64,000 nucleotides of DNA from an uncultured Actinomycetota bacterium (GCA_963703505.1 CAVPEL010000006.1:956541-1020540), one strand, 5' to 3'; shown: positions 1 through 64,000, counted from the stretch's first letter. The notes: generated by a model from the sequence alone, not told the origin. Program-made: numbers and translations.

Positions 1-87
1 ATCGCCCACACGTTCTCGGTCTATCCGTCGCTGTCGGGCAGCATCACCGAGGCGGGTCGCCAGCTGATGGAGCTGTCGCCCAGCTAA
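1..87 (+). CDS. 3' end of a flavoprotein disulfide-reductase-like gene (partial, only 28 codons visible)
   Basis: In frame from base 1: IAHTFSVYPSLSGSITEAGRQLMELSPS, TAA at 85-87. It resembles the C-terminal dimerisation end of pyridine-nucleotide-disulfide oxidoreductases. Confidence 0.35.
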   Translation: MAHTFSVYPSLSGSITEAGRQLMELSPS

Positions 88-161
88 GTGCGCCCGGGTG
101 GCTTGGTGACCAAGGAAAGCGGGCATCGACCGAGGTCGGGATAGCGACCGAGGGAGAGGCG

Positions 162-1154
162 ATGCGACGGCGAGCGGCTGGCGAGCACGTGGCGGGCGAT
201 GACAAGGCTCGCCGGGTGCGAAAGACACCCACAGAGCTGGACGGACGCGCTTGGCGAGCAGTCCTCAAGCGGACCGTCCGCGAGTTCAGGGAAGACAACA
301 TCACAGACTGGGCCGCGGCGCTCACCTACTACGGCCTCCTCGCCATCTTCCCCGCCATCCTCGCGCTGGTGTCAGTGCTGGGGCTAATCGGCAAGTCGGC
401 GATCCAGCCTTTGATCAAGAACCTGAGCGACGTGGCACCGGGGCCGGCCAAGGACATCATCGTCACCGCCTTGCAGAACCTCCAGAAGCACACCGGCGCT
501 GCCGGCGTAGCGTTCGTCGTCGGGCTCGCCGTCGCCTTGTGGTCGGCATCGGGCTACGTCGGGGCGTTCATGCGCGCCTCGAACGCGATCTACGACGTCC
601 AGGAAGGGCGCCCCATCTGGAAGAAGACCCCCGTGCGGCTCGGCGTGACGTTCGTGCTCGTCGTCCTGCTGGCCATCAGCGCAGTCGCCGTGGTGGTGAC
701 CGGCGGCCTGGCCAAGCGCGCCGGCGATCTGTTGGGTGTCGGCAGCACCGCGGTGACGGTGTGGGACATCGCGAAGTGGCCGGTGCTGCTCCTGCTGGTG
801 AGCGTGATGCTGGCAATTCTGTACTACGCCGCACCCAACGTCCGGCAGCCCGGCTTCCGTTGGATCACGCCAGGCGGGGTCCTCGCGGTCGTCCTCTGGT
901 TGATTGCCTCCGGCGCGTTCGCCGTCTACGTCGCGAACTTCGCCTCGTACAACAAGACCTACGGCACCCTCGGCGGACTCATCGCCTTCTTGGTCTGGCT
1001 GTGGATCTCGAACATCGCGGTGCTCCTCGGCGCGGAGTTCAACGCCGAGCTAGCTCGAGGCCGTCAGATCGAGGCCGGCCATCCGGCGGACGAGGAGCCG
1101 TTCCTGGAGCCCCGCGACACTCGCAAGATGAGCGGGAAACCGCCGCTCGACTGA
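162..1154 (+). CDS. YihY/BrkB (virulence factor BrkB / RNase BN-like) family membrane protein
   Basis: 330-aa ORF. N-terminal motif WRAVLKRTVREFREDNITDWAAALTYYGLLAIFPAILALVS followed by multiple hydrophobic helices, typical of the YihY family. Confidence 0.85.
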   Translation: MRRRAAGEHVAGDDKARRVRKTPTELDGRAWRAVLKRTVREFREDNITDWAAALTYYGLLAIFPAILALVSVLGLIGKSAIQPLIKNLSDVAPGPAKDIIVTALQNLQKHTGAAGVAFVVGLAVALWSASGYVGAFMRASNAIYDVQEGRPIWKKTPVRLGVTFVLVVLLAISAVAVVVTGGLAKRAGDLLGVGSTAVTVWDIAKWPVLLLLVSVMLAILYYAAPNVRQPGFRWITPGGVLAVVLWLIASGAFAVYVANFASYNKTYGTLGGLIAFLVWLWISNIAVLLGAEFNAELARGRQIEAGHPADEEPFLEPRDTRKMSGKPPLD

Positions 1155-1194
1155 GGGCCGTCGAGCCAGGTGCCGCCCACCACGCGATCATGGA

Positions 1195-1231
1195 CGTTTC
1201 AACGTCATCCGCGACGGATGACGTTGAAACG
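1195..1231. terminator. Bidirectional hairpin between convergent genes
   Basis: Perfect 16-bp stem cgtttcaacgtcatcc / ggatgacgttgaaacg with a 5-nt loop, lying between the stop of the YihY gene (1154) and the stop of accA (1254). Confidence 0.6.
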
Positions 1232-1253
1232 CAACATCTCGCGGCAGCGACCC

Positions 1254-3002
1254 TCAGTCCTTGAGCTCGGCCAGCACGGTCCCGGCGGTGACGGTCTGCC
1301 CCACCTCGGCGGCGAGCGCGGTCACCGTCCCGGCCTTGTGGGCGGTGATCGGCTGCTCCATCTTCATGGCTTCCAGCACCACGATCAGGTCGCCCGCCGC
1401 GACCCGCTGGCCGTCCTCGACGGCCACCTTGACGATCGTGCCCTGCATCGGGCTGGTGAGGGCGTCCCCGCTCGCTGCGGCGGAGGCCTTCTTCTTCGGC
1501 GTGCGCCGGGCGGCGCGGCTGCCGGCAGCGCCCGTGCTGCCAGCCCCGGCGCCGAGCCCGGCCGGTAGCACGACCTCCAGCCGCTTGCCACCGACCTCCA
1601 CGGTCACCCGTTCGCGCGAGGATGCGTCAACCTCAGCCGGCGCGCCAGTGTAGGCCTCGATCGTGTTGACGAACTCCGTCTCGATCCACCGGGTGTGCAC
1701 GGTGAACGGGTCCGCGGTGAAGGCCGGGTCGCTCACGACTGCCCGGTGAAACGGCAGCGCCGTGGCCATACCGTCGACCTCGAACTCCGCCAGCGCCCGG
1801 CGGGACCGCTCCAGAGCTTGCTCGCGGGTCGCGCCGGTCACGATGAGCTTGGCGAGCAGCGAGTCGAACGCCTGGCCGATGACGGAGCCCTGCTCGACGC
1901 CGGAGTCCAGTCGGACGCCCGGGCCGGACGGCGGCCGCCAGGTGCTGACGGCGCCCGGTGCGGGCAGGAAGCCGCGGCCAGCGTCCTCGCCGTTGATCCG
2001 GAACTCGAAGCTGTGCCCGCGTGGCGACGGGTCGTCGTAGCCGAGCTCCTCGCCGTCGGCGATCCGGAACATCTCGCGGACCAGGTCGATGCCGGAGACC
2101 TCCTCGGTCACCGGATGCTCGACCTGCAGGCGGGTGTTGACCTCCAGGAAGGAGATGGTGCCGTCCTGTCCGACGAGGAACTCCACGGTGCCCGCGCCGA
2201 TGTAGCCCGCCTCACGCAGGATCGCCTTGCTCGACGAGTAGAGCGTGGCGATCTGCTGCTCGGACAGGAACGGTGCCGGCGCTTCCTCGACGAGCTTTTG
2301 GTGCCGGCGCTGCAGGGAGCAGTCACGGGTCGAGACGACCACGACCTTGCCGTGGGCGTCGGCCAGGCACTGCGTCTCTACGTGCCGGGGCCGGTCCAGG
2401 TAGCGCTCGACGAAGCACTCGCCGCGACCGAAAGCGGTGACGGCCTCGCGGACCGCCGAGTCGAACAGCTCAGGGATCTCCTCGAGCGTCCGGGCCACCT
2501 TCAGTCCGCGCCCGCCACCGCCGTAGGCGGCCTTGATGGCGATCGGCAGACCGTGCTCGGTGGCAAAGGCGACGACCTCGTCGGCGCCGCCGACCGGGTC
2601 GGCCGTGCCGGCGACCAGCGGCGCGCCGACCTTGGCGGCGATGTGCCGGGCCTGAACCTTGTCACCGAGCGACCGGATGGCGGCAGGCGGCGGCCCGATC
2701 CAGATCAGGCCGGCGTCCATGACTGCCTGGGCGAAGTCGGCGTTCTCCGAGAGAAACCCGTAGCCGGGGTGCACGGCATCCGCGCCGCACCGGGCGGCGA
2801 CGTCGAGGAGCTTCGTGGCGTCGAGGTAGCTGTCGGCCGGTGTCTGGCCGCCGAGGGCGTACGCCTCGTCCGCGGCGCGCACGTGCAGCGCGTCCAGGTC
2901 GGGCTCGGCGTACACGGCGACGCTGGCGATCCCAGCGTCCCGGCACGCTCGTGCGACCCGGACGGCGATCTCGCCCCGGTTGGCGATGAGCACTTTGCGC
3001 AC
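1254..3002 (-). CDS. accA: Acetyl/propionyl-CoA carboxylase alpha subunit (biotin carboxylase + C-terminal biotinyl carrier domain)
   Basis: 582-aa intact ORF beginning [25 protein letters not shown] (biotin carboxylase N-terminus). ATP-grasp core is present. C-terminus has the biotinylation motif LEAMKMEQ. Confidence 0.95.
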
Positions 3003-3297
3003 CAGACAGGTCCCTTCTCGACTGCCCGGAGTCTAGGACCTGACCGTGTGACGGCCCGAGGCTGGGGAAGGGGTCTCCGAGGCGCCGAGCGGGCTGAGCT
3101 GGTGCGGTGTTCACGGTTTCGCTGTGGGGCCTGACCATCGTCGCCGTCATCTCCGTGCTGGCCCCGGTCGTCGTGCACTTCGCGTGCAGGCGGAATTCAG
3201 GGTTTCCCCGGTGTCCAGCGAGCGCCGCTTCCCGGCACAGTCCTTGAGGACTGGAGCGGCCGCTGGCGGCTCCTTGGGCTGAGAGGGCGACCCGCTG

Positions 3298-6200
3298 GTG
3301 CTGCACGCCGCATGGAAGCACGCGGTCATCCGCATCCTGGCGCTCGCCCTCCTGGTGACCGGCCTACCGGCAGGAGCGGTGGCCCACGCTGCCTCGCACA
3401 CGACCACCGCCACCGATCCGGCGGCGCTGGTCGACGGGACGATCGTGTACGGCGTTGCGGGGGAGACCGCCGCCGAGGAGGGGTCGATCTACGCCGAGCT
3501 GCCGGGACAGCCGCGGGTGGAGCTCGCCCGCGGGGCCCGGCCGATCGTCTCCGACGACGGGAAGTGGCTGGCGTTCAAGCGAGGCAACCCGGTGGACCTG
3601 AACGCAGCGGAGCTGTGGCTGCTCGACCTGGCCACTGGCCAGGAGTACGACGTCACCTCCTCGCTGGACCGGCCAATCTGGCGGGTGATTGGCTACTCGT
3701 TCTCCCGCGACGGCAAGCGGCTGCTGTTCGACTACAACAACGGGCTGTACACGTACGACCTCGTGGCGCCCGGCGGGGCACCCGAGTGGATCACTGCACA
3801 TGGGGACCTCAAGGCGCCGGCCGAGGCGCCGGATGGGGTCATCTGGTATTCCGGCGACGTCGGGTTGTTCACGGTGCCTGGCCATCAGCGGCAGCCCGAG
3901 ACCTACAACGACGCCGGATTCCCACGCCTCAGCTCCACCGGCCGGCTGGTGGCCTTTCAATCCATTCGCACACCCTCAGGCGACAACTTCGGTTGGGATC
4001 CGTGGGCCCGTGGCAACATCGCCATCTGGGATGCCGACGCCCCCGGTTATCCGGGTCGCGCGAAGACCACCGCTGTCACGAACTTGAGGGACAACGGCAA
4101 TGGCGTCGTGGGGCCCGTTCAGTGGGCTAGGGACGACTCCGCGGTGCTTGCCGCAGCCCACGTCGAGGGAGTGGGCGGGCTGTGGCAGTTCGCGATCGGC
4201 GCGGGCAGTGAGCTGCTCCCGCACCGGATGCCCATTGCAACCGATGCGGTGACTCTCGGCGGTCAGGTCGGCGGATTCACGCCGGGCCCGTTGCCGCAGG
4301 ACGACATGGCTGGCGAGTGGGAACCAGGCGACACCGTCCGCGTGCGGATCCTGGACAACGACCTGGGGGCGGGCTCGAGCACCAAGGGCGACTGGATTGT
4401 CACGGTCGAAGGCTCGGGGCTGGAGGGTGACCTGCAGGTCACGGGGATCGGCGCGGGCACCGAGGTCGTCTACACGATCAGTGCCGATGATGGGGGCGTC
4501 GTCGAGATTCCGTACCGGGTATGCGTCCAGGGTGGCTTTCCCGCGTGTGGCACGGCGACGGTCCGCATCGGCGTGCGCCACCCGAGCACCGCGCTGAAGC
4601 TGACGGTGATCGGGCCCACCGATGGCGAGGTAGCAACCCGCTCGCAGGTCGAGTACGACGTCGAGGTCACCAACCTCGGCGGCGAAGCCGAGCACGCGGG
4701 TCAGCGGGCCGTCGACGTGGAGTTCGTCCTCGAACTGCCCGTCGCCATCGGGTACGGCGGGGTGACCGGCGGCTCAGGTCAAGCCTTTGACGCGTGCACG
4801 GTACGCAAGCGAGACGTCAGCGACGGGCGCGGACTGCGGTTCAAGCGCGACCTGGTCTGCCGGGCGAAGTCGTTGCCGGTCGGCGGCACCATCGCAGCGA
4901 CAGTCACCTTGATAGCGCCCCCGGTCCCGATGACGGAGCCGATTTCTGGCTATGCCTCCGCGGCGAACGCCCATTCCAGCATCGACTGGCACAGCAGCCT
5001 GTCCGTCACGGGTGCGCGAGGATCGCCGCAGGTGGCAATCGTGTCGGACCTGAATCCGGCCGCTGAGGGCTCAGATGTCACCTTCACCGTCACCGTCGCC
5101 GGGTTGGGCGCCGACGCGAGCACCGGGGCGGCCGACGTCGTGCCGACCGGCCAGGTCGTGCTGTTCATCGACGGCGTCCTGAACGACGACGTTGGCGACG
5201 TGTCGCTCGCCGATGGGTCGGCGTCCATCTACTTCTATGCGGATCTGGCGCCCGGACCTCACGAGGTGACCGCGCGGTACCTCGGCGACGGCAGCTACCT
5301 CGTGGCCGACTCACCACCCCTGACGCAGGTGATCGGCAGCAGTGGGCCGGACCTGGCGGTCACCATGACTCACTCCGACCCGTTCACCGCGGGCCGGACC
5401 GGCACGTACACCGTGACCGTGGCGAACAACGGCACCGCCGACGCCGACGCCGGTGCCGTGCTGGACCTGTCGTTCCCGCCCGGGATCAGCCACCTCGGCC
5501 AGGCGATCAGCGGCGACTTCACCTGTGTGTGGAAGCCGATCTTTACCGGCAACCCCAGGCGAGCGCCACGAGTGCACGCTCGCCGGCGCGCACACCGCGT
5601 ACGAGGTCGGACGGACGTACACGCTGATCCTGACCGTCGCCATTGCACCGGACGCCGTCGCGGGTGTGGCCAGCGCCCGCATCTACGACGAGCACGACGT
5701 CGATCCGGACAACAACGACGCCTACGACCCGACGCGAGTCCGCCAGCCGGCAGGTGTGGGTGGCCTCGACCTCGTCTTCGGTGGACCCGCCTCGTTGCCA
5801 GCCGGGCAGAGCGCTCCGTTCGAAGGTCTCGTGGTCAACGATGGCGACACCGATGTCCCGGGGCCGATCACGACGACGCTGCTGGTCCCCGTCGCCAAGG
5901 GTGCGGGACGTTCCTTGGCTGCCGGGCAACCCATCGGGACTGGCTGGACGTGCGAGAAGTTCCGAGTTGGTGGACGCACCGCCGCCACCTGCGTGCACCC
6001 GAGTGGTGTGCCGGCGGGCGGCAGCCTGCCGCCGCTCGCCTTCCCGCTCAGCGCGCCGGCGACTGCCGTGCCGGCCGCCGCGGTGCTGTCCTACCAGGTG
6101 CGCGGCGCGGACGGGGCCACCGTCGCGCACCTGCCGACGTACTCGCTCAAGGTCGCTGCGCCCGCCAGCCCGCATCTCGCCATGCAGATCACCGGTTCGG

Positions 6201-9200
6201 GAGCGCTGAGCACGGCGGGTGACGCCTTCACGATTGCGGCGGTCAACGACGGCGCCGGCCCGACGACCGGCCCTACGCAGCTGTCGATGCCGATACCAGC
6301 CACCGTGAGTGTCACGGAGGTAGTGGCGACCGGTTGGACCTGCACCCACGGCGCCGACCTGCGGTGCGTCACCGACCAGCGGATTGCACCAGGTGAGGCC
6401 GGACCGCCGGTCATCGTCTTCCTCGCGGGCCGGCCCGCCCGTTCCGGTACTTCGGTGACGCTGACCGCCACCGCCACCGCCACCGCCGGTGACGAGCTTG
6501 GGACCGCGGCGAAGGTGGTGACGCTGCCCCGGGTGACCAAGGCGAGACTCGAGGTGCAGCGCACCGCGGCCCAGGCGCAGCCGGACGGGCAGGTCGCCTA
6601 CACCCTGGCCGTGCGCAACGTGGGTGAGGGCGCCGCCGGTTCGGAGCTCACGGTCGTCGAGATGTTGCCGCTCGGCTTCACCGCGATGATCGCGGGCGAC
6701 GGGGCTGGGTGGGCCTGCGCACAGCAGGGCGTGGCGCTCACCTGCACCCGGCCCGGCGACGCGCAGGTCCTCGCGGCGGGCACCCAGACGCCGCCGGTGT
6801 CCATCGTGCTGGCACCGCTCACTGGCTTCGTCGGGACGGTCATCATCGGAGGTCACGCGTCGGCGGACACCCCGGATGGTGAGACCGAGCACTCCTCGAC
6901 CGGGACCATCGGCCTGTCCCTGGTTGGCCCGCCGGCCCCCAGTGCGCGCATCGACGTGTCCGTCACTCCGGATCAGGCGCCGCTCCAGCGGCTCGGCACC
7001 ACCTCGGCCACCCTCCAGCTGGCCAACCGCGGCACCAAGGCAACGGACAGGCCCACGGTCGGTGTCTTCCTGCTGCCAGCGGGGGTGAGCTTCGCTCCGG
7101 GCACCTCCGGCACCAGCACCGGCCCGTACGCCATGCCGTCGAGCGGTACGGCCACCCCCCGACCGATCGGGCCGGCCAACCCGGCCGGGCTCAGCTGCAC
7201 CCGCGTCGACAGCCCGGCAGCACTCGTCTGCCTGACACCGCCGGGGCTCGCCGCCAACATGGGGTACCGCCACGAGGCGTCGGTGGTGATCGCCGCCACC
7301 GCCGCCTCCGAGGTTCCTTTCGTGACCGGCACCCTCGCGGTGAGCGCGGTCGGTCAAGCCGGTCTTGACCAGGCCGTCAACCGGCTGAAGGACCGGGGGC
7401 GCAGCGCTCTCGCCGATGTGGGCGAGGCGTTCGTGCGGGTCGGTGGGTTCACCCCCGACGCTGGACCCGCCCAGCGACTCGACGCGTTCACCCCGGGCGA
7501 GGGCGGGACTTTGGTGCCGACCCGGGTGGTGCTCGACGCTTCCGCCAGCAAGGGCGAGGGTCGGCATCTGACCTACGGCTGGACCCAGACCATGGGTCCA
7601 GCGGTGGGGTGGGAGAGCGCGGCTGCCGGGTCACAGCCCGGCGCCGGCAGCGCGCTGCCCGACTTCCCGGCAGCCACCACGTTCGCCCCGGCCGGCGGCG
7701 CCCCGCAGGCATGGGGCGAGAGGCCGGCATTCACCCTGCGCGCCAGCGGTTCGGACGTGGTCACGCTCGGCTTCCGGCTGTACGTCACCGATGGGGCTGC
7801 CGTGCGGACCGCCGACACCACGGTCACGCTGAGCCCGGGCGCGCCAGCCGCACCGCGGCCTCCGCAGGTGTGCATCCGCGACCTCAGCGCCGGTGGCGCC
7901 GTGGCAGACACCCCGTGCTGGGACCCGTCCGCACCGGCGCCGGCGCCCGGCACCCCGATGATCGTCGGCCCACTCACGCCGTACACCCACGACGCGGACG
8001 GCAACCCGGTGCAGTGGTCCTGGGCGGCGACCCGACCCGCCGAGGTGCCCGTCACGTTCACCCCTGACGTCGGCTCGCGCGACGGTGCCGACGTCCGCTT
8101 CAGCTGGCCCACCGGCGTCACCCAGCTCGCGCTGGTCGCAACGGTGACCAACGGGCGCCACGACGCCCGGGGTCGGCCGCTGGCCGGTCACGTCAGCGCG
8201 GTGGCCGGACCGGACGCGACCCCCCTAGGCGTTCGCGTGCTGCCGCTGGCGGGTCCGGCCGTGGCCGGTGCGCAGGTCACCGTGGTGGCCGAGGTCGAGA
8301 ACGGCACCTTCGGCAACGACGAGCTCGAGGTCCGCTGGACACAGCTGGCGGGGCCGAGTGTGGGTCTGGCCTCCGGTGGCCGGACCGGGCAGGAGCTCAC
8401 GTTCACGGGGCCGGCGCCCCGGTGGATCGGCGACACCGCCACCTTCGAGGTGACCGCCCGGCGGGGAGTCGGGTCGGCCGCCGCGGTCGCCACCGCGATC
8501 CTCACCGTGCCGCTCGCCGCGACGCCGACACCAGGTCTGGTTGTCGCCAATCTCGGGTCCCTGCAGGTCGCCCCAGGCGCCGAGCTGAAGCTGACCGCGA
8601 CCGGAACAGGCGTCGGGACCCTGTCGTACGCATGGAGGATCCTTTCCGGCGGCGGGTCGCTCGCTGACGCTCAGACGGCGACGCCGACCTACACGGCACC
8701 GGCCGGCGATGCGCTCGCCACCGTCTCGGTGACCGTCACCGACAGCGCCGGCACGACGGTGAGCCAGGCGGTTCCGGTGCGAGTGGGTGCCAAGCCGGCG
8801 GCCACCGACACCAGCGCCTCGGCCAACGCCTGCGACAGCCGGATGCCGCTCGGCACCGTGTTCTCCCTGCTCGGGCAGGGCCGCAAGCCGCAGCTGACGG
8901 TGGGCAACTTCACCATCGACCTCGGCCAGCTGCCCACCGCTGTCGGCCAGAGCTGCGAGGTGAACGTCGCGGTGGCGTTCACCGACGCCAGCGCGAGCCT
9001 CGGGCCGCTCACCCTGACCAACCTGGAAGGCTCGATCGACCGCTACGGCCTGACGCTGGTAGCGGGCGAGGTGTCGCTCCCGCAGGACTGGAAGCTCGCG
9101 CCGATCCAGGTCGGTGCCGAGCCGATCAAGGTCAGCTTCGGCAGCGGCGCCGCCCTCACCGGCTCGCTGCGCTGGCAGAACCAGCTGCCCTGGCTGTCGG

Positions 9201-12200
9201 TACCCGCTTCGGCGAGCAATGTGCTCACCACCATCACGCTCGGCACCGAGCAGCTCGTGGTGGACGCCAAGGCAGACGTCGCGGGGGGCAACGCTTCGGT
9301 GACGGCGACGGTGCCCCTGGCGGGGGCGTCGCTCACCGCGACCGTGATCCTCGACAAGCTGTCGGTGTTCAAGACCCAGGTGAACGGCGCCGGCACCATC
9401 ACCCGGGACTCCCGAGGTGTCACCTACGACGTGCGGGCCACCATCGGTCAGCGCGTACTCGGGCCCGGCATGACGCTGACCGGCGGTGAGCTGACCTGGA
9501 ACGGTGACGGGCTGCATTTCTCCGGTGACGCGATCGCCGCCAAGGATGCGCTCGGCGTGCACCTGGTGGGCGACTACGAGGACTCGGACAACTGGTCGGC
9601 CACCGCTACGGCGACGATGCGAACCGACCCGGTCTGGATGCCGGCGGGGCTGTCCATCGCGTCGGGCTCCCAGCTCGGCGGGTCGGTCTTTTCGGTCAAG
9701 GGCACGGTGAACGTCGACATCCAGCTTGGCCTCAGCGGTGAATGGGTGATCCCCGGTACGCGAACGACGATCACCGGGCTGACCGCACGCTTCGCCAACG
9801 CCGAGGCGCCGGGAAGCTGCCCGGCGGTGCCGAAGGGCGACCTTTGGCTGGCCGTCTCCGGTACGGCAGCGTTCGCCCTGCCCGGCGACGCCCGCACGAA
9901 GCCGCTTCGTCTCGCCGTCACCGGCTGCATAGCGCCGGGCACGGGAGAATTTGTCGTCACCTCCACGGGGAACTTCCAGCACTACCAGCCGCTTTCCGGT
10001 GTCGACCTGACCATCGAGAACGTCGCACTCACGGTGTCCAAGACGGGTGCCGGCATTTCGGCGGTGGTCGGCGGAAACCTGCGCGCGTACGGTGCGGCGA
10101 TGGGCGCGCGGTTGGTCATGCTGCCCGACGCGACCGGCTTCATGGTGATCGCCAACGCCGACCTCGCCGACCTCGGACTGCCGCTGCCCACGGGCCACCT
10201 CATCTACAGCACCAAACCCGTAGCCAACCTCGCGGCCATCCCCGGCCTGGCGAGCGGTACCGGCTCGCTGGGCGAGTCGCTGGGCACCTCGCTGGCCGGC
10301 CTGTCGGTACCCGAAGGATTCACCGGTCTGAGCAACTTCCGGCTGCCGGACAGTCTGTCGGTCTTCCTGGAGAACAAGCTGGGCCTGCCCAAGGGTTCGT
10401 CGCTGCTGGTTCGCGTCGACCTCGGGGACACCCCGAGCATCGTGGGGAAGCTGTCAGCCGGTCCGGGCGGGATCACGCTGTTCACCACCCAGGCGGGGAC
10501 CCAGTTGGCGTTGAACAGCCTGAACCTGCGGATCTCGATGAATGGCTCGTTCGGCATCGGCGGCGAGGCGACGCTCACCATGAAGCAGCCGGACGCCGGT
10601 GGCGCCGCGGTCGTGGCCTCCTGCGCTGACGGCAGCAGCACGAAGATGTGCGTCACCCTCGGTGCGGAGCTTTCGCTCAACCTGGCCGGCGCCACCCCGT
10701 CGGCGAGCATCGCGCTGTACAAGACCGGTGCGGTCTGGAACGACGCCTTCGGTATCGCCGGTCTTGGACTGGGCAACCTGGCCATCCAAGGCGGGGTGAG
10801 CTTCACCGCGCCGCCAACCCCGACCATCGGCTTCGGTGCCACCATCACGTCGCTGCCGGCCAGCTTCGCGGACGCCTTGAAGATCCAGCCGTTGGCAGGT
10901 GGCGGCTACGAGCCGATGACCTTCGTAGTCAACCTGTCGGCGAGCAACCCCATCTTCGACCTGACCCTGGGCGTGGCCGACGGGCACAACTTCCTGCAGC
11001 CCGGCCCGGGTCTGGGCATCGACGTGGCGTCCCTCGTCATCGCGCCGATGGGCGGGTCGGTCGGCCCGTTCACCTACTCACCCGGGCTGCACCTGCAGTT
11101 CGACGCGAACGTGCTCGGCACGTCGGTAGCCGTCCAGGCCGATGCAACGGTCTCCCCGCCGTCCCTGTCGGCGCACGCGGAGGTCGGCGCCATCGACATC
11201 GCCGGGGTGCTCGCGCTGCGGCAGACGGTCTTCGACCTCGACGTCGGTCCCACCGGCATGGAGATGGCCTTCTCCGGCGGGCTGGACATGCCCGGAGGCG
11301 CCAGTCTCGAGGCACAGGCCACGGTCACCGCCACCGCGACGTCGGGCCTGCACTTCGAGGTCGCCGCCGCGGGCACCAACATCGGCCTGGGCCCGGCGTT
11401 CCGGCTGGAGAGCCTCCGGCTGGAGGCGAGCGGCGGGATCGGGACGTTGGAGATGGTGCCGAGCCTGTCCTTGAAGGCGACCGCGACCGCAAACGTGCTC
11501 GGGACCCGGCCGGTGCTGACGGGCTCGGTGACGCTCGTGCCAGGGCTGGGCCTCGCCGCCGGTGAGCTCTACGCGGCCAGCACTCCGATCCCTGTCGGCG
11601 CCGCGACCATCGGGGGGAAGGGGTGCCGGCTGCGACCGGACCTCGGGACAACTGGGCCGTGCGTCGGCGTCGGCTTCAACCTGTTGTCGGCAACGCCGGT
11701 CACCGTGGACGTCAGCGGGTCCGTCGCGGTCTCGGGGCTGACCGCCGAGTTCGACGGCACGCTCGACGGCACAGGTCTGCGCCTGGCCGGGCAGCTCGCG
11801 CTCACGTCCGCCGCGTCGGTGCAGGTCAACGGCCGGCTCTACTTCGGCGAGAAGCTCGCTGGGGTCAAGGACTTCGGCGCACCGGTCGTCAGCGGGGTCC
11901 GCCCGCAGGTGCAGGTGAAGGCAGGCGACTTCCGGCTCACCTCGGCTGGTGCGCTCACGCTGCCGCTCGCCGGGTTCGGGGTGAATGCTGAGGTCGACGC
12001 GGGACATGTGGGCGGCCAGCAGTGGGTGCAGGCTGAGGGCCACGTCTCCTTGCTCGACTCCAGCATCCACGTCGCGGGCCAGTTCGCCCGTACCGCAGGC
12101 ACGTTCACCTGGCAGCTCGACGGGTTCGGTCAGCTGACCCTCGGCGGCTACCGGGTCGCCGATGCGAACGTGAAGCTGTCCAGCGACGGCTACGCAGCGG

Positions 12201-12865
12201 TGGCCGGGAGGCTCAACCTCGGCAAGGTGTCGTCCACCAGCTTCACCGGCACGGTGCGCACGACAACCGGCACGGTCGTCTACGCCTTCAGCGGGCGGAC
12301 CAACCTCGATGTGCTGGGTGTCACGCTGACCGCCACCGCGGAGATCGGGAACACCACCGGCCGCACGCAGGCCACCATCACCGCAGTCGGTACCGTCGCC
12401 CCCTTCGCGCGGTTCAATGCGAGCGCCGCGTTTGATACCAGGGGTGAGTTCTGCCTGCAGGCCGCGGCCACCGTCATCGGCTTGAACGGCACCGGCACCT
12501 TCTGCAACCCCGGCGGGCTGACCGCCACGTTCGGCTACCGGGGCTTCAACGTGTCCGGGTCGGCAAGCAGCTCGGGCTGGGCGTTGCAGAGCACGACGCT
12601 CGGGAACTTCCAGCGCTCCGGCAGCCTGTTCGTCTGCGACTGGTCGGTGACCGCGGCGTGGCAGTACGTGCTGAAGGTGAGCTCGGCGAACGGTGTGACC
12701 CTGGCCGGTACCGGCAACGGCACGGCCAGGTGCGGAGTCGCCTCGCTGAAAGCGGGTCTGGCCGTGGGCTACGACCCGTGGTGGGTGCAGGGCAACTTCG
12801 GGGTCGGGCCGGTGGACATCCTCGCGCGGGTTGATGACGGCGGGGTCAAGGTGACGGTCACATGA
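3298..12865 (+). pseudogene. Giant (~3,190 aa) secreted multidomain surface/adhesin-like protein, one frame break near 5553
   Basis: ORFs 3298..6222 and 5453..12865 join at the C-run 5553-5556 (...GDFTCVWKPIFTGNP | GERHECTLAGAHTAYEVGRTYTLILTVAI). Signal peptide MLHAAWKHAVIRILALALLVTGLPAGAVAHA. TolB-like beta-propeller segment, an Ig-like segment (TFTVTVAG...VVLFIDG...HEVTARYLGDGSY) and many DUF11/CARDB-like repeats (TYTVTVANNGTADA-type). PKD-like segments carry a (Y/R)(G/A)W...GP signature (LTYGWTQTMGPAV; also LEVRWTQLAGPSV, LSYAWRILSGGGS). The last ~1,350 aa are beta-rich and uncharacterised. Confidence 0.8.
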
Positions 12866-15800
12866 GCCGCGTGGGCAGGGTGAAGGTGGAAAGGTCCGTG
12901 ACAGGCGTGATCGGAATGTCACGACGTCGAGGCATTGCTGTCACGCTCGGAGTGGTGGTGATCGGTGCCGCTCTGCTCATCAGCACCGGCACCGCTTCCG
13001 CCGTGCTGGTTCGGCTCGGCCTGGTGGCGACGGCCACTGCCGCCGACGGGGATGCGTTCGCGGATCGGGTCGTGCTCGAGCCAGGGACCACCGTGCTGAC
13101 CGGCACGACGTCCGGCGCCACCGCCGAGCCAGGTGAACCTGCGGTGGACGCATCGGGGCACACCGTCTGGTTCAGCTGGGATGCACCGGCCTCGGGCTGG
13201 GTGTACCTGGTGCCGACCGACGTGGCCGCACCGGGTGCGGTGCGGCCGGCCCTTCACGTGTACACCGGCACCACGCTCGATGCAGCTCATCGGTGTCGAC
13301 GTCACCGAGGCGCCCGACGGTGACCCGGATGCCGTGGGTGGCGCCAGCGCGGCGTTCCCCGCGGTGGCTGGCACCCGCTATGCCATTCAGGTCGCATCGC
13401 CCAGGGTCACCCAGTGGCGTTCACGTTGGGGCTCTGGCAGCCCGAGGCCGACGGTCCCGCCGCGGACGAGCCGAACGGCGCGATCGACCTCGACCAGGTG
13501 GTCGCCGACACCGTGGCGGCAGGACAGAGCGTCGCGACCGTCACCGGCACCACCGCTGGCGCCACGGCGGCTGCGGGTGAGCCGGGCTCGCCTGCGCACT
13601 CGCTCTGGTATGCCTGGACCCCTCCGCCGGGTGGCGGCACCGTGACCGTCGTTGCGTCGCCGGGCCAGATTCGGCTCGGTGTGTACACGGTCTCAGCGTC
13701 GGTGGACCCAGAGTCGCTCGACATCGAGATGACAGCGCTGGTGCCGGTGCGCAGCCTGGGGCCCGGCTCGGCCACCCTGTCTGGCGCACCGGGCGCCCGG
13801 GTGCTGCTGCAGGTCGACGGACCCGAAACCTGGTTCGAGCTGACGCTGACCCCGGTAGGTGTCACCGCGCGCGACGTCACCGCGCCCACCATCACCTGCA
13901 CCCCACCGTCGGGTTGGGCCTCAGCGGCGGAGATCGACGTGCCGTGCACGGCCACCGATGCCGGCTCGGGCCTGCGCGAGGCAGCAGACGCCTCGTTCAC
14001 CTTGACCGCCTCGGTTCCCGACGGTGCGGTGACCGAGCAGGCCGCCACTGGCACCCGGACCGTGTGTGACAACGCCGGCAACTGCGCCACCGCAGGACCT
14101 GTCACCGGCTTGCGGGCCGACCTCGTGGGTCCCGTCGTCACCTGCGAACCAGCGCCGGCGGGCTGGCTGGCGGGCAATGCGTCCCTCGCCTGCACGGCAC
14201 ACGACGAAGGCAGCGGGCTGGTCGACCCCGCCCTGGCCACCTTCGAGCTGCGAACCCAGGTACCGACTGGCACGACCGATGCCGCTGCCGTCCTCGTGGG
14301 CCCGCAGCAGGTGTGCGACCAAGCCGGGAACTGCTCCACGGTTCCGGACCGAGCCGGGGTGCCGATCGACGGCACAGCGCCAGACGTCGTCTGCGACGCC
14401 GCGCCCGCCGGCTGGCATGGCGCGGACGTCGCCGTCACCTGCCACGCGACCGACCGCGGCGCGGGCTTGGCGGACGCCGCCACCGCAGAGTTCACGCTCA
14501 CCACCTCGGTGGGTGACGCCGGCGTCGATGAGGTCGCCGCCACCGGCAGCCGCCAGGTGTGCGACCTGGTCGGCAACTGCGTGACGGCGGGGCCGATCAC
14601 CGGCATCAAGGTCGACAGGCAGGCGCCCGTGGTGGACTGCGAGCCGCCGGCGCCCGGCTGGCGGCAGGGGCGCGCATATGAGGTGCGCTGCACGGCCACC
14701 GACGGCGGGGCGGGGTTGGCCGCCGCCGCAGACGCCTCCTTCGTGCTGCGCGCGCAGATCCCGGCGGGCACCGAGTCGGCCGACGTGTCCACCGACAGCC
14801 GCCAGGTGTGCGACCTGACCGGCAACTGCCTTCTCGCCGGGCCGTTCACCGGGATCGCGCTCGACGACAAGGCACCGAGCGTCACCTGCGCGCCGACATC
14901 CCAGGCCTGGCAGCGTTACGCGGCCACCGCTGACTGCGCCGTCGTCGACGCCGGTTCCGGGGTGAGCGCGGCCAACGCGGCGTTCACCCTGTCCGGGACC
15001 GTTCCCAACGGCACCTTCTCCGACCGGGTGGCGATCGATGGCCGCCCGGTCTGCGACGAGGTGGGGAACTGCACCGCGACGCCACCGGTGGGCACCGGCA
15101 AGGTCGACCGGCGGCTGCCGCACGTCACCTGCGCCGCACCAGGCGTGGGCGTGTTCGCACACGAGGTGACCATCGAATGCCGGGCCAGCGATGACGGCAG
15201 CGGGCTGGCGAATGCCGCCGACGCCTCGTTCACGCTGCGGACGTCAGTCGGGCCGGGCAAGGCCGACGCCGCCGCCTCGACCAACACCCGCCAGGTGTGC
15301 GATGTGGCGGGCAACTGCACGACGGCCGGCCCGATCACCGCCCTGGCGATCGACCGCACGCGGCCAGCCCCAGGCGTCGCTCCGACGCTGGGCACTCCCA
15401 GTGCCGTCCGGGTCCTCGCAGCACGTCCAGCATCAGCCCAGGCCGCCGACGCCAGCGGGGGCGGAGCGGTGCCAGTGCCGTACGAGCTTCCGATCGTGAC
15501 ATCGGCGCCCGGGCTGGCCGTCCGCACCGCCTGTGCGGCGCCACCTGGCTCGCCGTTCGTCCTCGGTCGGACCGTGGTGGTGTGCGGCGCGACGGACGAC
15601 GCTGACCGCACGACGACAGCGACCTTTGGGGTGGACGTGCGGCCGGCTCCCGAGCTCGCACCGTCGAGCCCGGCCACGGCCGGTGGTGCCTGGCGGGCGG
15701 TCGGTACTGGATTCGCCGGCGGTAGCGCTGTCGTGGTGGAGCTGGACGGGAGGACGCTGGCGACGGCAGTGGCCGGCACCGCCGGAGACGTTGCCCAGGT

Positions 15801-16469
15801 GCTCACCATCCCGGCTGACCTCGATCTCGGGACTCACCTGATGGTGGTCCGTGGTGCAGCGCCCGACGGGCAGGTGCAGCTGGTCGTCACGCCGTTCACC
15901 GTTCAGCTGGCCGCACCGGGTACGACGCCACCGACGACAGTCCCGGGGGGCGCGCCGACGCTGCCGGGTGCGGGGCCCGGCTCGCCCGGCGGCAATCCCG
16001 ACGGCACCGGTGGCACGCCTGGGCAGCCGACATCGCCCGCTGATCCGACGTCGCCCGCTGACCCCGGTAGGCCGGGTGTCCGGGTGCTCCGGGTGCTCCG
16101 GGTTCACCGGCGGGAGGCCCTGCGGCGTCGCCCGCGCCTGGGTCGGCGGTCAGCTCGCCGTCGGCAGGTGCGCCCGGTGGAACCGTCGATCCGCCGGCTC
16201 TCGATGCTCCGCACGGGACCATCGAATTCGGTGATGGTCCCCAGGTCGAGACGCCCGAGCCGTCCCCGTCGACGGATGCGGCGACCGGCGCGACCTCTCG
16301 GTCGCTCTGGAGCCTGGCGGGCGTGGGTGGCTTCTTGGCCTGGCTTCTCCTGGGCGCAATCATCGGTGGCTGGCGGTGCGGAAGGCGACCGCCTGGTGCG
16401 CTGGCGCGTCGTCCGTCGAAGGCCGTGACGCTGCCCATCTCGTGGGCAGGCCTGCCACCTCCTTCGTGA
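12862..16469 (+). pseudogene. Large repeat-containing surface protein (N-terminal TM/signal, two 'ATAEPGEP...W(F/Y).W' modules, six HYR/Ig-like Cys repeats, Pro-rich linker, C-terminal TM anchor); frame-disrupted
   Basis: The ATG at 12862 overlaps the TGA of the giant gene (ATGA). Pieces lie in frames of ORFs 12862..13323, 13133..13645 and 13414..16428. A hydrophobic C-terminal anchor (SLWSLAGVGGFLAWLLLGAIIGGWRCGRR...) is readable only in a third frame at 16302-16469. Breaks are near 13290, 13400 and between 16080 and 16300. Confidence 0.7.
13894..15376 (+). repeat. Six tandem ~84-aa (252-bp) coding repeats
   Basis: The unit recurs as TC.P.P.GW(10-12)C.A.D.GSGL...A.F.L...V..G.......(9)..VCD..GNC.TAGP.TG...D...P.V. 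Example units begin TCTPPSGW, TCEPAPAGW, CDAAPAGW, CEPPAPGW, CAPTSQAW and CAAPGVG. Confidence 0.85.
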
Positions 16470-16628
16470 TCATTTCGTGCGTAACGATCGCATTTCGTCG
16501 AATAAACCGTTGATCGGTCAAAGCGGATCTTCCACTACATTTCGCTGTGGCGTCGCGGGCCCGCAGCCACTCCTATCCGTTCTGATGACGTCGCGCTGTG
16601 TCTGCGGCGTCCGAAAGGAACAACCCTT

Positions 16629-17662
16629 ATGCGCAAGCGCACCATCTCGGCGCTCCTCGCGAGCGCTCTTGCTGCGGGCACTCTCGCCACGGCAGCCCCC
16701 GCCATGGCAGCCCCGACGGATCCCGCCGGCGGCGGCGGAAATCGTCCGCCTCCCCGGCGCGAACCGGATCGAGACGTCCGTCATGGTCTCGGAGGTCACG
16801 TTCGCTGGTGCGGCTGAGGAAGCAGGCCGAGGAGGATGACTTCGCCGACGCCGTCGTTCTGACCCGCTCCGATGCCTTCGCCGACGCCGCCGCCGGTGGC
16901 CCGCTGGCCGCGGCGAAGAACGGTTCGTTGCTGCTCACCGCGTCCAACCGGCTCGACGACCTGGTGGCCGACGAGATCGAGCGGATCCTGCCCGCAGGCA
17001 AGACGGTCTACCTGCTGGGTAGCACGTCCTCGGTGTCCGCCGCCGTCGAGGCGTCGGTCAAGAAGCTCGGCTACGCCACGGTGCGCCTCGGTGGCGCCGA
17101 CCGCTTCGAGACGTCCGTTCTCATCGCCAAGGAGATCGCCAAGGGTGGCGAGGCGCCGAGCCCGCTGATGCTGGCGACCGGCCTCAACTTCCCGGACGCG
17201 CTCACCGCCGGTGCGGCTGCGGGTGCCACGGGCGGCGCGGTTCTGCTCACCGCAGGCGACACGCTGACCAAGTCGGTTCGCGACTACCTCGTCTCCCGCG
17301 GCGACGCTGAGGTCTTCGCGATCGGTGGCCCGGCCATCGCGGCGTTCCCCGTTGCGAACAGCCACCGCATCGCCGGTGCGAACCGGTACGAGACGGCCGT
17401 CAAGATCGCCCAGACGTTCTTCACCAACCCGGAGTACGTGGCACTGGCCAGCGGCACGAACTTCCCGGACGCGCTCAGCATCAGCCCGCTCATGGGCTTC
17501 GCTGACGGCCCGGTTCTGCTGACCGACCCGAACACGCTGCCGCAGGTCGTCGCTGACTACCTCGCCGCGAACAAGGCGTCGATCGGGGTCGTGTTCATCC
17601 CCGGTGGCGCGCCTTCGGTGAGCACCAAGGTCGAGGGTCAGGTCGTGGACGTCCTCAAGTAG
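16629..17662 (+). pseudogene. Secreted cell-wall-binding repeat 2 (CWB2) protein, copy 1 (two frame breaks near the 5' end)
   Basis: ATG at 16629 with RBS gaaagga. Signal peptide MRKRTISALLASALAAGTLATAAPAMA. The path runs frame of ORF 16629 -> frame of ORF 16477 (EIVRLPGANRIETSVMVSE) -> frame of ORF 16598. Three CWB2-like units are present (ADRFETSVLIAKE, ANRYETAVKIAQ). It aligns over its full length with the intact paralog at 17921. Confidence 0.8.
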
Positions 17663-17673
17663 TACCCATCCGG

Positions 17674-17712
17674 CTCCGGGTGCGGGCGGCTGCGGCCGGC
17701 CCGCACCCGGAG
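17674..17712 (+). terminator. Hairpin downstream of CWB2 copy 1
   Basis: 13-bp stem ctccgggtgcggg / cccgcacccggag, starting 12 nt after the stop. Confidence 0.55.
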
Positions 17713-17920
17713 CGCGGGCCGAAGTAGCCCCGGCGGGATGTCAGGCCGTGCCTTGCTACGGACGAAGGCCGATGAGTAACAATCGCGTTCCGCTCATTTG
17801 GTCGATGATCACTTATGACGGACCTTCTACTACGTTCTGTTGCGGCGAACCGGTTTCGGAGCCACTTCTACCAGTTTCAGTGGTGCTGGCCCGTTCTCGC
17901 GGCGCCCGAAAGGGACAAAG

Positions 17921-18946
17921 ATGCGCAACCGGACTATTGCGACGCTTCTCGCAGGTGCCGTCACTGTGGGCAGCCTTGCCGTGGCGGCTCCCGCCATGGC
18001 AGAGAGCCCCACGCAGGGGGGTGTGGTCATCCGCATCGCAGGCGAAAACCGGATCCTGACCGCCGTCGGGGCATCCATGCTGTTCGTTGACGACAAGGAA
18101 GGCGGTAGCGGATCGGACAACTTCGCCGACGCCGTCGTACTGACCCGCGCGGATACGTTTGCCGACGCAGCGGCGGGGGGTCCGCTGGCCGCTGCCAAGG
18201 GCGGTCCGCTGCTGCTCACCCCGTCCAACCGGCTCGACGACGCGGTGGCCGGAGAGATCGGCCGTATCCTGCCTGCGGGTAAGACGGTCTACCTGCTGGG
18301 GAGCACCGCCTCGCTGTCCGCCGCAGTCGAGACCGCGGTGCAGGGCCTCGGCTACGCGACGGTGCGCCTCGGTGGTGCCGACCGCTTCGAGACGTCGGTG
18401 CTCATCGCGAAGGAGATCGCCAAGGGCGGCACTGCGCCAAGCCTGCTGATGCTGGCGACCGGCCTCAACTTCCCCGACGCGCTCACCGCCGGTGCGGCCG
18501 CGGGTGCCAATGACGGGGCGGTCCTGCTCACTGCTGGTGAGGTGCTGCCGAAGTCGGTTCGTGACTACCTCGTGTCCCGCGCCGACGCGGAGGTCTATGC
18601 GATCGGCAAGCAGGCGATCGCGGCGTACTCCGTCGACAACGGCCACCGCATCGCCGGTGAGAACCGGTACGAGACGGCGGTCAAGATCGCCGAGAAGTTC
18701 TTCACCGACCCGGAGGGCGCGGCCCTCGCTAGCGGCACGAACTTCCCGGATGCGCTGAGCATCAGCCCGCTCATGGCGCTGGCCGGTGGCCCGGTGCTGC
18801 TGACCGAACCCAACGCGCTGCCGAAGGTCATTGCCGACTACCTCGTCGCAGGCAAGGCATCGACCCAGGGTGTCTTCGTCCTCGGTGGCGAGCCGTCGGT
18901 GAGCTGGAATGTCATGATGCGAGTCAGCACCCTCCTCGCCAGCTAG
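17921..18946 (+). CDS. Secreted cell-wall-binding repeat 2 (CWB2) protein, copy 2 (intact)
   Basis: ATG at 17921 with RBS aaaggga. Signal peptide MRNRTIATLLAGAVTVGSLAVAAPAMA. Triple CWB2-like repeats (GENRILTAV, ADRFETSVLIAKE, ENRYETAVKIAE). Confidence 0.85.
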   Translation: MRNRTIATLLAGAVTVGSLAVAAPAMAESPTQGGVVIRIAGENRILTAVGASMLFVDDKEGGSGSDNFADAVVLTRADTFADAAAGGPLAAAKGGPLLLTPSNRLDDAVAGEIGRILPAGKTVYLLGSTASLSAAVETAVQGLGYATVRLGGADRFETSVLIAKEIAKGGTAPSLLMLATGLNFPDALTAGAAAGANDGAVLLTAGEVLPKSVRDYLVSRADAEVYAIGKQAIAAYSVDNGHRIAGENRYETAVKIAEKFFTDPEGAALASGTNFPDALSISPLMALAGGPVLLTEPNALPKVIADYLVAGKASTQGVFVLGGEPSVSWNVMMRVSTLLAS

Positions 18947-18959
18947 TACCTCTCCGGCT

Positions 18960-18993
18960 CGGGTGCGGGGCGGTTCCGGCCGTCCCGCACCCG
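18960..18993 (+). terminator. Hairpin downstream of CWB2 copy 2
   Basis: Stem cgggtgcggg / cccgcacccg, homologous in sequence to the hairpin after copy 1. Confidence 0.5.
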
Positions 18994-19009
18994 GAGCACG
19001 GACGTTCGC

Positions 19010-20228
19010 TCAGCGGAACACGCCGGTGTGGCCCAGGGAGTACCGACCGGGCTGCGGGTAGACGCACAGGCCGTGCGGCCCGGCCCCGACGGTGATCTTC
19101 CGGGTCAGGTGCCCGTCTGCGGTCGAGATCTCGTAGACGACGCCGTTGTACCGGCCGGAGACCCACAGCTCGGTGCCGTCCGCCGAGATGCCGCCCATGT
19201 CGGGGGAGCCGCCGCCGGGGATGTGCCAGGTCGCGGTGACCTTGCGAGTCGCCAGGTCGATGAGGCTGATCGCGCCTTCACCGCGGTCGGTGACGAACAG
19301 CGTGCGGGAGTCGCGGCTGACGTACAGCCCGTGCGCACCTTTGCCCGTCGGCACGAAGCCGATCTTCGTGAAGGTGGCACCGTCGATGAGCCACACGCCG
19401 TTGCTCGCCATGTCCGCCACGTAGAACACCGAGCCGTCCGGTGAGGTCTTCACGTCCTGCGGCATCGCGCCCGGCGCCAGGGTCATGCGTGCCGACCAGC
19501 CGTTCGGTGGCTGTGTCGACCTTGAGGAGCTGTCCGTCGAACTCGCAGCTGACGATGAAGTAGCGCCCGTCGATGGAGAAGTCGGCATGGTTGACGCCTT
19601 TGCACGGCACGGGCACCGAACGTTGCAGCTGCATCGTGTGCGGGTCGCGAAAGTCCAGACGCTGCAGGCGTTCGGCCATCACCACCGCATGCTTGCCGTC
19701 GGGGGTGAAGTACAGGTTGTAGGGGTCCTCGATCGGGATCGGCGCGCCCGGCATGCCGGTCGCTGGGTCGATCGGGGTGAGCGCATTGCCGAGGTCGCTG
19801 TTGACCCACAACGTCTTCAGGTCCCACGACGGCACCACGTGCTGCGGCTCGGTGGGGACCGGGAAGGAGCGGATGACGGCGCCGGTCGCTGGGTCGATGA
19901 CGTCGACGGTGTTGCTCATGCTGTTCGGTACGTAGACGAGGTTCGGGTAGCCGCGGACCGTCGGGCTCAGCAGGTTCGGCCGGTCGAAGCTATAGATGTC
20001 GCGGGCGTCGACGACCGGCGGCATCCCGGGCAGGGCGCCCGAGGTGGTGCCCGGGACGGTGGCCACCTGCCGCGTTGCGGACGGGGCAGGCGCCATCGTC
20101 ATCGACGGCATCGCGCTGGGGGTGGGCTGCCCGGTGCCGCTCGTCTGGGTGCAGGCGGCCACCATCACCAGCGCGGTCGCGGCAACCGCACGGCGGGCTC
20201 CAGACCGCACCCCGACCGTGACCTTCAC
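19010..20228 (-). pseudogene. YncE/YVTN-type beta-propeller repeat lipoprotein (one frame break near 19490)
   Basis: Lipobox-like N-terminus ...ALVMVAACTQ. Repeated LYVPNSMSNTVDVIDPATG / FYVADMASNGVWLIDGAT / LFVTDRGEGAISLIDLAT motifs. ORFs 19278..20228 and 19010..19588 join. Confidence 0.75.
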
Positions 20229-21019
20229 CGGGTGGGCCCGAGCAGGGTGGACGTGGTCACGGCCGCCAGCCCGCGGGAGCGCAGCCCGTCGAGGATGACG
20301 GGCAGGGCCGCGACGGTGCCCGCGTGCCCGAGATGCAGGCTCACTACGGCACCTGGTCGCGCGGCGGCCAGCACCCTGTCGGAGATCGCGGCTGCGCCGG
20401 GATCGTTGTAGTCGAGCGGGTCGACGTCATAGCCCAACGACGTGCGGTAGCCGCCCCTCCCTGCGGCGGCGAGAATGGTGGCGTCGGCGTGGGCGGTGCC
20501 CGACGGCCGGAACCATCGCCCGGCGGTGCCGGTGAGCCGTCGGAGGAGTTCGGCGCACCGCTGGATCTCCGCGAACGTCGCCTCGGCGTCGAGGGTGCGC
20601 ATGGCACGGTGGCTCCAGGTGTGGTTGCCGAGCTCGTGCCCGCCGTCGAGGATCCGTGCCGCCATCGACGGGTTCGCCTCCAGCCAGGTGCCCACGGCCA
20701 GCACGGTGAGGTGCGCGCCCACGTTCTCGGCCTCCGACAGCAGCTGGGTGGCGAGCGCGGGGTCGCCCGCGCCGTGGAAGGTCAGCGCTACTGATCTCGT
20801 GGTGGTCGGGCCGCGGTCCACCTCGACGGCTGGCGCGCCCTGGGCGACCGGGGTGCCAGGCGGGGCCGACCCTGCGGGTTGCGACGCCCCCGCCGTGGGT
20901 GTGTTTTCGGTCGCGACGGCGGAACGGTGAGGGGAGGGGGCGACGTGGTGCGGAGAGCAGGCCGCGGCGGCGCCCAGCACCGCAGCTGCCTTGAGGACTG
21001 TTCGTCGATCGACTGACAC
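20225..21019 (-). CDS. Polysaccharide deacetylase (NodB-type) family protein, Tat/Sec-exported
   Basis: GTG at 21019 gives VSVDRRTVLKAAAVLGAAAACS, then VALTFHGAG ... GHELGNHTWSH ... RPSGTAH. The stop overlaps the downstream start (GTGA). Confidence 0.8.
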   Translation of the reverse strand: MSVDRRTVLKAAAVLGAAAACSPHHVAPSPHRSAVATENTPTAGASQPAGSAPPGTPVAQGAPAVEVDRGPTTTRSVALTFHGAGDPALATQLLSEAENVGAHLTVLAVGTWLEANPSMAARILDGGHELGNHTWSHRAMRTLDAEATFAEIQRCAELLRRLTGTAGRWFRPSGTAHADATILAAAGRGGYRTSLGYDVDPLDYNDPGAAAISDRVLAAARPGAVVSLHLGHAGTVAALPVILDGLRSRGLAAVTTSTLLGPTR

Positions 21020-21089
21020 TTCTGCACGGTAGGAAGTCGCGGGCAAACCGACGGCAAAGACCGACCTGGGTGACCTGAGCCGGACGAGC

Positions 21090-21731
21090 TCAGCCGGTGG
21101 TCCGCCACAGATCGGTGACGCGGACGTCGAGCTCACCGAGGAGGCGGCGCAGCAAGGGCATCGACAGGCCCAGCACGTTGCCGTGGTCACCGTCGATCCC
21201 GTCGACGAACGGTGCCGAGAGCCCGTCGAGGGTGAACGCGCCGGCCACGTACAGCGGCTCCCCGGTCGCCACGTAGGCCGCGATCTCGGCGTCGTCCGGC
21301 GTCCCGAAGCGGACGGTGGTCGAGGCCACCGCGCTGACCTCGCGGCCGCTCGGCAGCTCGATGACGCAGTGCCCGGTCCGCAGGACGCCGGTGCGGCCAC
21401 GCATCGCCTGCCACCGGGTGGTGGCCTCCGCTGCGTCGGCCGGCTTGCCCAAGGCGACCCCGTCGAGGTCGAGGAGCGAGTCGCAGCCGACGACGAGGAC
21501 GGTGTCGGACGTGTGGTCGCCACGGATCGCCGTCGCGTCGCCGCCGCCAAGCGTCTCGGCCACCGCGCGGGCCTTGGCCACAGCGAGCGCCAAGCAGGCG
21601 TCGAAGGGAGCGAGGTGGTCCAACCCGGTCTCGTCGACCCCGCTGACCAGGACCTGCGGGTCCAGGCCCGCGGCGCGCAGGACCTGGAGCCGGGCAGGGG
21701 AAGCCGACGCGAGGACGAGGCGGTGCGTCAC
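21090..21731 (-). CDS. maf: Maf-like nucleoside triphosphate pyrophosphatase / septum formation inhibitor
   Basis: 213 aa. [34 protein letters not shown] is the canonical Maf N-terminus. Sits in the conserved position after accD5-accE. Confidence 0.9.
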
Positions 21732-21738
21732 GGGAACG

Positions 21739-21977
21739 TCACCGCCACGCGCTGGTCCGCCAGGCGCCTTCGCCGCGCCGAAGCGGGCCGGACCGCAGCG
21801 GCGGGCGCCAGCTCGACCGGACAGGCTGGCGCGGAGCCGTCACTGGTGCCGATCCGCGTGCCGCCAGCACCGTCACGAGGGCGGCCAGCTCGCGGCGTCC
21901 GGGGTTCCGCGGACGACCCGCAGCACCGGTCGCGCCGCTGTCTCGTCGCGATCTTGAGGCGTACTGGCTGTGATCAC
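21739..21977 (-). pseudogene. accE: Acyl-CoA carboxylase epsilon subunit (one 1-nt frame break)
   Basis: ...[13 protein letters not shown] | [14 protein letters not shown]...AWRTSAWR is the hallmark of the small epsilon subunit. One base is missing within gacgccgcgagctggcc. The start is uncertain (GTG 21977 or an internal GTG). Confidence 0.55.
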
Positions 21978-22061
21978 GACCACCTTGCCTCAAGATCGCG
22001 GATGGGGTGGGCGCTGCCGTGGCGGCAGTCGCTCGGGTGGCGATCAGTGGGGCACGTGCTG

Positions 22062-23658
22062 TCACAGCGGGATGTTCCCGTGCTTCTTGGGCGGCAGCGT
22101 CTCCCGCTTGTTCGCCAGCGCCCGCAGCGCCCGCACCACCTGGACGCGCGTGGTGGACGGCGCGATGACGGCGTCCACGTAGCCACGCTCGGCGGCGATG
22201 TACGGGTTGGCCAGGGTGTCCTCGTAGTCGGCGATCAGCTCGGCCCGCCGCTGGACCGGGTCGGCCGCCTCGCGCAGCTCGCCTCGGTACAGGATGTTGA
22301 CCGCACCCTGCGCGCCCATGACCGCGATCTGGGCGGTCGGCCACGCGAGGTTGACGTCGGCGCCCAGGTGCTTGGAGCCCATGACGTCGTACGCACCGCC
22401 GTAAGCCTTGCGGGTGATGACGGTGACCAGCGGCACGGTCGCCTCGGCGTAGGCGAACAGCAGCTTGGCGCCGCGCCGGATGATGCCGTTCCACTCCTGG
22501 TCGGTGCCGGGCAGGAAGCCCGGGACGTCGACGAAGGTGAGCACCGGGATGTCGAACGCGTCGCAGGTGCGAACGAACCGCGCTGCCTTCTCGGATGCGT
22601 CGATGTCGAGACACCCGGCGCAGCTGCATCGGCTGGTTGGCGACGACGCCGACCGGAGCGGCCCTCGACCCGGCCGAACCCACAGATGATGTTCGGCGCG
22701 AACAGCGCCTGCACCTCGAGGAAGTCGGCGTCGTCGAGCACGTGCGCGATGACGGTGTGCATGTCGTACGGCTGGTTGGCCGAGTCCGGGATGAGCGTGT
22801 CCAGCGCGAGGTCGGTCTCGTCGACCTCCAGCGGCGCGTCGACGTCGAAGGTCGGCGCGCTCGGACATGTTGTTGCTCGGCAGGAAGGACAGCAGCGCCT
22901 TGACGTAGTCGATGGCGTCGTCCTCGTCGGTGGCCAGGTAGTGCGCGACGCCCGACTTGGTGTTGTGGGTGCGCGCGCCGCCGAGCTCCTCGAAGCCCGA
23001 CGTCCTCGCCGGTGACCGTCTTGATGACGTCCGGACCGGTGATGAACATGTGCGACGTCTGGTCGACCATGACGATGAAGTCGGTGATGGCGGGGGAGTA
23101 GACGGCGCCGCCGGCGCACGGCCCGAGCACCAGCGAGATCTGCGGGATCACCCCGGAGGCGTGCACGTTGCGCTTGAAGATCTCGGCGTACAGCCCGAGG
23201 GCGACGACGCCTTCCTGGATGCGCGCGCCGCCCGAGTCGTTGATGCCGATCATCGGGCAGCCGGTCTTCAGCGCGAAGTCCATGACCTTGACGATCTTCT
23301 CGCCGAAGACCTCGCCGAGGGAGCCGCCGAAGACGGTGAAGTCCTGGGAGAACACGGCGATCGGCCGGCCGTCGACGGTGCCGTAGCCGGTGACGACGCC
23401 GTCGCCGTAGGGCCGCTTCTTCTCCTGGCCGAAGCTGGTCGACCGGTGCCGGGCGAACGCGTCGAGCTCGACGAACGAGCCCTCGTCGAGCAGCGCGTCG
23501 ATCCGCTCGCGGGCGGTCATCTTGCCCTTGGCGTGCTGCTTGTCGACTGCGCGCGCGGAGGCGGCGTGCACGGCCTCGTCGCTGCGGCGGGTGAAGTCGG
23601 CGAGCTTGCCCGCGGTGGTGTGGACGTCGGCGGGTGGCTCCGAAGCGGTGGCTGCCAT
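22062..23658 (-). pseudogene. pccB: Propionyl-/acyl-CoA carboxylase beta subunit (carboxyltransferase, AccD5/PccB type); at least 3 frame breaks
   Basis: Starts [22 protein letters not shown] at 23658. Contains ...[18 protein letters not shown]...GGARIQEGV.... Continues in other frames ([32 protein letters not shown]; [36 protein letters not shown]). Ends ...KKHGNIPL. Confidence 0.9.
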
Positions 23659-23743
23659 GGCGGGTAGCGTAGCCGCGGCAGTTGATGTCTCGGTATTTGA
23701 GATCAAGATCTCAGAAGCCGACCAGATCGCTAGTCTGGTGAGC

Positions 23744-26371
23744 ATGGCAGCCCTCGACACGCGCGAGCGTGCCCGGCGCGACATGCCCGAGCCGCTGCGC
23801 CGCGATGTGCGCCTGCTCGGCGACCTGCTCGGCCAGGTGCTCCGCGAGTACGGCGGGCAGGGACTCCTCGACGACACCGAAGAGCTCCGGCATGCGGTGA
23901 TCGGCGTCCGCACCAGCGAACGCGACCCGCAAAGCGTCGTGGCCCTGGTCAACAGCTGGACCCTGGAACGAGCCGAAGAGGTGGCCCGGGCGTTCACCGT
24001 CTACTTCCACCTTGCCAACCTCGCCGAGGAGCGCCATCGGGTCCGCCTGCTGCGCGCCCGCGGCGCGGTGAGCACCAACCCGGCGGACTCCCTGGCCGGA
24101 GCCGCCGCCGAGCTCCGCCGTCTGCGGGGCGACGCCCACCTGGCGGCGAGCCTCGCCCAGCTGGAGCTGCACCCGGTGCTCACCGCGCATCCGACGGAGG
24201 CGCGTCGGCGCGCGGTGGTGACCGCGATCGGTCGGGTCGGTGAGCAGCTCGACCGCGTCGACGACCCGCGTGCCGGTGACGCCGAGCAGGCCGACGCCCA
24301 TCGCCGCCTGTTGGAGGAGATCGACATCCTGTGGCGGACCGCGCACCTGCGGTCGACCTCGATCGACCCGCTCGACGAGGTCCGTACCGCCATGGCGGTG
24401 TTCGACAAGACGCTGTTCCGCCTCGTGCCCAGCGCTCTACCGCACGCTCGAACAGGCGCTGACCGGCAGGCGACGAGGCGGCGCGACCGTCGTTCCCGCC
24501 GTTCCTGCGCTTCGGCAGCTGGGTCGGCGGCGACCGTGACGGGAACCCGCACGTGACCGCGGCGGTCACCTACGAGGCGCTGGCCATCCAGGCGGACCAC
24601 GTGCTGATCGCCCTGCAGGCGGCGACGGCGCGGATCGGCCGCACGCTCACCGCGGCGACGGTGACCACCCCGCCGAGCGCCGACCTGCGGCGCGCTCGAG
24701 CCAGGCGGCCGTCACCTACCCCGGCCCGATGGCCGAGCTGGCGCTGCGCTCGCCCGACGAGCCGCACCGCCAGTTGATGCTGCTCGCGGCGGAGCGGCTC
24801 GTGGCCACGAGGCGCCGCGATGCCGATCTCGGGTACCCCGGCCCAGCGGAGCTGCTCGCGGACCTGCGGATGGTGCAGGCCTCGCTCGCCGAGGCGGGCG
24901 CGCCGAGGCTCGCCTACGGCGAGCTGCAGCACCTCATCTGGCAGGTCGAGACGTTCGGCTTCCACCTCGCCGAGCTGGAGGTGCGCCAGCACTCCGCGGT
25001 CCACGCCACCGCACTCGAGGAGGTACGGGCCGGTGGTGCGCGCTCGGCAGCGACGCAGGAGGTTCTCGGCGACGCTGCAGGTGATGGCGGTCCTGCAGCA
25101 GCGGTTCGGCGTCGACGCGTGCCGCCGCTACGTCGTCAGCTTCACCCGGTCGGCGGCCGACATCGCCGCGGTCTACGAGCTGGCGGAGGTGGCGACGGAC
25201 GGGCGCCCACCGGTCCTGGATGTGGTGCCGCTCTTCGAGACCGGCGAAGACCTGGCGGCTGCCGATGGTGTGCTCGACGGTGTGCTGGCGCTGCCGGCGG
25301 TGCAGCGCCGGCTCGCGCAGACCGGTCGGCGGCTGGAGGTGATGCTCGGCTACTCCGACTCGGCCAAGGACGTCGGCCCGGTCACCGCGACGTTCGCCCA
25401 GTACGACGCGCAGGGGCGCTGGCGCAGTGGGCCAGGCCGCAACCAGCATCGTGCTGACCTTGTTCCACGGTCGCGGCGGTGCGCTCGGCCGAGGTGGCGG
25501 TCCGGCCAACCGGGCCGTGCTCAGCCAGGCGCCCGGGTCGGTCGACGGCCGGTTCAAGGTGACCGAGCAGGGCGAGGTCATCTTCGCCCGCTACGGCCAT
25601 CCGGTCATCGCGCACCGCCACCTCGACCAGGTGGCAGGCGCGGTGCTGCTCGCGTCGACGCCGGCGGTCGCCGAGCGGGCCCATACCGCCGCCCTGCGCT
25701 ACGCGTCGACGGCGGACGCGGTGAGCGACGCGGCCCGCACGGCCTACCTCTCCTTGGTGCGGACCGACGGCTTCGCCGAGTTCCTGTCGGCGGTGAGCCC
25801 GTTGGAGGAGATCGGGGCGCTGCGGCTCGGGTCGCGCCCGTCGCGCCGGTCGGCCGCCCGCGGCATCGAGGACCTGCGGGCGATCCCGTGGGTGTTCGCC
25901 TGGTCGCAGACGCGCTGCACGCTGCCGGGCTGGTACGGCCTTGGCTCGGGTCTCGCGGCGGTGGGGGACGTGGAGCTGCTGCGGGAGGCGTACCGGGCGT
26001 GGCCGCTGTTCGGCTCCTTGCTCGACAACGCCGAGATGAGCCTGGCCAAGGCCGACCGCGACATCGCTGATCGCCATTTCGACCTGGGCGGTCGGCCCGA
26101 CCTCGCCGCGACGATCCTGGCCGAGCTCGATCTCACCATCGAGTGGGTGCTGAAGGTGATGGGCCACACCCGCCTGCTCGAGGAGCGCGTCGTGCTCTCC
26201 CACGCGGTCGAGCTGCGCAACCCGTACGTCGATGCCTTGTCGCACCTGCAGCTGCGGGCGTTGTCGGCGCTGCGCGCGGGAGTCGACGACGCACAGGAGC
26301 GGGCCCGCACGGAGCGGCTGCTGCTGCTCACCGTCAACGGGGTCGCCGCCGGTCTGCAGAACACCGGCTGA
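23744..26371 (+). pseudogene. ppc: Phosphoenolpyruvate carboxylase; at least 4-5 frame breaks
   Basis: [33 protein letters not shown]..., [25 protein letters not shown] (other frame), GYSDSAKD, LFHGRGGALGRGGGP, and the C-terminal ...LLLLTVNGVAAGLQNTG. Pieces lie in ORFs 23522, 24240, 24553, 24729/24820 and 25427. Confidence 0.92.
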
Positions 26372-26415
26372 CCGTCGACTCCGGTGGCTGGAGCGACCGG
26401 ATCTAGGGTGCAGGT

Positions 26416-27237
26416 GTGCCCGACTCGCCGTACGCCGACCTGGACCGCCCCCCACTGGTCGAGCGCGCGTTGCGTCACGCGCTGGTCTACGACGGCTCGT
26501 TGTGGAACGAGGTGACCGTCGTGGACCAGACCGGTTCGACCAACTCCGACCTCGCCGCGCGGGCCCGCCACGGCGCTGCTGAGGGCGCGGTGCTCGTCGC
26601 CGAGGAGCAGGTCACCGGCCGAGGCAGGTTGGATCGGACCTGGACGGCACCGCCCCGCTCGGGCCTCGCCTTCTCCATGCTGCTGCGACCGACGGATGTC
26701 CCGGCGTCGCGCTGGCCGCTGCTCCCGCTGCTGGTGGGGCTTGCCGTTGCCGATGCGGTCCGTCAGATCGCCGAGGTCGACGCGGTCCTCAAGTGGCCGA
26801 ACGACCTGCTGGTGGACGGCGGCAAGCTCGCCGGGATCCTCGCCGAGCGGGTCGACTCGCCGGCCGGACCGGCGGTCGTCGTCGGCGTCGGCCTCAACGT
26901 GACGACCCGGGCCGCCGAACTGCCCACGCCCACCGCGACGTCGCTGGCCCTGGCTGGTGCCTCGGTCACCGATCGCGACACGCTGCTGAGGGCGGCTCTG
27001 CGCGAGATCGAGCGCAGCTACTTCGTCTGGTGCGACGCCCAGGGTGATCCTGAGTCGACCTTCCTACCGGCCTACCGCGAACGGTGCGACACCGTGGGCC
27101 GGCAGGTGCGCGTCGAGCTGCCGGGGAGTCAGCTGGTGGGCACGGCGACGGGCGTCGAGGAGTCGGGTCAGCTCGTCGTCGAGACCGAGGCGGGTCAGGT
27201 GCGCGTCGGGGCCGGGGATGTCATTCACGTCAGATGA
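26416..27237 (+). CDS. birA: Biotin--[acetyl-CoA-carboxylase] ligase
   Basis: 273 aa. ...VDQTGSTNSDL...AEEQVTGRGRLDRTWTAPPRSGLAFSMLLRP...KWPNDLL.... Sits in the conserved position next to accD5. Confidence 0.9.
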   Translation: MPDSPYADLDRPPLVERALRHALVYDGSLWNEVTVVDQTGSTNSDLAARARHGAAEGAVLVAEEQVTGRGRLDRTWTAPPRSGLAFSMLLRPTDVPASRWPLLPLLVGLAVADAVRQIAEVDAVLKWPNDLLVDGGKLAGILAERVDSPAGPAVVVGVGLNVTTRAAELPTPTATSLALAGASVTDRDTLLRAALREIERSYFVWCDAQGDPESTFLPAYRERCDTVGRQVRVELPGSQLVGTATGVEESGQLVVETEAGQVRVGAGDVIHVR

Positions 27238-27264
27238 CACGCGATCGACGGCTGGCATGCCACG

Positions 27265-27810
27265 ATGCCGGGCATGACCTTGCCGATGTCCGATGAAGAG
27301 ACGGTTGTCCTGCGGCTCCATCCGCACTGGGTGACCTTGGTGCGCCCTGTCCTCGTGCTGCTGGTCACCGCAGCCGTCGCGGCGTTCGCTGCCGCCAAGA
27401 TCCCGAGCGGTTCCTGGCAGGGGGCCGGCCGCCTCGCTGTGCTGGCTGTTGCACTCCTCGTCCTCGTCGTCTGGACGGTCACGCCGTACCTGAAGTGGCT
27501 CACGACCCGCTACGTGCTGACCACGCAGCGCCTGATCATCCGGACCGGCATCGTCGCGCGGCATGGCCGCGACGTCCCGCTCAACCGGATCAACGACGTG
27601 TCGTTCTCCGAGACCCTGCTGGAGCGGATGCTGCGCAGCGGAAGCCTCGTCGTCGAGTCGGCCGGCGAGCGTGGCCAGATCACGCTCGCCCAGGTGCCGC
27701 GGGTCGAGCACGTGCAGCGGGAGCTGTACCGGATGGTCGAGGCGCAGGACGAACACGAGCAGCATCGCCATGACGCCGCGCCCGACACTCCGAGGCTGTC
27801 CGAGCAGTAG
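27265..27810 (+). CDS. Membrane protein with bacterial PH (bPH_2/YdbS-like) domain
   Basis: Two TM helices, then YVLTTQRLIIRTGIVARHGRDVPLNRINDVSFSETLLERMLRSGSLVVESAG. Confidence 0.8.
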   Translation: MPGMTLPMSDEETVVLRLHPHWVTLVRPVLVLLVTAAVAAFAAAKIPSGSWQGAGRLAVLAVALLVLVVWTVTPYLKWLTTRYVLTTQRLIIRTGIVARHGRDVPLNRINDVSFSETLLERMLRSGSLVVESAGERGQITLAQVPRVEHVQRELYRMVEAQDEHEQHRHDAAPDTPRLSEQ

Positions 27811-27872
27811 GTCGCCGCCCGACCGGCAGGGCCCGGATCACCGAGGCGCTCGTGCCGCGCTAGCCTCGGCGG

Positions 27873-28691
27873 GTGACTACGAACACCACGGCGCCGACCG
27901 CAGCGTCCACCTCCGTCGACGGCATCACTGTCCACCGCTTCGGCCATGTCGCCGAGATCGTGCTGGACCGGCCCGAGCGGCACAACGCCCTGTCCACCGC
28001 GATGGCGAAGGCGCTGGGGGAGGCCACCACGGCACTCGCCGCCGACGCCGACGTGCGCGCCGTCGTGCTGTCCGCCGCCGGTGAGAAGGCGTTCTGCGTC
28101 GGCGCCGACCTGAAGGAGCGCAACTCCTACAGCGACGCCGACCTGCTGCGCCAGCGGCCGATCTTCCGCGCCGCGTTCGGCGGGGTGCTGCGGCTGCCGA
28201 TGCCGACGATCGCGGCGGTGCACGGCTTCGCCCTCGGCGGCGGTTTCGAGTTCGCGCTGTCCTGCGACCTCATCGTCGCCGAGTCCACCGCGGTGTTCGG
28301 GCTCACCGAGGTCACCGTCGGGGTCCTCCCCGGTGGTGGCGGCACCCAGCTGCTCGGCCGGCGCATCGGTGCCTCCCGCGCGGCTGACCTGATCTTCACC
28401 GGCCGCAAGGTCGACATCGACGAGGCCGAACGGCTCGGCCTGGTCGACCGCCGGGTCGAGGCAGGACAGGCCCGGACCGCAGCGCTCGCGCTCGCCGAGC
28501 AGATCGCGGCCAACTCGCCGGTCGGCGTGCGCAACGCGAAGCGGGCGCTGGTGCTCGGCGCGGGCACCTCGCTGGAGGCGGGCCTGGACATCGAGGACGG
28601 CGCGTGGCGCGCCACCGCGTTCTCCGGTGACCGCAAGGAAGGCGTCGCCGCGTTCAACGAGAAGCGCCGCCCGAACTGGCCGGGGGTCTGA
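27873..28691 (+). CDS. Enoyl-CoA hydratase/isomerase family protein (possibly methylglutaconyl-CoA hydratase)
   Basis: 272 aa. ...IVLDRPERHNALS...AFCVGADLKER...AAVHGFALGGGFEFALSCDL.... The stop overlaps the lyase start (TGACATG context). Confidence 0.85.
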   Translation: MTTNTTAPTAASTSVDGITVHRFGHVAEIVLDRPERHNALSTAMAKALGEATTALAADADVRAVVLSAAGEKAFCVGADLKERNSYSDADLLRQRPIFRAAFGGVLRLPMPTIAAVHGFALGGGFEFALSCDLIVAESTAVFGLTEVTVGVLPGGGGTQLLGRRIGASRAADLIFTGRKVDIDEAERLGLVDRRVEAGQARTAALALAEQIAANSPVGVRNAKRALVLGAGTSLEAGLDIEDGAWRATAFSGDRKEGVAAFNEKRRPNWPGV

Positions 28692-28692
28692 C

Positions 28693-29626
28693 ATGAGCGA
28701 CCTGCCCAAGGCGATCAGCCTGCGCGAGGTCGGCCCGCGCGACGGGCTGCAGAACGAGGCGCCGGTGCCGACCGAGGCGAAGGTGGCCCTCATCGACGCG
28801 CTGTCGCAAGACCGGCGTGAGCCGGATCGAGGCGGTGAGCTTCGTCCACCCCAAGGCGATCCCGCAGATGGCCGACGCGGACGAGGTCTGGAACCAGATC
28901 CTGCGCAGCGACGACGTCCGCTACTCGGCGCTGGTACCCAACCTGAAGGGCGCCGAGCGCGCGCTGGCGGCCGGGTTCCGCGAGATCGAGGTCGTGGTGT
29001 CCGCCTCGGACACCCACAACCGCAAGAACGTGAACCGCTCCACCGAGGAGTCGCTCGACGACATCGCGCAGATCCTTAGCGCCGCCCACGCGGTCGGTGC
29101 CACGTGCCAGGTCATCGTCTCCACCGCGTGGGGCTGCCCGTATGAGGGTGAGGTGCCGATCGAGCGGGTCGTCGGCGTGGCCAAGCGCGCGGTCGCCGAC
29201 GGCGCGGACGGGATCTCCTACGGCGACACGACCGGCATGGCGACGCCGACCCGGGTGACCGCTCTGGTGGGCGAGACCCGCCTGGCGCTACCTGACAGCC
29301 CGCTGAACCTGCACTTCCACAACACCCGCGGCACCGGCCTGGCCAACGTGCTGGCCGCGCTGCAGCTCGGGGTGAGCGACTTCGACGCAAGCGTCGGCGG
29401 CCTCGGCGGTTGTCCGTACGCACCCGGGGCGACCGGCAACATCGCGACCGAGGAGCTCATCCACATGGTGGAGGACATGGGCGTGGCGACCGGGGTCGAT
29501 CTCGAGGCGATGATCGAGGCGGCGCGCGAGGCGGAGCGCCTGGTCGGTCGGACACTCCCGTCGCAGGTGCTGCGGGCTGGTCCGCGAACCAGGACGATTT
29601 CTGCCGTCGATCCTTCCTGCGGCTGA
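28693..29626 (+). pseudogene. Hydroxymethylglutaryl-CoA lyase (one inserted base near 28810)
   Basis: MSDLPKAISLREVGPRDGLQNE...LIDALSQ | (T)GVSRIEAVSFVHPKAIPQM ... HFHNTRGTGLANVLAALQLGV..FDASVGGLGGCPYAPGATGN. Removing one 'a' in tcgcaagacc restores the frame. Confidence 0.9.
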
Positions 29627-29759
29627 CCGATCGCAGATCGGCGGTGACGGCCCGCTAGGGCAAATACCGCGAATCTTTGCGCCTTCTGGACCTGAGGCGA
29701 CCGCTCGACGGTGCCGATAGCACCTGCGAGGGGATCGGTCAGAGGAGGCGGGGTCAGCG

Positions 29760-31478
29760 ATGGCGACCGGTAGCGGCGCGCGGACGAGCGCGGGTTCGAC
29801 ACGTCGGGTGTTGTCCCTGCCCGAGCTTGGTCTGCTGGGCGTCCTTGCCGAAATCGCGGCGGCTACCGGTGGTGCCCGCACGGTTCGCGAAGTCGTCGAG
29901 CTCAGCGCCCCGCTCGCGAGGCGGGCGCTGGACGCGGATGCTCTGTCCATCGGTGTGTGGGAGCGGGAGACCGGGCTGCTGCGCATGCTGGTGAACGACG
30001 GCCAGCTCCCGGCCGGCCGCCAGCAGTTTCCCGTCGACGAGCTGTACCGGGTGAGCGACTACCCGCTCCTGGCCGGACTGGAGGCCGGTGGCCGTGGCCA
30101 CCTGGACTCGCTGGATGACGAGGGCACCGAGCCGTCGGAGGCTGAGATCCTTCGCGCGGACGGGATGCAGCACGCCGTCGCAGTTCCGGTGCGGGTGCTC
30201 GATCGGACCTGGGGTGAGCTCTACGCGGCCCGCCGCCCGGGGCGTGCCCAGTTCGGCGAGATGGAGCGCGAGCTGGCGATCACGATCGCCGCGTTGATCG
30301 CCGCGGGTCTGGGTCAGGTGCGTCACCTCGAGCGCGTCAGCCGCCTGGCCTACGAAGACGCGCTCACCGGCCTTGCCAACCGCCGCTCGGTCGACGACCA
30401 CCTGGACAAGGCGATGGAGCTGCATCGCACGACGGGCACCCCGGTCAGCCTCGTGGTCTGCGACGTCAACGGGCTCAAGGAGGTGAACGACGAGCAGGGA
30501 CACGCGGCGGGTGACCAGCTGTTGGTCAGTGTGGCCGACGCGTTGAGCCTGACGGCCGCGTCGGCGCCAGGTGTGGTGGCCGGTCGGCTCGGCGGCGACG
30601 AGTTCTGCCTGCTGATGGTGGGAACGGACCTGGCCACAGCTGTCCAGGCCGCGGAGGAGCTCTGCCGTCGGACACGGCGGTTGCACGGGGGTGCCGGTGT
30701 CGCCTGCGGGGTCGCCTCAACTGACGACAGTGGCCGGTACGAGCTAGGGACGCCTGGCCAGCTCTTCCGGCTGGCCGATGCCGCGCAGTACCGGGCGAAG
30801 CGCGCCGCATCGACGGTTCCCGTCGTCGCCGGGCGAACCATGGCGGGTGAGGCGGACGGCGATCTGGAGGCCGGATCGGCGGGCGTCGGCGTGGGCTCAG
30901 ACCGTCGGGCCACGCGGAGGCGGCGCGGGATCGATGTCGCTAGCGCGCTCGCCGAGGGTCTGATCGAGCTCGATGGTGTCTCGTCGGCGCAGCGGCACCC
31001 CTCGGGCGACGCGATGGTCGTGGAGTGCCTCACGGCGGTGGCCAACGCGATAGCTCGCCGCGTCGACGCCTCGGGATGGTGGGTGTCGCGGGCGGACCTG
31101 ACCGCACGCACGCTCGTGACGGTAGCCAACTCGGTGCCTCGGTACTCCGACCAGGCGTCGCCGTGGCATCGGCCGCAGCTTGAGGTTGGTGCGGAGTTCG
31201 CGCTTGACGACTACCCCACGACCGAGCGGGCGATCCGCGGTGGGTCGTTCTCGCTCGTCGTCGGCCGACCAGGCAACGACCTCGCTGAGGAGGTGCTTGT
31301 GCTGGCCAGCGGCAACATCGCCATGGTCGCGGCTGGTGGGACGGTCGACGGGGCGGGGTGGCTGGTCGAGTTCTACGCCGACGAGCTCAGCTCATCACTC
31401 GAGGGTGTCGGACCGGTTCTGCGGGCGTTGATCGCCGCGGCGTTGGTGCGCTCGACCCACGTCCCCGTCATGAGCTGA
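29760..31478 (+). CDS. GAF-GGDEF diguanylate cyclase with an additional C-terminal GAF-like domain
   Basis: 572 aa. RLAYEDALTGLANRR...VVCDVNGLKEVNDEQGHAAGDQLL...GRLGGDEFCLLM (GGDEF motif). Confidence 0.85.
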   Translation: MATGSGARTSAGSTRRVLSLPELGLLGVLAEIAAATGGARTVREVVELSAPLARRALDADALSIGVWERETGLLRMLVNDGQLPAGRQQFPVDELYRVSDYPLLAGLEAGGRGHLDSLDDEGTEPSEAEILRADGMQHAVAVPVRVLDRTWGELYAARRPGRAQFGEMERELAITIAALIAAGLGQVRHLERVSRLAYEDALTGLANRRSVDDHLDKAMELHRTTGTPVSLVVCDVNGLKEVNDEQGHAAGDQLLVSVADALSLTAASAPGVVAGRLGGDEFCLLMVGTDLATAVQAAEELCRRTRRLHGGAGVACGVASTDDSGRYELGTPGQLFRLADAAQYRAKRAASTVPVVAGRTMAGEADGDLEAGSAGVGVGSDRRATRRRRGIDVASALAEGLIELDGVSSAQRHPSGDAMVVECLTAVANAIARRVDASGWWVSRADLTARTLVTVANSVPRYSDQASPWHRPQLEVGAEFALDDYPTTERAIRGGSFSLVVGRPGNDLAEEVLVLASGNIAMVAAGGTVDGAGWLVEFYADELSSSLEGVGPVLRALIAAALVRSTHVPVMS

Positions 31479-32946
31479 CCAGCTCGGTGAGCCCGGTCAT
31501 CGTGCCGACCAGCACGGTGCCCGCGTCCAAGGTGGGCGTGGCGAACCGTGACGTCACGCCGACGTCGACGCTTGTCCGCACCGCGCCGGAGGCGGCGTCC
31601 AGCACGTAGAGCCGGCCGCCTGCGGGGTCGAGCGTGAACACGCCTGTGCCGCCCACCACCGGTGATCCGGTGATGTTCCCCGGTGCCTGCCAGACGGGCG
31701 TGAGCGTGGTGGAACCGACCGACACCGCTCGCACGCCACTGGTGCAGGGGACGAAGAGCACCCCTGCCGCGTAGGCCATCCCGCCGAAGGAGGCGCATCC
31801 GCTCGCCGCGGCGACCGGATGGCCGATGCCGCCGAGCGCGCCCTGACGGAGCAGGTAGATCGTGCCCGCCTTGCCTGCGGCGGCGAGCAGACCACCGGGC
31901 AGCAGCACCGGACCGGTCGACCCGAGGTCCAGGTCGGCGGCGTTCTCCTGCGCCCAGGACGATGGCGCGAAGAAGGACACCGGACGTGCCCCCGCGAGCT
32001 CGACCACCGAGTCGCTGCCGTCGTACGGCGGGCCGGTGGAGGCGCCGTTCCCGACGGAGACGTACAGGTGGCCGGAGCCGTCGGCGGCCGGCCCGGACGG
32101 CGCCCAGATCCCGGCCTCGCGCTGGCTCGGTGTCTGGTAGACGGCGAGGGGCCCCATGCCGGACGAAGGCACGCCGACGACGTAGCCGTGGTAGGGCCCG
32201 CAGTCGCCGTACAACCCGCCGTAGGCCACCCACACCGTGCCGCCGGTCAGCGCGAGGGCGGCGCGCTGCTGCTCGACGGCGACGGCTGCTCCTGGCGGGT
32301 CGACGACCCGGGTGAACCGCACGGCTCCACTCGCCGGGTCGACAGCGACCAGGACGTGGCGCAGCGGGTTCGAGGTGAAGGTGACCGCATAGACGGTGTC
32401 GGTGGTCGGGTTGAACACGGGAGTGCCGGTGATCCCGGTCGGGTCGATGTCGCCGCAGGGCAGCGCGGATTGCGGCACCGGCGGACCGACGTTCACGCGC
32501 CACGCGACGGCGGCGCCGCGAATCCCGTAGAGCGAACCACCTTCGGTGGCGACGATGACGGTCCCGCCGACCACGAGCGGTTCGGCGTAGACCGCGCCGT
32601 CGAGCTGGAAGTGGCGAACCAGACGCAGTGTGGAGGCGGTCGGGTAGTCCGGGGCGACGCCGGTGCGCGCCGCGTTGCCGTGGTAGGTCGGCCAGCCTGT
32701 GGCGCTGGCGTTCGTGGTGGTGCTGGCTGGTGCGGTGGGCGCGGCAGTCTGGGTGGCAGTAGCCGTCTGTGACGGGGTGGAAGGCGGGGTCCGCGACGGG
32801 ACACCGGTCGCCGTGGCGCTCGGGGTAGGCCTGGGTGTGGAGGTGCTCCCGCAGGCCGTCGCGGCAAGGAGGACGGCGCCCAGCAGCGCAGCGGCCGGGC
32901 CACGCACGGGGGCCACGTCGTCAGTGTGCCCACGACGGCTGGGCAC
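31468..32946 (-). CDS. PQQ-like/BamB-type beta-propeller repeat lipoprotein
   Basis: 492 aa. Lipobox LLAATACGS, a Thr/Pro-rich linker, then repeated G.VY....GG.L.A.D...G propeller blades. The 3' end overlaps the GGDEF gene by 11 bp (convergent). Confidence 0.7.
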   Translation of the reverse strand: MPSRRGHTDDVAPVRGPAAALLGAVLLAATACGSTSTPRPTPSATATGVPSRTPPSTPSQTATATQTAAPTAPASTTTNASATGWPTYHGNAARTGVAPDYPTASTLRLVRHFQLDGAVYAEPLVVGGTVIVATEGGSLYGIRGAAVAWRVNVGPPVPQSALPCGDIDPTGITGTPVFNPTTDTVYAVTFTSNPLRHVLVAVDPASGAVRFTRVVDPPGAAVAVEQQRAALALTGGTVWVAYGGLYGDCGPYHGYVVGVPSSGMGPLAVYQTPSQREAGIWAPSGPAADGSGHLYVSVGNGASTGPPYDGSDSVVELAGARPVSFFAPSSWAQENAADLDLGSTGPVLLPGGLLAAAGKAGTIYLLRQGALGGIGHPVAAASGCASFGGMAYAAGVLFVPCTSGVRAVSVGSTTLTPVWQAPGNITGSPVVGGTGVFTLDPAGGRLYVLDAASGAVRTSVDVGVTSRFATPTLDAGTVLVGTMTGLTELVSS

Positions 32947-32976
32947 GAAAGCGCCTGCACTCCAGCGCTGCGCCCG

Positions 32977-33607
32977 CTAGCGCAGCTGGCCCACGAACTC
33001 GACGATGAGCGCCACCCCAGCGAGGGCGAGCAGCAGGCCCGCACCGACCAGCACCCTGCGGTAGCCGTTAGTGGACAGCCGCCCCCGGCTGAGCCCGACC
33101 AGCGCGGCGAGCACCACCTTGGTGCCGACGATGAGGGCGTAGAAGCCGACGATGAACGCTGCCCCGCGGACCGGCGCCAACCGCCAGGCCGACACCAGCA
33201 GCGGGCCGCCCACCCCGATCCAGAACAGCCACGGGTGCGGGTTCAGGTAGTTGACGGCGATCGCCTGCCGCAGCAGGCGGCCGTCGCCGCAGGTGCCCGC
33301 CCGCCTCAGGCGTCAGCCCGGCGGACAGATCCGCCGTCCGCGCCTCGCGGGCAGTCTGGGCGCCCAGGCCGAGCAGGAGCAGCCCGCCGGCGAGCGTCAG
33401 CCAGGTGACGACGCTGTGCGGCAGGGCGGCGACCACGGTCAGACACAGGAGCACCAGCGGAAGATCCGACAGCACCGGCACGAACGAGATCCGTGCGCCG
33501 GTGCGAAAGCCGCGGCGCAAGGTGCCGGTGATCACCAAGCCCATCAACGGCCCTGGGGCGATGCCGGCCCCGAATCCGAGGGCGATGCCGAGGGCCAGCT
33601 GTTCCAT
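32977..33607 (-). pseudogene. LysE/RhtB family amino-acid exporter (one frame break near 33290)
   Basis: MEQLALGIALGFGAGIAPGPLMGLVITGTLRRG... joins ORF 32977..33213 (...LVSAWRLAPVRGAAFIVGFYALIVGTKVVLAALVG...). Confidence 0.8.
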
Positions 33608-33661
33608 GGTGCGGCGAGGCTACGCGACGCGGTGGACCCCACGGCCGATACCCTCCCGGTC

Positions 33662-35229
33662 GTGACTTCCAACATTCCGGCCGGCGACCCGGTCCACGAC
33701 TCCCCAGGCCACCCTCACCTGGACGCGCTGCGCGCGAAGGCATCCTCGGGCGGTGCGCCCAAGTACCACGACGCCAACGCCGCGAAGGGCAAGCTGTTCG
33801 CCCGCGAGCGCATCGCGCTGCTGGTGGACGAGGGCAGCTTCGTCGAGGACGGCCTGTTCGCGAACGTGCTCGCCGGGGACCTGCCGGCCGACGGCGTCGT
33901 CACCGGGGCGGCGACCATCGACGGCCGCCCGGTCATGCTCATGGCGAACGACTCGACCGTGAAGGCCGGCTCCTGGGGCGCCCGGACCGTCGAGAAGATC
34001 ATCCGGGCCATCGAGACCGCGTACCGCACGGCCGTGCCGATGGTGTAGCTCGTCGACTCGGCCGGCGCGCGGATCACCGACCAGGTGGCGATGTTCCCCG
34101 GTCGGCGCGGCGCCGGGAAGATCTTCCACACCCAGGTGCGGGCCAGCGGCTCGATCCCGCAGGTGTGCGCGCTGTTCGGCCCGTCCGCAGCCGGTGGCGC
34201 CTACATCCCGGCGTTCTGCGACATCGTCGTCATGGTCGAGGGCAACGCCTCGATGTACCTCGGTTCGGACCGCATGGTCGAGATGGTGACCGGCGAGAAG
34301 ACGACGCTGGAGGAGATGGGCGGCGCCGCCATGCACTGCAAGGAGTCCGGCGTCGGGCACTTCCTCGCCAAGACCGAGCCCGAGGCGATCGGCATCGTCC
34401 GCGACTACCTGTCGTACCTGCCGACCAACTGGGAGTCCGCGCCGCCGTCCGCACCGGCACGGGACCCCAAGAAGACCGACCTGAAGGCCCTCGTGCCCGT
34501 CAGCGAGCGCATCGCGTTCGACATGCGCAAGTTCATCCGCGGCGTGGTCGACGAGGACTCGTTCTTCGAGATCCACGCCCTGTGGGCGCGCGAGCTCATC
34601 GTCGGGTTCGCCCGGCTGAACGGCGAGGTCGTCGGCATCGTGGCGAACAACCCGATGTTCAAGGGCGGCGTGCTGTTCGTCGACTCGGCCGACAAGGCGA
34701 CGCGGTTCATCTCAGCTGTGCGACGCGTTCAACGTGCCGCTGCTGTTCCTGTCCGACGTGCCCGGGCTTCATGGTCGGCACCGCGGTCGAGAAGCAGGGC
34801 ATCATCCGGCACGGCGCCAAGATGATCACGGCCGTGTCCGAGGCGACCGTGCCGAAGATCTGCGTCGTGGTGCGCAAGGCCTACGGCGCCGGGCTCTACG
34901 CGATGGCCGGCCCCGGCTTCGAGCCCGACGCCACGATCGCGCTGCCCACCGCGAAGATCGCGGTGATGGGCGCCGAAGCCGCCGTCAACGCGGTGTACGC
35001 GAACAAGATCGCGGCCATCGCCGACGACGACGAGCGGGCGGCGTTCGTCGAGAAGCTCCGCGCCGAGTACGAGGAGGACATCGACATCGTCCGCCTCGCC
35101 AGCGAGCTCGTCGTCGACGCGATCGTCGAGCCTGCCGACCTGCGGGCCGAGCTGGTGCGGCGCTACGCGGCGGCCCGCACCAAGGACCGGACGTTCTCCC
35201 GCCGTCGCCACGGAGTCACCCCGGTTTAG
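33662..35229 (+). pseudogene. Methylcrotonyl-CoA carboxylase beta-type carboxyltransferase (in-frame TAG at 34046 plus one frame break near 34715)
   Basis: ...KGKLFARERIALLVDEGSFVE...TVKAGSWG...AVPMV*LVDSAGARI (TAG where the conserved YLVDS has Tyr)...VGIVANNPMFKGGVLFVDSADKATRFI | CDAFNVPLLFLSDVPGFMVG.... Confidence 0.88.
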
Positions 35230-35307
35230 CCAGGTTCTGCTTGGCCGGTCAAGGATTGGTCAAGGTTGATCGGAATCCGCAACGGAGCCGAGCCACCTCT
35301 TAGCATC

Positions 35308-35981
35308 ATGAGCATGACCGCAGTATTGCTCGCTGAGGACGATGCCTCGATTGCCGAACCGCTCGCCCGGGCCCTGCGTCGTGAGGGATACGACGTCGAG
35401 GTGTCCAGCGACGGGCAAGGCGCGCTCGACCGGGTCCTCGAAGGTGGTGTCGACCTGGTCGTGCTCGACCTCGGGCTGCCGACCATGGACGGCCTCGAGG
35501 TGTGCCGCCGGATGCGCGCCGACGGCCATGCCGTGCCGGTGCTGGTGCTGACCGCGCGAGCGGACGAGGTCGACACCGTCGTCGGGCTCGACGCCGGCGC
35601 GGACGACTACGTGACCAAGCCGTTCCGGCTCGCCGAGCTGCTCGCCCGGGTGCGCGCTCTGCTGCGCCGCGGCACGACCGAGTCCACCCAGGTGAACGGT
35701 GTGCGGATCAACGTGGAGTCGCGCCGCGCCTGGCTGGACGACGAGGTCATGTCCCTGACCACGAAGGAGTTCGACCTGCTACGCGTCCTGGTCGCGCAGC
35801 CGGCAAGGTGGTCAGCCGCGAGCAGCTGATGCGCGAGGTGTGGGACACCAACTGGTGGGGCTCGACGAAGACGCTCGACATGCACGTGTCGTGGTTGCGT
35901 CGCAAGCTCGGCGACGATGCCGCCTCGCCACGGTTCATCACCACCGTTCGCGGCGTCGGGTTCCGTTTCGAAAGGGACTGA
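35308..35981 (+). pseudogene. OmpR/PhoB-family response regulator (one frame break near 35805)
   Basis: MSMTAVLLAEDDASIAEPL...LVVLDLGLPTMDG...DDYVTKPF... | ...VVSREQLMREVWDTNWWGSTKTLDMHVSWLRRKLG...ITTVRGVGFRFE. Confidence 0.88.
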
Positions 35982-35999
35982 GGGGACAGGGGCGCGCTG

Positions 36000-37313
36000 G
36001 TGCGAAAGCGACTGCTGGTCTGGACCCTCCTCGTCACGCTGGTCGCGGTGGTGTTGTTCGGCGTTCCACTCGGGGTGGTTGGCGCCCGGGTGGTCCGCGA
36101 CTCCGCGAACAAGCGGGTGACCTCGCGAGGCCCAGCAGATCGCGACAGTCGCGAACGCCCTGCTCGCCAACGACAGGCCGGTCACCACGCGCGGCCTCGC
36201 CGCGGTAGCCCAGCCGGACCGTTACGTCGTGATGACGAAGAGCGGTGGCCTTCGAGCTGACCGCCGGCGCGCCGATCAAGGGCGCGGCGCTGCGTGGAAC
36301 GGCCCGGGCGTCGGACTCCGTCGACGATCTCTGTTTTCGCGCCGGACGACCAGGTGAGCGAACAGACGCGCAACGTGTGGCTGCTGGTCGGTGCGCTCGG
36401 CGTGGTGGCCATGGTGGTGGCCGCGGCGCTAGCGGTAGTGCAAGCCCGTCGGATCGTTCGACCGCTCGTGGAGTTGGCGGAGACGGCCGACCTGCTCGGA
36501 TCGACTGATCCGAAACCGCGCGGTGTTCGCTACCGCCTGCGCGAGCTGGACAACATCGCCGAGATCCTCGACCGCAGCGCGGTGCGGATCGCCCGGATGC
36601 TGCGCAGGGAGCGGGAGTTCGCGGCCGACGCGTCGCACCAGCTCCGAACGCCGCTGACGGCTCTGTCGATCAGGCTCGAAGAGATCTTGGAAGTGAGCGA
36701 CCGGCCGGCGGTCCACGAAGAGGCGACAGCCGCCCTCGCCCAGGTGGAACGGTTGACCGCCGTCGTGCAGTCCCTGCTCACCGAGGCCCGTACCTCGCGA
36801 GCGGTCTCGGCCGTCCTGCTCGACGTCGAGGCCATCATCCGGCAGCAGGTGATCGAGTGGACCCCGGCGTTCCGCGCGGCCGGGCGTCGGATCCGGACGG
36901 TCGGCGCCCCTGGGCAGCGTGCGTTCGCCACTCCGGTGAGCCTGTCGCAGGTGCTGTCCTCGCTCCTGGACAACGCTCTCGTCCACGGTGCGGGCACGGT
37001 GACCGTGGGTTCGCGCTACAGCGGCGGGCACGTGGTCATCGAGGTCGGTGACGAGGGGGTCGGCGTGCCGCCGGAGCTCGGACAGCGGGTCTTCGAGCGT
37101 TCGGTCAGCGGACGGGACGGGACGGGCCTGGGCTTGGCGCTGGCCCGCGACGTCATCGAGTCAGACGGCGGCCGTCTCGAGCTGGTGCGCCCCAGGCCGG
37201 CGACCTTCGCCATCTTCCTCACTGCAGCGCCGGAGCTGAGCACTCAGTCGGACGCGGGCACCGACTCGGTCACCTCTGGCGCGGGTACCTCAGGGAACAC
37301 CCAACGACGGTAG
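36000..37313 (+). pseudogene. Sensor histidine kinase (HAMP-HisKA-HATPase), at least 2 frame breaks in the 5' third
   Basis: GTG at 36000 gives VRKRLLVWTLLVTLVAVVLFGV (TM1), a second TM at VWLLVGALGVVAMVVAAALAV, H-box FAADASHQLRTPLTAL, and DNALVHG...DEGVGVP...GTGLGLALA. Confidence 0.85.
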
Positions 37314-37651
37314 GACCAGAACCGGAAGGCGGTTCCGAGTCCCAACCCGATCACGTTGGCCGAGATGTTGTCGGCCAGGTGGGTCTGCAGGTCCAGCGCG
37401 TAGTGCGAGAGGAACAGGCACCCCTCGGCGATCACCAGCCCGATCGCGTTGAACGCGAAGAACAGCCCGAGCTCGCGGCCGAGCCCGGAGCGGGCGCGAT
37501 CAGCCCAGGTCCAGTGCCGGTTGGCGAAGTAGGCGAAGATCGTGGCGGCGATCGCCGAGATCGCCTTGGCGGTGAGGACCTTGTCGTCCAGCGGGCCGAG
37601 CCGCAGCAGGTTGAAGCCGCCGATGTCGATGACGGCGGCCATCGCGCCCAC
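37244..37651 (-). CDS. GtrA-family membrane protein (true start probably upstream, around 37698, via a frame break)
   Basis: ...AVIDIGGFNLL...FAYFANRHWTW...FRFWSYRRWVF, typical of GtrA. The upstream in-frame RGELARFGT has no start codon, and the only upstream ATG (37698) is in another frame. Confidence 0.75.
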   Translation of the reverse strand: MGAMAAVIDIGGFNLLRLGPLDDKVLTAKAISAIAATIFAYFANRHWTWADRARSGLGRELGLFFAFNAIGLVIAEGCLFLSHYALDLQTHLADNISANVIGLGLGTAFRFWSYRRWVFPEVPAPEVTESVPASD

Positions 37652-37803
37652 GGTGCCGAAGCGGGCGAGCTCACCCCTGATGACGATGGCGCGGTCATAC
37701 AGCGATGCGGGTGATACTCACCGGGTAAGCGTAGTCGGGGTCGTGCGACCATGGACCCCGGCCAGCGACATGCGGCCTGGCCCAGAAGACGCCCGACCAA
37801 GAG

Positions 37804-38962
37804 GTGACCCCCATGGACTTCCGACTCAACGACGACCACGAGGCCCTGCGCAAGACCGTGGAGGACTTCGCCCGCACCGTGGTGGCGCCGCGGGCCGCCG
37901 AGATGGACGAGACCGGGGAGTTCCCGTACGACATCGTCGAGCAGATGGGCGAGATGGGGCTGTTCGGCCTGCCCTTCCCCGAGGAGTACGACGGCATGGG
38001 CGGCGACTACTTCGCGCTCTGCCTGGCCTTCGAGGAGCTCGCCCGGGTCGACTCGTCGGTGGCGATCACCCTCGAGGCCGGCGTGTCCCTCGGTGCGATG
38101 CCGGTGTACCGGTTCGGTACCGAGGAGCAGAAGCGCGAGTGGCTGCCGCAGCTGGCGGCGGGCAAGGCGCTCGGCGCGTTCGGGCTGACCGAGCCGGGCG
38201 GCGGCACCGACGCCGGTGCGACCCGCACCCGGGCGCGTCTGGACGACGGCGAGTGGGTCATCGACGGCACCAAGTGCTTCATCACCAACGCCGGGCACCG
38301 ACATCACCGAGCTGGTCACGGTGACCGCGGTCACCGGCGAGGTCGACGGCCGCAAGGAGATCTCCTCGATCCTGGTGCCGGTGCCGCGCGACGGGCTTCA
38401 CGCGTGGCGCCGAAGTACTCGAAGGTCGGCTGGCACGCCTCCGACACCCGGGAGATGTCGTTCTCCGGGTGCCGGGTGCCCGAGGCGAACCTGCTCGGCG
38501 AGCGCGGCCGCGGTTACGCCAACTTCCTGTCGATCCTCGACGAGGGCCGGATCGCGATCGCCGCGCTCGCGGTCGGGTCTGGCGCAGGGCTGCGTCGACG
38601 AGTCGCTGAAGTACGCCAAGGAGCGGCACGCGTTCGGCGCGCCGATCGGGCGTACCAGGCGATCCAGTTCAAGATCGCCGACATGGAGATGCGCACGCAC
38701 ACGGCCCGGCTGGCCTACTACGACGCGGCCGCGCGGATGCTGCGCCGGCGAGCCGTTCAAGAAGCAGGCGGCCATCGCCAAGCTGTACGCGTCGGAGATC
38801 GCGGTGACCAACGCCCGCGAGGCGACGCAGATCCACGGCGGCTACGGGTTCATGAACGAGTTCCCGGTGGCCCGGTTCTGGCGGGACTCCAAGATCCTGG
38901 AGATCGGCGAGGGCACGTCCGAGGTGCAGCGGATGCTCATCGCGCGCGAGCTCGGGCTCTAG
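37804..38962 (+). pseudogene. Acyl-CoA dehydrogenase (isovaleryl/short-chain type); at least 5 frame breaks between 38290 and 38760
   Basis: MDFRLNDDHEALRKTVEDFARTVVAPRAAEMDE...GAFGLTEPGGGTDAG...; pieces in ORFs 37804 and 38216. Ends QIHGGYGFMNEFPVARFWRDSKILEIGEGTSEVQRMLIARELGL. Confidence 0.9.
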
Positions 38963-38991
38963 GTCAGCGCTTCGAGTTGCCAGCGCTTCGA

Positions 38992-39037
38992 GTTGTCAGG
39001 GCGTCGGGTCGTTAGGGCGACCTGACGCCCTGACAAC
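38992..39037 (+). terminator. Rho-independent-type terminator after the acyl-CoA dehydrogenase
   Basis: 14-bp stem gttgtcagggcgtc / gacgccctgacaac followed by ttttga. Preceded by a 15-bp direct repeat cagcgcttcgagttg x2 (38965-38995). Confidence 0.6.
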
Positions 39038-39071
39038 TTTTGAGGGGCGGTGGGTGCCCAGGGCGGTCGAT

Positions 39072-39792
39072 TCAGCGGCCGATGCGCCAGACGCCCTTGC
39101 GGGTCGTGCCGACCGCGAAGGCGAGGGCAACGAGGACGAGCGCGCCGACCCAGATCATGGCGGCGGAGCTGCGGGCTCCCTGACGCGTCGCGGATGCCCG
39201 TGCTGTCGCGGTTACCGAACTCGGCAGCGGGGTCGGCGCGTCGACGACCTTGGTGCCGTCGCTGTCCGCCTCGTCCTGCGCCCCGAGTACCTCGGTCACG
39301 ACGCCGACATCCTCGGTGCTCGCGAGCAGCGAGGCGTCACTGGCCGCCGTCACGATGACCGGCACCTTCAGCACGCGCGGTGCCCCAGCGCGGACCGCCG
39401 CGGAGAACGTCGCCGAGGACGAGATGCCGGCGGCGAGCTCCCCGGGACGGTCACAGGTCACCGCCATCGCCGCAGCCGCGCAGCTCCAGGTGTCACTGGT
39501 GGATGACCCAAAAGTCAGGCCGTCCGGGAGCATGATGACCGCGCGCAGGTCGGCGGCGGCGCTCGCGCCGTGGTTGGTGATGGTGACTCGCCAGGACGCG
39601 TCGTGTCCAGCTTCTAGTGCGCCGACCCGCTCGATCTGAACGGAGACCTCTGCGTGGCCCGCTGCATGCGCGGCAGTGGGCGACAGCAGCGACGGGTACG
39701 CGATGGCGAAGCCGAGAAGGCCCGCAGCGGCGACGGGCAGCACGGACCCGCTGGTGGCGGCGCGCTTTGGCGAAGGTCGCACGGGCAGGTTG
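39072..39792 (-). CDS. Small secreted DUF11-type repeat protein with C-terminal TM anchor
   Basis: GTG at 39792 (ggag 10 nt upstream) gives MRPSPKRAATSGSVLPVAAAGLLGFAIA. DUF11-like WRVTITNHGASAAADLRAVIMLPDGLTF...WSC...VTCDRPGELAAG. C-terminal IWVGALVLVALAFAVGTTRKG. Confidence 0.6.
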
Positions 39793-40070
39793 CTCCGGAG
39801 GCCGCCGACAGAGTCTGAGGCCGGGTCAGGAGAGTGGCCGTCCGGCCGCCCTCGTGGGGCACGTGCGGGGGCCGGTTTCGCTGTCGCTCCCCGAGGGCCG
39901 TGCGACCAGTGACGCCCGCGGATCAACGCATCCCCGAACCGTGGGGTCACGATTCGTGACCGAGAGTAGCGCAGGAAACCGGTCAGACTCGATCATGGCG
40001 GGCCGTGTCACTCATTTGGCCCAGATGTGTCGGCGCGGTGGCGCTGGCGCCCTCGGTAGAGTGCCCGGTC

Positions 40071-41219
40071 GTGACGTCTTCTTCGGCTGGTTCCCCCGTT
40101 TCCCCCGCGCGAGTCGGCATGGTCGGCGGCGGTCAGCTCGCCCAGATGACGCACCAGGCCGCGATCGCGCTCGGCATCGAGTTCACCGTGCTGGCCGAAG
40201 GCGCGAAGGACAGCGCCGCCCGGGTCGTCGCTGACGTCGAGCTCGGATCGCACATCTCCGCCGAAGCGGTTCGTGCCTTCGCCGCCCGCTGCGACGTGCT
40301 CACCTTCGACCACGAGCACGTGCCGGGCGACATCCTGCGCGCGTTGGAGGCGGACGGGGTCGCGGTCCGCCCAGGACCTGCGGCGCTGCACTTCGCCCAG
40401 GACAAGGCGGCGATGCGCGCCCGGCTGACCGAGCTGGGGATGCCGGTGCCGCGCTGGCGGATGGTCGCCGACGCCGCTGAGCTGGCCGCGTTCGGCGACG
40501 AGGTCGGCTGGCCGGTGGTGGTCAAGGCGGTACGCGGCGGCTACGACGGTCGCGGCGTCTGGATGCTGGACGGCCCGGACGAGCTGCCGGCGCCGGGCCC
40601 GTTGCTCGCCGAGGAGAAGGTGGCGTTCCGCCGGGAGCTGGCCGCACTGGTCGCCCGTTCGCCGCACGGGCAGGCAGCGGCCTGGCCGGTCGTCGAGACC
40701 GTGCAGCGCGACGGGATGTGCGTCGAGGTTGTCTCGCCGGCGCCTGGGCTGTCCGACGAGCGCGCCGTGGCGGCGCAGGAGCTGGCGCTGCGGATCGCCG
40801 GCGAGCTCGGGGTCGTCGGCGTGCTGGCAGTCGAGCTGTTCGAGACCGACGACGGCGTCGTCATCAACGAGCTGGCGATGCGCCCGCACAACTCCGGGCA
40901 CTGGACGATCGATGGCTCGGCCACGTCGCAGTTCGAGCAGCATCTGCGGGCGGTGCTGGACCTGCCGCTGGGCTCGGTGCGTCCGCATGCGCCGTTTGCC
41001 GTCATGGTCAATGTGATCGGCGGCGAGGACCCGGACGTCTACGGCCGCTACGAGCACATCATGGCCCACGATCCGGGGGTCAAGCTCCACATGTACGGCA
41101 AGGACGTCCGGCCGGGCCGCAAGATCGGCCACGTGACCGTGCTGGGCGATGACGTCGACGACCTCCGCCGGCGTGCCTGGCACGCGGCGGTCCACCTGCG
41201 CACCGGGGAGTACGTATGA
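40071..41219 (+). CDS. purK: 5-(carboxyamino)imidazole ribonucleotide synthase (N5-CAIR synthetase)
   Basis: ...[13 protein letters not shown]...[11 protein letters not shown]...ATP-grasp core...[13 protein letters not shown]...[11 protein letters not shown]. The start is uncertain (ORF opens at 40005). Confidence 0.9.
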
Positions 41220-41740
41220 GCACGGACGTTCCGCTGGTCGGCGTGGTCATGGGCAGCGACTCGGACTGGCCGGTGATGGAGGCCGCGGCAAAGGCGCTGG
41301 AGGAGTTCGGCGTTGCGTTCGAGGTCGACGTCGTCTCCGCGCACCGCATGCCGCGGGAGATGCTGGCCTACGGCGAGCAGGCTGCGGGTCGCGGTCTGCG
41401 GGTGATCATCGCCGGTGCCGGCGGCGCCGCGCACCTGCCCGGGATGCTCGCGTCGGTGACGCCGCTGCCGGTCATCGGCGTGCCGGTTCCCTTGGCGCAC
41501 CTGGACGGCATGGACTCGCTGCTGTCGATCGTGCAGATGCCGGCCGGCGTGCCGGTGGCGACGGTGTCGGTGGGCGGTGCGCGCAACGCCGGGCTGCTGG
41601 CCGTGCGGATCCTGTCGGTCGCCGACGAGGCGCTGCGCGCCACGATGACGGCCTTCCAGGTGTCACTCGGCGACGCGGCCAAGGCCAAGGGCGAGGCGCT
41701 GCGGCGCAGCCGGAGCGCGCCGACCGGGTTCACCGGGTGA
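41216..41740 (+). CDS. purE: 5-(carboxyamino)imidazole ribonucleotide mutase
   Basis: 174 aa. [14 protein letters not shown]...VSAHRMP...[14 protein letters not shown]...PVIGVPV. The start overlaps the purK stop. Confidence 0.95.
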
Positions 41741-41788
41741 TCCAACCCGCCGGCCTTGGCACTGGCGTCCGTGGTGTTGACTGGTGCC

Positions 41789-42230
41789 ATGCCTTTGATC
41801 GGTGACTACGAGCCCAGCACCCAGCAGTGGGTCCGCGACCAGGTGGAGCAGTACGAGGGCTCCGGTGGGACCGAGGGGACCACGATGCGCGGGAGGCCGG
41901 TGGTCATCCTGACCACCATCGGCGCCGCGTCCGGCAAGCTGCGCAAGACTCCGCTGATGAGGGTGGAGCACGACGGCGCGCTATGCCGTGGTGGCCTCGC
42001 AGGGCGGGGCGCCCAAGCACCCGTCCTGGTACTTCAACCTGGTCGCCCATCCGCGGTCGAGCTGCAGGACGGTCCCGTCCGCCGCGACATGATCGCGCGG
42101 GAGCTCGCAGGCGAGGAGAAGGCGCTGTGGTGGGAGCGCGCGGTCGCAGCGTGGCCCGACTACGCCGGCTACCAGACCAAGACCGACCGCGCAGATCCCG
42201 GTGTTCGTGCTGGAGCCCGCTGCCGGCTGA
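41789..42230 (+). pseudogene. Deazaflavin (F420)-dependent nitroreductase (DDN) family protein; 2 frame breaks
   Basis: MPLIGDYEPSTQQWVRDQVEQYEGSGG...[28 protein letters not shown] | ...[17 protein letters not shown]... | ...YQTKTDRQIPVFVLEP. Confidence 0.75.
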
Positions 42231-42243
42231 CCGCGGCGGTCCC

Positions 42244-42612
42244 TCACAGCGGCGCGGCGGTCGGCGCAGCGTCGCCGGAGGTAGGCGGCGGCGACGCTCT
42301 TGGGCACCGCCATCTGCCACGCGTCGGTGACCAGCTCGCGCAGCTGAGCCTCGTCGATCGCGGCAAGCCTGACCCGCACCCAGCTGGTACCGCTCGTCCG
42401 ACGCGAATCGGCATCAGGAACGTGTCGGGCTCGGCCGCGACGAGCGCCGCACGCTCATCCCGCGGGAAGCCGAACCCCATCAGCGTCTCGTCGGCGGACA
42501 GCGAGACGAAGACGATCCGGCCCACTCGGAACTTGACGCAGTCCCGCACCAGCGCCTCATAGGCCCGCGGCAGAGACAGCGCGATCCGGCGGACGTCGTC
42601 GGTGGTGACCAT
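42244..42612 (-). pseudogene. MmcQ/YjbR family protein (one frame break near 42420; 3' end uncertain)
   Basis: MVTTDDVRRIALSLPRAYEALVRDCVKFRVGRIVFVSLSADETLMGFGFP... continues in ORF 41981..42379 (VRVRLAAIDEAQLRELVTDAWQMAVPKSV). Confidence 0.6.
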
Positions 42613-42660
42613 CCGACGACGGTAATGCCGGGGGCTGACAGAACCTGCCAGACTCCGACC

Positions 42661-43086
42661 ATGACAGATGCTTCAGAACCACGCACGGTGTCCGTCGAGC
42701 GCACCGGCAAGGGCCGGTTCGTCGCCACCAACGTCCGCGGTGGCCAGCTCCCGATGGGCATAGGGACCGATACCGACTTCACCCCGTCGGAGCTTCTCCT
42801 CGTTGCGATCGGCGGCTGCACGGCGATCGACGTCGACATCCTGACGGCGCGCCGCGCTGAACCGGACTCCTTCGAGATCCGCGTCGATGCGAACAAGGTG
42901 CGCGGTGAGGGCGGCAACCGGTTCACCGACATCGAGGTGACGTTCCGGATCGCGTTCCCCGCAGGCGAGGCAGGCGACGACGCGCGGGCGTTGCTGCCCC
43001 AGGCAGTGCAGAGGTCCCACGACCAGCTGTGCACAGTCGGCCGGACCGTTGAGATCGGCACGCCCGTCGCCACCCGGATCGAGTAG
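42661..43086 (+). CDS. OsmC/Ohr family peroxiredoxin-like protein
   Basis: ATG at 42661. ...FTPSELLLVAIGGCTAIDV...LCTVGRTV... (two conserved Cys). Confidence 0.8.
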   Translation: MTDASEPRTVSVERTGKGRFVATNVRGGQLPMGIGTDTDFTPSELLLVAIGGCTAIDVDILTARRAEPDSFEIRVDANKVRGEGGNRFTDIEVTFRIAFPAGEAGDDARALLPQAVQRSHDQLCTVGRTVEIGTPVATRIE

Positions 43087-43094
43087 CGGCCCGG

Positions 43095-43527
43095 TCAGCT
43101 CGCGGCAGGTCCGTGCTGCGGCCATTCGATCACCGGACAGGTGTCCATCACCATGTCCAGCCCGGCGGCCACGACCCGAGCAGCTGCCTCGTCGTCGACG
43201 ACACCGAGCTGGAACCAGACCGCGCCCGCACCGATCGCGATCGCCTCGTCAGCCACCGCACCGGCGTCCTGCGAGCGCCGGAACACATCGACGACGTCGA
43301 CGGGAACGGGATCTCGGCGAGCGAGGCGTAGCCCTGCTCGCCGAGCACGGTGGCCGCCGACGGGTGCACCGGCACGATCCGTTTGCCGTGGCGCTGCAGG
43401 AAGTCGGCGACGCTCCCAGGCGGGGCGGGATGGGTTGTCGCCGAGGCCGACGATCGCCCAGGTGCCGGCGTCTGCGAGCAGCTGGGTGATGACCTCGGGA
43501 CGGCGGTAGTCAGAGATGGTTCGACAT
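43095..43527 (-). pseudogene. CoA-binding domain protein (YccU-like); at least 3 frame breaks
   Basis: MSNHL | DYRRPEVITQLLADAGTWAIVGLGDNPSRPAW | VADFLQRHGKRIVPVHP...GYASLAEIP | VDVFRRSQDAGAVADEAIAIGAGAVWFQLGV. Confidence 0.75.
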
Positions 43528-43529
43528 CC

Positions 43530-44905
43530 TCACGCGCTCGGGGTGATCGAGATCGGTTCGGGCGCCGGCCGGCCGAGCGCGCGGTAGGTCCAGCCCGCGT
43601 CGCGCCAGAGCTCCGGGTCGAGCGCGTTGCGGCCGTCGACGATCCGGGGCACCTCGACGATCGCGCCGCAACGCGGCCGGGTCGAGGTCGCGGAACTCCT
43701 GCCACTCGGTCAGGTGCAGCACGACGTCGCGCGTCGGCGCAGGCCTCGAGCGACGGAGGCAGCGTAGGTCAGCGTCGGGGAGCAGCCGGCGCGCGTTGTC
43801 CATCGCCCGCGGGTCGTAGACGCGTCACCGTCGCGCCCTGCAGCCGTGGATCTGGTCGGCCGACGTCGAGGGCCGGGGAGTCGCGGATGTCGTCGGAGTT
43901 CGGCTTGAACGCGGCGCCGAGCACGGCGACCCGCTTGCCGGCGAACGACCCGTCCAGCACTGCTCGGCCGCGAGTTCGACCATGCGCGCCCGGCGGCGCA
44001 GGTTGATCGCGTCGACCTCGCGCAGGAAGCGACAGCGCCTGGTCGACGCCGAGCTCGCCGGCGCGGGCCATGAAGGCGCGGATGTCCTTGGGCAGGCAGC
44101 CGCCGCCGAAGCCGAGCCCGGCGTGCAGGAACCGGCCGCCGATGCGGGTCGTCGTGCGAGAGCGCCTCGGAGAGCGCGGTGACGTCGGCGCCGGTGGCCT
44201 CGCAGACCTCGGCCATCGCGTTGATGAAGGAGATCTTGGTGGCCAGGAACGAGTTGGCGGCGACCTTGACCAGCTCGGCGGTGGCGAAGTCGGTGACCAC
44301 GAACGGCACGCCGTCGTCGATCAGCGGCGCGTAGACCTCGCGCAGGATCTTCTCGGCCCGCACCGACCGCGGCCCCGACGACGAGCCGGTCCGGGTGCAG
44401 GGTGTCCTCGACGGCGAAGCCCTCGCGCAGGAACTCGGGGTTCCAGGCGAGCTCGACGTCCGCGCCCGCCGGCGCCAGCTCGGCCAGCCGGGCCGCGAGC
44501 CGCGTCGGCGGTGCCGACCGGCACGGTGGACTTGCCGACCACGAGGCACGCACGGTCCAGGTGCAGCGGCGAGCGCGTCGACCACCGCGTCGACGTAGGT
44601 CAGGTCGGCGGCGTACCCGTCCGCGCTTCTGCGGGGTGCCGACGCAGACGAAGTGGACGTCGCCGAACGCGGCGACCTCGGCGACGTCGGTGGTGAAGCG
44701 CAGCCGGCCGGCGTCGATGCCGCTTGCCGGAGCAGCTCGGCCAGCCCGGGCTCGAAGAACGGCAGCGTCGCCCGGCGCAAGCGCGGCGATCTTGGCCGCG
44801 TCGACGTCGCAGGCCGAGCACCTCGATAGCCGAGCTCGGCCATGCACGCGGCGTGGGTGGCGCCGAGGTAGCCGGTGCCGATCACGCGTGAGGCGAGGCT
44901 GTCAC
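43530..44905 (-). pseudogene. ugd: UDP-glucose 6-dehydrogenase family; roughly 8-10 frame breaks in 1.4 kb
   Basis: GTG at 44905, 8 nt after aggagg. Fragments lie across all three frames: VIGTGYLGATHAACMAELGY, FVCVGTPQ, GKSTVPVGT, LAWNPEFLREGFAVEDTLHPDRLVVG, ELVKVAANSFLATKISFINAMAEVCE, GFGGGCLPKDIRAF, AVLGAAFKPNSDDIRDSPALDV, LTEWQEFR. Confidence 0.85.
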
Positions 44906-45000
44906 GTGTCAGCTGCCTCCTAGTGCCCGATCGATGTCGGCGACCGCGGCCGTCGAGCTCGGCGATCCGTACTACGACCGTACGCAGGTCTGCGGCTACC

Positions 45001-46181
45001 GTGAGACCGCACAGCTTTGACGACTTCGACCTGTACCGGCTCACCGAGGAGCACGAGCTGCTCCGCGAGACGCGTCCGCGCCCTCGCCGACGACAAGATC
45101 GCGCCGCGGGCCGCCGAGATCGACGAGACCGCCGAGTTCCCCTGGGACGTCTACGAGGCGCTGGCGAAGGCCGGACCTGCACGCCGTCGCACGTGCCCGA
45201 GGCAGTACGGCGGCGCCGGCGCCGACGCGCTCGCGTCGTGCATCGTCATCGAGGAGGTCGCCCGGGCCTGCGCGTCGTCCTCGCTGATCCCGGCGGTCAA
45301 CAAGCTCGGCACGCGTGCCGCTCCTGCTCGCCGGCTCGGAGGAGCTCGAAGCAGCGCTACCTGCCGCCGCTGGCGCGCGGGCGAGGCGATGTTCTCCTAC
45401 GCGCTGTCCGAGCCCGAGGCCGGCAGCGACGCCGCGGCGATGAAGCACCCGGGCGGTGCGCGACGGCGACGGCTGGGTGCTCAACGGCACGAAGCGCTGG
45501 ATCACCAACGCCGGCGTCTCCGACGCTACTACACGGTGATGGCCGTGACCGACCCCGACGCACGGCACCCGCGGCATCTCGGCGTTCGTCGTCGAGGCCG
45601 ACGACCCGGGCTTCAGCGTCGGCACGCCGGAGAAGAAGCTCGGCATCAAGGGCTCGCCGACCGCCGAGCTCTACTTCGACAACGTGCGCATCCCGGCCGA
45701 CCGGATGATCGGCGAGGAGGGCACCGGCTTCACGACCGCGCTGCGCACCCTCGACCACACCCGGGTGACCATCGCCGCGCAGGCGCTCGGCATCGCCCAG
45801 GGCGCGCTCGACTACGCCACGCGGCTACATGAAGGAGCGCAAGCAGTTCGGCAAGCCGATCGCCGAGTTCCAGGGCCTGCAGTTCATGCTCGCCGACATG
45901 GCGATGAAGCTCGAGGCCGCCCGCCAGCTCACCTACGCGCCGCCGCTGCCAAGTCCGAGCGCGGCGAGACGGACCTCACCTTCCTCGGCGCGGCGGCGAA
46001 GTGCTTCGCCTCCGACGTCGCGATGGAGGTCACCACCGACGCGGTGCAGCTGCTCGGCGGCTACGGCTACACCAAGGACTACCCGGTCGAGCGGATGATG
46101 CGCGACGCGAAGATCACCCAGATCTACGAGGGCACCAACCAGATCCAGCGCATCGTGATGGCACGCAAGGTGCTCGGGTAG
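45001..46181 (+). pseudogene. Acyl-CoA dehydrogenase (FadE25-like position next to purE/purK); roughly 7 frame breaks
   Basis: FDLYRLTEEHELLRETVRALADDKIAPRAAEIDE..., SYALSEPEAGSDAAAMK, RWITNAGVS, GISAFVVEADDPGFSVG..EKKLGIKGSPTAELYFDNVRIPADRMIGEEGTGF. Ends ...[43 protein letters not shown]. Confidence 0.9.
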
Positions 46182-46221
46182 GCGTCAGCACCTCGACAGC
46201 ACAGCACCTGACAAACGTGAA

Positions 46222-46252
46222 GTGGGGGGCGCCCGGATCGGGCGCCCCCCAC
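46222..46252. terminator. Bidirectional hairpin between the convergent ACAD and pepX genes
   Basis: Perfect 13-bp stem gtggggggcgccc / gggcgccccccac with loop ggatc. Confidence 0.65.
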
Positions 46253-46269
46253 TGTTGTGCTCTGTGGTG

Positions 46270-46746
46270 CTAGACCAGCGTCAGGGTGAGCACGCCGGTG
46301 TAGGTGCCGACCTTGGTGCTGCCGGGCACACCGAGCTTGAGCGTGCCGCCGCAGGTGAAGGCGCCTGCGCTGGTGCCGGCGCCGGAGGTGCACAGTGTCT
46401 TGCTGTTGGCGAGGCCGGTGCCGGTGCCCGGAATGGCCACCGCGCCGGCGGTCACCGCCGACCGCTGGCTCGGGATGGTCGGCAAGGTGCCGGAGGTGAC
46501 CTGCGCGTTCGGACCCCAGCCGAGGTTGTCGGCGAGGATCAGCCCGTTCGGTCCGACGAAGTCGCTCGTCTGGCCGGTGAGGCTCCAGCCCGCCCCTGTG
46601 CCGCGGCCGTCGGCGACGGTGACGTTGTTCAGGGCGCCGTCGACGAACTGGTCGAATCCGGTGAGGGTGACCGGCGGCATGGTGACCGCCGAGCTGGACA
46701 CCGACAGCGCCAGCTGACCCGGCTGCACGTCAGCCGTGATCACCTG
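46270..46746 (-). repeat. Shared C-terminal WxL-like module, copy A (pepX 1)
   Basis: The 3' 477 nt are homologous at both DNA and protein level to copies B-D. The 3' end is ...accagcgtcagggtgagcacgccggtgtaggtgcc... on the + strand. Confidence 0.85.
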
Positions 46747-48639
46747 GCTGTTCGCCGGCAGCCAGGCGTCCACCGGGTAGCCGACGATCGGCAGCGTCAC
46801 GCTGCTCTCGCCGAGCAGCACGGTCACGTTGGCGCGGGTGGTGGTGGCGATGGTGCGCCCGCTCTGGTTGCCGGCGATCACGATGCCGATCCGGTGTCCC
46901 GGCTTGAAGGTGTAGTCCTGCGGCAGCGCCTCCCAGCTCACGCTGAACTCTTCGCCGCGGACCAGCGGAACCTGCGACGTCAGCGATTGCCGGTGCGAGG
47001 CGTTGATCCAGCCACGCGAGACGACCTGGCTCGCCGCCGTCTTCGTGACGGTCTCGACCTTCTTGTAGCAAGCCGAGTCGTACGCGGTCGACTCGCCCCA
47101 GCAGTCGCTCGTGGTCAGGGTCCGCACGCCTTCACCGGAGCCGAGGTTGTCGACCCGGGTGTCGGTGCCGTAGTCGACGACCAGCATGGTGAGGTTGGTG
47201 TCGGTCTGATCGGCGATCGCGCGGATGTTGGCGATCGGCGTGCCGCTGAGCCGCACCGGCTTGTCCAGCACGGGGCTCAGGAACATGAGGCGGTTAGCGC
47301 TCGTCGAGGTGAAGTTGGCGGTCATCGTCGCCTCGGTCTGGTTCCCGTCCAGGAACTTCTGAGTGCCAGTCACGGGGGAGACCGTCAGCGTCCCGGGGCC
47401 GTCGGCGTTCGCCGGGCCGAGGCGCAGCACCTGCTGGTGCGTGCCGGGCAGCGGCCACGAGGGCTGGGTCTCCCACTGGTCCGGTCCAACTTCGATGTCG
47501 GCCTGCGGCTTGTCCATGATGCCGTTGTCGATGCCCTGCAGCCAGTAGTCGAGCCAGCGGTGCACGGTGTCCACCCAGTCGGCGCGGCGGTAGTCGAACG
47601 GGTCGACGTGGCCGTACTGGGACAGCCAGATCTTGCGCGGGACGTTGTTCTTGGCCAGCGCGTCCCACCAGTGGTCGACGTTGTCCATCTTGACGTTGAG
47701 GTCGTTGAGGCCGTGCACGATGAAGACGCTGGCCTTCACGTTGCTGGCGTCCTTGAGGAAGTTGCGGTCGTCCCAGAAGTCGTTGTAGTTGCCGGTGGTG
47801 GCCGCCGCACCTGCGGTGAGCGCAGCTCGCGCGGCAGCACACTTGTTCTTCTGCAGCGGGGAGTACACGACGTCGGCGAGGCTCAGCGGCTCGTGCCAGT
47901 TGGAGTAGCGCAGTCCGTTGGCCCGGTACCAGGTGTACTCGTTGCTGATGCCGCTGATCGGGATGATCGTGGCCAAGCCGTCGACCCCGGTCGCGGCGAG
48001 CCCGTTCACCAGCGCGCCGTCGTAGGACTTCCCGAATGCGCCCACCTTGCCGGTGGTCCAGCCCGCGCTGATCTCGGTGCCGGGGGCGGCGGTCTGTGCG
48101 GTGTAGGCGACGGCCCGGCCGTTCAACCAGTCGACGACCGCCTTCATGCTCCCCACGTCGTAGGGGCCACCGATGTCGACGCAGCCGTCCGACTTGCTCG
48201 TGCCAGCCATGTCCGGCTGCACGATGGCGTAGCCGCGCGGCACGAAGTAGTTGTCGTAGAAGAGCGGGAACTGCAGCGGATTCCCGTTGGCGTCATAGGT
48301 CTTCACCTGTGACTCGTTGCCCCGACCCAGTGAGCCGTAGTAGGGGCTCGGATCCATGATGACCGGGACCTTGAGTCCCTGCTCGGTCTCGCGCGGTCGG
48401 ACGATGTTGGTGGCGATCAGGTCGAGCTTGCCGTCTCCGTCGCCGTCGAAAGGCGCCTGCACCCAGACCTGTTCGCGGATCGCGTCCGCGAATGAGAAGA
48501 CTGGTTGCGTCACGCCGTCGTGCACGACGATCGACGGTGCTGCCGGCGCGGCCTGCGCCTGCTGCAGGGTGCCCAGCATCCCTGCGGCGAGTGCCGTCGT
48601 CGTCGCCAGGGCGACGCCGAGGCGCCAGGTTCGTTTCAT
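46270..48639 (-). CDS. pepX: Secreted Xaa-Pro dipeptidyl-peptidase (S15 family) with C-terminal WxL-like module (intact)
   Basis: ATG at 48639 (ggaagg RBS) gives MKRTWRLGVALATTTALAAG (signal). ...DGDGKLD...PVIMDPSPYY...DNYFVPRGYAIVQPDMAGT..S.GC, nucleophile motif GKSYDG. The last 158 aa are the shared module (VTVADGRGTGAGWSLTGQTSDFVGPNGLILADNLGW...GTYTGVLTLTLV). Confidence 0.88.
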   Translation of the reverse strand: MKRTWRLGVALATTTALAAGMLGTLQQAQAAPAAPSIVVHDGVTQPVFSFADAIREQVWVQAPFDGDGDGKLDLIATNIVRPRETEQGLKVPVIMDPSPYYGSLGRGNESQVKTYDANGNPLQFPLFYDNYFVPRGYAIVQPDMAGTSKSDGCVDIGGPYDVGSMKAVVDWLNGRAVAYTAQTAAPGTEISAGWTTGKVGAFGKSYDGALVNGLAATGVDGLATIIPISGISNEYTWYRANGLRYSNWHEPLSLADVVYSPLQKNKCAAARAALTAGAAATTGNYNDFWDDRNFLKDASNVKASVFIVHGLNDLNVKMDNVDHWWDALAKNNVPRKIWLSQYGHVDPFDYRRADWVDTVHRWLDYWLQGIDNGIMDKPQADIEVGPDQWETQPSWPLPGTHQQVLRLGPANADGPGTLTVSPVTGTQKFLDGNQTEATMTANFTSTSANRLMFLSPVLDKPVRLSGTPIANIRAIADQTDTNLTMLVVDYGTDTRVDNLGSGEGVRTLTTSDCWGESTAYDSACYKKVETVTKTAASQVVSRGWINASHRQSLTSQVPLVRGEEFSVSWEALPQDYTFKPGHRIGIVIAGNQSGRTIATTTRANVTVLLGESSVTLPIVGYPVDAWLPANSQVITADVQPGQLALSVSSSAVTMPPVTLTGFDQFVDGALNNVTVADGRGTGAGWSLTGQTSDFVGPNGLILADNLGWGPNAQVTSGTLPTIPSQRSAVTAGAVAIPGTGTGLANSKTLCTSGAGTSAGAFTCGGTLKLGVPGSTKVGTYTGVLTLTLV

Positions 48640-48753
48640 GCACAACCTTCCAGCGAGGCACCCATGAAGCCGCCGAAGACGTGCGGCAATTGCGACATTC
48701 GTTCAGCGGGGTGCGAGAAATGGACAGCCCTCACGAAAGGAGGATGATCACGC

Positions 48754-48782
48754 ACGCTAGGGAGGTAATACATTACTGTCAA
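48754..48782 (-). promoter_or_regulatory. Putative sigma-70-type promoter of pepX copy 1
   Basis: On the minus strand, cTTGACAgtaatg -17 nt- TAGCGT, about 110 nt upstream of the ATG. The -35 context CTTGACAGTnATG is shared with the pepX copy 2 promoter. Confidence 0.35.
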
Positions 48783-48799
48783 GGGTCTGCTCAAGAAAT

Positions 48800-48840
48800 A
48801 AAAGGAGTGGGGGCGCCGTGGTGGCGCCCCCACTCCTTTT
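48800..48840 (-). terminator. Rho-independent terminator after the M14 gene
   Basis: 18-bp stem aaaaggagtgggggcgcc / ggcgcccccactcctttt with loop gtggt. A/T runs lie on both flanks. Confidence 0.7.
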
Positions 48841-48867
48841 TGGGTGGTACGGGTGGTGCGGTGGTAC

Positions 48868-49341
48868 TTAGACCAGCGTCAGGGTGAGCACGCCGGTGTA
48901 GGTGCCGATCGCCGTGCTGCCCGGGACACCGAGCATCAGGGTCGCGCCGCACTGGAAGGCGCCACCGCTCGCACCGGCCGGTGCGGAGCACAGGCCACGA
49001 GCGTCACCGAGGCCGGCGCCGGCGACGGCAACCGCCCCGGGGGTGACGACCGGCGTGTGCGCCGGGTCGGCAGGCAGCGCGCCGGTGATGTTCACCGCGG
49101 CCGGGGACCAGCCGAGGTTGTTGGCCAGGATCAGCCCGTTCGGCCCGACGAAGTCGCTCACCTGGCCGGTGAGGTTCCACCCCGCGTTGGTGCCACGCGG
49201 GTCGGTGACCGTCACGTCGTTGAGCGCGCCGTTGACGACCTGGTCGAGACCGGTCAGCGTGACGTTGGGCATCGTGACGGTCGAGCCGCCCGGGATGCTC
49301 ATGGTCAGCGGGCTACCGCTGATGTCCGTCGTGATGACCTG
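48868..49341 (-). repeat. Shared C-terminal WxL-like module, copy B (M14)
   Basis: Begins ttagaccagcgtcagggtgagcacgccggtgtaggtgccga on the + strand, near-identical to the first 40 nt of copy A. Confidence 0.85.
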
Positions 49342-50772
49342 GTAGCCGCTCGCCCGGGCCGGCACGCGAACTTGCTGAAGCACTCGGCCAGGTTGACGTT
49401 CGCCTGCTGGTTGATGTCGACGAGGACGTTGACGGTCTGCAGGACCTCACCGCTCGGGTTCGAGCAGGTGAGCGTCCAGCTCTCCTGCAGGAACTTGCCC
49501 TCTGACGTCGCCACGACGCCGTTCTCGGTGTAGGCCGGCTGCGGCCGCACCGAGGGGTTCACGTGCCAGTTGAACGTGCCGGTGGTCGAAACGACGAGCG
49601 AGGACTCCAGGTGGGTGGGGACCCGCTCGGCCGGGCCGAACGTGTTGCCGGTCGCGGCCTTGACCGGCGACGGTCCACAGGTCGAAGTCCTTCGTGATCT
49701 TCAGCACGGCGCCGCGCGGAGCGTTGCCCTTGATGATCGAGTGACCCGCGGGGTTGGCGGCGTACTTCCAGGCGACCATGAACGCGTCCCGGTTGGACTT
49801 GCCCGCGTAGCGGCCGGTGCCGAGGTAGTCCTCGATGACCTCGGGGTAGGTGTTGTTGGTCGACTGGGTCTTCATGATCTCGAACGTGAAGGCGAGGCCA
49901 CGGGTCGCGTAGTAGGACCAGTCCGGGGTCTCACCGGTGGTCTCGTAGTCGAAGCCCGACTTCATGCCGGTGTAGCCGTTGACGCCGTGATCGCGTCGGA
50001 CAGGGCCGAGTAGACGCCTCGTCCGGGGTGTTGCCCGCGCGGACCTCCAGCGGCGGCCGGAGCACGGTGTGGCCGGAGGTGTGGTTGGTGACCAGCACGG
50101 TGACCTGGTGGCCGAGCGTCAGCTCCATGATGTTCTGGACCTCGGGCTCCGAGCCGGGCGCCGGGCCGCGCTGCACCGCGGTGGCGCCCGCGCCGCTGCC
50201 CCAGCCGAACGGGTAGTTGCGGTTGAGGTCGACGCCCTGCGCTGCTGGCGCACGTCGGCGACGTGCCGCAGCTGGTCCGGCGGTTGATGAGGAAGCCGTC
50301 CACGTTGACGACCGGCACGATGATGACGCGGGACTCGTTCAGAAGGCGGGTGATCTCCGGGTCGACGCCGTCGTTCTTCACGATGTCGTAGGCGAACTCC
50401 AGGGCGTGCTCACCGGAGGGCCACTCGTTGCCGTGGTGGATGCCCTGCATGAAGAAGACGGGCTTGCCGTCGGAGGCGTTGACGTCGTGCGTGATCTCGA
50501 TGCCGTAGACGTCGCGACCCTGGCGGGTCTGGTGCGGCAGCTTGATTGACTTCACCAGGTTGGGGTGAGCCGTGCTGAGCGCGAGCATCTCGTTGTTGTA
50601 GTCCGCGATGGTCGCGGTAGGTGGTCCGGCCGCTGGGCAGTTCCGTGGCGCCGGCGGCCTGCGCCGACGTCGCGAGCGGAACCAGCAGGCTCGCTGCCAG
50701 GCCGGCGCAGGCGGTGAAGGCGAGCGCGCGCCTCTTCGCGCCCAAGCGGCGCAGGGTGTGGGTTGCTGACAT
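48868..50772 (-). pseudogene. Secreted M14-family metallocarboxypeptidase with C-terminal WxL-like module; roughly 5 frame breaks
   Basis: MSATHTLRRLGAKRRALAFTACAGLAASLLVPLATSAQA (signal). IADYNNEMLALSTAHPNLVKSIKL...GRDVYGIEITHD...FFMQGIHHGNEWPSGEH (HxxE zinc motif)...IIVPVVNVDGF; further pieces in ORFs 49931, 49447 and 49305. The last 157 aa are the shared module (ORF 48868..49383). Confidence 0.8.
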
Positions 50773-50954
50773 GCTGCAAGGTCTCCTGACGGTGTCCCGA
50801 CGATGGGGCTGTACTTCGCTCCGTTCGGTGCCCGCGACCGCACGTCCGTGTGTCAGCGGTGGGCGTCGTGCAGTGTGCCGACGGCGCTCCCGCCGTCGTG
50901 GTGGTCCACCGATCCGCGATGCGGAGGGTGGAGATCACCGCCATCGATGGCCGA

Positions 50955-50983
50955 ATCTTGACCAAAGGTTCGATAAGTGTCAA
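50955..50983 (-). promoter_or_regulatory. Putative promoter of the M14 gene
   Basis: On the minus strand, aTTGACActtatcg -17 nt- CAAGAT, about 180 nt upstream of the ATG at 50772. Confidence 0.25.
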
Positions 50984-51281
50984 TAGATGCACGAAGGGTG
51001 TAGAGGTCTCCGGAGTGGCCGGGTCGTCGGTAGGAGCGACAAGCGTGTCCGTTAACGCACGCGCAATGTCCGGTTCATGCACATACGAGACCTTGACGTT
51101 CCACATACTCGTCCGGGACGATTCATGAGACTTTCCGTTCCAAAAGTCCGTCCCCGGCCGATCGCCACATGGTGATCGGCCTTAACCTTCGGCCCCGTTG
51201 TTGTCTCGGCCCGCGGATCTAGCAACGCCGCGCCGGGGGCTGCTGGACTCGGTTGCTAATGATCGCGGAGTGCGCACAGTG

Positions 51282-52436
51282 ATGAAGACGCCAGCTCGGT
51301 TCCGTCGCAAGGGTCTCGTCGCCGCGCTCCTGGGCGTCGCGGCGCTGACGCTCGGCGCCACCGCGATTCCGGCCTCGGCCCTGTCGGGCTCAACCGCTGC
51401 GGCCCCGGCCGCTCGGGCTTCGGCCGCCGGCGACGACTTCACCTGGGCGGTGCAGCCCTCGAGCCCGCAGGGCCCGGGCGGCCGGGACTACTTCATCCTC
51501 AGCGCGACGCCGGGCCAGGAGATGATCGACTACGTCGGTATCTCGAACCTGAGCGACAAGCCCGTCGAGTTCAAGGTCTACGCGACCGACGCGTTCACCA
51601 CCCAGGACGGCGCCTTCTCGCTGCTCGCCGGCGATTCGGCCCCGACCGATGTCGGTCAGTGGGTCGGCTTCGACGCTGGCACCTACACCGTGCCCGCCGG
51701 CAAGCGCCTGGACATCCCGTTCCGGCTGCAGGTCCCGCTCGACGCATCCCCTGGTGACCACATCGGGGGGATCGTCGCGGCCGTGGCGGCGACCGAGACC
51801 TCGGGCGACGGCAGCCAGCAGCTCACCGTCGACCGCCGTGTCGGAGCCCGCATCTACCTCCGTGTCGCCGGGCCCGCGCAGCCATCGCTGAAGATCAAGT
51901 CGATCCACGTCGGCTACAAGAGCTCGCTGAGCTCGCTGAGTCCGCTTGGTGTCACGACGGTCACCTACGAGGTGACCAACGACGGCAACGTGCGGCTGGC
52001 CGCGACGGCGAAGGTCCGGTTGGTCGGTCCCTTCGGGATCAAGCTCGGTAACGCGAAGGCCAACGAGATCCGCGAACTGCTGCCGCGCAGCTCCGTGACA
52101 GTGACCGAGACGATTCCGAACGTCATCGCCGCAGGCCGCATCAGCGCCGAGGTCAGCCTGGCACCGTTCGACCTCGGAGACAGCTCGACGGGCACCTTGA
52201 AGAGCGTCAACCGCGCCGGCTCCGCGTGGGCGATGCCGTGGCTGCTGCTCCTCGCCCTGGTGCTCGTTGCCGCGTTTGTCGTCTTCCGCGTGCGCCGCCG
52301 CAAGAACGGCGCGTCGACTGCCGGCGCGCCCCCGGCCTCCACCCCTGCGGAAGCCGACGCGGAGTCCTCGGACGCCGCTTCGACACCGGCACCGGCATCG
52401 GCCAAGACGCCAGAAAAGCCCGAGAGGGTTTCATGA
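51282..52436 (+). CDS. DUF916/DUF3324-like cell-surface protein with C-terminal TM anchor (CscA-like)
   Basis: MKTPARFRRKGLVAALLGVAALTLGATAIPASA (signal). FTWAVQPSSPQGPGGRDYFILSATPGQEMIDYVGISNLSDKPVEFKVYATDAFTTQDGAFSLL and WVGFDAGTYTVPAGKRLDIPFRLQVPLDASPGDHIGGI match the DUF916 pattern. C-terminal WLLLLALVLVAAFVVFRVRRRK plus an acidic/Pro-rich tail. Confidence 0.75.
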   Translation: MKTPARFRRKGLVAALLGVAALTLGATAIPASALSGSTAAAPAARASAAGDDFTWAVQPSSPQGPGGRDYFILSATPGQEMIDYVGISNLSDKPVEFKVYATDAFTTQDGAFSLLAGDSAPTDVGQWVGFDAGTYTVPAGKRLDIPFRLQVPLDASPGDHIGGIVAAVAATETSGDGSQQLTVDRRVGARIYLRVAGPAQPSLKIKSIHVGYKSSLSSLSPLGVTTVTYEVTNDGNVRLAATAKVRLVGPFGIKLGNAKANEIRELLPRSSVTVTETIPNVIAAGRISAEVSLAPFDLGDSSTGTLKSVNRAGSAWAMPWLLLLALVLVAAFVVFRVRRRKNGASTAGAPPASTPAEADAESSDAASTPAPASAKTPEKPERVS

Positions 52437-53455
52437 CCCCCCTCCTGCCGCAGTGCAGGAGGACCATGCTGACGGCCGTAGTGGCGGCGGCCGGTGCGCT
52501 CGCCATCGTGACCGCGGTGCCTGGGCACGCGTCAGTCGGCGGACAACCGGCTGTCAACCTCGACCGCACCGAAGCGGCAGTCGGCGAGACCGTGGCCGTC
52601 AGCTTCGTCGGCTGGGCCGCGGGTAACACCTACATCGAGATATGTGGGAACGAGGGCGCGCGTGGCTCGGTGGACTGCGACCTCGGCTCGGCGATCACGT
52701 CGTACACCGCTGAAGACGGGACCGGCCACGCGCTCCTGAAGGTCCAGGCGCCGCCGATCGGCTGTCCCTGCGTGGTGCGTGTCTCCGACCTGACCCAGTC
52801 TGTCGTCATAGCGACGCCGTTCGTGGTGACCGGCGTGCCCGTGCTGACGCCCGATGAGCGCCCGAGCGCGGCCACCTTCGAGCGCAAGCTGACCGTCGTC
52901 CGCGCGGAGCTCACGGGACACAGCGGGTGGAGCGCGTTGCTCGGCGCGTCCGGGCGGCGAACCCTCGTGCTGACCCTGCGCAACAGCGGGGGCGGCCCGG
53001 TCACCGACCCGTCGATGTCGCTTGCGGTGGGCAGGGGCGCCGCGGCGACCACCATCGTCGATCCGCCCGCGATCGGCCGCATCGCGGCCGGCGAAGAGAA
53101 GACGCTCGAGATCCCGGTCACGCTCGAGGTGCCGGCCTACGGTCGCTACACGGTCGAAGGGGAGATCGTCGGGCTCGACGAGGCGGTCACCTTCACCACG
53201 ACCACCAGCACCTACCCATGGGGGCTCCCCGTCCTCGGGCTCCTGGTGATCGGGCTCGTCGTCGCGTGGAAGCGCGTCAAGAAGCGGCTGCGGGGCCGTG
53301 GCGTCGCCGCAGGCGCTGTCGGCGAGCCCGCCCAGGGGAGCGCCGGGCGGGCCGCCGGTGGTACCGCGCTTAACCGGTTCATCGATCTGACGGGGAAGAA
53401 GCCGAAGGCCGGACGAATCATCGACCTGACCGACGCAGTCAGCTCCGACGACTGA
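52433..53455 (+). CDS. Secreted Ig/CARDB-like protein with C-terminal TM anchor, start/stop-overlapped with the DUF916 gene
   Basis: The ATG at 52433 overlaps the upstream TGA (ATGA). Signal MLTAVVAAAGALAIVTAVPGHA. Cys-containing beta domain, a CARDB-like LVLTLRNSGGGPVTDP segment, TM helix LPVLGLLVIGLVVAWKRVKKR and a cytoplasmic tail. Confidence 0.65.
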   Translation: MTPLLPQCRRTMLTAVVAAAGALAIVTAVPGHASVGGQPAVNLDRTEAAVGETVAVSFVGWAAGNTYIEICGNEGARGSVDCDLGSAITSYTAEDGTGHALLKVQAPPIGCPCVVRVSDLTQSVVIATPFVVTGVPVLTPDERPSAATFERKLTVVRAELTGHSGWSALLGASGRRTLVLTLRNSGGGPVTDPSMSLAVGRGAAATTIVDPPAIGRIAAGEEKTLEIPVTLEVPAYGRYTVEGEIVGLDEAVTFTTTTSTYPWGLPVLGLLVIGLVVAWKRVKKRLRGRGVAAGAVGEPAQGSAGRAAGGTALNRFIDLTGKKPKAGRIIDLTDAVSSDD

Positions 53456-53689
53456 GTCGCTCACAGGCACGCGTGGGGATTATCCGTCCGCGATCCACAA
53501 GGTGGCTCGCGATGGGCACAGTGCAAATGAATTGTGGCGACCAGTGATGGCCCGTAAACGGTCGCCTCGACCGGTAACACAGGGTAGTCAAGCGACAGCA
53601 CAATGTGACTGCGTTCGAGGACTATTTGGCCCGTTGTGGAACGGGAAACTCGTCCGGGGCGGAAAACGGGAGCAGTCGGTCAAAAAGTC

Positions 53690-53719
53690 TTGACAGTCAT
53701 GATCGCGCCCCAATAGTGT
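53690..53719 (+). promoter_or_regulatory. Putative sigma-70-type promoter of pepX copy 2
   Basis: cTTGACAgtcatg -18 nt- TAGTGT, about 165 nt upstream of the ATG at 53889. Confidence 0.35.
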
Positions 53720-53888
53720 CCGCGAGCCATCGCTCGATGGCGATGACTATCGCTTACCGCCTTGATGGGCATTGACACCGGTTTCAAGCGCACACGCGCG
53801 AAGCCGGATAGTCGGCATTCTCGAGGAATTGGCGACGTCTCGCCATGAGAGACCATTCCCCGTTCATATCTGCCTAGGAAAGGTGTAA

Positions 53889-56274
53889 ATGAAGCGATCC
53901 TGGCGTTTCGCTGTCGCTCTCGCGACATCGACGGTCCTGAGCGCGAGCGTGGTGAGTGCACTGCCCGCAGCGGCTGCCACCCCCGCGTCGATCGTCGTCG
54001 AGAACGGCCTCACTCAGCCCGTCTTCAAGTACGCGGACGCGATCCGCGAGTTCGTCTGGGTCAAGACCAACCTGGACAACGACGGCAACGGCATCCCCGA
54101 CATGATCCGGGTCGACATCATCCGGCCCGCGGAGTCCCAAGGTGGCGCGCTCAAGGTGTCGTCCATCATGGATGCGAGCCCGTACTACACCAGCCTGGGC
54201 CGCGGCAACGAGTCGCAGCTCAAGACCTACGCGGCCGACGGCACCGTCAGCCGCTTCCCGCTCGCCTTCGACAACTACTTCGTGCCCCGCGGCTACGCGA
54301 TCGTCCAGCCGGACATGGCGGGCACCGCCGGGTCGACCGGCTGCGTGGACATCGGCGGCCCCGAGGACATCGGCGGCATCGTCGCCGTCATCGACTGGAT
54401 GAACGGGCGCGCACAGGCCTACTCCAACGTCGATGGCACCGGCGACCCCGTCAGCGCGGACTGGTCGAACGGCAAGGTCGGCATGATCGGCAAGTCCTAC
54501 GACGGCACGCTCGCCAACGGCGTGGCGGCGACCGGCGTCGAGGGCCTGAAGACCATCGTGCCGATCAGCGCGATCGACAGCTGGTACAACTACTACCGGA
54601 TGAACGGCGCGCGCACGACGGGCACGTCGCTGCCCGCCTGCCTCGCCAACACGGTCCGCGCCGGATGGCGCTACAACGGCTACAAGGGCGCGTCCTGCAC
54701 CGCGGTCAACGCCGAGCTCACCGCCGGCAACTCCACGAGCGGTGACTTCACCCCGTTCTGGGACGCGCGCGACTACACCAAGAACGCGGACAAGGTGAAG
54801 GCGAGCGTGCTGCTCATCCACGGCTGAACGACCTCAACGTCAAGCCGATGAACATGGACCGCTGGTGGGACGCGCTGGCCGCCAACAACGTCCCCCGCCA
54901 GATCTGGGTCCACCAGTACGCGCACACGGACCCGTTCGACATCTCGCGGACCGAGTGGATGACCACGCTGCACCGCTGGTACGACTACTGGCTGAACGAT
55001 GTCCAGAACGGCATCATGAACGAGCCGATGGCCACCATCCAGACCGGGATCAACACGTTCGAGAAGGCGACCAACTGGCCGATCCCGAACGCGCACGACG
55101 TCGATGCTGAAGTTCACGCGCGGGCACCACCAGCAACACCGGTGACCTCACCTCCACCACGCCCGGCGGGACGCTGTCGTTCACTGGCACCAGCCAGACC
55201 GAGGCGAACATGGTCGCCAACCCGACCAACGCGTCGACCACGCCGTCTGGCGTTCCTGTCGCCGGTGCTGGACAAGGACGTGCGGATGAGCGGCAACGCG
55301 AAGATCGACCTCAACATCTCGTCCACCCAGGCCGACGGCAACCTGACCTTCATGGTCGTCGACTACGGTTCCGAGGCGCGGATCAACTGGAGCAACAGCC
55401 TCGGCGGTCTCACCCAGCTCACGTCAGCAAGTCGTGCATCGGCGACTCCACCGCGACCGACTCGGCGTGCTACTTCGAGACCGTGCCGGCGACGACGACG
55501 GCCGCGAGCTCGATCCTGGCTCGCGGCTGGTTCAACGTCCAGCACCGCGACTCGCTGACCTCGCAGACGGCGATGCCCGTCGACACGCCGACCCAGGTCA
55601 GCTGGGCCAGTATGCCGCAGGACTACACCATCAAGGCGGGTCACCGGATCGGTGTCATCATCGGTGGCAACGACAGCAGTTACGTCACCAACATCACGCC
55701 GACGCCGACCTTCACGGTCGACCTGGCGTCGAGCAGCGTGACGCTGCCGATCGTCGGCTACCCGGTCAGCCAGTGGCTGCCGGAAGGCACCGGGTTCCAG
55801 ACCATCACGGCGGATGTGCAGCCGGGTCAGCTGGCCCTGTCGGTGCCCAACGCGCTGGTGACGCTTCCCTCCGTCACGCTCACCGGATATGACCAGTTCG
55901 TCACCGGTGCGCTGAACCAGGTGACCGTCGCGGACGGTCGCGGGACGTCGGCGGGCTGGAGCCTGACCGGCCAGGTGAGCGACTTCGTCGGGCCGAACGG
56001 TCTGATCCTGGCGGACAACCTCGGCTGGGGTCCGACCGCACAGAGCGTGACCGGCGCACTGCCGACCACGTCGAACGTCGAGTCCGTCGTCACGGCGGGC
56101 CCGGTGACGACGCCCGGCACAGGCACCGGTCTGGCTGACGCCAAGTCGCTGTGCACCTCTCGCTCCGGCGCGAGCGCCGGAGCGTTCCAGTGCGGTGGCT
56201 CGCTCAACCTGGGTATCCCGGGCGCCACGTCCCTGGGTACCTACACAGGGGTTCTCACGCTGACCCTGATCTAG
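53889..56274 (+). pseudogene. pepX: Second secreted Xaa-Pro dipeptidyl-peptidase (S15) with C-terminal WxL-like module; roughly 4 frame breaks between 54820 and 55430
   Basis: MKRSWRFAVALATSTVLSAS... is collinear with copy 1 (SSIMDASPYY, DNYFVPRGYAIVQPDMAGT, GKSYDG). Pieces lie in ORFs 53889, 54848 and 55210. Ends in the shared module ...VTVADGRGTSAGWSLTGQVSDFVGPNGLILADNLGW...GTYTGVLTLTLI. Confidence 0.85.
55798..56274 (+). repeat. Shared C-terminal WxL-like module, copy C (pepX 2)
   Basis: QTITADVQPGQLALSV...GTYTGVLTLTLI. Well over half the residues appear identical to copy A on inspection of the translations (not formally computed). Confidence 0.85.
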
Positions 56275-56286
56275 CTCGCTCATCCC

Positions 56287-56333
56287 GAAAAGGGAGTGGA
56301 GGACGCCGACATGGCGTCCTCCACTCCCTTTTC
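56287..56333 (+). terminator. Rho-independent terminator after pepX copy 2
   Basis: 21-bp stem gaaaagggagtggaggacgcc / ggcgtcctccactcccttttc with loop gacat. Confidence 0.7.
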
Positions 56334-56510
56334 ATTGGGCGGTCGACGGAGTCCGGCAGTGCCAACGGACGTGATGGGACGAGCACTGTCGCGGCGGCCA
56401 CGGCGGCGGCGCGGCCGACGCGAGCGGCGCGTGCGGCACCGGCATACTGAGGGCATGCAGATCACACACACCCGTGGGCGTAGCCCTGCGCCGGCCTGCC
56501 AGGTCAGCCT

Positions 56511-57059
56511 GTGACGGCAACGGTGGCGGGGGAGGGCGCGTCGGTGGCCGGTCGGGCGCCTGAGGGTGCACCTGTTCCTGTCGAGGCTTCCCGCATCGAG
56601 CTCAGCCGCATCATGTCCTTGCTGGACGCCAACCTGCACGGCAACGTGCACGGTGGCACCATCATGCGCATGGTGGACGAGACCGCCGGAATCGTGGCCT
56701 CACGCCACACCGGTGGTCTGGCGGTGACCGCCGTGGTCGATGAGATGCAGTTCCTCGTCCCGGTCCACGTCGGCGACATCGTGACCTGCCGGTCGCAGAT
56801 CAACTGGACTGGGCGTACCTCCTGCGAGGTGGGGGTCCGGGTGACCGCCGAACCGTGGGACGAGGCCGGCACGACCCCTCGGCACGTGGCCACGGCGTAT
56901 CTGGTGTTCGTCGGCATCGACGCCGAGGGCAGGCCGCGGGCGATCCCGCAGGTGCTGATGGAGGCCGACAACGACCAGCGGCGCTACCGCGAGGCGGAGA
57001 TCCGTCGCGGCACGCGGTTGGACCGCCGCGAGGCGATCGCGGACTCCCGTCGCGTCTGA
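56511..57059 (+). CDS. Acyl-CoA thioesterase (hotdog fold, YciA/BFIT-like)
   Basis: ...LLDANLHGNVHGGTIMRMVDETAGIVASRH...AVTAVVDEMQFLVPVHVGDIV.... The start is uncertain (GTG 56511). Confidence 0.8.
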   Translation: MTATVAGEGASVAGRAPEGAPVPVEASRIELSRIMSLLDANLHGNVHGGTIMRMVDETAGIVASRHTGGLAVTAVVDEMQFLVPVHVGDIVTCRSQINWTGRTSCEVGVRVTAEPWDEAGTTPRHVATAYLVFVGIDAEGRPRAIPQVLMEADNDQRRYREAEIRRGTRLDRREAIADSRRV

Positions 57060-57118
57060 CTGACCTCGACCCGCGCTGCCTCGTCCGGTGCGCAGCGGGG
57101 CGCATCTGACCAGACATG

Positions 57119-57155
57119 GATGTGGGGAGGGAGCGATGCGCTCCCTCCCCACATC
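57119..57155. terminator. Bidirectional hairpin between the thioesterase and the S8 gene
   Basis: 17-bp stem gatgtggggagggagcg / cgctccctccccacatc with loop atg. Confidence 0.65.
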
Positions 57156-57172
57156 GTGGGTCCGACCTCCGC

Positions 57173-57652
57173 CTAGATGAGCGTGAGGGTGAGGACGCCG
57201 GTGTAGGTGCCGACCCTGGTGCTGCCCGGGATGCCGAGCTTCAGGTCGCCACCGCAGGTGAACGCTCCACCACTCACGCCGGCAGCGGAACTGCACAGGT
57301 TGCGCGCGTTGGCCAGACCGGTGCCGGAGCCGGGGACTGCCGGCGCGCCGGCGGTGACCTCGGTGGCTTCACCAGGAGCGGCCGGCAGGGTGCCGGACAC
57401 CACCTGTGCGGTGGGGTTCCAACCGACGTTGTCGGCCACGATCAGCCCGTTCGGGCCGACCAGGTCACTGGCCTGCCCGACGAGGTTCCAGCCAGCGCTG
57501 GTGCCACGCGGGTCGACCACGGTGACGGGGTGGAGGGTGCCCGAGATGACGAGATCGAATCCGGTCAGCGTCGTCTGCGGGAGGGTGATCGTGCTACCGG
57601 CGGGCACGGTCAGGGCCAGCGGTGCGCCCTTGATGTCCGCCGTGATGACCTC
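57173..57652 (-). repeat. Shared C-terminal WxL-like module, copy D (S8)
   Basis: EVITADIKGAPLALTV...GTYTGVLTLTLI. The most divergent of the four copies. Confidence 0.85.
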
Positions 57653-59158
57653 GAAGCCGCTGCCCGGCCCGGGGTCGTAGGCGGCGGTCACTGCCTGGTA
57701 CGCGTTGACGAGCCCGTAGCCGAAGTAGCCGTTGTAGCCGGGAATCAGCCGGTCCTTGCCCGCGGGTGCCTGGCAGGTGGTGGCTGTGCTCGGGCAGGCA
57801 AGCGCTTCAGCCTGTGCGTGCAGCATCTGCGTCAGCTGCGCGGGTGTGGCCTGCGGGTGCGTGGCCTTCAGCAGCGCTGCTACCCCCGCCACGTGCGGAG
57901 AAGCCATCGACGTACCGGACTTGTTCCCATAGCCGCCTCCCGGCACCGTTGATCTGGTGGAGCTACCGGGGGCCGCGACGTTGATGACCCCAAGGCCATA
58001 GCTGGAGAACGAGGCCTTGGCCTTGGTGTTGGTCGTCGCGGACACGTTGACGACGCCGGGCAGCTGGCCCGGGACATCGAGGCAGCCGACGACCGGCCTG
58101 TTCTTTGTCGCGGTCGTGTCGTTCGGGCTGTTCGACTCGGTCTTGAGGTTGGCCAGGTCGTAGTTGTCGTTGCCGGCGGCCGCGACGTTGAGCACCCCGC
58201 GACGGGCCGAGTAGTCGACCGCACGCTTGACGGCTTCCATGGCGGGCGCCTGGTTCGCCTGGTCGGGGCACCAGAAGAACCACGGGTCCACGTTGTAGCT
58301 GTTGTTGGTCACCGAGAAGCCGTGCTCGGCCGCCCACACGAAACCGCAGATCGCGTACTCGGGGTAGATGAACCCATCGGGGTTGACCACCTTGACGGAG
58401 GCGATGCGCGTATTGGGCGCGATACCGATCATGTTCTGGCCGATGTCGTTGGCTGCGATCGCTCCAGCGACGTGAGTTCCGTGCGAGTCGGTCACGTTCT
58501 TCGAGCTGACCCATGGACGCCAGGAGTTCGGGGTCGTGTCGACCTTGCCACCGTTGTTGATGCAGCTGACCGAGTCTGCGGCATCGAAGGTCGGCTTAAG
58601 GGCAGAGTGGGTGTCGTCCACGCCGTCGTCGAGGACGCCGACGATGACGCTGCTGCTCCCCTTGGTCACCTGGTGGGCCTGGTCCACGCCGATGACCGTC
58701 ATGTCCGCGCCATAGACGCCGTTCGCGGTGGTAGTGGCGGGTGGCGCCGGGACGAACGGATTGCCGGGCGCCGGCTCCGTGAACGCCGCGGTCCTGGTCG
58801 GGCCGGCCGACTGGATGTCCGGATCGAGGGCCTTGATGTTGGCAAGGAACTCGGTGTCGGTGGAGTGGGCGATCAAGACGCCGATCTGCGGGTAGGACAC
58901 CTTGACGGTGCCGCCGGCGGCGTTCACTGCTGTTTCGGCGTCCCTGACCGCGGCGCGGGTGGCCGCGGTGTTGATCGCGTAACTCATCAGCGGGCCGTTC
59001 GCCTGCACGGCCCGTACCAGCTGCGGCGCACTCGTGGTCGCGGTTTCCGACGTCGCGGCCCACGCTCCGCCTGGCAGCACCGCGAACGCGATGGTGATGG
59101 CGCCCGCGGCCGCGATCGGGGCGCGGAGTCTCCGCCACCCCTGAATCTTTGTGCCCAT
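57173..59158 (-). CDS. Secreted S8 subtilisin-family serine peptidase with C-terminal WxL-like module (intact)
   Basis: ATG at 59158 after gaaggga. Signal MGTKIQGWRRLRAPIAAAGAITIAFAVLPGGAWA, an inhibitor-I9-like propeptide, and the catalytic triad motifs VGVLDDGVD, HGTHVAG and GTSMASPHVAG. The last 159 aa are the shared module (VTVVDPRGTSAGWNLVGQASDLVGPNGLIVADNVGW...GTYTGVLTLTLI). Confidence 0.9.
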   Translation of the reverse strand: MGTKIQGWRRLRAPIAAAGAITIAFAVLPGGAWAATSETATTSAPQLVRAVQANGPLMSYAINTAATRAAVRDAETAVNAAGGTVKVSYPQIGVLIAHSTDTEFLANIKALDPDIQSAGPTRTAAFTEPAPGNPFVPAPPATTTANGVYGADMTVIGVDQAHQVTKGSSSVIVGVLDDGVDDTHSALKPTFDAADSVSCINNGGKVDTTPNSWRPWVSSKNVTDSHGTHVAGAIAANDIGQNMIGIAPNTRIASVKVVNPDGFIYPEYAICGFVWAAEHGFSVTNNSYNVDPWFFWCPDQANQAPAMEAVKRAVDYSARRGVLNVAAAGNDNYDLANLKTESNSPNDTTATKNRPVVGCLDVPGQLPGVVNVSATTNTKAKASFSSYGLGVINVAAPGSSTRSTVPGGGYGNKSGTSMASPHVAGVAALLKATHPQATPAQLTQMLHAQAEALACPSTATTCQAPAGKDRLIPGYNGYFGYGLVNAYQAVTAAYDPGPGSGFEVITADIKGAPLALTVPAGSTITLPQTTLTGFDLVISGTLHPVTVVDPRGTSAGWNLVGQASDLVGPNGLIVADNVGWNPTAQVVSGTLPAAPGEATEVTAGAPAVPGSGTGLANARNLCSSAAGVSGGAFTCGGDLKLGIPGSTRVGTYTGVLTLTLI

Positions 59159-59488
59159 CCTGTTCCCTTCGCCCACCTGTCGTGCGCGGTGCGACCGGGT
59201 CTAGCAGCCTCTCAGCTGCGCCCGGAAGATCAGCGCCATGGACTTAACCGGACACGAAGTGTGTAGCCATCGGAAACAGCACGTCAATGATTTTGTTAAG
59301 AAACCCCTCAAGTGGCTCAATCGCGGTGCCGACAACCCTAAGTTGGCGACGTGAGGCCAAGAATCGGTTAACAGCGACCAATGCGTGTAACAAGGCGTCG
59401 ATCGATGGGCCAATCACAGCCCGATGAGGGGCTCGCGCGACCGCCCGTGGGCGTTGCGGGGCGGGCCAGGGCTTGCCATCCACGAGCG

Positions 59489-60163
59489 CTACACCGAAGC
59501 GAGCGCTCCGAGCGGCATCTCGATCGGGGCGGTCGGCACGGCGAGCTCTGGGCCGGTGGCCGCACGGACCTCGTCCACGCTGACGCCGGGCGCGACCTCG
59601 CGCAGCACCAGCCCGGTCGGCGTCACGTCGACGACGGCCAGGTCGGTGATGATGCGCTCGACCACGCCGCGGCCGGTCAGCGGCAGGGAGCAGGACTCGA
59701 CGATCTTGTGGGTGCCGTCCTTGGCCACGTGCTCCATGAGGACGATGACCTTCTTGGCGCCATGCACGAGGTCCATCGCCCCGCCCATGCCCTTGATCAT
59801 CTTTCCGGGAATCATCCAGTTGGCGAGGTCCCCGGTGGCCGACACCTGCATGGCACCCAGGATCGCCGCGTCGATGTGCCCGCCGCGGATCATGCCGAAG
59901 GACAGCGCCGAGTCGAAGAACACCGCACCCGGCAGCAGGGTGACGGTCTCCTTGCCGGCGTTGATGAGGTCGGGGTCTTCCTCGCCGTCGAACGGGTACG
60001 GCCCGACGCCGAGGATGCCGTTCTCCGACTGCAGCGTCACGTGGACGCCGGGCAGCAGGTAGTTGGGCACCAAGGTGGGAAGTCCGATGCCGAGGTTCAC
60101 GTAGGCACCGTCGGCCAGCTCCAGCGCGGCCCGGGCCGCCATCTGCTCGCGGGTCAGTGTCAT
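59489..60163 (-). CDS. scoB: 3-oxoacid CoA-transferase subunit B
   Basis: [32 protein letters not shown]...SENGILG...[15 protein letters not shown]...GDLANW...GMGGAMDL. The ATG overlaps the scoA TGA by 1 nt. Confidence 0.9.
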
Positions 60164-60921
60164 CAGGACTCCCTTGGCCGGGTGGTGCGACGTTCGATCC
60201 GCTTCTCGCCGCCGGGCGGCACGACGACGAGGTGCTGCACGAAGATGCCGGGCAGGTGGATCGCATCCGGGTCCAGCTCGCCGGGCTCGACGAGCTCTTC
60301 GACCTCGGCGATGGTGACCTTGCCGGCCATCGCGGCGAGCGGGTTGAAGTTGCGGGCGCTGGAGTTGAAGACCAGGTTGCCGAGGCGGTCGCCGCGGGCG
60401 GCGCGGACCAGTGCGAAGTCGCAGGTGATCGCCTCTTCCAGGACGTACTCGCGACCGTCGAAGGTGCGGGTGTCCTTGCGCGGTGAGCCGACAGCGATCG
60501 AGCCGTCCGCCGCGTAGCGCCACGGCAGCCCGCCCTCGGCCACCTGGGTGCCGACTCCGGTCGCCGTGTAGAACGCGGGAATGCCGGTGCCGCCGGCGCG
60601 CAGCCGCTCGGCCAGGGTGCCCTGCGGGGTGAGCTCGACCTCCAGCTCCCCGGCCAGGAACTGCCGGGCGAACTCCTTGTTCTCGCCCACGTAGGACGAG
60701 GTCATCCGCGAGATCCTCCTGGCGGAGAGCAGCAGGCCCAGTCCCCAGTCGTCGACCCCGCAGTTGTTCGAGACGACGCCCAGATCCTTGGTTCCCGCCG
60801 CGAGCAGAGCTTCGATGAGCACCTGCGGGATGCCGCACAGGCCGAAGCCGCCGACGGCCAGCGTGGCCCCATCCGGGATGTCAGCGACGGCCTCGGCGGC
60901 GCTGGCAAGCACCTTGTCCAT
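60163..60921 (-). CDS. scoA: 3-oxoacid CoA-transferase subunit A
   Basis: 252 aa. [32 protein letters not shown]...SNNCG...[21 protein letters not shown]. Confidence 0.9.
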
Positions 60922-61005
60922 GCGCGCATGCTCCTTCGACGAGGCGGTGGGCGTGCGCCGAGCCTAATGGGCGAGCAGCCGTCGCGCCCGAGCCGGGCCG
61001 ATGGA

Positions 61006-62423
61006 TCAGATGCAGGTGCTGTCGCCGGCACTGAGCGTCTTCACCGGTGCGGGGGGAGCGGACGGCAGTGGCTGCGCGCCGGTCCAGTCCGGGCCGAGGA
61101 TCAAGGTGAGCGTGGAGCCGAGCGACGGGTCGAGCACCAGCTGGGTGCCGGCCGGGCCCACCGCGGCGAGCGTGCGCGCGGAGTCGGCCTTGTCCGGGCC
61201 GTAGCGCACGACCGTGGTGGCCGAGGGGTCCGGTGCGGTAGCCACGCTGGCCACGTTGAAGCCGGCGGCGGTGAGCGCCTCACCCGTGGCGCGCGCGAGT
61301 CCCTGGGTCGACGTGCCGTTGAGCACCTCAACGGTGATCTTCGACGCGTCCACGGTGAGCGGCGTCGCCGAGGGAGCCGGCGAGCTACCGGGGGAGGGCG
61401 TCGCCCCGGGCAGCGCCGTGTCGTTGCGCAACGCCTCCCACACCCCGGTCGCGGCGTCCGTCCAGACCACCCGGTTGGCGTCGGCCGGAGACGGCTTGTT
61501 GGGGATCGTCAGAAAGGCGACGTTCTCCGGCTTCAAGTTCTTCAGCCGCTTGGCGAGGTTGAGCATGCTGTCGCCCTTGGCCAGATCGGTGTCGACCGTC
61601 ACCGAGTTGGTGGCCGCCTCCAGGAACGGCAGCAGCTTGTCGGGGCGCAGCAGCAGGCCGGTGTCGGTGGCCTCGCGGACCACGGCCGACAGGAACTGCT
61701 GCTGGCGGGTGATCCGCTCCAGGTCGCTGCCGCCACCGATGCTGCTTGCGGGCCCGGACCAGGGCGAGCGCCTGGTCGCCCTTGACCCGCTGTTCGCCGG
61801 CCTTGAGGTTCAGCCCGGCGTCACCGTCCTTCAGGTTCTTGCAGAGGTTGACCGGGATCCCGTCGAGCGCCTCGGTCATCTTCTTGAAGCCGGAGAAGTC
61901 GACCTCGACGTAGTGGTCGATCCGGATGTTGGTCAGGGCCTCCACCGTCTTGACCGAGCAGGTCGGACCGCCCAGGTTGAACGCCTCGTTGATCATGCGG
62001 AGCTTGGCGGTGGTCTGCTTGCCGTTCGGCAGCGGGCAGCTGGGCATCTCGACCACGGAGTCGCGCGGGATGCTGACGAACACGCCGTGCTTCGCGTCGG
62101 CCGAGATGTGGGCGAGGATCATCGTGTCCGACTCGTGCTGGGTCTGCTGCTCTAGGCCCTTGCCGGCCTGGTACTGCGCGTTGTCGCCCTGGGTGCGGTC
62201 GTCGGAGCCGATGAGCAGGATGTTCATCGCCTTGCCGGCGGACTCTCGCCTTGGTCGGCGAGTCCGGCCGGTCCGGCGCGAAGACGTCGACGTGCTTCAC
62301 GTTGCCCAGGTAGTGGTGGTACAGCGTGTAGACCCCGCCGGTGGCGAGTACCGCAAGAGCGAGCAGGCTGATCCCGACCCGGGCCAGGATGCGACGCATC
62401 CGGTGGGAGTGTCGCTCGGCCAT
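61006..62423 (-). pseudogene. LytR-CpsA-Psr (LCP) family phosphotransferase with LytR_C domain, copy 1; 2 frame breaks
   Basis: MAERHSHRMRRILARVGISLLALAVLATGGVYTLY (TM) | MNILLIGSDDR...SDTMILAHI...VSIPRDS...IDHYVEVDFSGFKKM..ALDGIPV | ...ERITRQQQFLSAVVRE...ITVEVLNGTSTQGLA. Confidence 0.85.
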
Positions 62424-62481
62424 GCGGTGGCGCTCCTCAGCGTGGGGGGCAGGTCGGTGTACCGGTACGGGTCTCAGGTAG

Positions 62482-64000
62482 TCAGACGCCGTGGGCGGCG
62501 CCGAGGTTGCCACGCGCCAGGACTGATCGATGCCCGGGCGAACCGACGTGGCGAGAATTCTGTCCGGGCCCAGAGTAGCGGCGCTGACTGCTTACCTGGT
62601 GCAGACGCGCGTCGTTGGCGGTCGTGGAACCGGGCACCGTCGACGCTGCGGTGGGCGAGGGGACGGGCGCGCCCATCTGGACGGCCTTGGCGGTGGTGTA
62701 CGAGGAGCCGACGACCAGTTCGAGGGTGTCGCCGAGCTTCGAGTCCGGTACCAGCACAGCCCCGGCGACCGACGCGGCCAGCGTGTTGGCGGCGTTGATC
62801 TTCGATGGTGCGTAGTGGATCTCGGTCTTCTTCGCGCCGGTGTTGCGGTTCCCGGGGGTTCCCGAGATGACGAAGCCCACGCTGGTGAGCTCGGCGGCAA
62901 CCCGCTTGCCGAGGCCGTTGATGCCTGCGCCGTTGTACACCGCGACGCTCACCTGGGAGGGCGGGACCGTGAGGGTGGTGCCGGCCGGTGCACTCGGCTG
63001 GGTGTTCGTCGGCACCCCGTTCCCCTCGTTGAGCGAGGCGAACAGCTCGGTGGTCTTGGCCGCGTCGATGAGGTTGACGTCCTGTCCGTTGATGACGGCG
63101 AACTTCTCGAACGGCAGGGTGGCGAACTCGACGTGATTCGCGTCGAGGTTGCGCAGGCGCAGCGCAAGGCTCTTGACATCCAGGCCGGAGTCGACGGACA
63201 CCGAGCTGGTGACCGCGTCGAGGAAGCCGGTGAGCTTGACCGGGTTGAGCAGGGTGCCCGCGCTGATCACCTTGCGCACGACCGCGCCGATGAACTGCTG
63301 CTGGCGCTTGACCCGGTCCAGGTCACCGTTGGGCAGGTTGTAGCGCTGGCGGACGAAGGCGAGCGCCTGCGCGCCGTCGAGGTGGTTCTCGCCGGCCGGG
63401 AAGTTGGCGCCGGACAGCTTGTCGCTGGCTGCGTGGGTAAGGCAGACGTTGATGCCGCCGAGGGCGTTGACCATCTTCTGGAAGCCTTCGAAGTCGATCT
63501 CGGCGTAGTGGTCGACGTGCAGGCCGGACAGCTCCTGGACGGTGGCGATGAGAAGTTTGGGGCCGCCCAGGGCGTAGGCGGCGTTGAGCTTGTTCTGCTG
63601 TGCCGGGTGCGCCACGCCCTTGGCGTCGGTGTAGGCGGGGATCGTGACCCAGGGAGTCGCGGGGCAGCGACACCAGGATGGCCTTGGCGTTGCCCGGTGC
63701 CAGGTGCGCGAGGATCACCGTGTCGGAGCGCTGGCCCGTCACCTGGACCTGTCCGGCGCCCGCTTGGAAGACGTCGTTCGAGCCGGTGCGCGAGTCCGAG
63801 CCGACGAGCAGGATGTTCTCCGCGCCGTTGGTGGCCTTCGCGCCGCCGCTCGGCAGGATGTCGTGCAGCCGGGTGATCTGGCTGTCGAAATGCTTGTAGA
63901 AGCCGTACGCCACGCCTGTGCTCAGCAGCACGCAGGCCGAGACCACCGTGGCGAGCACCTTCAGCCAGCGCCACGACCGTGCCGACTCTCGGCCGGCCGC
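62482..64000 (-). pseudogene. LCP family phosphotransferase with LytR_C domain, copy 2 (5' end outside the window; one frame break near 63640; stop uncertain)
   Basis: ...VLATVVSACVLLSTGVAYGFY (TM)...NILLVGSDSR...SDTVILAHL...VSLPRDS | ...VDHYAEIDFEGFQKMVNALGGINV...DRVKRQQQFIGAVVRK...VSVAVYNGAGINGLG. Confidence 0.85.

Follow-up and report, generated by a model that had tools for sequence, protein, structure and literature searches.

Gene content and reading frames of the locus

The window analysed here, a 64-kb stretch of DNA from a high-GC member of the Actinomycetota, contains four peptidase genes (S15, M14, a second S15 and S8) surrounding a gene pair, C and D. Pfam placed the corresponding domains (Peptidase_S15 with PepX_C, M14, S15 with PepX_C, and S8) in the following genes, given with the other features of the locus.

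46270..48639, minus strand: gene A, secreted S15 X-Pro dipeptidyl-peptidase of 789 aa with a C-terminal WxL-like module (~46270-46761); intact ORF, identical to a deposited gene call
48800..48840, minus strand: intrinsic-terminator-like hairpin (18-bp stem with 12 GC pairs, T-run) directly 3' of the M14 stop codon
48868..50772, minus strand: M14 zinc carboxypeptidase with a signal peptide and a C-terminal WxL-like module (~48868-49350); frame broken at seven sites
50773..51281, no strand: divergent intergenic region of 509 bp between the M14 gene and the C-D operon, with presumed promoters
51282..52436, plus strand: gene C, WxLIP-type anchor of 384 aa with a signal peptide, DUF916/PGBD, a second Ig-like domain, a TM helix and a low-complexity cytoplasmic tail (Pfam, AF2, Foldseek, hhalign)
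52433..53455, plus strand: gene D, TM-anchored surface protein of 340 aa with a Cys-rich N-terminal beta domain, an Ig-like domain, a YPWGL motif and a TM helix; ATGA overlap with C
53690..53717, plus strand: TTGACA-16-AATAGT, resembling a sigma-70 promoter, 5' of the second S15 gene; consensus match only
53889..56274, plus strand: second S15 X-Pro dipeptidyl-peptidase with a signal peptide and a C-terminal WxL-like module (~55783-56274); at least four frame changes
56511-57059, between the second S15 gene and the S8 gene: cytoplasmic 4HBT thioesterase gene, interrupting the cluster
57173..59158, minus strand: gene F, secreted S8 subtilase of 661 aa with a C-terminal WxL-like module (~57173-57667); intact ORF, identical to gene call P0018

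A first-pass annotation of this DNA had described a thirteen-kb cluster of six surface genes. All six are in place, although the thioesterase gene lies among them; the intervals proposed for A, C, D and F are exactly gene calls of the deposited genome, whereas those of the M14 and second S15 genes are frame-broken. Inspection of the translations bore out the signal peptides that it had assigned to every peptidase: all six products begin with a Sec-type signal peptide, and a single TM helix, with basic residues after it, lies at the C-terminal end of both C and D. The translation of C contains WAMPWLLLLALVLVAAFVVFRVRRRK, in agreement with a signal peptide and a single C-terminal TM helix.

Gene A matches Peptidase_S15 (1e-55) and PepX_C (2.7e-29), exceeds the NCBIfam cutoff for Xaa-Pro dipeptidyl-peptidases (656 bits; cutoff 642) and contains the motifs GKSYDG, HGLNDLNV and GHVDP. 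Gene F matches Peptidase_S8 (4.8e-44), and its translation displays the triad motifs DDG, HGTHVAG and GTSMASPHVAG; its assignment as a type VII mycosin was rejected (132 bits against a cutoff of 279). The hairpin parts the M14 transcript from that of gene A, and C and D share the start/stop overlap noted in the first pass (ATGA at 52433-52436), D being translationally coupled to C. The divergent intergenic region is ~88% conserved with the related locus L048 (blastn, L048 1-2030 against window 49145-51152, 88.6%), and no consensus promoter was found within it. The four module genes form separate transcription units with an unrelated thioesterase gene interspersed.

Fragments of the M14 gene match Peptidase_M14 (3.5e-22), and alignment with the intact L048 ortholog (92% nucleotide identity) revealed indels at seven sites (50613, 50240, 50016/50014, 49987, 49670, 49365 and 49348), six of them single-base and one, at 50016/50014, a -2/+1 pair. 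Fragments of the second S15 gene likewise match Peptidase_S15 (1.7e-45) and PepX_C; tblastn with gene A found this gene spread over three frames, with at least four frame changes (54824, ~55125, ~55250 and ~55420), and the break at 54824 corresponds to a C missing from GGCCTG. Such lesions could signify a decaying cluster, in which the M14 and second S15 genes are true pseudogenes and the tail common to the surviving S15 and S8 proteases is coincidental, with no four-enzyme system. The intactness of A, C, D and F (6.5 kb) beside two broken genes fits this reading, as does the uneven spread of frame breaks across the window (none at 1-19 kb, many at 19-64 kb). However, the M14 gene has a dN/dS of 0.15 relative to its intact ortholog and zero nonsense codons once the frame is corrected, all lesions are very short indels, and the base lost at 54824 falls in a CC run. 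Further genes in the window also appear frame-broken, namely UDP-glucose dehydrogenase-like and acyl-CoA dehydrogenase-like ORFs, both named from translations only, and an LCP-family gene identified by Pfam, which points to assembly error. We therefore regard decay as unlikely, though it retains appreciable weight; the frame breaks in the M14 and second S15 genes probably derive from assembly indels.

The shared module and the two membrane-anchored proteins

One module of ~160 aa occupies the very C-terminus of all four peptidases, in agreement with the ~158-aa module first proposed, whose consensus string fits our alignment. The four copies are 62-74% identical (mean column identity 75%), and the ORF ends 0-4 residues past the module both in these copies and in all related ORFs (~60, bar a few fragmentary or truncated ones). 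Across the 64 kb, a module HMM detected only the four peptidase-fused copies (gene F, 1.4e-70) and no small domain-only WxL; small module forms of 160-210 aa are present elsewhere in the family.

Pfam WxL (PF13731 / IPR027994) is the sole family matched by the module. In the profile-HMM comparison called for in the first pass, three of the four window modules matched it, all below the gathering score of 25 bits: gene A (residues 673-790, 1.7e-4) with 22.1 bits, and the M14 (2.2e-4) and second S15 (8.4e-3) genes, the two remaining scores being 21.8 and 16.6 bits; the S8 copy gave no individual match. Relatives extend this similarity, PF13731 being detected at E<=1e-3 in 25 of 62 relatives and 35 of 101 family representatives (best E 3e-11), with scores above the gathering threshold for L002 (27.2 bits) and P0141 (25.6 bits). 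When 143 modules were compared by hhalign with 15 canonical Firmicute WxL domains (11 small, 4 large), taken as annotated on Enterococcus, Bacillus and Melissococcus plasmids, they aligned over 111 columns with a probability of 97.7% (E 1.5e-12) and with both motifs in register, which upholds the proposed resemblance to WxL.

The proximal motif reads V-x-V-x-D-x-R-G-T-x-A-G-W-(S/N)-L, and Asp W-8, Arg W-6, the GTxAG turn, W and L are invariant in the four copies. In family alignment A2, D, R and W are invariant, while G, T and G are conserved at >=90%. The published proximal WxL motif is defined by precisely Asp W-8, Arg W-6, the GTxAG turn and W-x-L (PMC9772566), and the presence of all these features counts in favour of module-WxL homology. 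The canonical distal motif is YxxxLTWxLxxxP (PMC5817068); its counterpart here, Y-T-G-V-L-T-L-T-L-(V/I)-stop, lies in register but has Trp replaced by Leu and lacks the xxxP extension, so that the second W-x-L has indeed degenerated to L-T-L, as first read. Any W near the C-terminus occurs in only two of 139 family representatives, the distal Trp being absent family-wide. Since this Trp is one of the two residues that give WxL its name, its loss counts against the assignment; it also leaves most family members under the Pfam WxL threshold, creating an annotation gap. Judged by sequence profiles, the module is a divergent WxL domain.

With the AF2 model of the module (pLDDT 92) as query, Foldseek returned only weak pilin-like matches (FimG, PapA, the PapG pilin domain, CfaE and CS20; E 0.005-0.1, TM ~0.4), and the WxL chain of 9i25 was not among the top 50. 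PDB sequence searches with P0141 and with module profiles A2 and A4, the last dominated by signal-peptide columns, retrieved no WxL chain either.

Gene C is a true homolog of the WxLIP (DUF916) family. Its product passes the Pfam WxLIP_PGBD cutoff (PF06030; 45 bits, GA 27.3) and aligns by hhalign with canonical WxLIP at 97.1% probability (E 6.3e-11), including the N-terminal YF-x-L strand motif. The AF2 model (pLDDT 84) comprises domains at 55-195 and 203-317 and helices at 10-25 and 320-343. Its top Foldseek matches are the Enterococcus faecium structures 9i1y (EfmWxLIP1 alone) and 9i25_C (bound to a long WxL), both released 2026-01-28 (E 4.7e-13; TM 0.61 normalised by target), with superposition over ~280 columns and both domains; the C-family profile also matches the EfmWxLIP1 chain by sequence (E 4.9e-7). 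The two proteins are only 16-18% identical, and this, together with the failure of the module model to retrieve the 9i25 WxL chain, means that the binding mode is not confidently transferable. Weaker Foldseek matches of C to the chaperones CfaA, CupB2, PapD, CsuC and EcpB (E ~1e-7) fall far behind those to WxLIP.

A WxLIP has been defined as a DUF916 PGBD, a DUF3324 HBD and a TM helix (PMC10599100). The DUF916 domain and the C-terminal TM helix that the first-pass annotation had seen in C both stood, but DUF3324 (PF11797) gave no sequence match in C or in the precomputed Pfam assignments of 120 homologs, and the hhalign alignment ends at the domain boundary. What C has in its place is the fold and position of a second Ig-like domain, a beta-sandwich at 203-317.

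Alignment of the C and D families by hhalign (96%, E 4.5e-9) relates the Ig-like domain, YPWGL motif and TM helix of D to the C-terminal half of C. On this comparison D is new: a paralog of the membrane-proximal half of C with a Cys-rich head. Its 13 homologs share four invariant cysteines (C71, C82, C111 and C113 in alignment A6). Pfam yielded no family for D, which weakly matches the NCBIfam neocarzinostatin-type chromoprotein fold (E 1e-4). The range of D is narrow, comprising the source lineage of the window, Actinomadura and some Streptomyces; C-D adjacency is kept in L047, L048 and L049, and neither phmmer nor blastp found D homologs among the 46 genome loci surveyed below. The possibility that D is a CscD/LPXTG analog was rejected because it lacks a sorting signal: no LPXTG/LAXTG signal was found in C, D or their neighbours, and D is TM-anchored.

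Distribution in Actinobacteria and comparison with known systems

The module family contains >4,000 cluster representatives (50% identity), in which the module is always C-terminal. The survey of Actinobacteria suggested in the first pass showed a C homolog within 10 kb in 33 of 46 genome loci with a module, usually immediately downstream on the same strand, across several actinobacterial orders; the other 13 lack an adjacent C. Many loci combine two module genes with one C, which fits the published definition of a WxL cluster, namely >=1 WxLIP and >=2 WxL within four genes (PMC10599100). If the module is taken to be WxL, the window accords with the same definition, as it has four module genes and one WxLIP in 13 kb with <=2 genes between neighbours. 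The domains fused to the module in relatives are GH18, GH20, PBP_like_2, HtaA, PhoX, M64, S8, S15 and M14; chitinases, phosphate- and haem-binding proteins and other peptidases are envelope-proximal nutrient-acquisition proteins, a cargo that fits a tethering tag. Enzyme-loaded WxL-like clusters are widespread in public actinobacterial genomes, and the architecture is not unique to the 46270-59176 locus. The first pass was not aware of a described system of this kind, which holds for the literature, in which we found no paper on an actinobacterial WxL enzyme-display system, but less so for the databases, where NCBI and UniRef already give WxL-related names to the C family and to at least one module protein.

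Among individual loci, L048 keeps the order M14-module gene (reverse), C and D (forward) and a further module gene (reverse). In the relative JGI 3300044667 (L047, L050), the module genes are not adjacent to the C-D pair but sit on other contigs. LAxTG proteins occur downstream of C in two Amycolatopsis loci (L014, L034).

Comparison was made with the csc clusters (Siezen 2006, PMC1534035) and the WxL and WxLIP clusters of Enterococcus, Listeria and Lactiplantibacillus (PMC9772566, PMC10599100). As in the Firmicute clusters, secreted proteins end in a WxL-family domain, a neighbouring gene encodes a DUF916 protein that combines two Ig-like domains with a membrane-anchoring TM helix, several WxL proteins go with each WxLIP, and the proximal D-x-R-GTxAG-W-x-L is conserved, with the distal motif in register. 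In contrast, the host belongs to the Actinomycetota, while Firmicutes account for ~91% of the WxL sequences known; Leu takes the place of the distal Trp, and the protein stops immediately past the motif; DUF3324 is not recognisable by sequence in C; the TM-anchored paralog D is additional; and the module genes do not share one operon with the WxLIP gene. A small (domain-only) WxL together with a large one is a trait of WxL clusters (PMC9772566), whereas the window cluster has neither a small WxL nor an LPXTG (CscD-type) protein. In line with the first-pass annotation, Firmicute WxL proteins mostly lack enzymatic domains: the large ones carry adhesin-type domains, not enzymes (PMC9772566), and their adhesin, LRR or Ig cargo differs from the catalytic S8, S15 and M14 cargo of the window. 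An LPMO encoded near a WxL locus on an E. faecium plasmid was rejected as Firmicute enzyme cargo, for it carries CBM5/12 and not WxL.

Compostimonas suwonensis DSM 25625 (L001) and Dactylosporangium spp. (L002-L007, two GH18 and a WxLIP) have the same module family (58% and ~53% identity, respectively), the same C family and hydrolase cargo. Compostimonas, with its operon of WxLIP, M64 and S15 genes, resembles the window in having a multi-peptidase set with an S15 enzyme. In both taxa the operon is compact, runs on one strand, contains two cargo genes and lacks a D homolog, whereas in the window four peptidases, belonging to three families, flank C-D in divergent and convergent arrangement. 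Two non-homologous systems offer analogies: the cellulosome, in which a shared small module (dockerin, with cohesin as its partner) docks diverse enzymes to an anchored scaffold, and donor-strand complementation in chaperone-usher systems, through weak fold likenesses between the module and pilins and between C and PapD-like chaperones. Unlike in either, no cohesin, dockerin or usher domain was detected in the window cluster, and the putative scaffold offers a single binding domain, not a set of repeats.

Proposed surface tethering of peptidases and alternative readings

The analysis shows that the module is homologous to WxL and C to WxLIP, that four peptidases have the module in common, and that the adjacency of module and C genes is conserved across Actinobacteria. 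With moderate confidence, we read the locus as an actinobacterial form of the csc-type WxL/WxLIP surface system whose cargo is hydrolases in place of adhesins. Sec would export all four peptidases, and the C-terminal ~160-aa beta-sandwich, a divergent WxL that keeps the proximal D-x-R-GTxAG-W-x-L and has the distal Y-x-x-x-L-T-L-T-L, would dock on C, the membrane-anchored WxLIP homolog, at its ectodomain. If the E. faecium WxLIP-WxL pair is a guide, the module sandwich is probably completed by a strand from the DUF916 domain. Strand complementation has been predicted for WxLIP-WxL (PMC10599100) and, according to the 9i25 entry, WxLIP-WxL has been crystallised; the weak pilin-like matches of the module and the chaperone-like matches of C, with both partners of PDB 6k73 matched by Foldseek, are consistent with it. 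A second dock may be provided by D, which is co-translated with C, is a paralog of its membrane-proximal half and differs from it in a disulfide-rich head. The cell envelope would in this way retain an S8 endopeptidase, two S15 X-Pro dipeptidyl-peptidases and an M14 carboxypeptidase, and the peptides and amino acids that these release would be set free beside the cell. Counting against this reading are the 13 of 46 loci that lack an adjacent C, the separation of the C-D pair from the module genes in L047 and L050, the two frame-broken peptidase genes, the spread of the module genes over separate transcription units with a thioesterase gene among them, the lack of a small WxL and of an LPXTG protein, the missing DUF3324 match in C and the failure of the module model to bring up the 9i25 WxL chain. 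Physical docking, peptidoglycan contact, surface retention and cooperative proteolysis are what we infer for this system, and the non-covalent cell-wall tethering of a multi-enzyme complex proposed in the first pass would be of the same kind.

The module might instead act alone as a wall- or substrate-binding domain for peptidoglycan or another envelope polymer, with C and D merely co-inherited surface proteins of separate role. The E. faecalis WxL domain needs no other protein to bind peptidoglycan, or cells in trans (Brinster 2007, summarised in PMC5817068), and the 13 loci whose module genes lack an adjacent C, together with the separate contigs of JGI 3300044667, are compatible with such autonomy. 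Yet the tight module-C gene order in the remaining 33 loci, from several orders, speaks against this reading, as do the binding of WxL by E. faecium WxLIP in vitro (PMC5817068) and, going by the 9i25 entry, in the crystal, and the pilin-like and chaperone-like matches that suggest complementation; we consider stand-alone binding improbable. Those same fold matches would permit a polymerising or secretion-related pilin-like domain in place of a WxL-type tether, with C a periplasmic-type chaperone for fibre assembly. This reading we hold to be very improbable, as the module matches are weak, no usher-like gene occurs in the window or as a conserved neighbour in the 46 related loci, the large globular enzymes and binding proteins to which the module is joined do not suit fibre subunits, the best matches of C are by far WxLIP structures, and the WxL sequence-profile evidence is strong.

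Under the preferred interpretation, a hydrolase-loaded WxL/WxLIP system, the shared tail with its WxLIP neighbour points to a mechanism, so far little studied, by which Actinobacteria may retain feeding enzymes on the cell surface. Work on WxL and WxLIP proteins has dealt almost exclusively with adhesion and virulence in Lactobacillales. If the actinobacterial branch tethers catalytic or substrate-binding cargo, the function of the family would widen from host adhesion to nutrient acquisition. Tethering would also explain a possible envelope retention of many secreted actinobacterial hydrolases with an unannotated C-terminal tail, and would give industrial actinomycetes a compact surface-display tag (~160 aa) together with its receptor. 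The simple three-gene version in C. suwonensis DSM 25625, a cultured type strain, makes the hypothesis directly testable.

A broader version can be put forward only tentatively, at somewhat less than even likelihood: a large, unrecognised actinobacterial enzyme-display system in which hydrolases and substrate-binding proteins would carry a Trp-less WxL tag and dock through it, by strand complementation, to WxLIP-type receptors anchored in the membrane, with a themed cargo set per cluster and D-type paralogs as alternative receptors, the whole being sortase-independent and cellulosome-like. Its cargo would include peptidases, chitinases, hexosaminidases, phosphatases, PstS-like proteins and HtaA haem binders. 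The sets would be proteolytic in the window and in Compostimonas and chitinolytic in Dactylosporangium.

The module shared by the four peptidases

The cluster spans 46.2-59.2 kb of the window, whose GC content is 67-70%, and comprises the following genes, assigned from Pfam/NCBIfam matches and translation.

46270-48639, minus strand: gene A, S15 X-Pro dipeptidyl-peptidase, ORF intact
48868-50772, minus strand: M14 carboxypeptidase, frame-broken
51282-52436, plus strand: gene C, homolog of WxL-interacting proteins (WxLIP)
52433-53455, plus strand: gene D, TM-anchored partner of gene C
53889-56274, plus strand: second S15 peptidase, frame-broken
56511-57059, plus strand: 4HBT (hotdog) acyl-CoA thioesterase, cytoplasmic, without signal peptide
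57173-59158, minus strand: gene F, S8 subtilase, ORF intact

The deposited genome (1.06-Mb contig) has gene calls with exactly the coordinates of genes A, C, D and F, each of which is a singleton cluster at 90%. Genes C and D are joined by an ATGA overlap; the M14 gene is followed by a strong terminator-like hairpin, and the second S15 gene is preceded by a promoter-like site. By inspection, all six surface products carry Sec-type signal peptides, and the S8, S15 and M14 enzymes show their catalytic motifs in the window translation or, for M14, in the ortholog. The thioesterase gene, located between the second S15 and the S8 genes, has no relation to the surface system.

All four peptidases end in a module of ~160 aa, the copies of which are 62-74% identical with 78 invariant columns. 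Pfam WxL (PF13731) was the sole family matched by the window modules, at 22.1, 21.8 and 16.6 bits, all below the cutoff of 25, and the S8 copy gave no match to it. Searching with a module profile retrieved 4,124 cluster representatives (50% identity, E<=1e-3), 1,510 of them with E<=1e-10; among the best 150 of the 4,124, the module reaches the C-terminus nearly always. Pfam WxL was matched by 35 of 101 module-family representatives (best E 3e-11) and by 25 of 62 proteins from genome loci, and some relatives exceed the Pfam cutoff. For comparison, canonical WxL and WxLIP genes were taken from annotated Enterococcus, Bacillus and Melissococcus plasmids; one such WxL protein scores 134 bits on the Pfam profile.

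Profile-profile alignment (hhalign) of the module family with canonical WxL gave 97.7% probability and E 1.5e-12 over 111 columns, extending from V-x-V-x-D-x-R-G-T-x-x-G-W-x-L through the distal motif and bearing out the WxL likeness proposed in the first-pass annotation. The degeneration of the distal W-x-L to L-T-L, likewise proposed there, is visible in the same alignment, in which canonical Y..tLtW.L is in register with YTatLTLTL and Leu replaces the distal Trp throughout the family; this substitution probably explains why such domains usually escape standard annotation. All structural determinants described for the first WxL motif (PMC9772566) are present and invariant in the four window modules: Asp W-8, Arg W-6 and the GTxAG turn. 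Judged by sequence, the module belongs to the WxL domains as a divergent member. According to Hassan & Williamson (PMC9772566), WxL domains of the small and the large type do not share the same topology; in its inter-motif spacing, ~98 residues, the module is nearer the small type. Its AF2 model is all-beta and confident (pLDDT 92). Foldseek against the PDB returned no match below E 1e-3 for this model; its best matches were chaperone-usher pilin subunits (TM ~0.4), and the WxL chain of the new complex structure 9i25 was absent among the best 50 matches listed.

Genes C and D and a possible surface tether

Gene C is a WxLIP. It scores 45 bits on Pfam WxLIP_PGBD (DUF916), for which the cutoff is 27.3, and NCBI already uses the names 'WxL protein peptidoglycan domain-containing protein' or 'DUF916' for its homologs in Micromonospora, Salinispora, Streptomyces, Dactylosporangium, Microbacterium and Acidimicrobiia. 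The C-family profile matches EfmWxLIP1 by sequence (E 4.9e-7), and hhalign against canonical WxLIP gave 97.1% and E 6.3e-11, over the PGBD only. The AF2 model comprises two beta-sandwich domains and a TM helix; its top PDB matches were 9i1y ('WxLIP from Enterococcus faecium', E 4.7e-13) and 9i25_C ('WxLIP ... bound to long WxL'), followed by RbmA and the PapD-like chaperones CfaA, CupB2, CsuC and EcpB. Of the initial DUF916/DUF3324 assignment, the DUF916 part holds; DUF3324 is undetectable by sequence in gene C, and the second domain of the predicted structure is its equivalent in position and fold only.

Gene D matches no Pfam family and is new. Its 13 homologs come from close relatives, Actinomadura and some Streptomyces, and their alignment reveals four invariant cysteines in the N-terminal domain, followed by a CARDB-like domain and a YPWGL motif ahead of the TM helix. 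The D family aligns with the C family (hhalign 96%, E 4.5e-9) across the second Ig-like domain, the PW motif and the TM helix. Adjacency of C and D is kept in L047, L048 and L049 (related loci), and in L049, from Actinomadura flavalba, a gene for a WxL-weak protein directly precedes the pair. None of the 46 genome loci surveyed below contains a D homolog, and D is therefore an accessory, lineage-restricted component.

Between the window (51154-53462) and the close relative's contig (L048:2118-4438), the C-D operon is 75% identical at the nucleotide level (dS 0.53-0.67, dN/dS ~0.28-0.30) and far more diverged than the adjacent M14 CDS (92%, dS 0.24, dN/dS 0.15), which hints at allele exchange or at faster evolution of a putative receptor pair.

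In Firmicutes, WxL targets proteins to the surface by attaching non-covalently to peptidoglycan, and in-vitro binding of WxL proteins to the cognate DUF916 protein is established as well (PMC5817068). An AlphaFold prediction has a WxLIP hairpin strand completing the WxL sandwich (PMC10599100), and the PDB now includes a complex of WxLIP with long WxL (9i25). By analogy, the peptidases at the window locus would be secreted and then caught via the module by C, perhaps also by D, so that an endopeptidase, two X-Pro dipeptidyl-peptidases and a carboxypeptidase would be kept at the envelope. In their models the module resembles pilins and C the chaperones of pilins, so that each partner of PDB 6k73 is matched by one of them; this likeness, weak for the module, is consistent with strand complementation. 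A tether would also suit PstS-like and HtaA-like cargo better than free secretion, because such proteins must act near membrane transporters. Against capture stands the linkage of module and C genes, which is not universal (33 of 46 loci).

Linkage and cargo across Actinomycetota

A search of genomes with the module profile, restricted to a single genome for each species, yielded 46 loci, all from Actinomycetota, including Compostimonas, Dactylosporangium, Streptomyces, Streptacidiphilus, Amycolatopsis, Actinoplanes, Ornithinimicrobium and Acidimicrobiia. In the 33 linked loci, a C homolog lies <=10 kb from the module gene, its start usually <=100 nt from the module gene's stop. Many loci carry two module genes, an arrangement that, with the C homolog, agrees with the published definition of a WxL cluster (at least one WxLIP and at least two WxL; PMC10599100). 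In Compostimonas suwonensis DSM 25625 the order is C homolog, M64 peptidase-module, S15 peptidase-module; the architecture is not the unique one that had first been supposed. Dactylosporangium combines C with two GH18-module genes, and the window's genome encodes at least two more module proteins elsewhere (P0003, P0007).

Cargo among the 62 genome-locus proteins included Big_3_5 (14), GH18 (13), PBP_like_2 (9) and S8 (4); across the relatives, the cargo domains also include S15, M64, metallophosphatase, GH20, arabinofuranosidase, PNGase A, PhoX and neocarzinostatin-like ones. The haem-binding HtaA domain is frequent in the module family (7 of 101 representatives). Published large WxL proteins carry adhesin-type domains (PMC9772566). 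Actinobacterial DUF916 and WxL entries appear in a supplementary table of Hassan et al. 2023, and database names already carry these labels; our literature search found no paper on actinobacterial DUF916/WxL proteins, the Trp-less motif or enzyme cargo. The interest of the system lies mainly in the breadth of the family and its testability in a cultured type strain.

In some Pseudonocardiales loci, C is followed by a gene for a small TM-anchored protein or for a sortase substrate with LAxTG. In two Amycolatopsis loci (L014:12265-13632 and L034:11662-13611), the product downstream of the WxLIP homolog ends in LAYTG, a hydrophobic stretch and RRRR, which is a class-E sortase sorting signal; on the actinobacterial side it corresponds to the LPXTG protein found in WxL clusters of Firmicutes. 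In Actinomadura flavalba (KB894093.1, L049:6350-11233), the WxL-weak/WxLIP-like/D-like operon adjoins a neocarzinostatin-domain protein and a FecCD/Peripla_BP_2/ABC transporter of iron-siderophore type, beside an integrated element (integrase, RepSA, FtsK/SpoIIIE). An LPMO_10-fn3-CBM5/12 gene within a canonical WxL/LPXTG/WxLIP locus of E. faecium plasmid pDMEA1 (L052:3229-4596) was ruled out as WxL cargo, as it has no WxL domain.

Frame breaks and window flanks

The M14 and second S15 genes, initially read as single ORFs, are both frame-broken. An intact version of the M14-module gene is found on the close relative's 4.8-kb contig (L048; Logan ERR14825773). Comparison with it places indels at seven positions of the window copy: six are single-base and the seventh, at 50016/50014, is a -2/+1 pair. 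Frame correction leaves zero nonsense codons, and dN/dS is 0.15. The second S15 gene has at least four frame changes, the first at 54824, where a CC run has lost a base. We consider assembly indels, rather than real decay, the probable cause of both sets of breaks. A codon-position Viterbi frame plot revealed numerous same-strand frame switches inside apparently single genes across 19-64 kb (for example 19.0-20.8k, 22.6-23.6k, 24.5-25.4k, 38.3-39.0k, 44.0-44.5k, 45.8-46.0k and 61.7-62.2k) and none in 1-19 kb. Ordinary chromosomal genes are affected too, including UDP-glucose dehydrogenase-like and acyl-CoA dehydrogenase-like ORFs (named from translation only) and an LCP-family gene (from Pfam). 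This pattern suggests either a long-read assembly that was polished unevenly or pseudogenisation on a wide scale.

At 3298-12865 (plus strand), two very large overlapping ORFs (974 and 2470 aa) with Big_3_5, DUF11/CARDB and PKD-like domains encode a giant surface protein, and a frameshift near 5560 may have divided what is a single gene; no WxL-like module was found in them. The right flank (59489-62227, minus strand) comprises CoA-transferase subunits A and B and an LCP wall-polymer ligase gene (LytR_cpsA_psr and LytR_C), which is apparently split across two frames.
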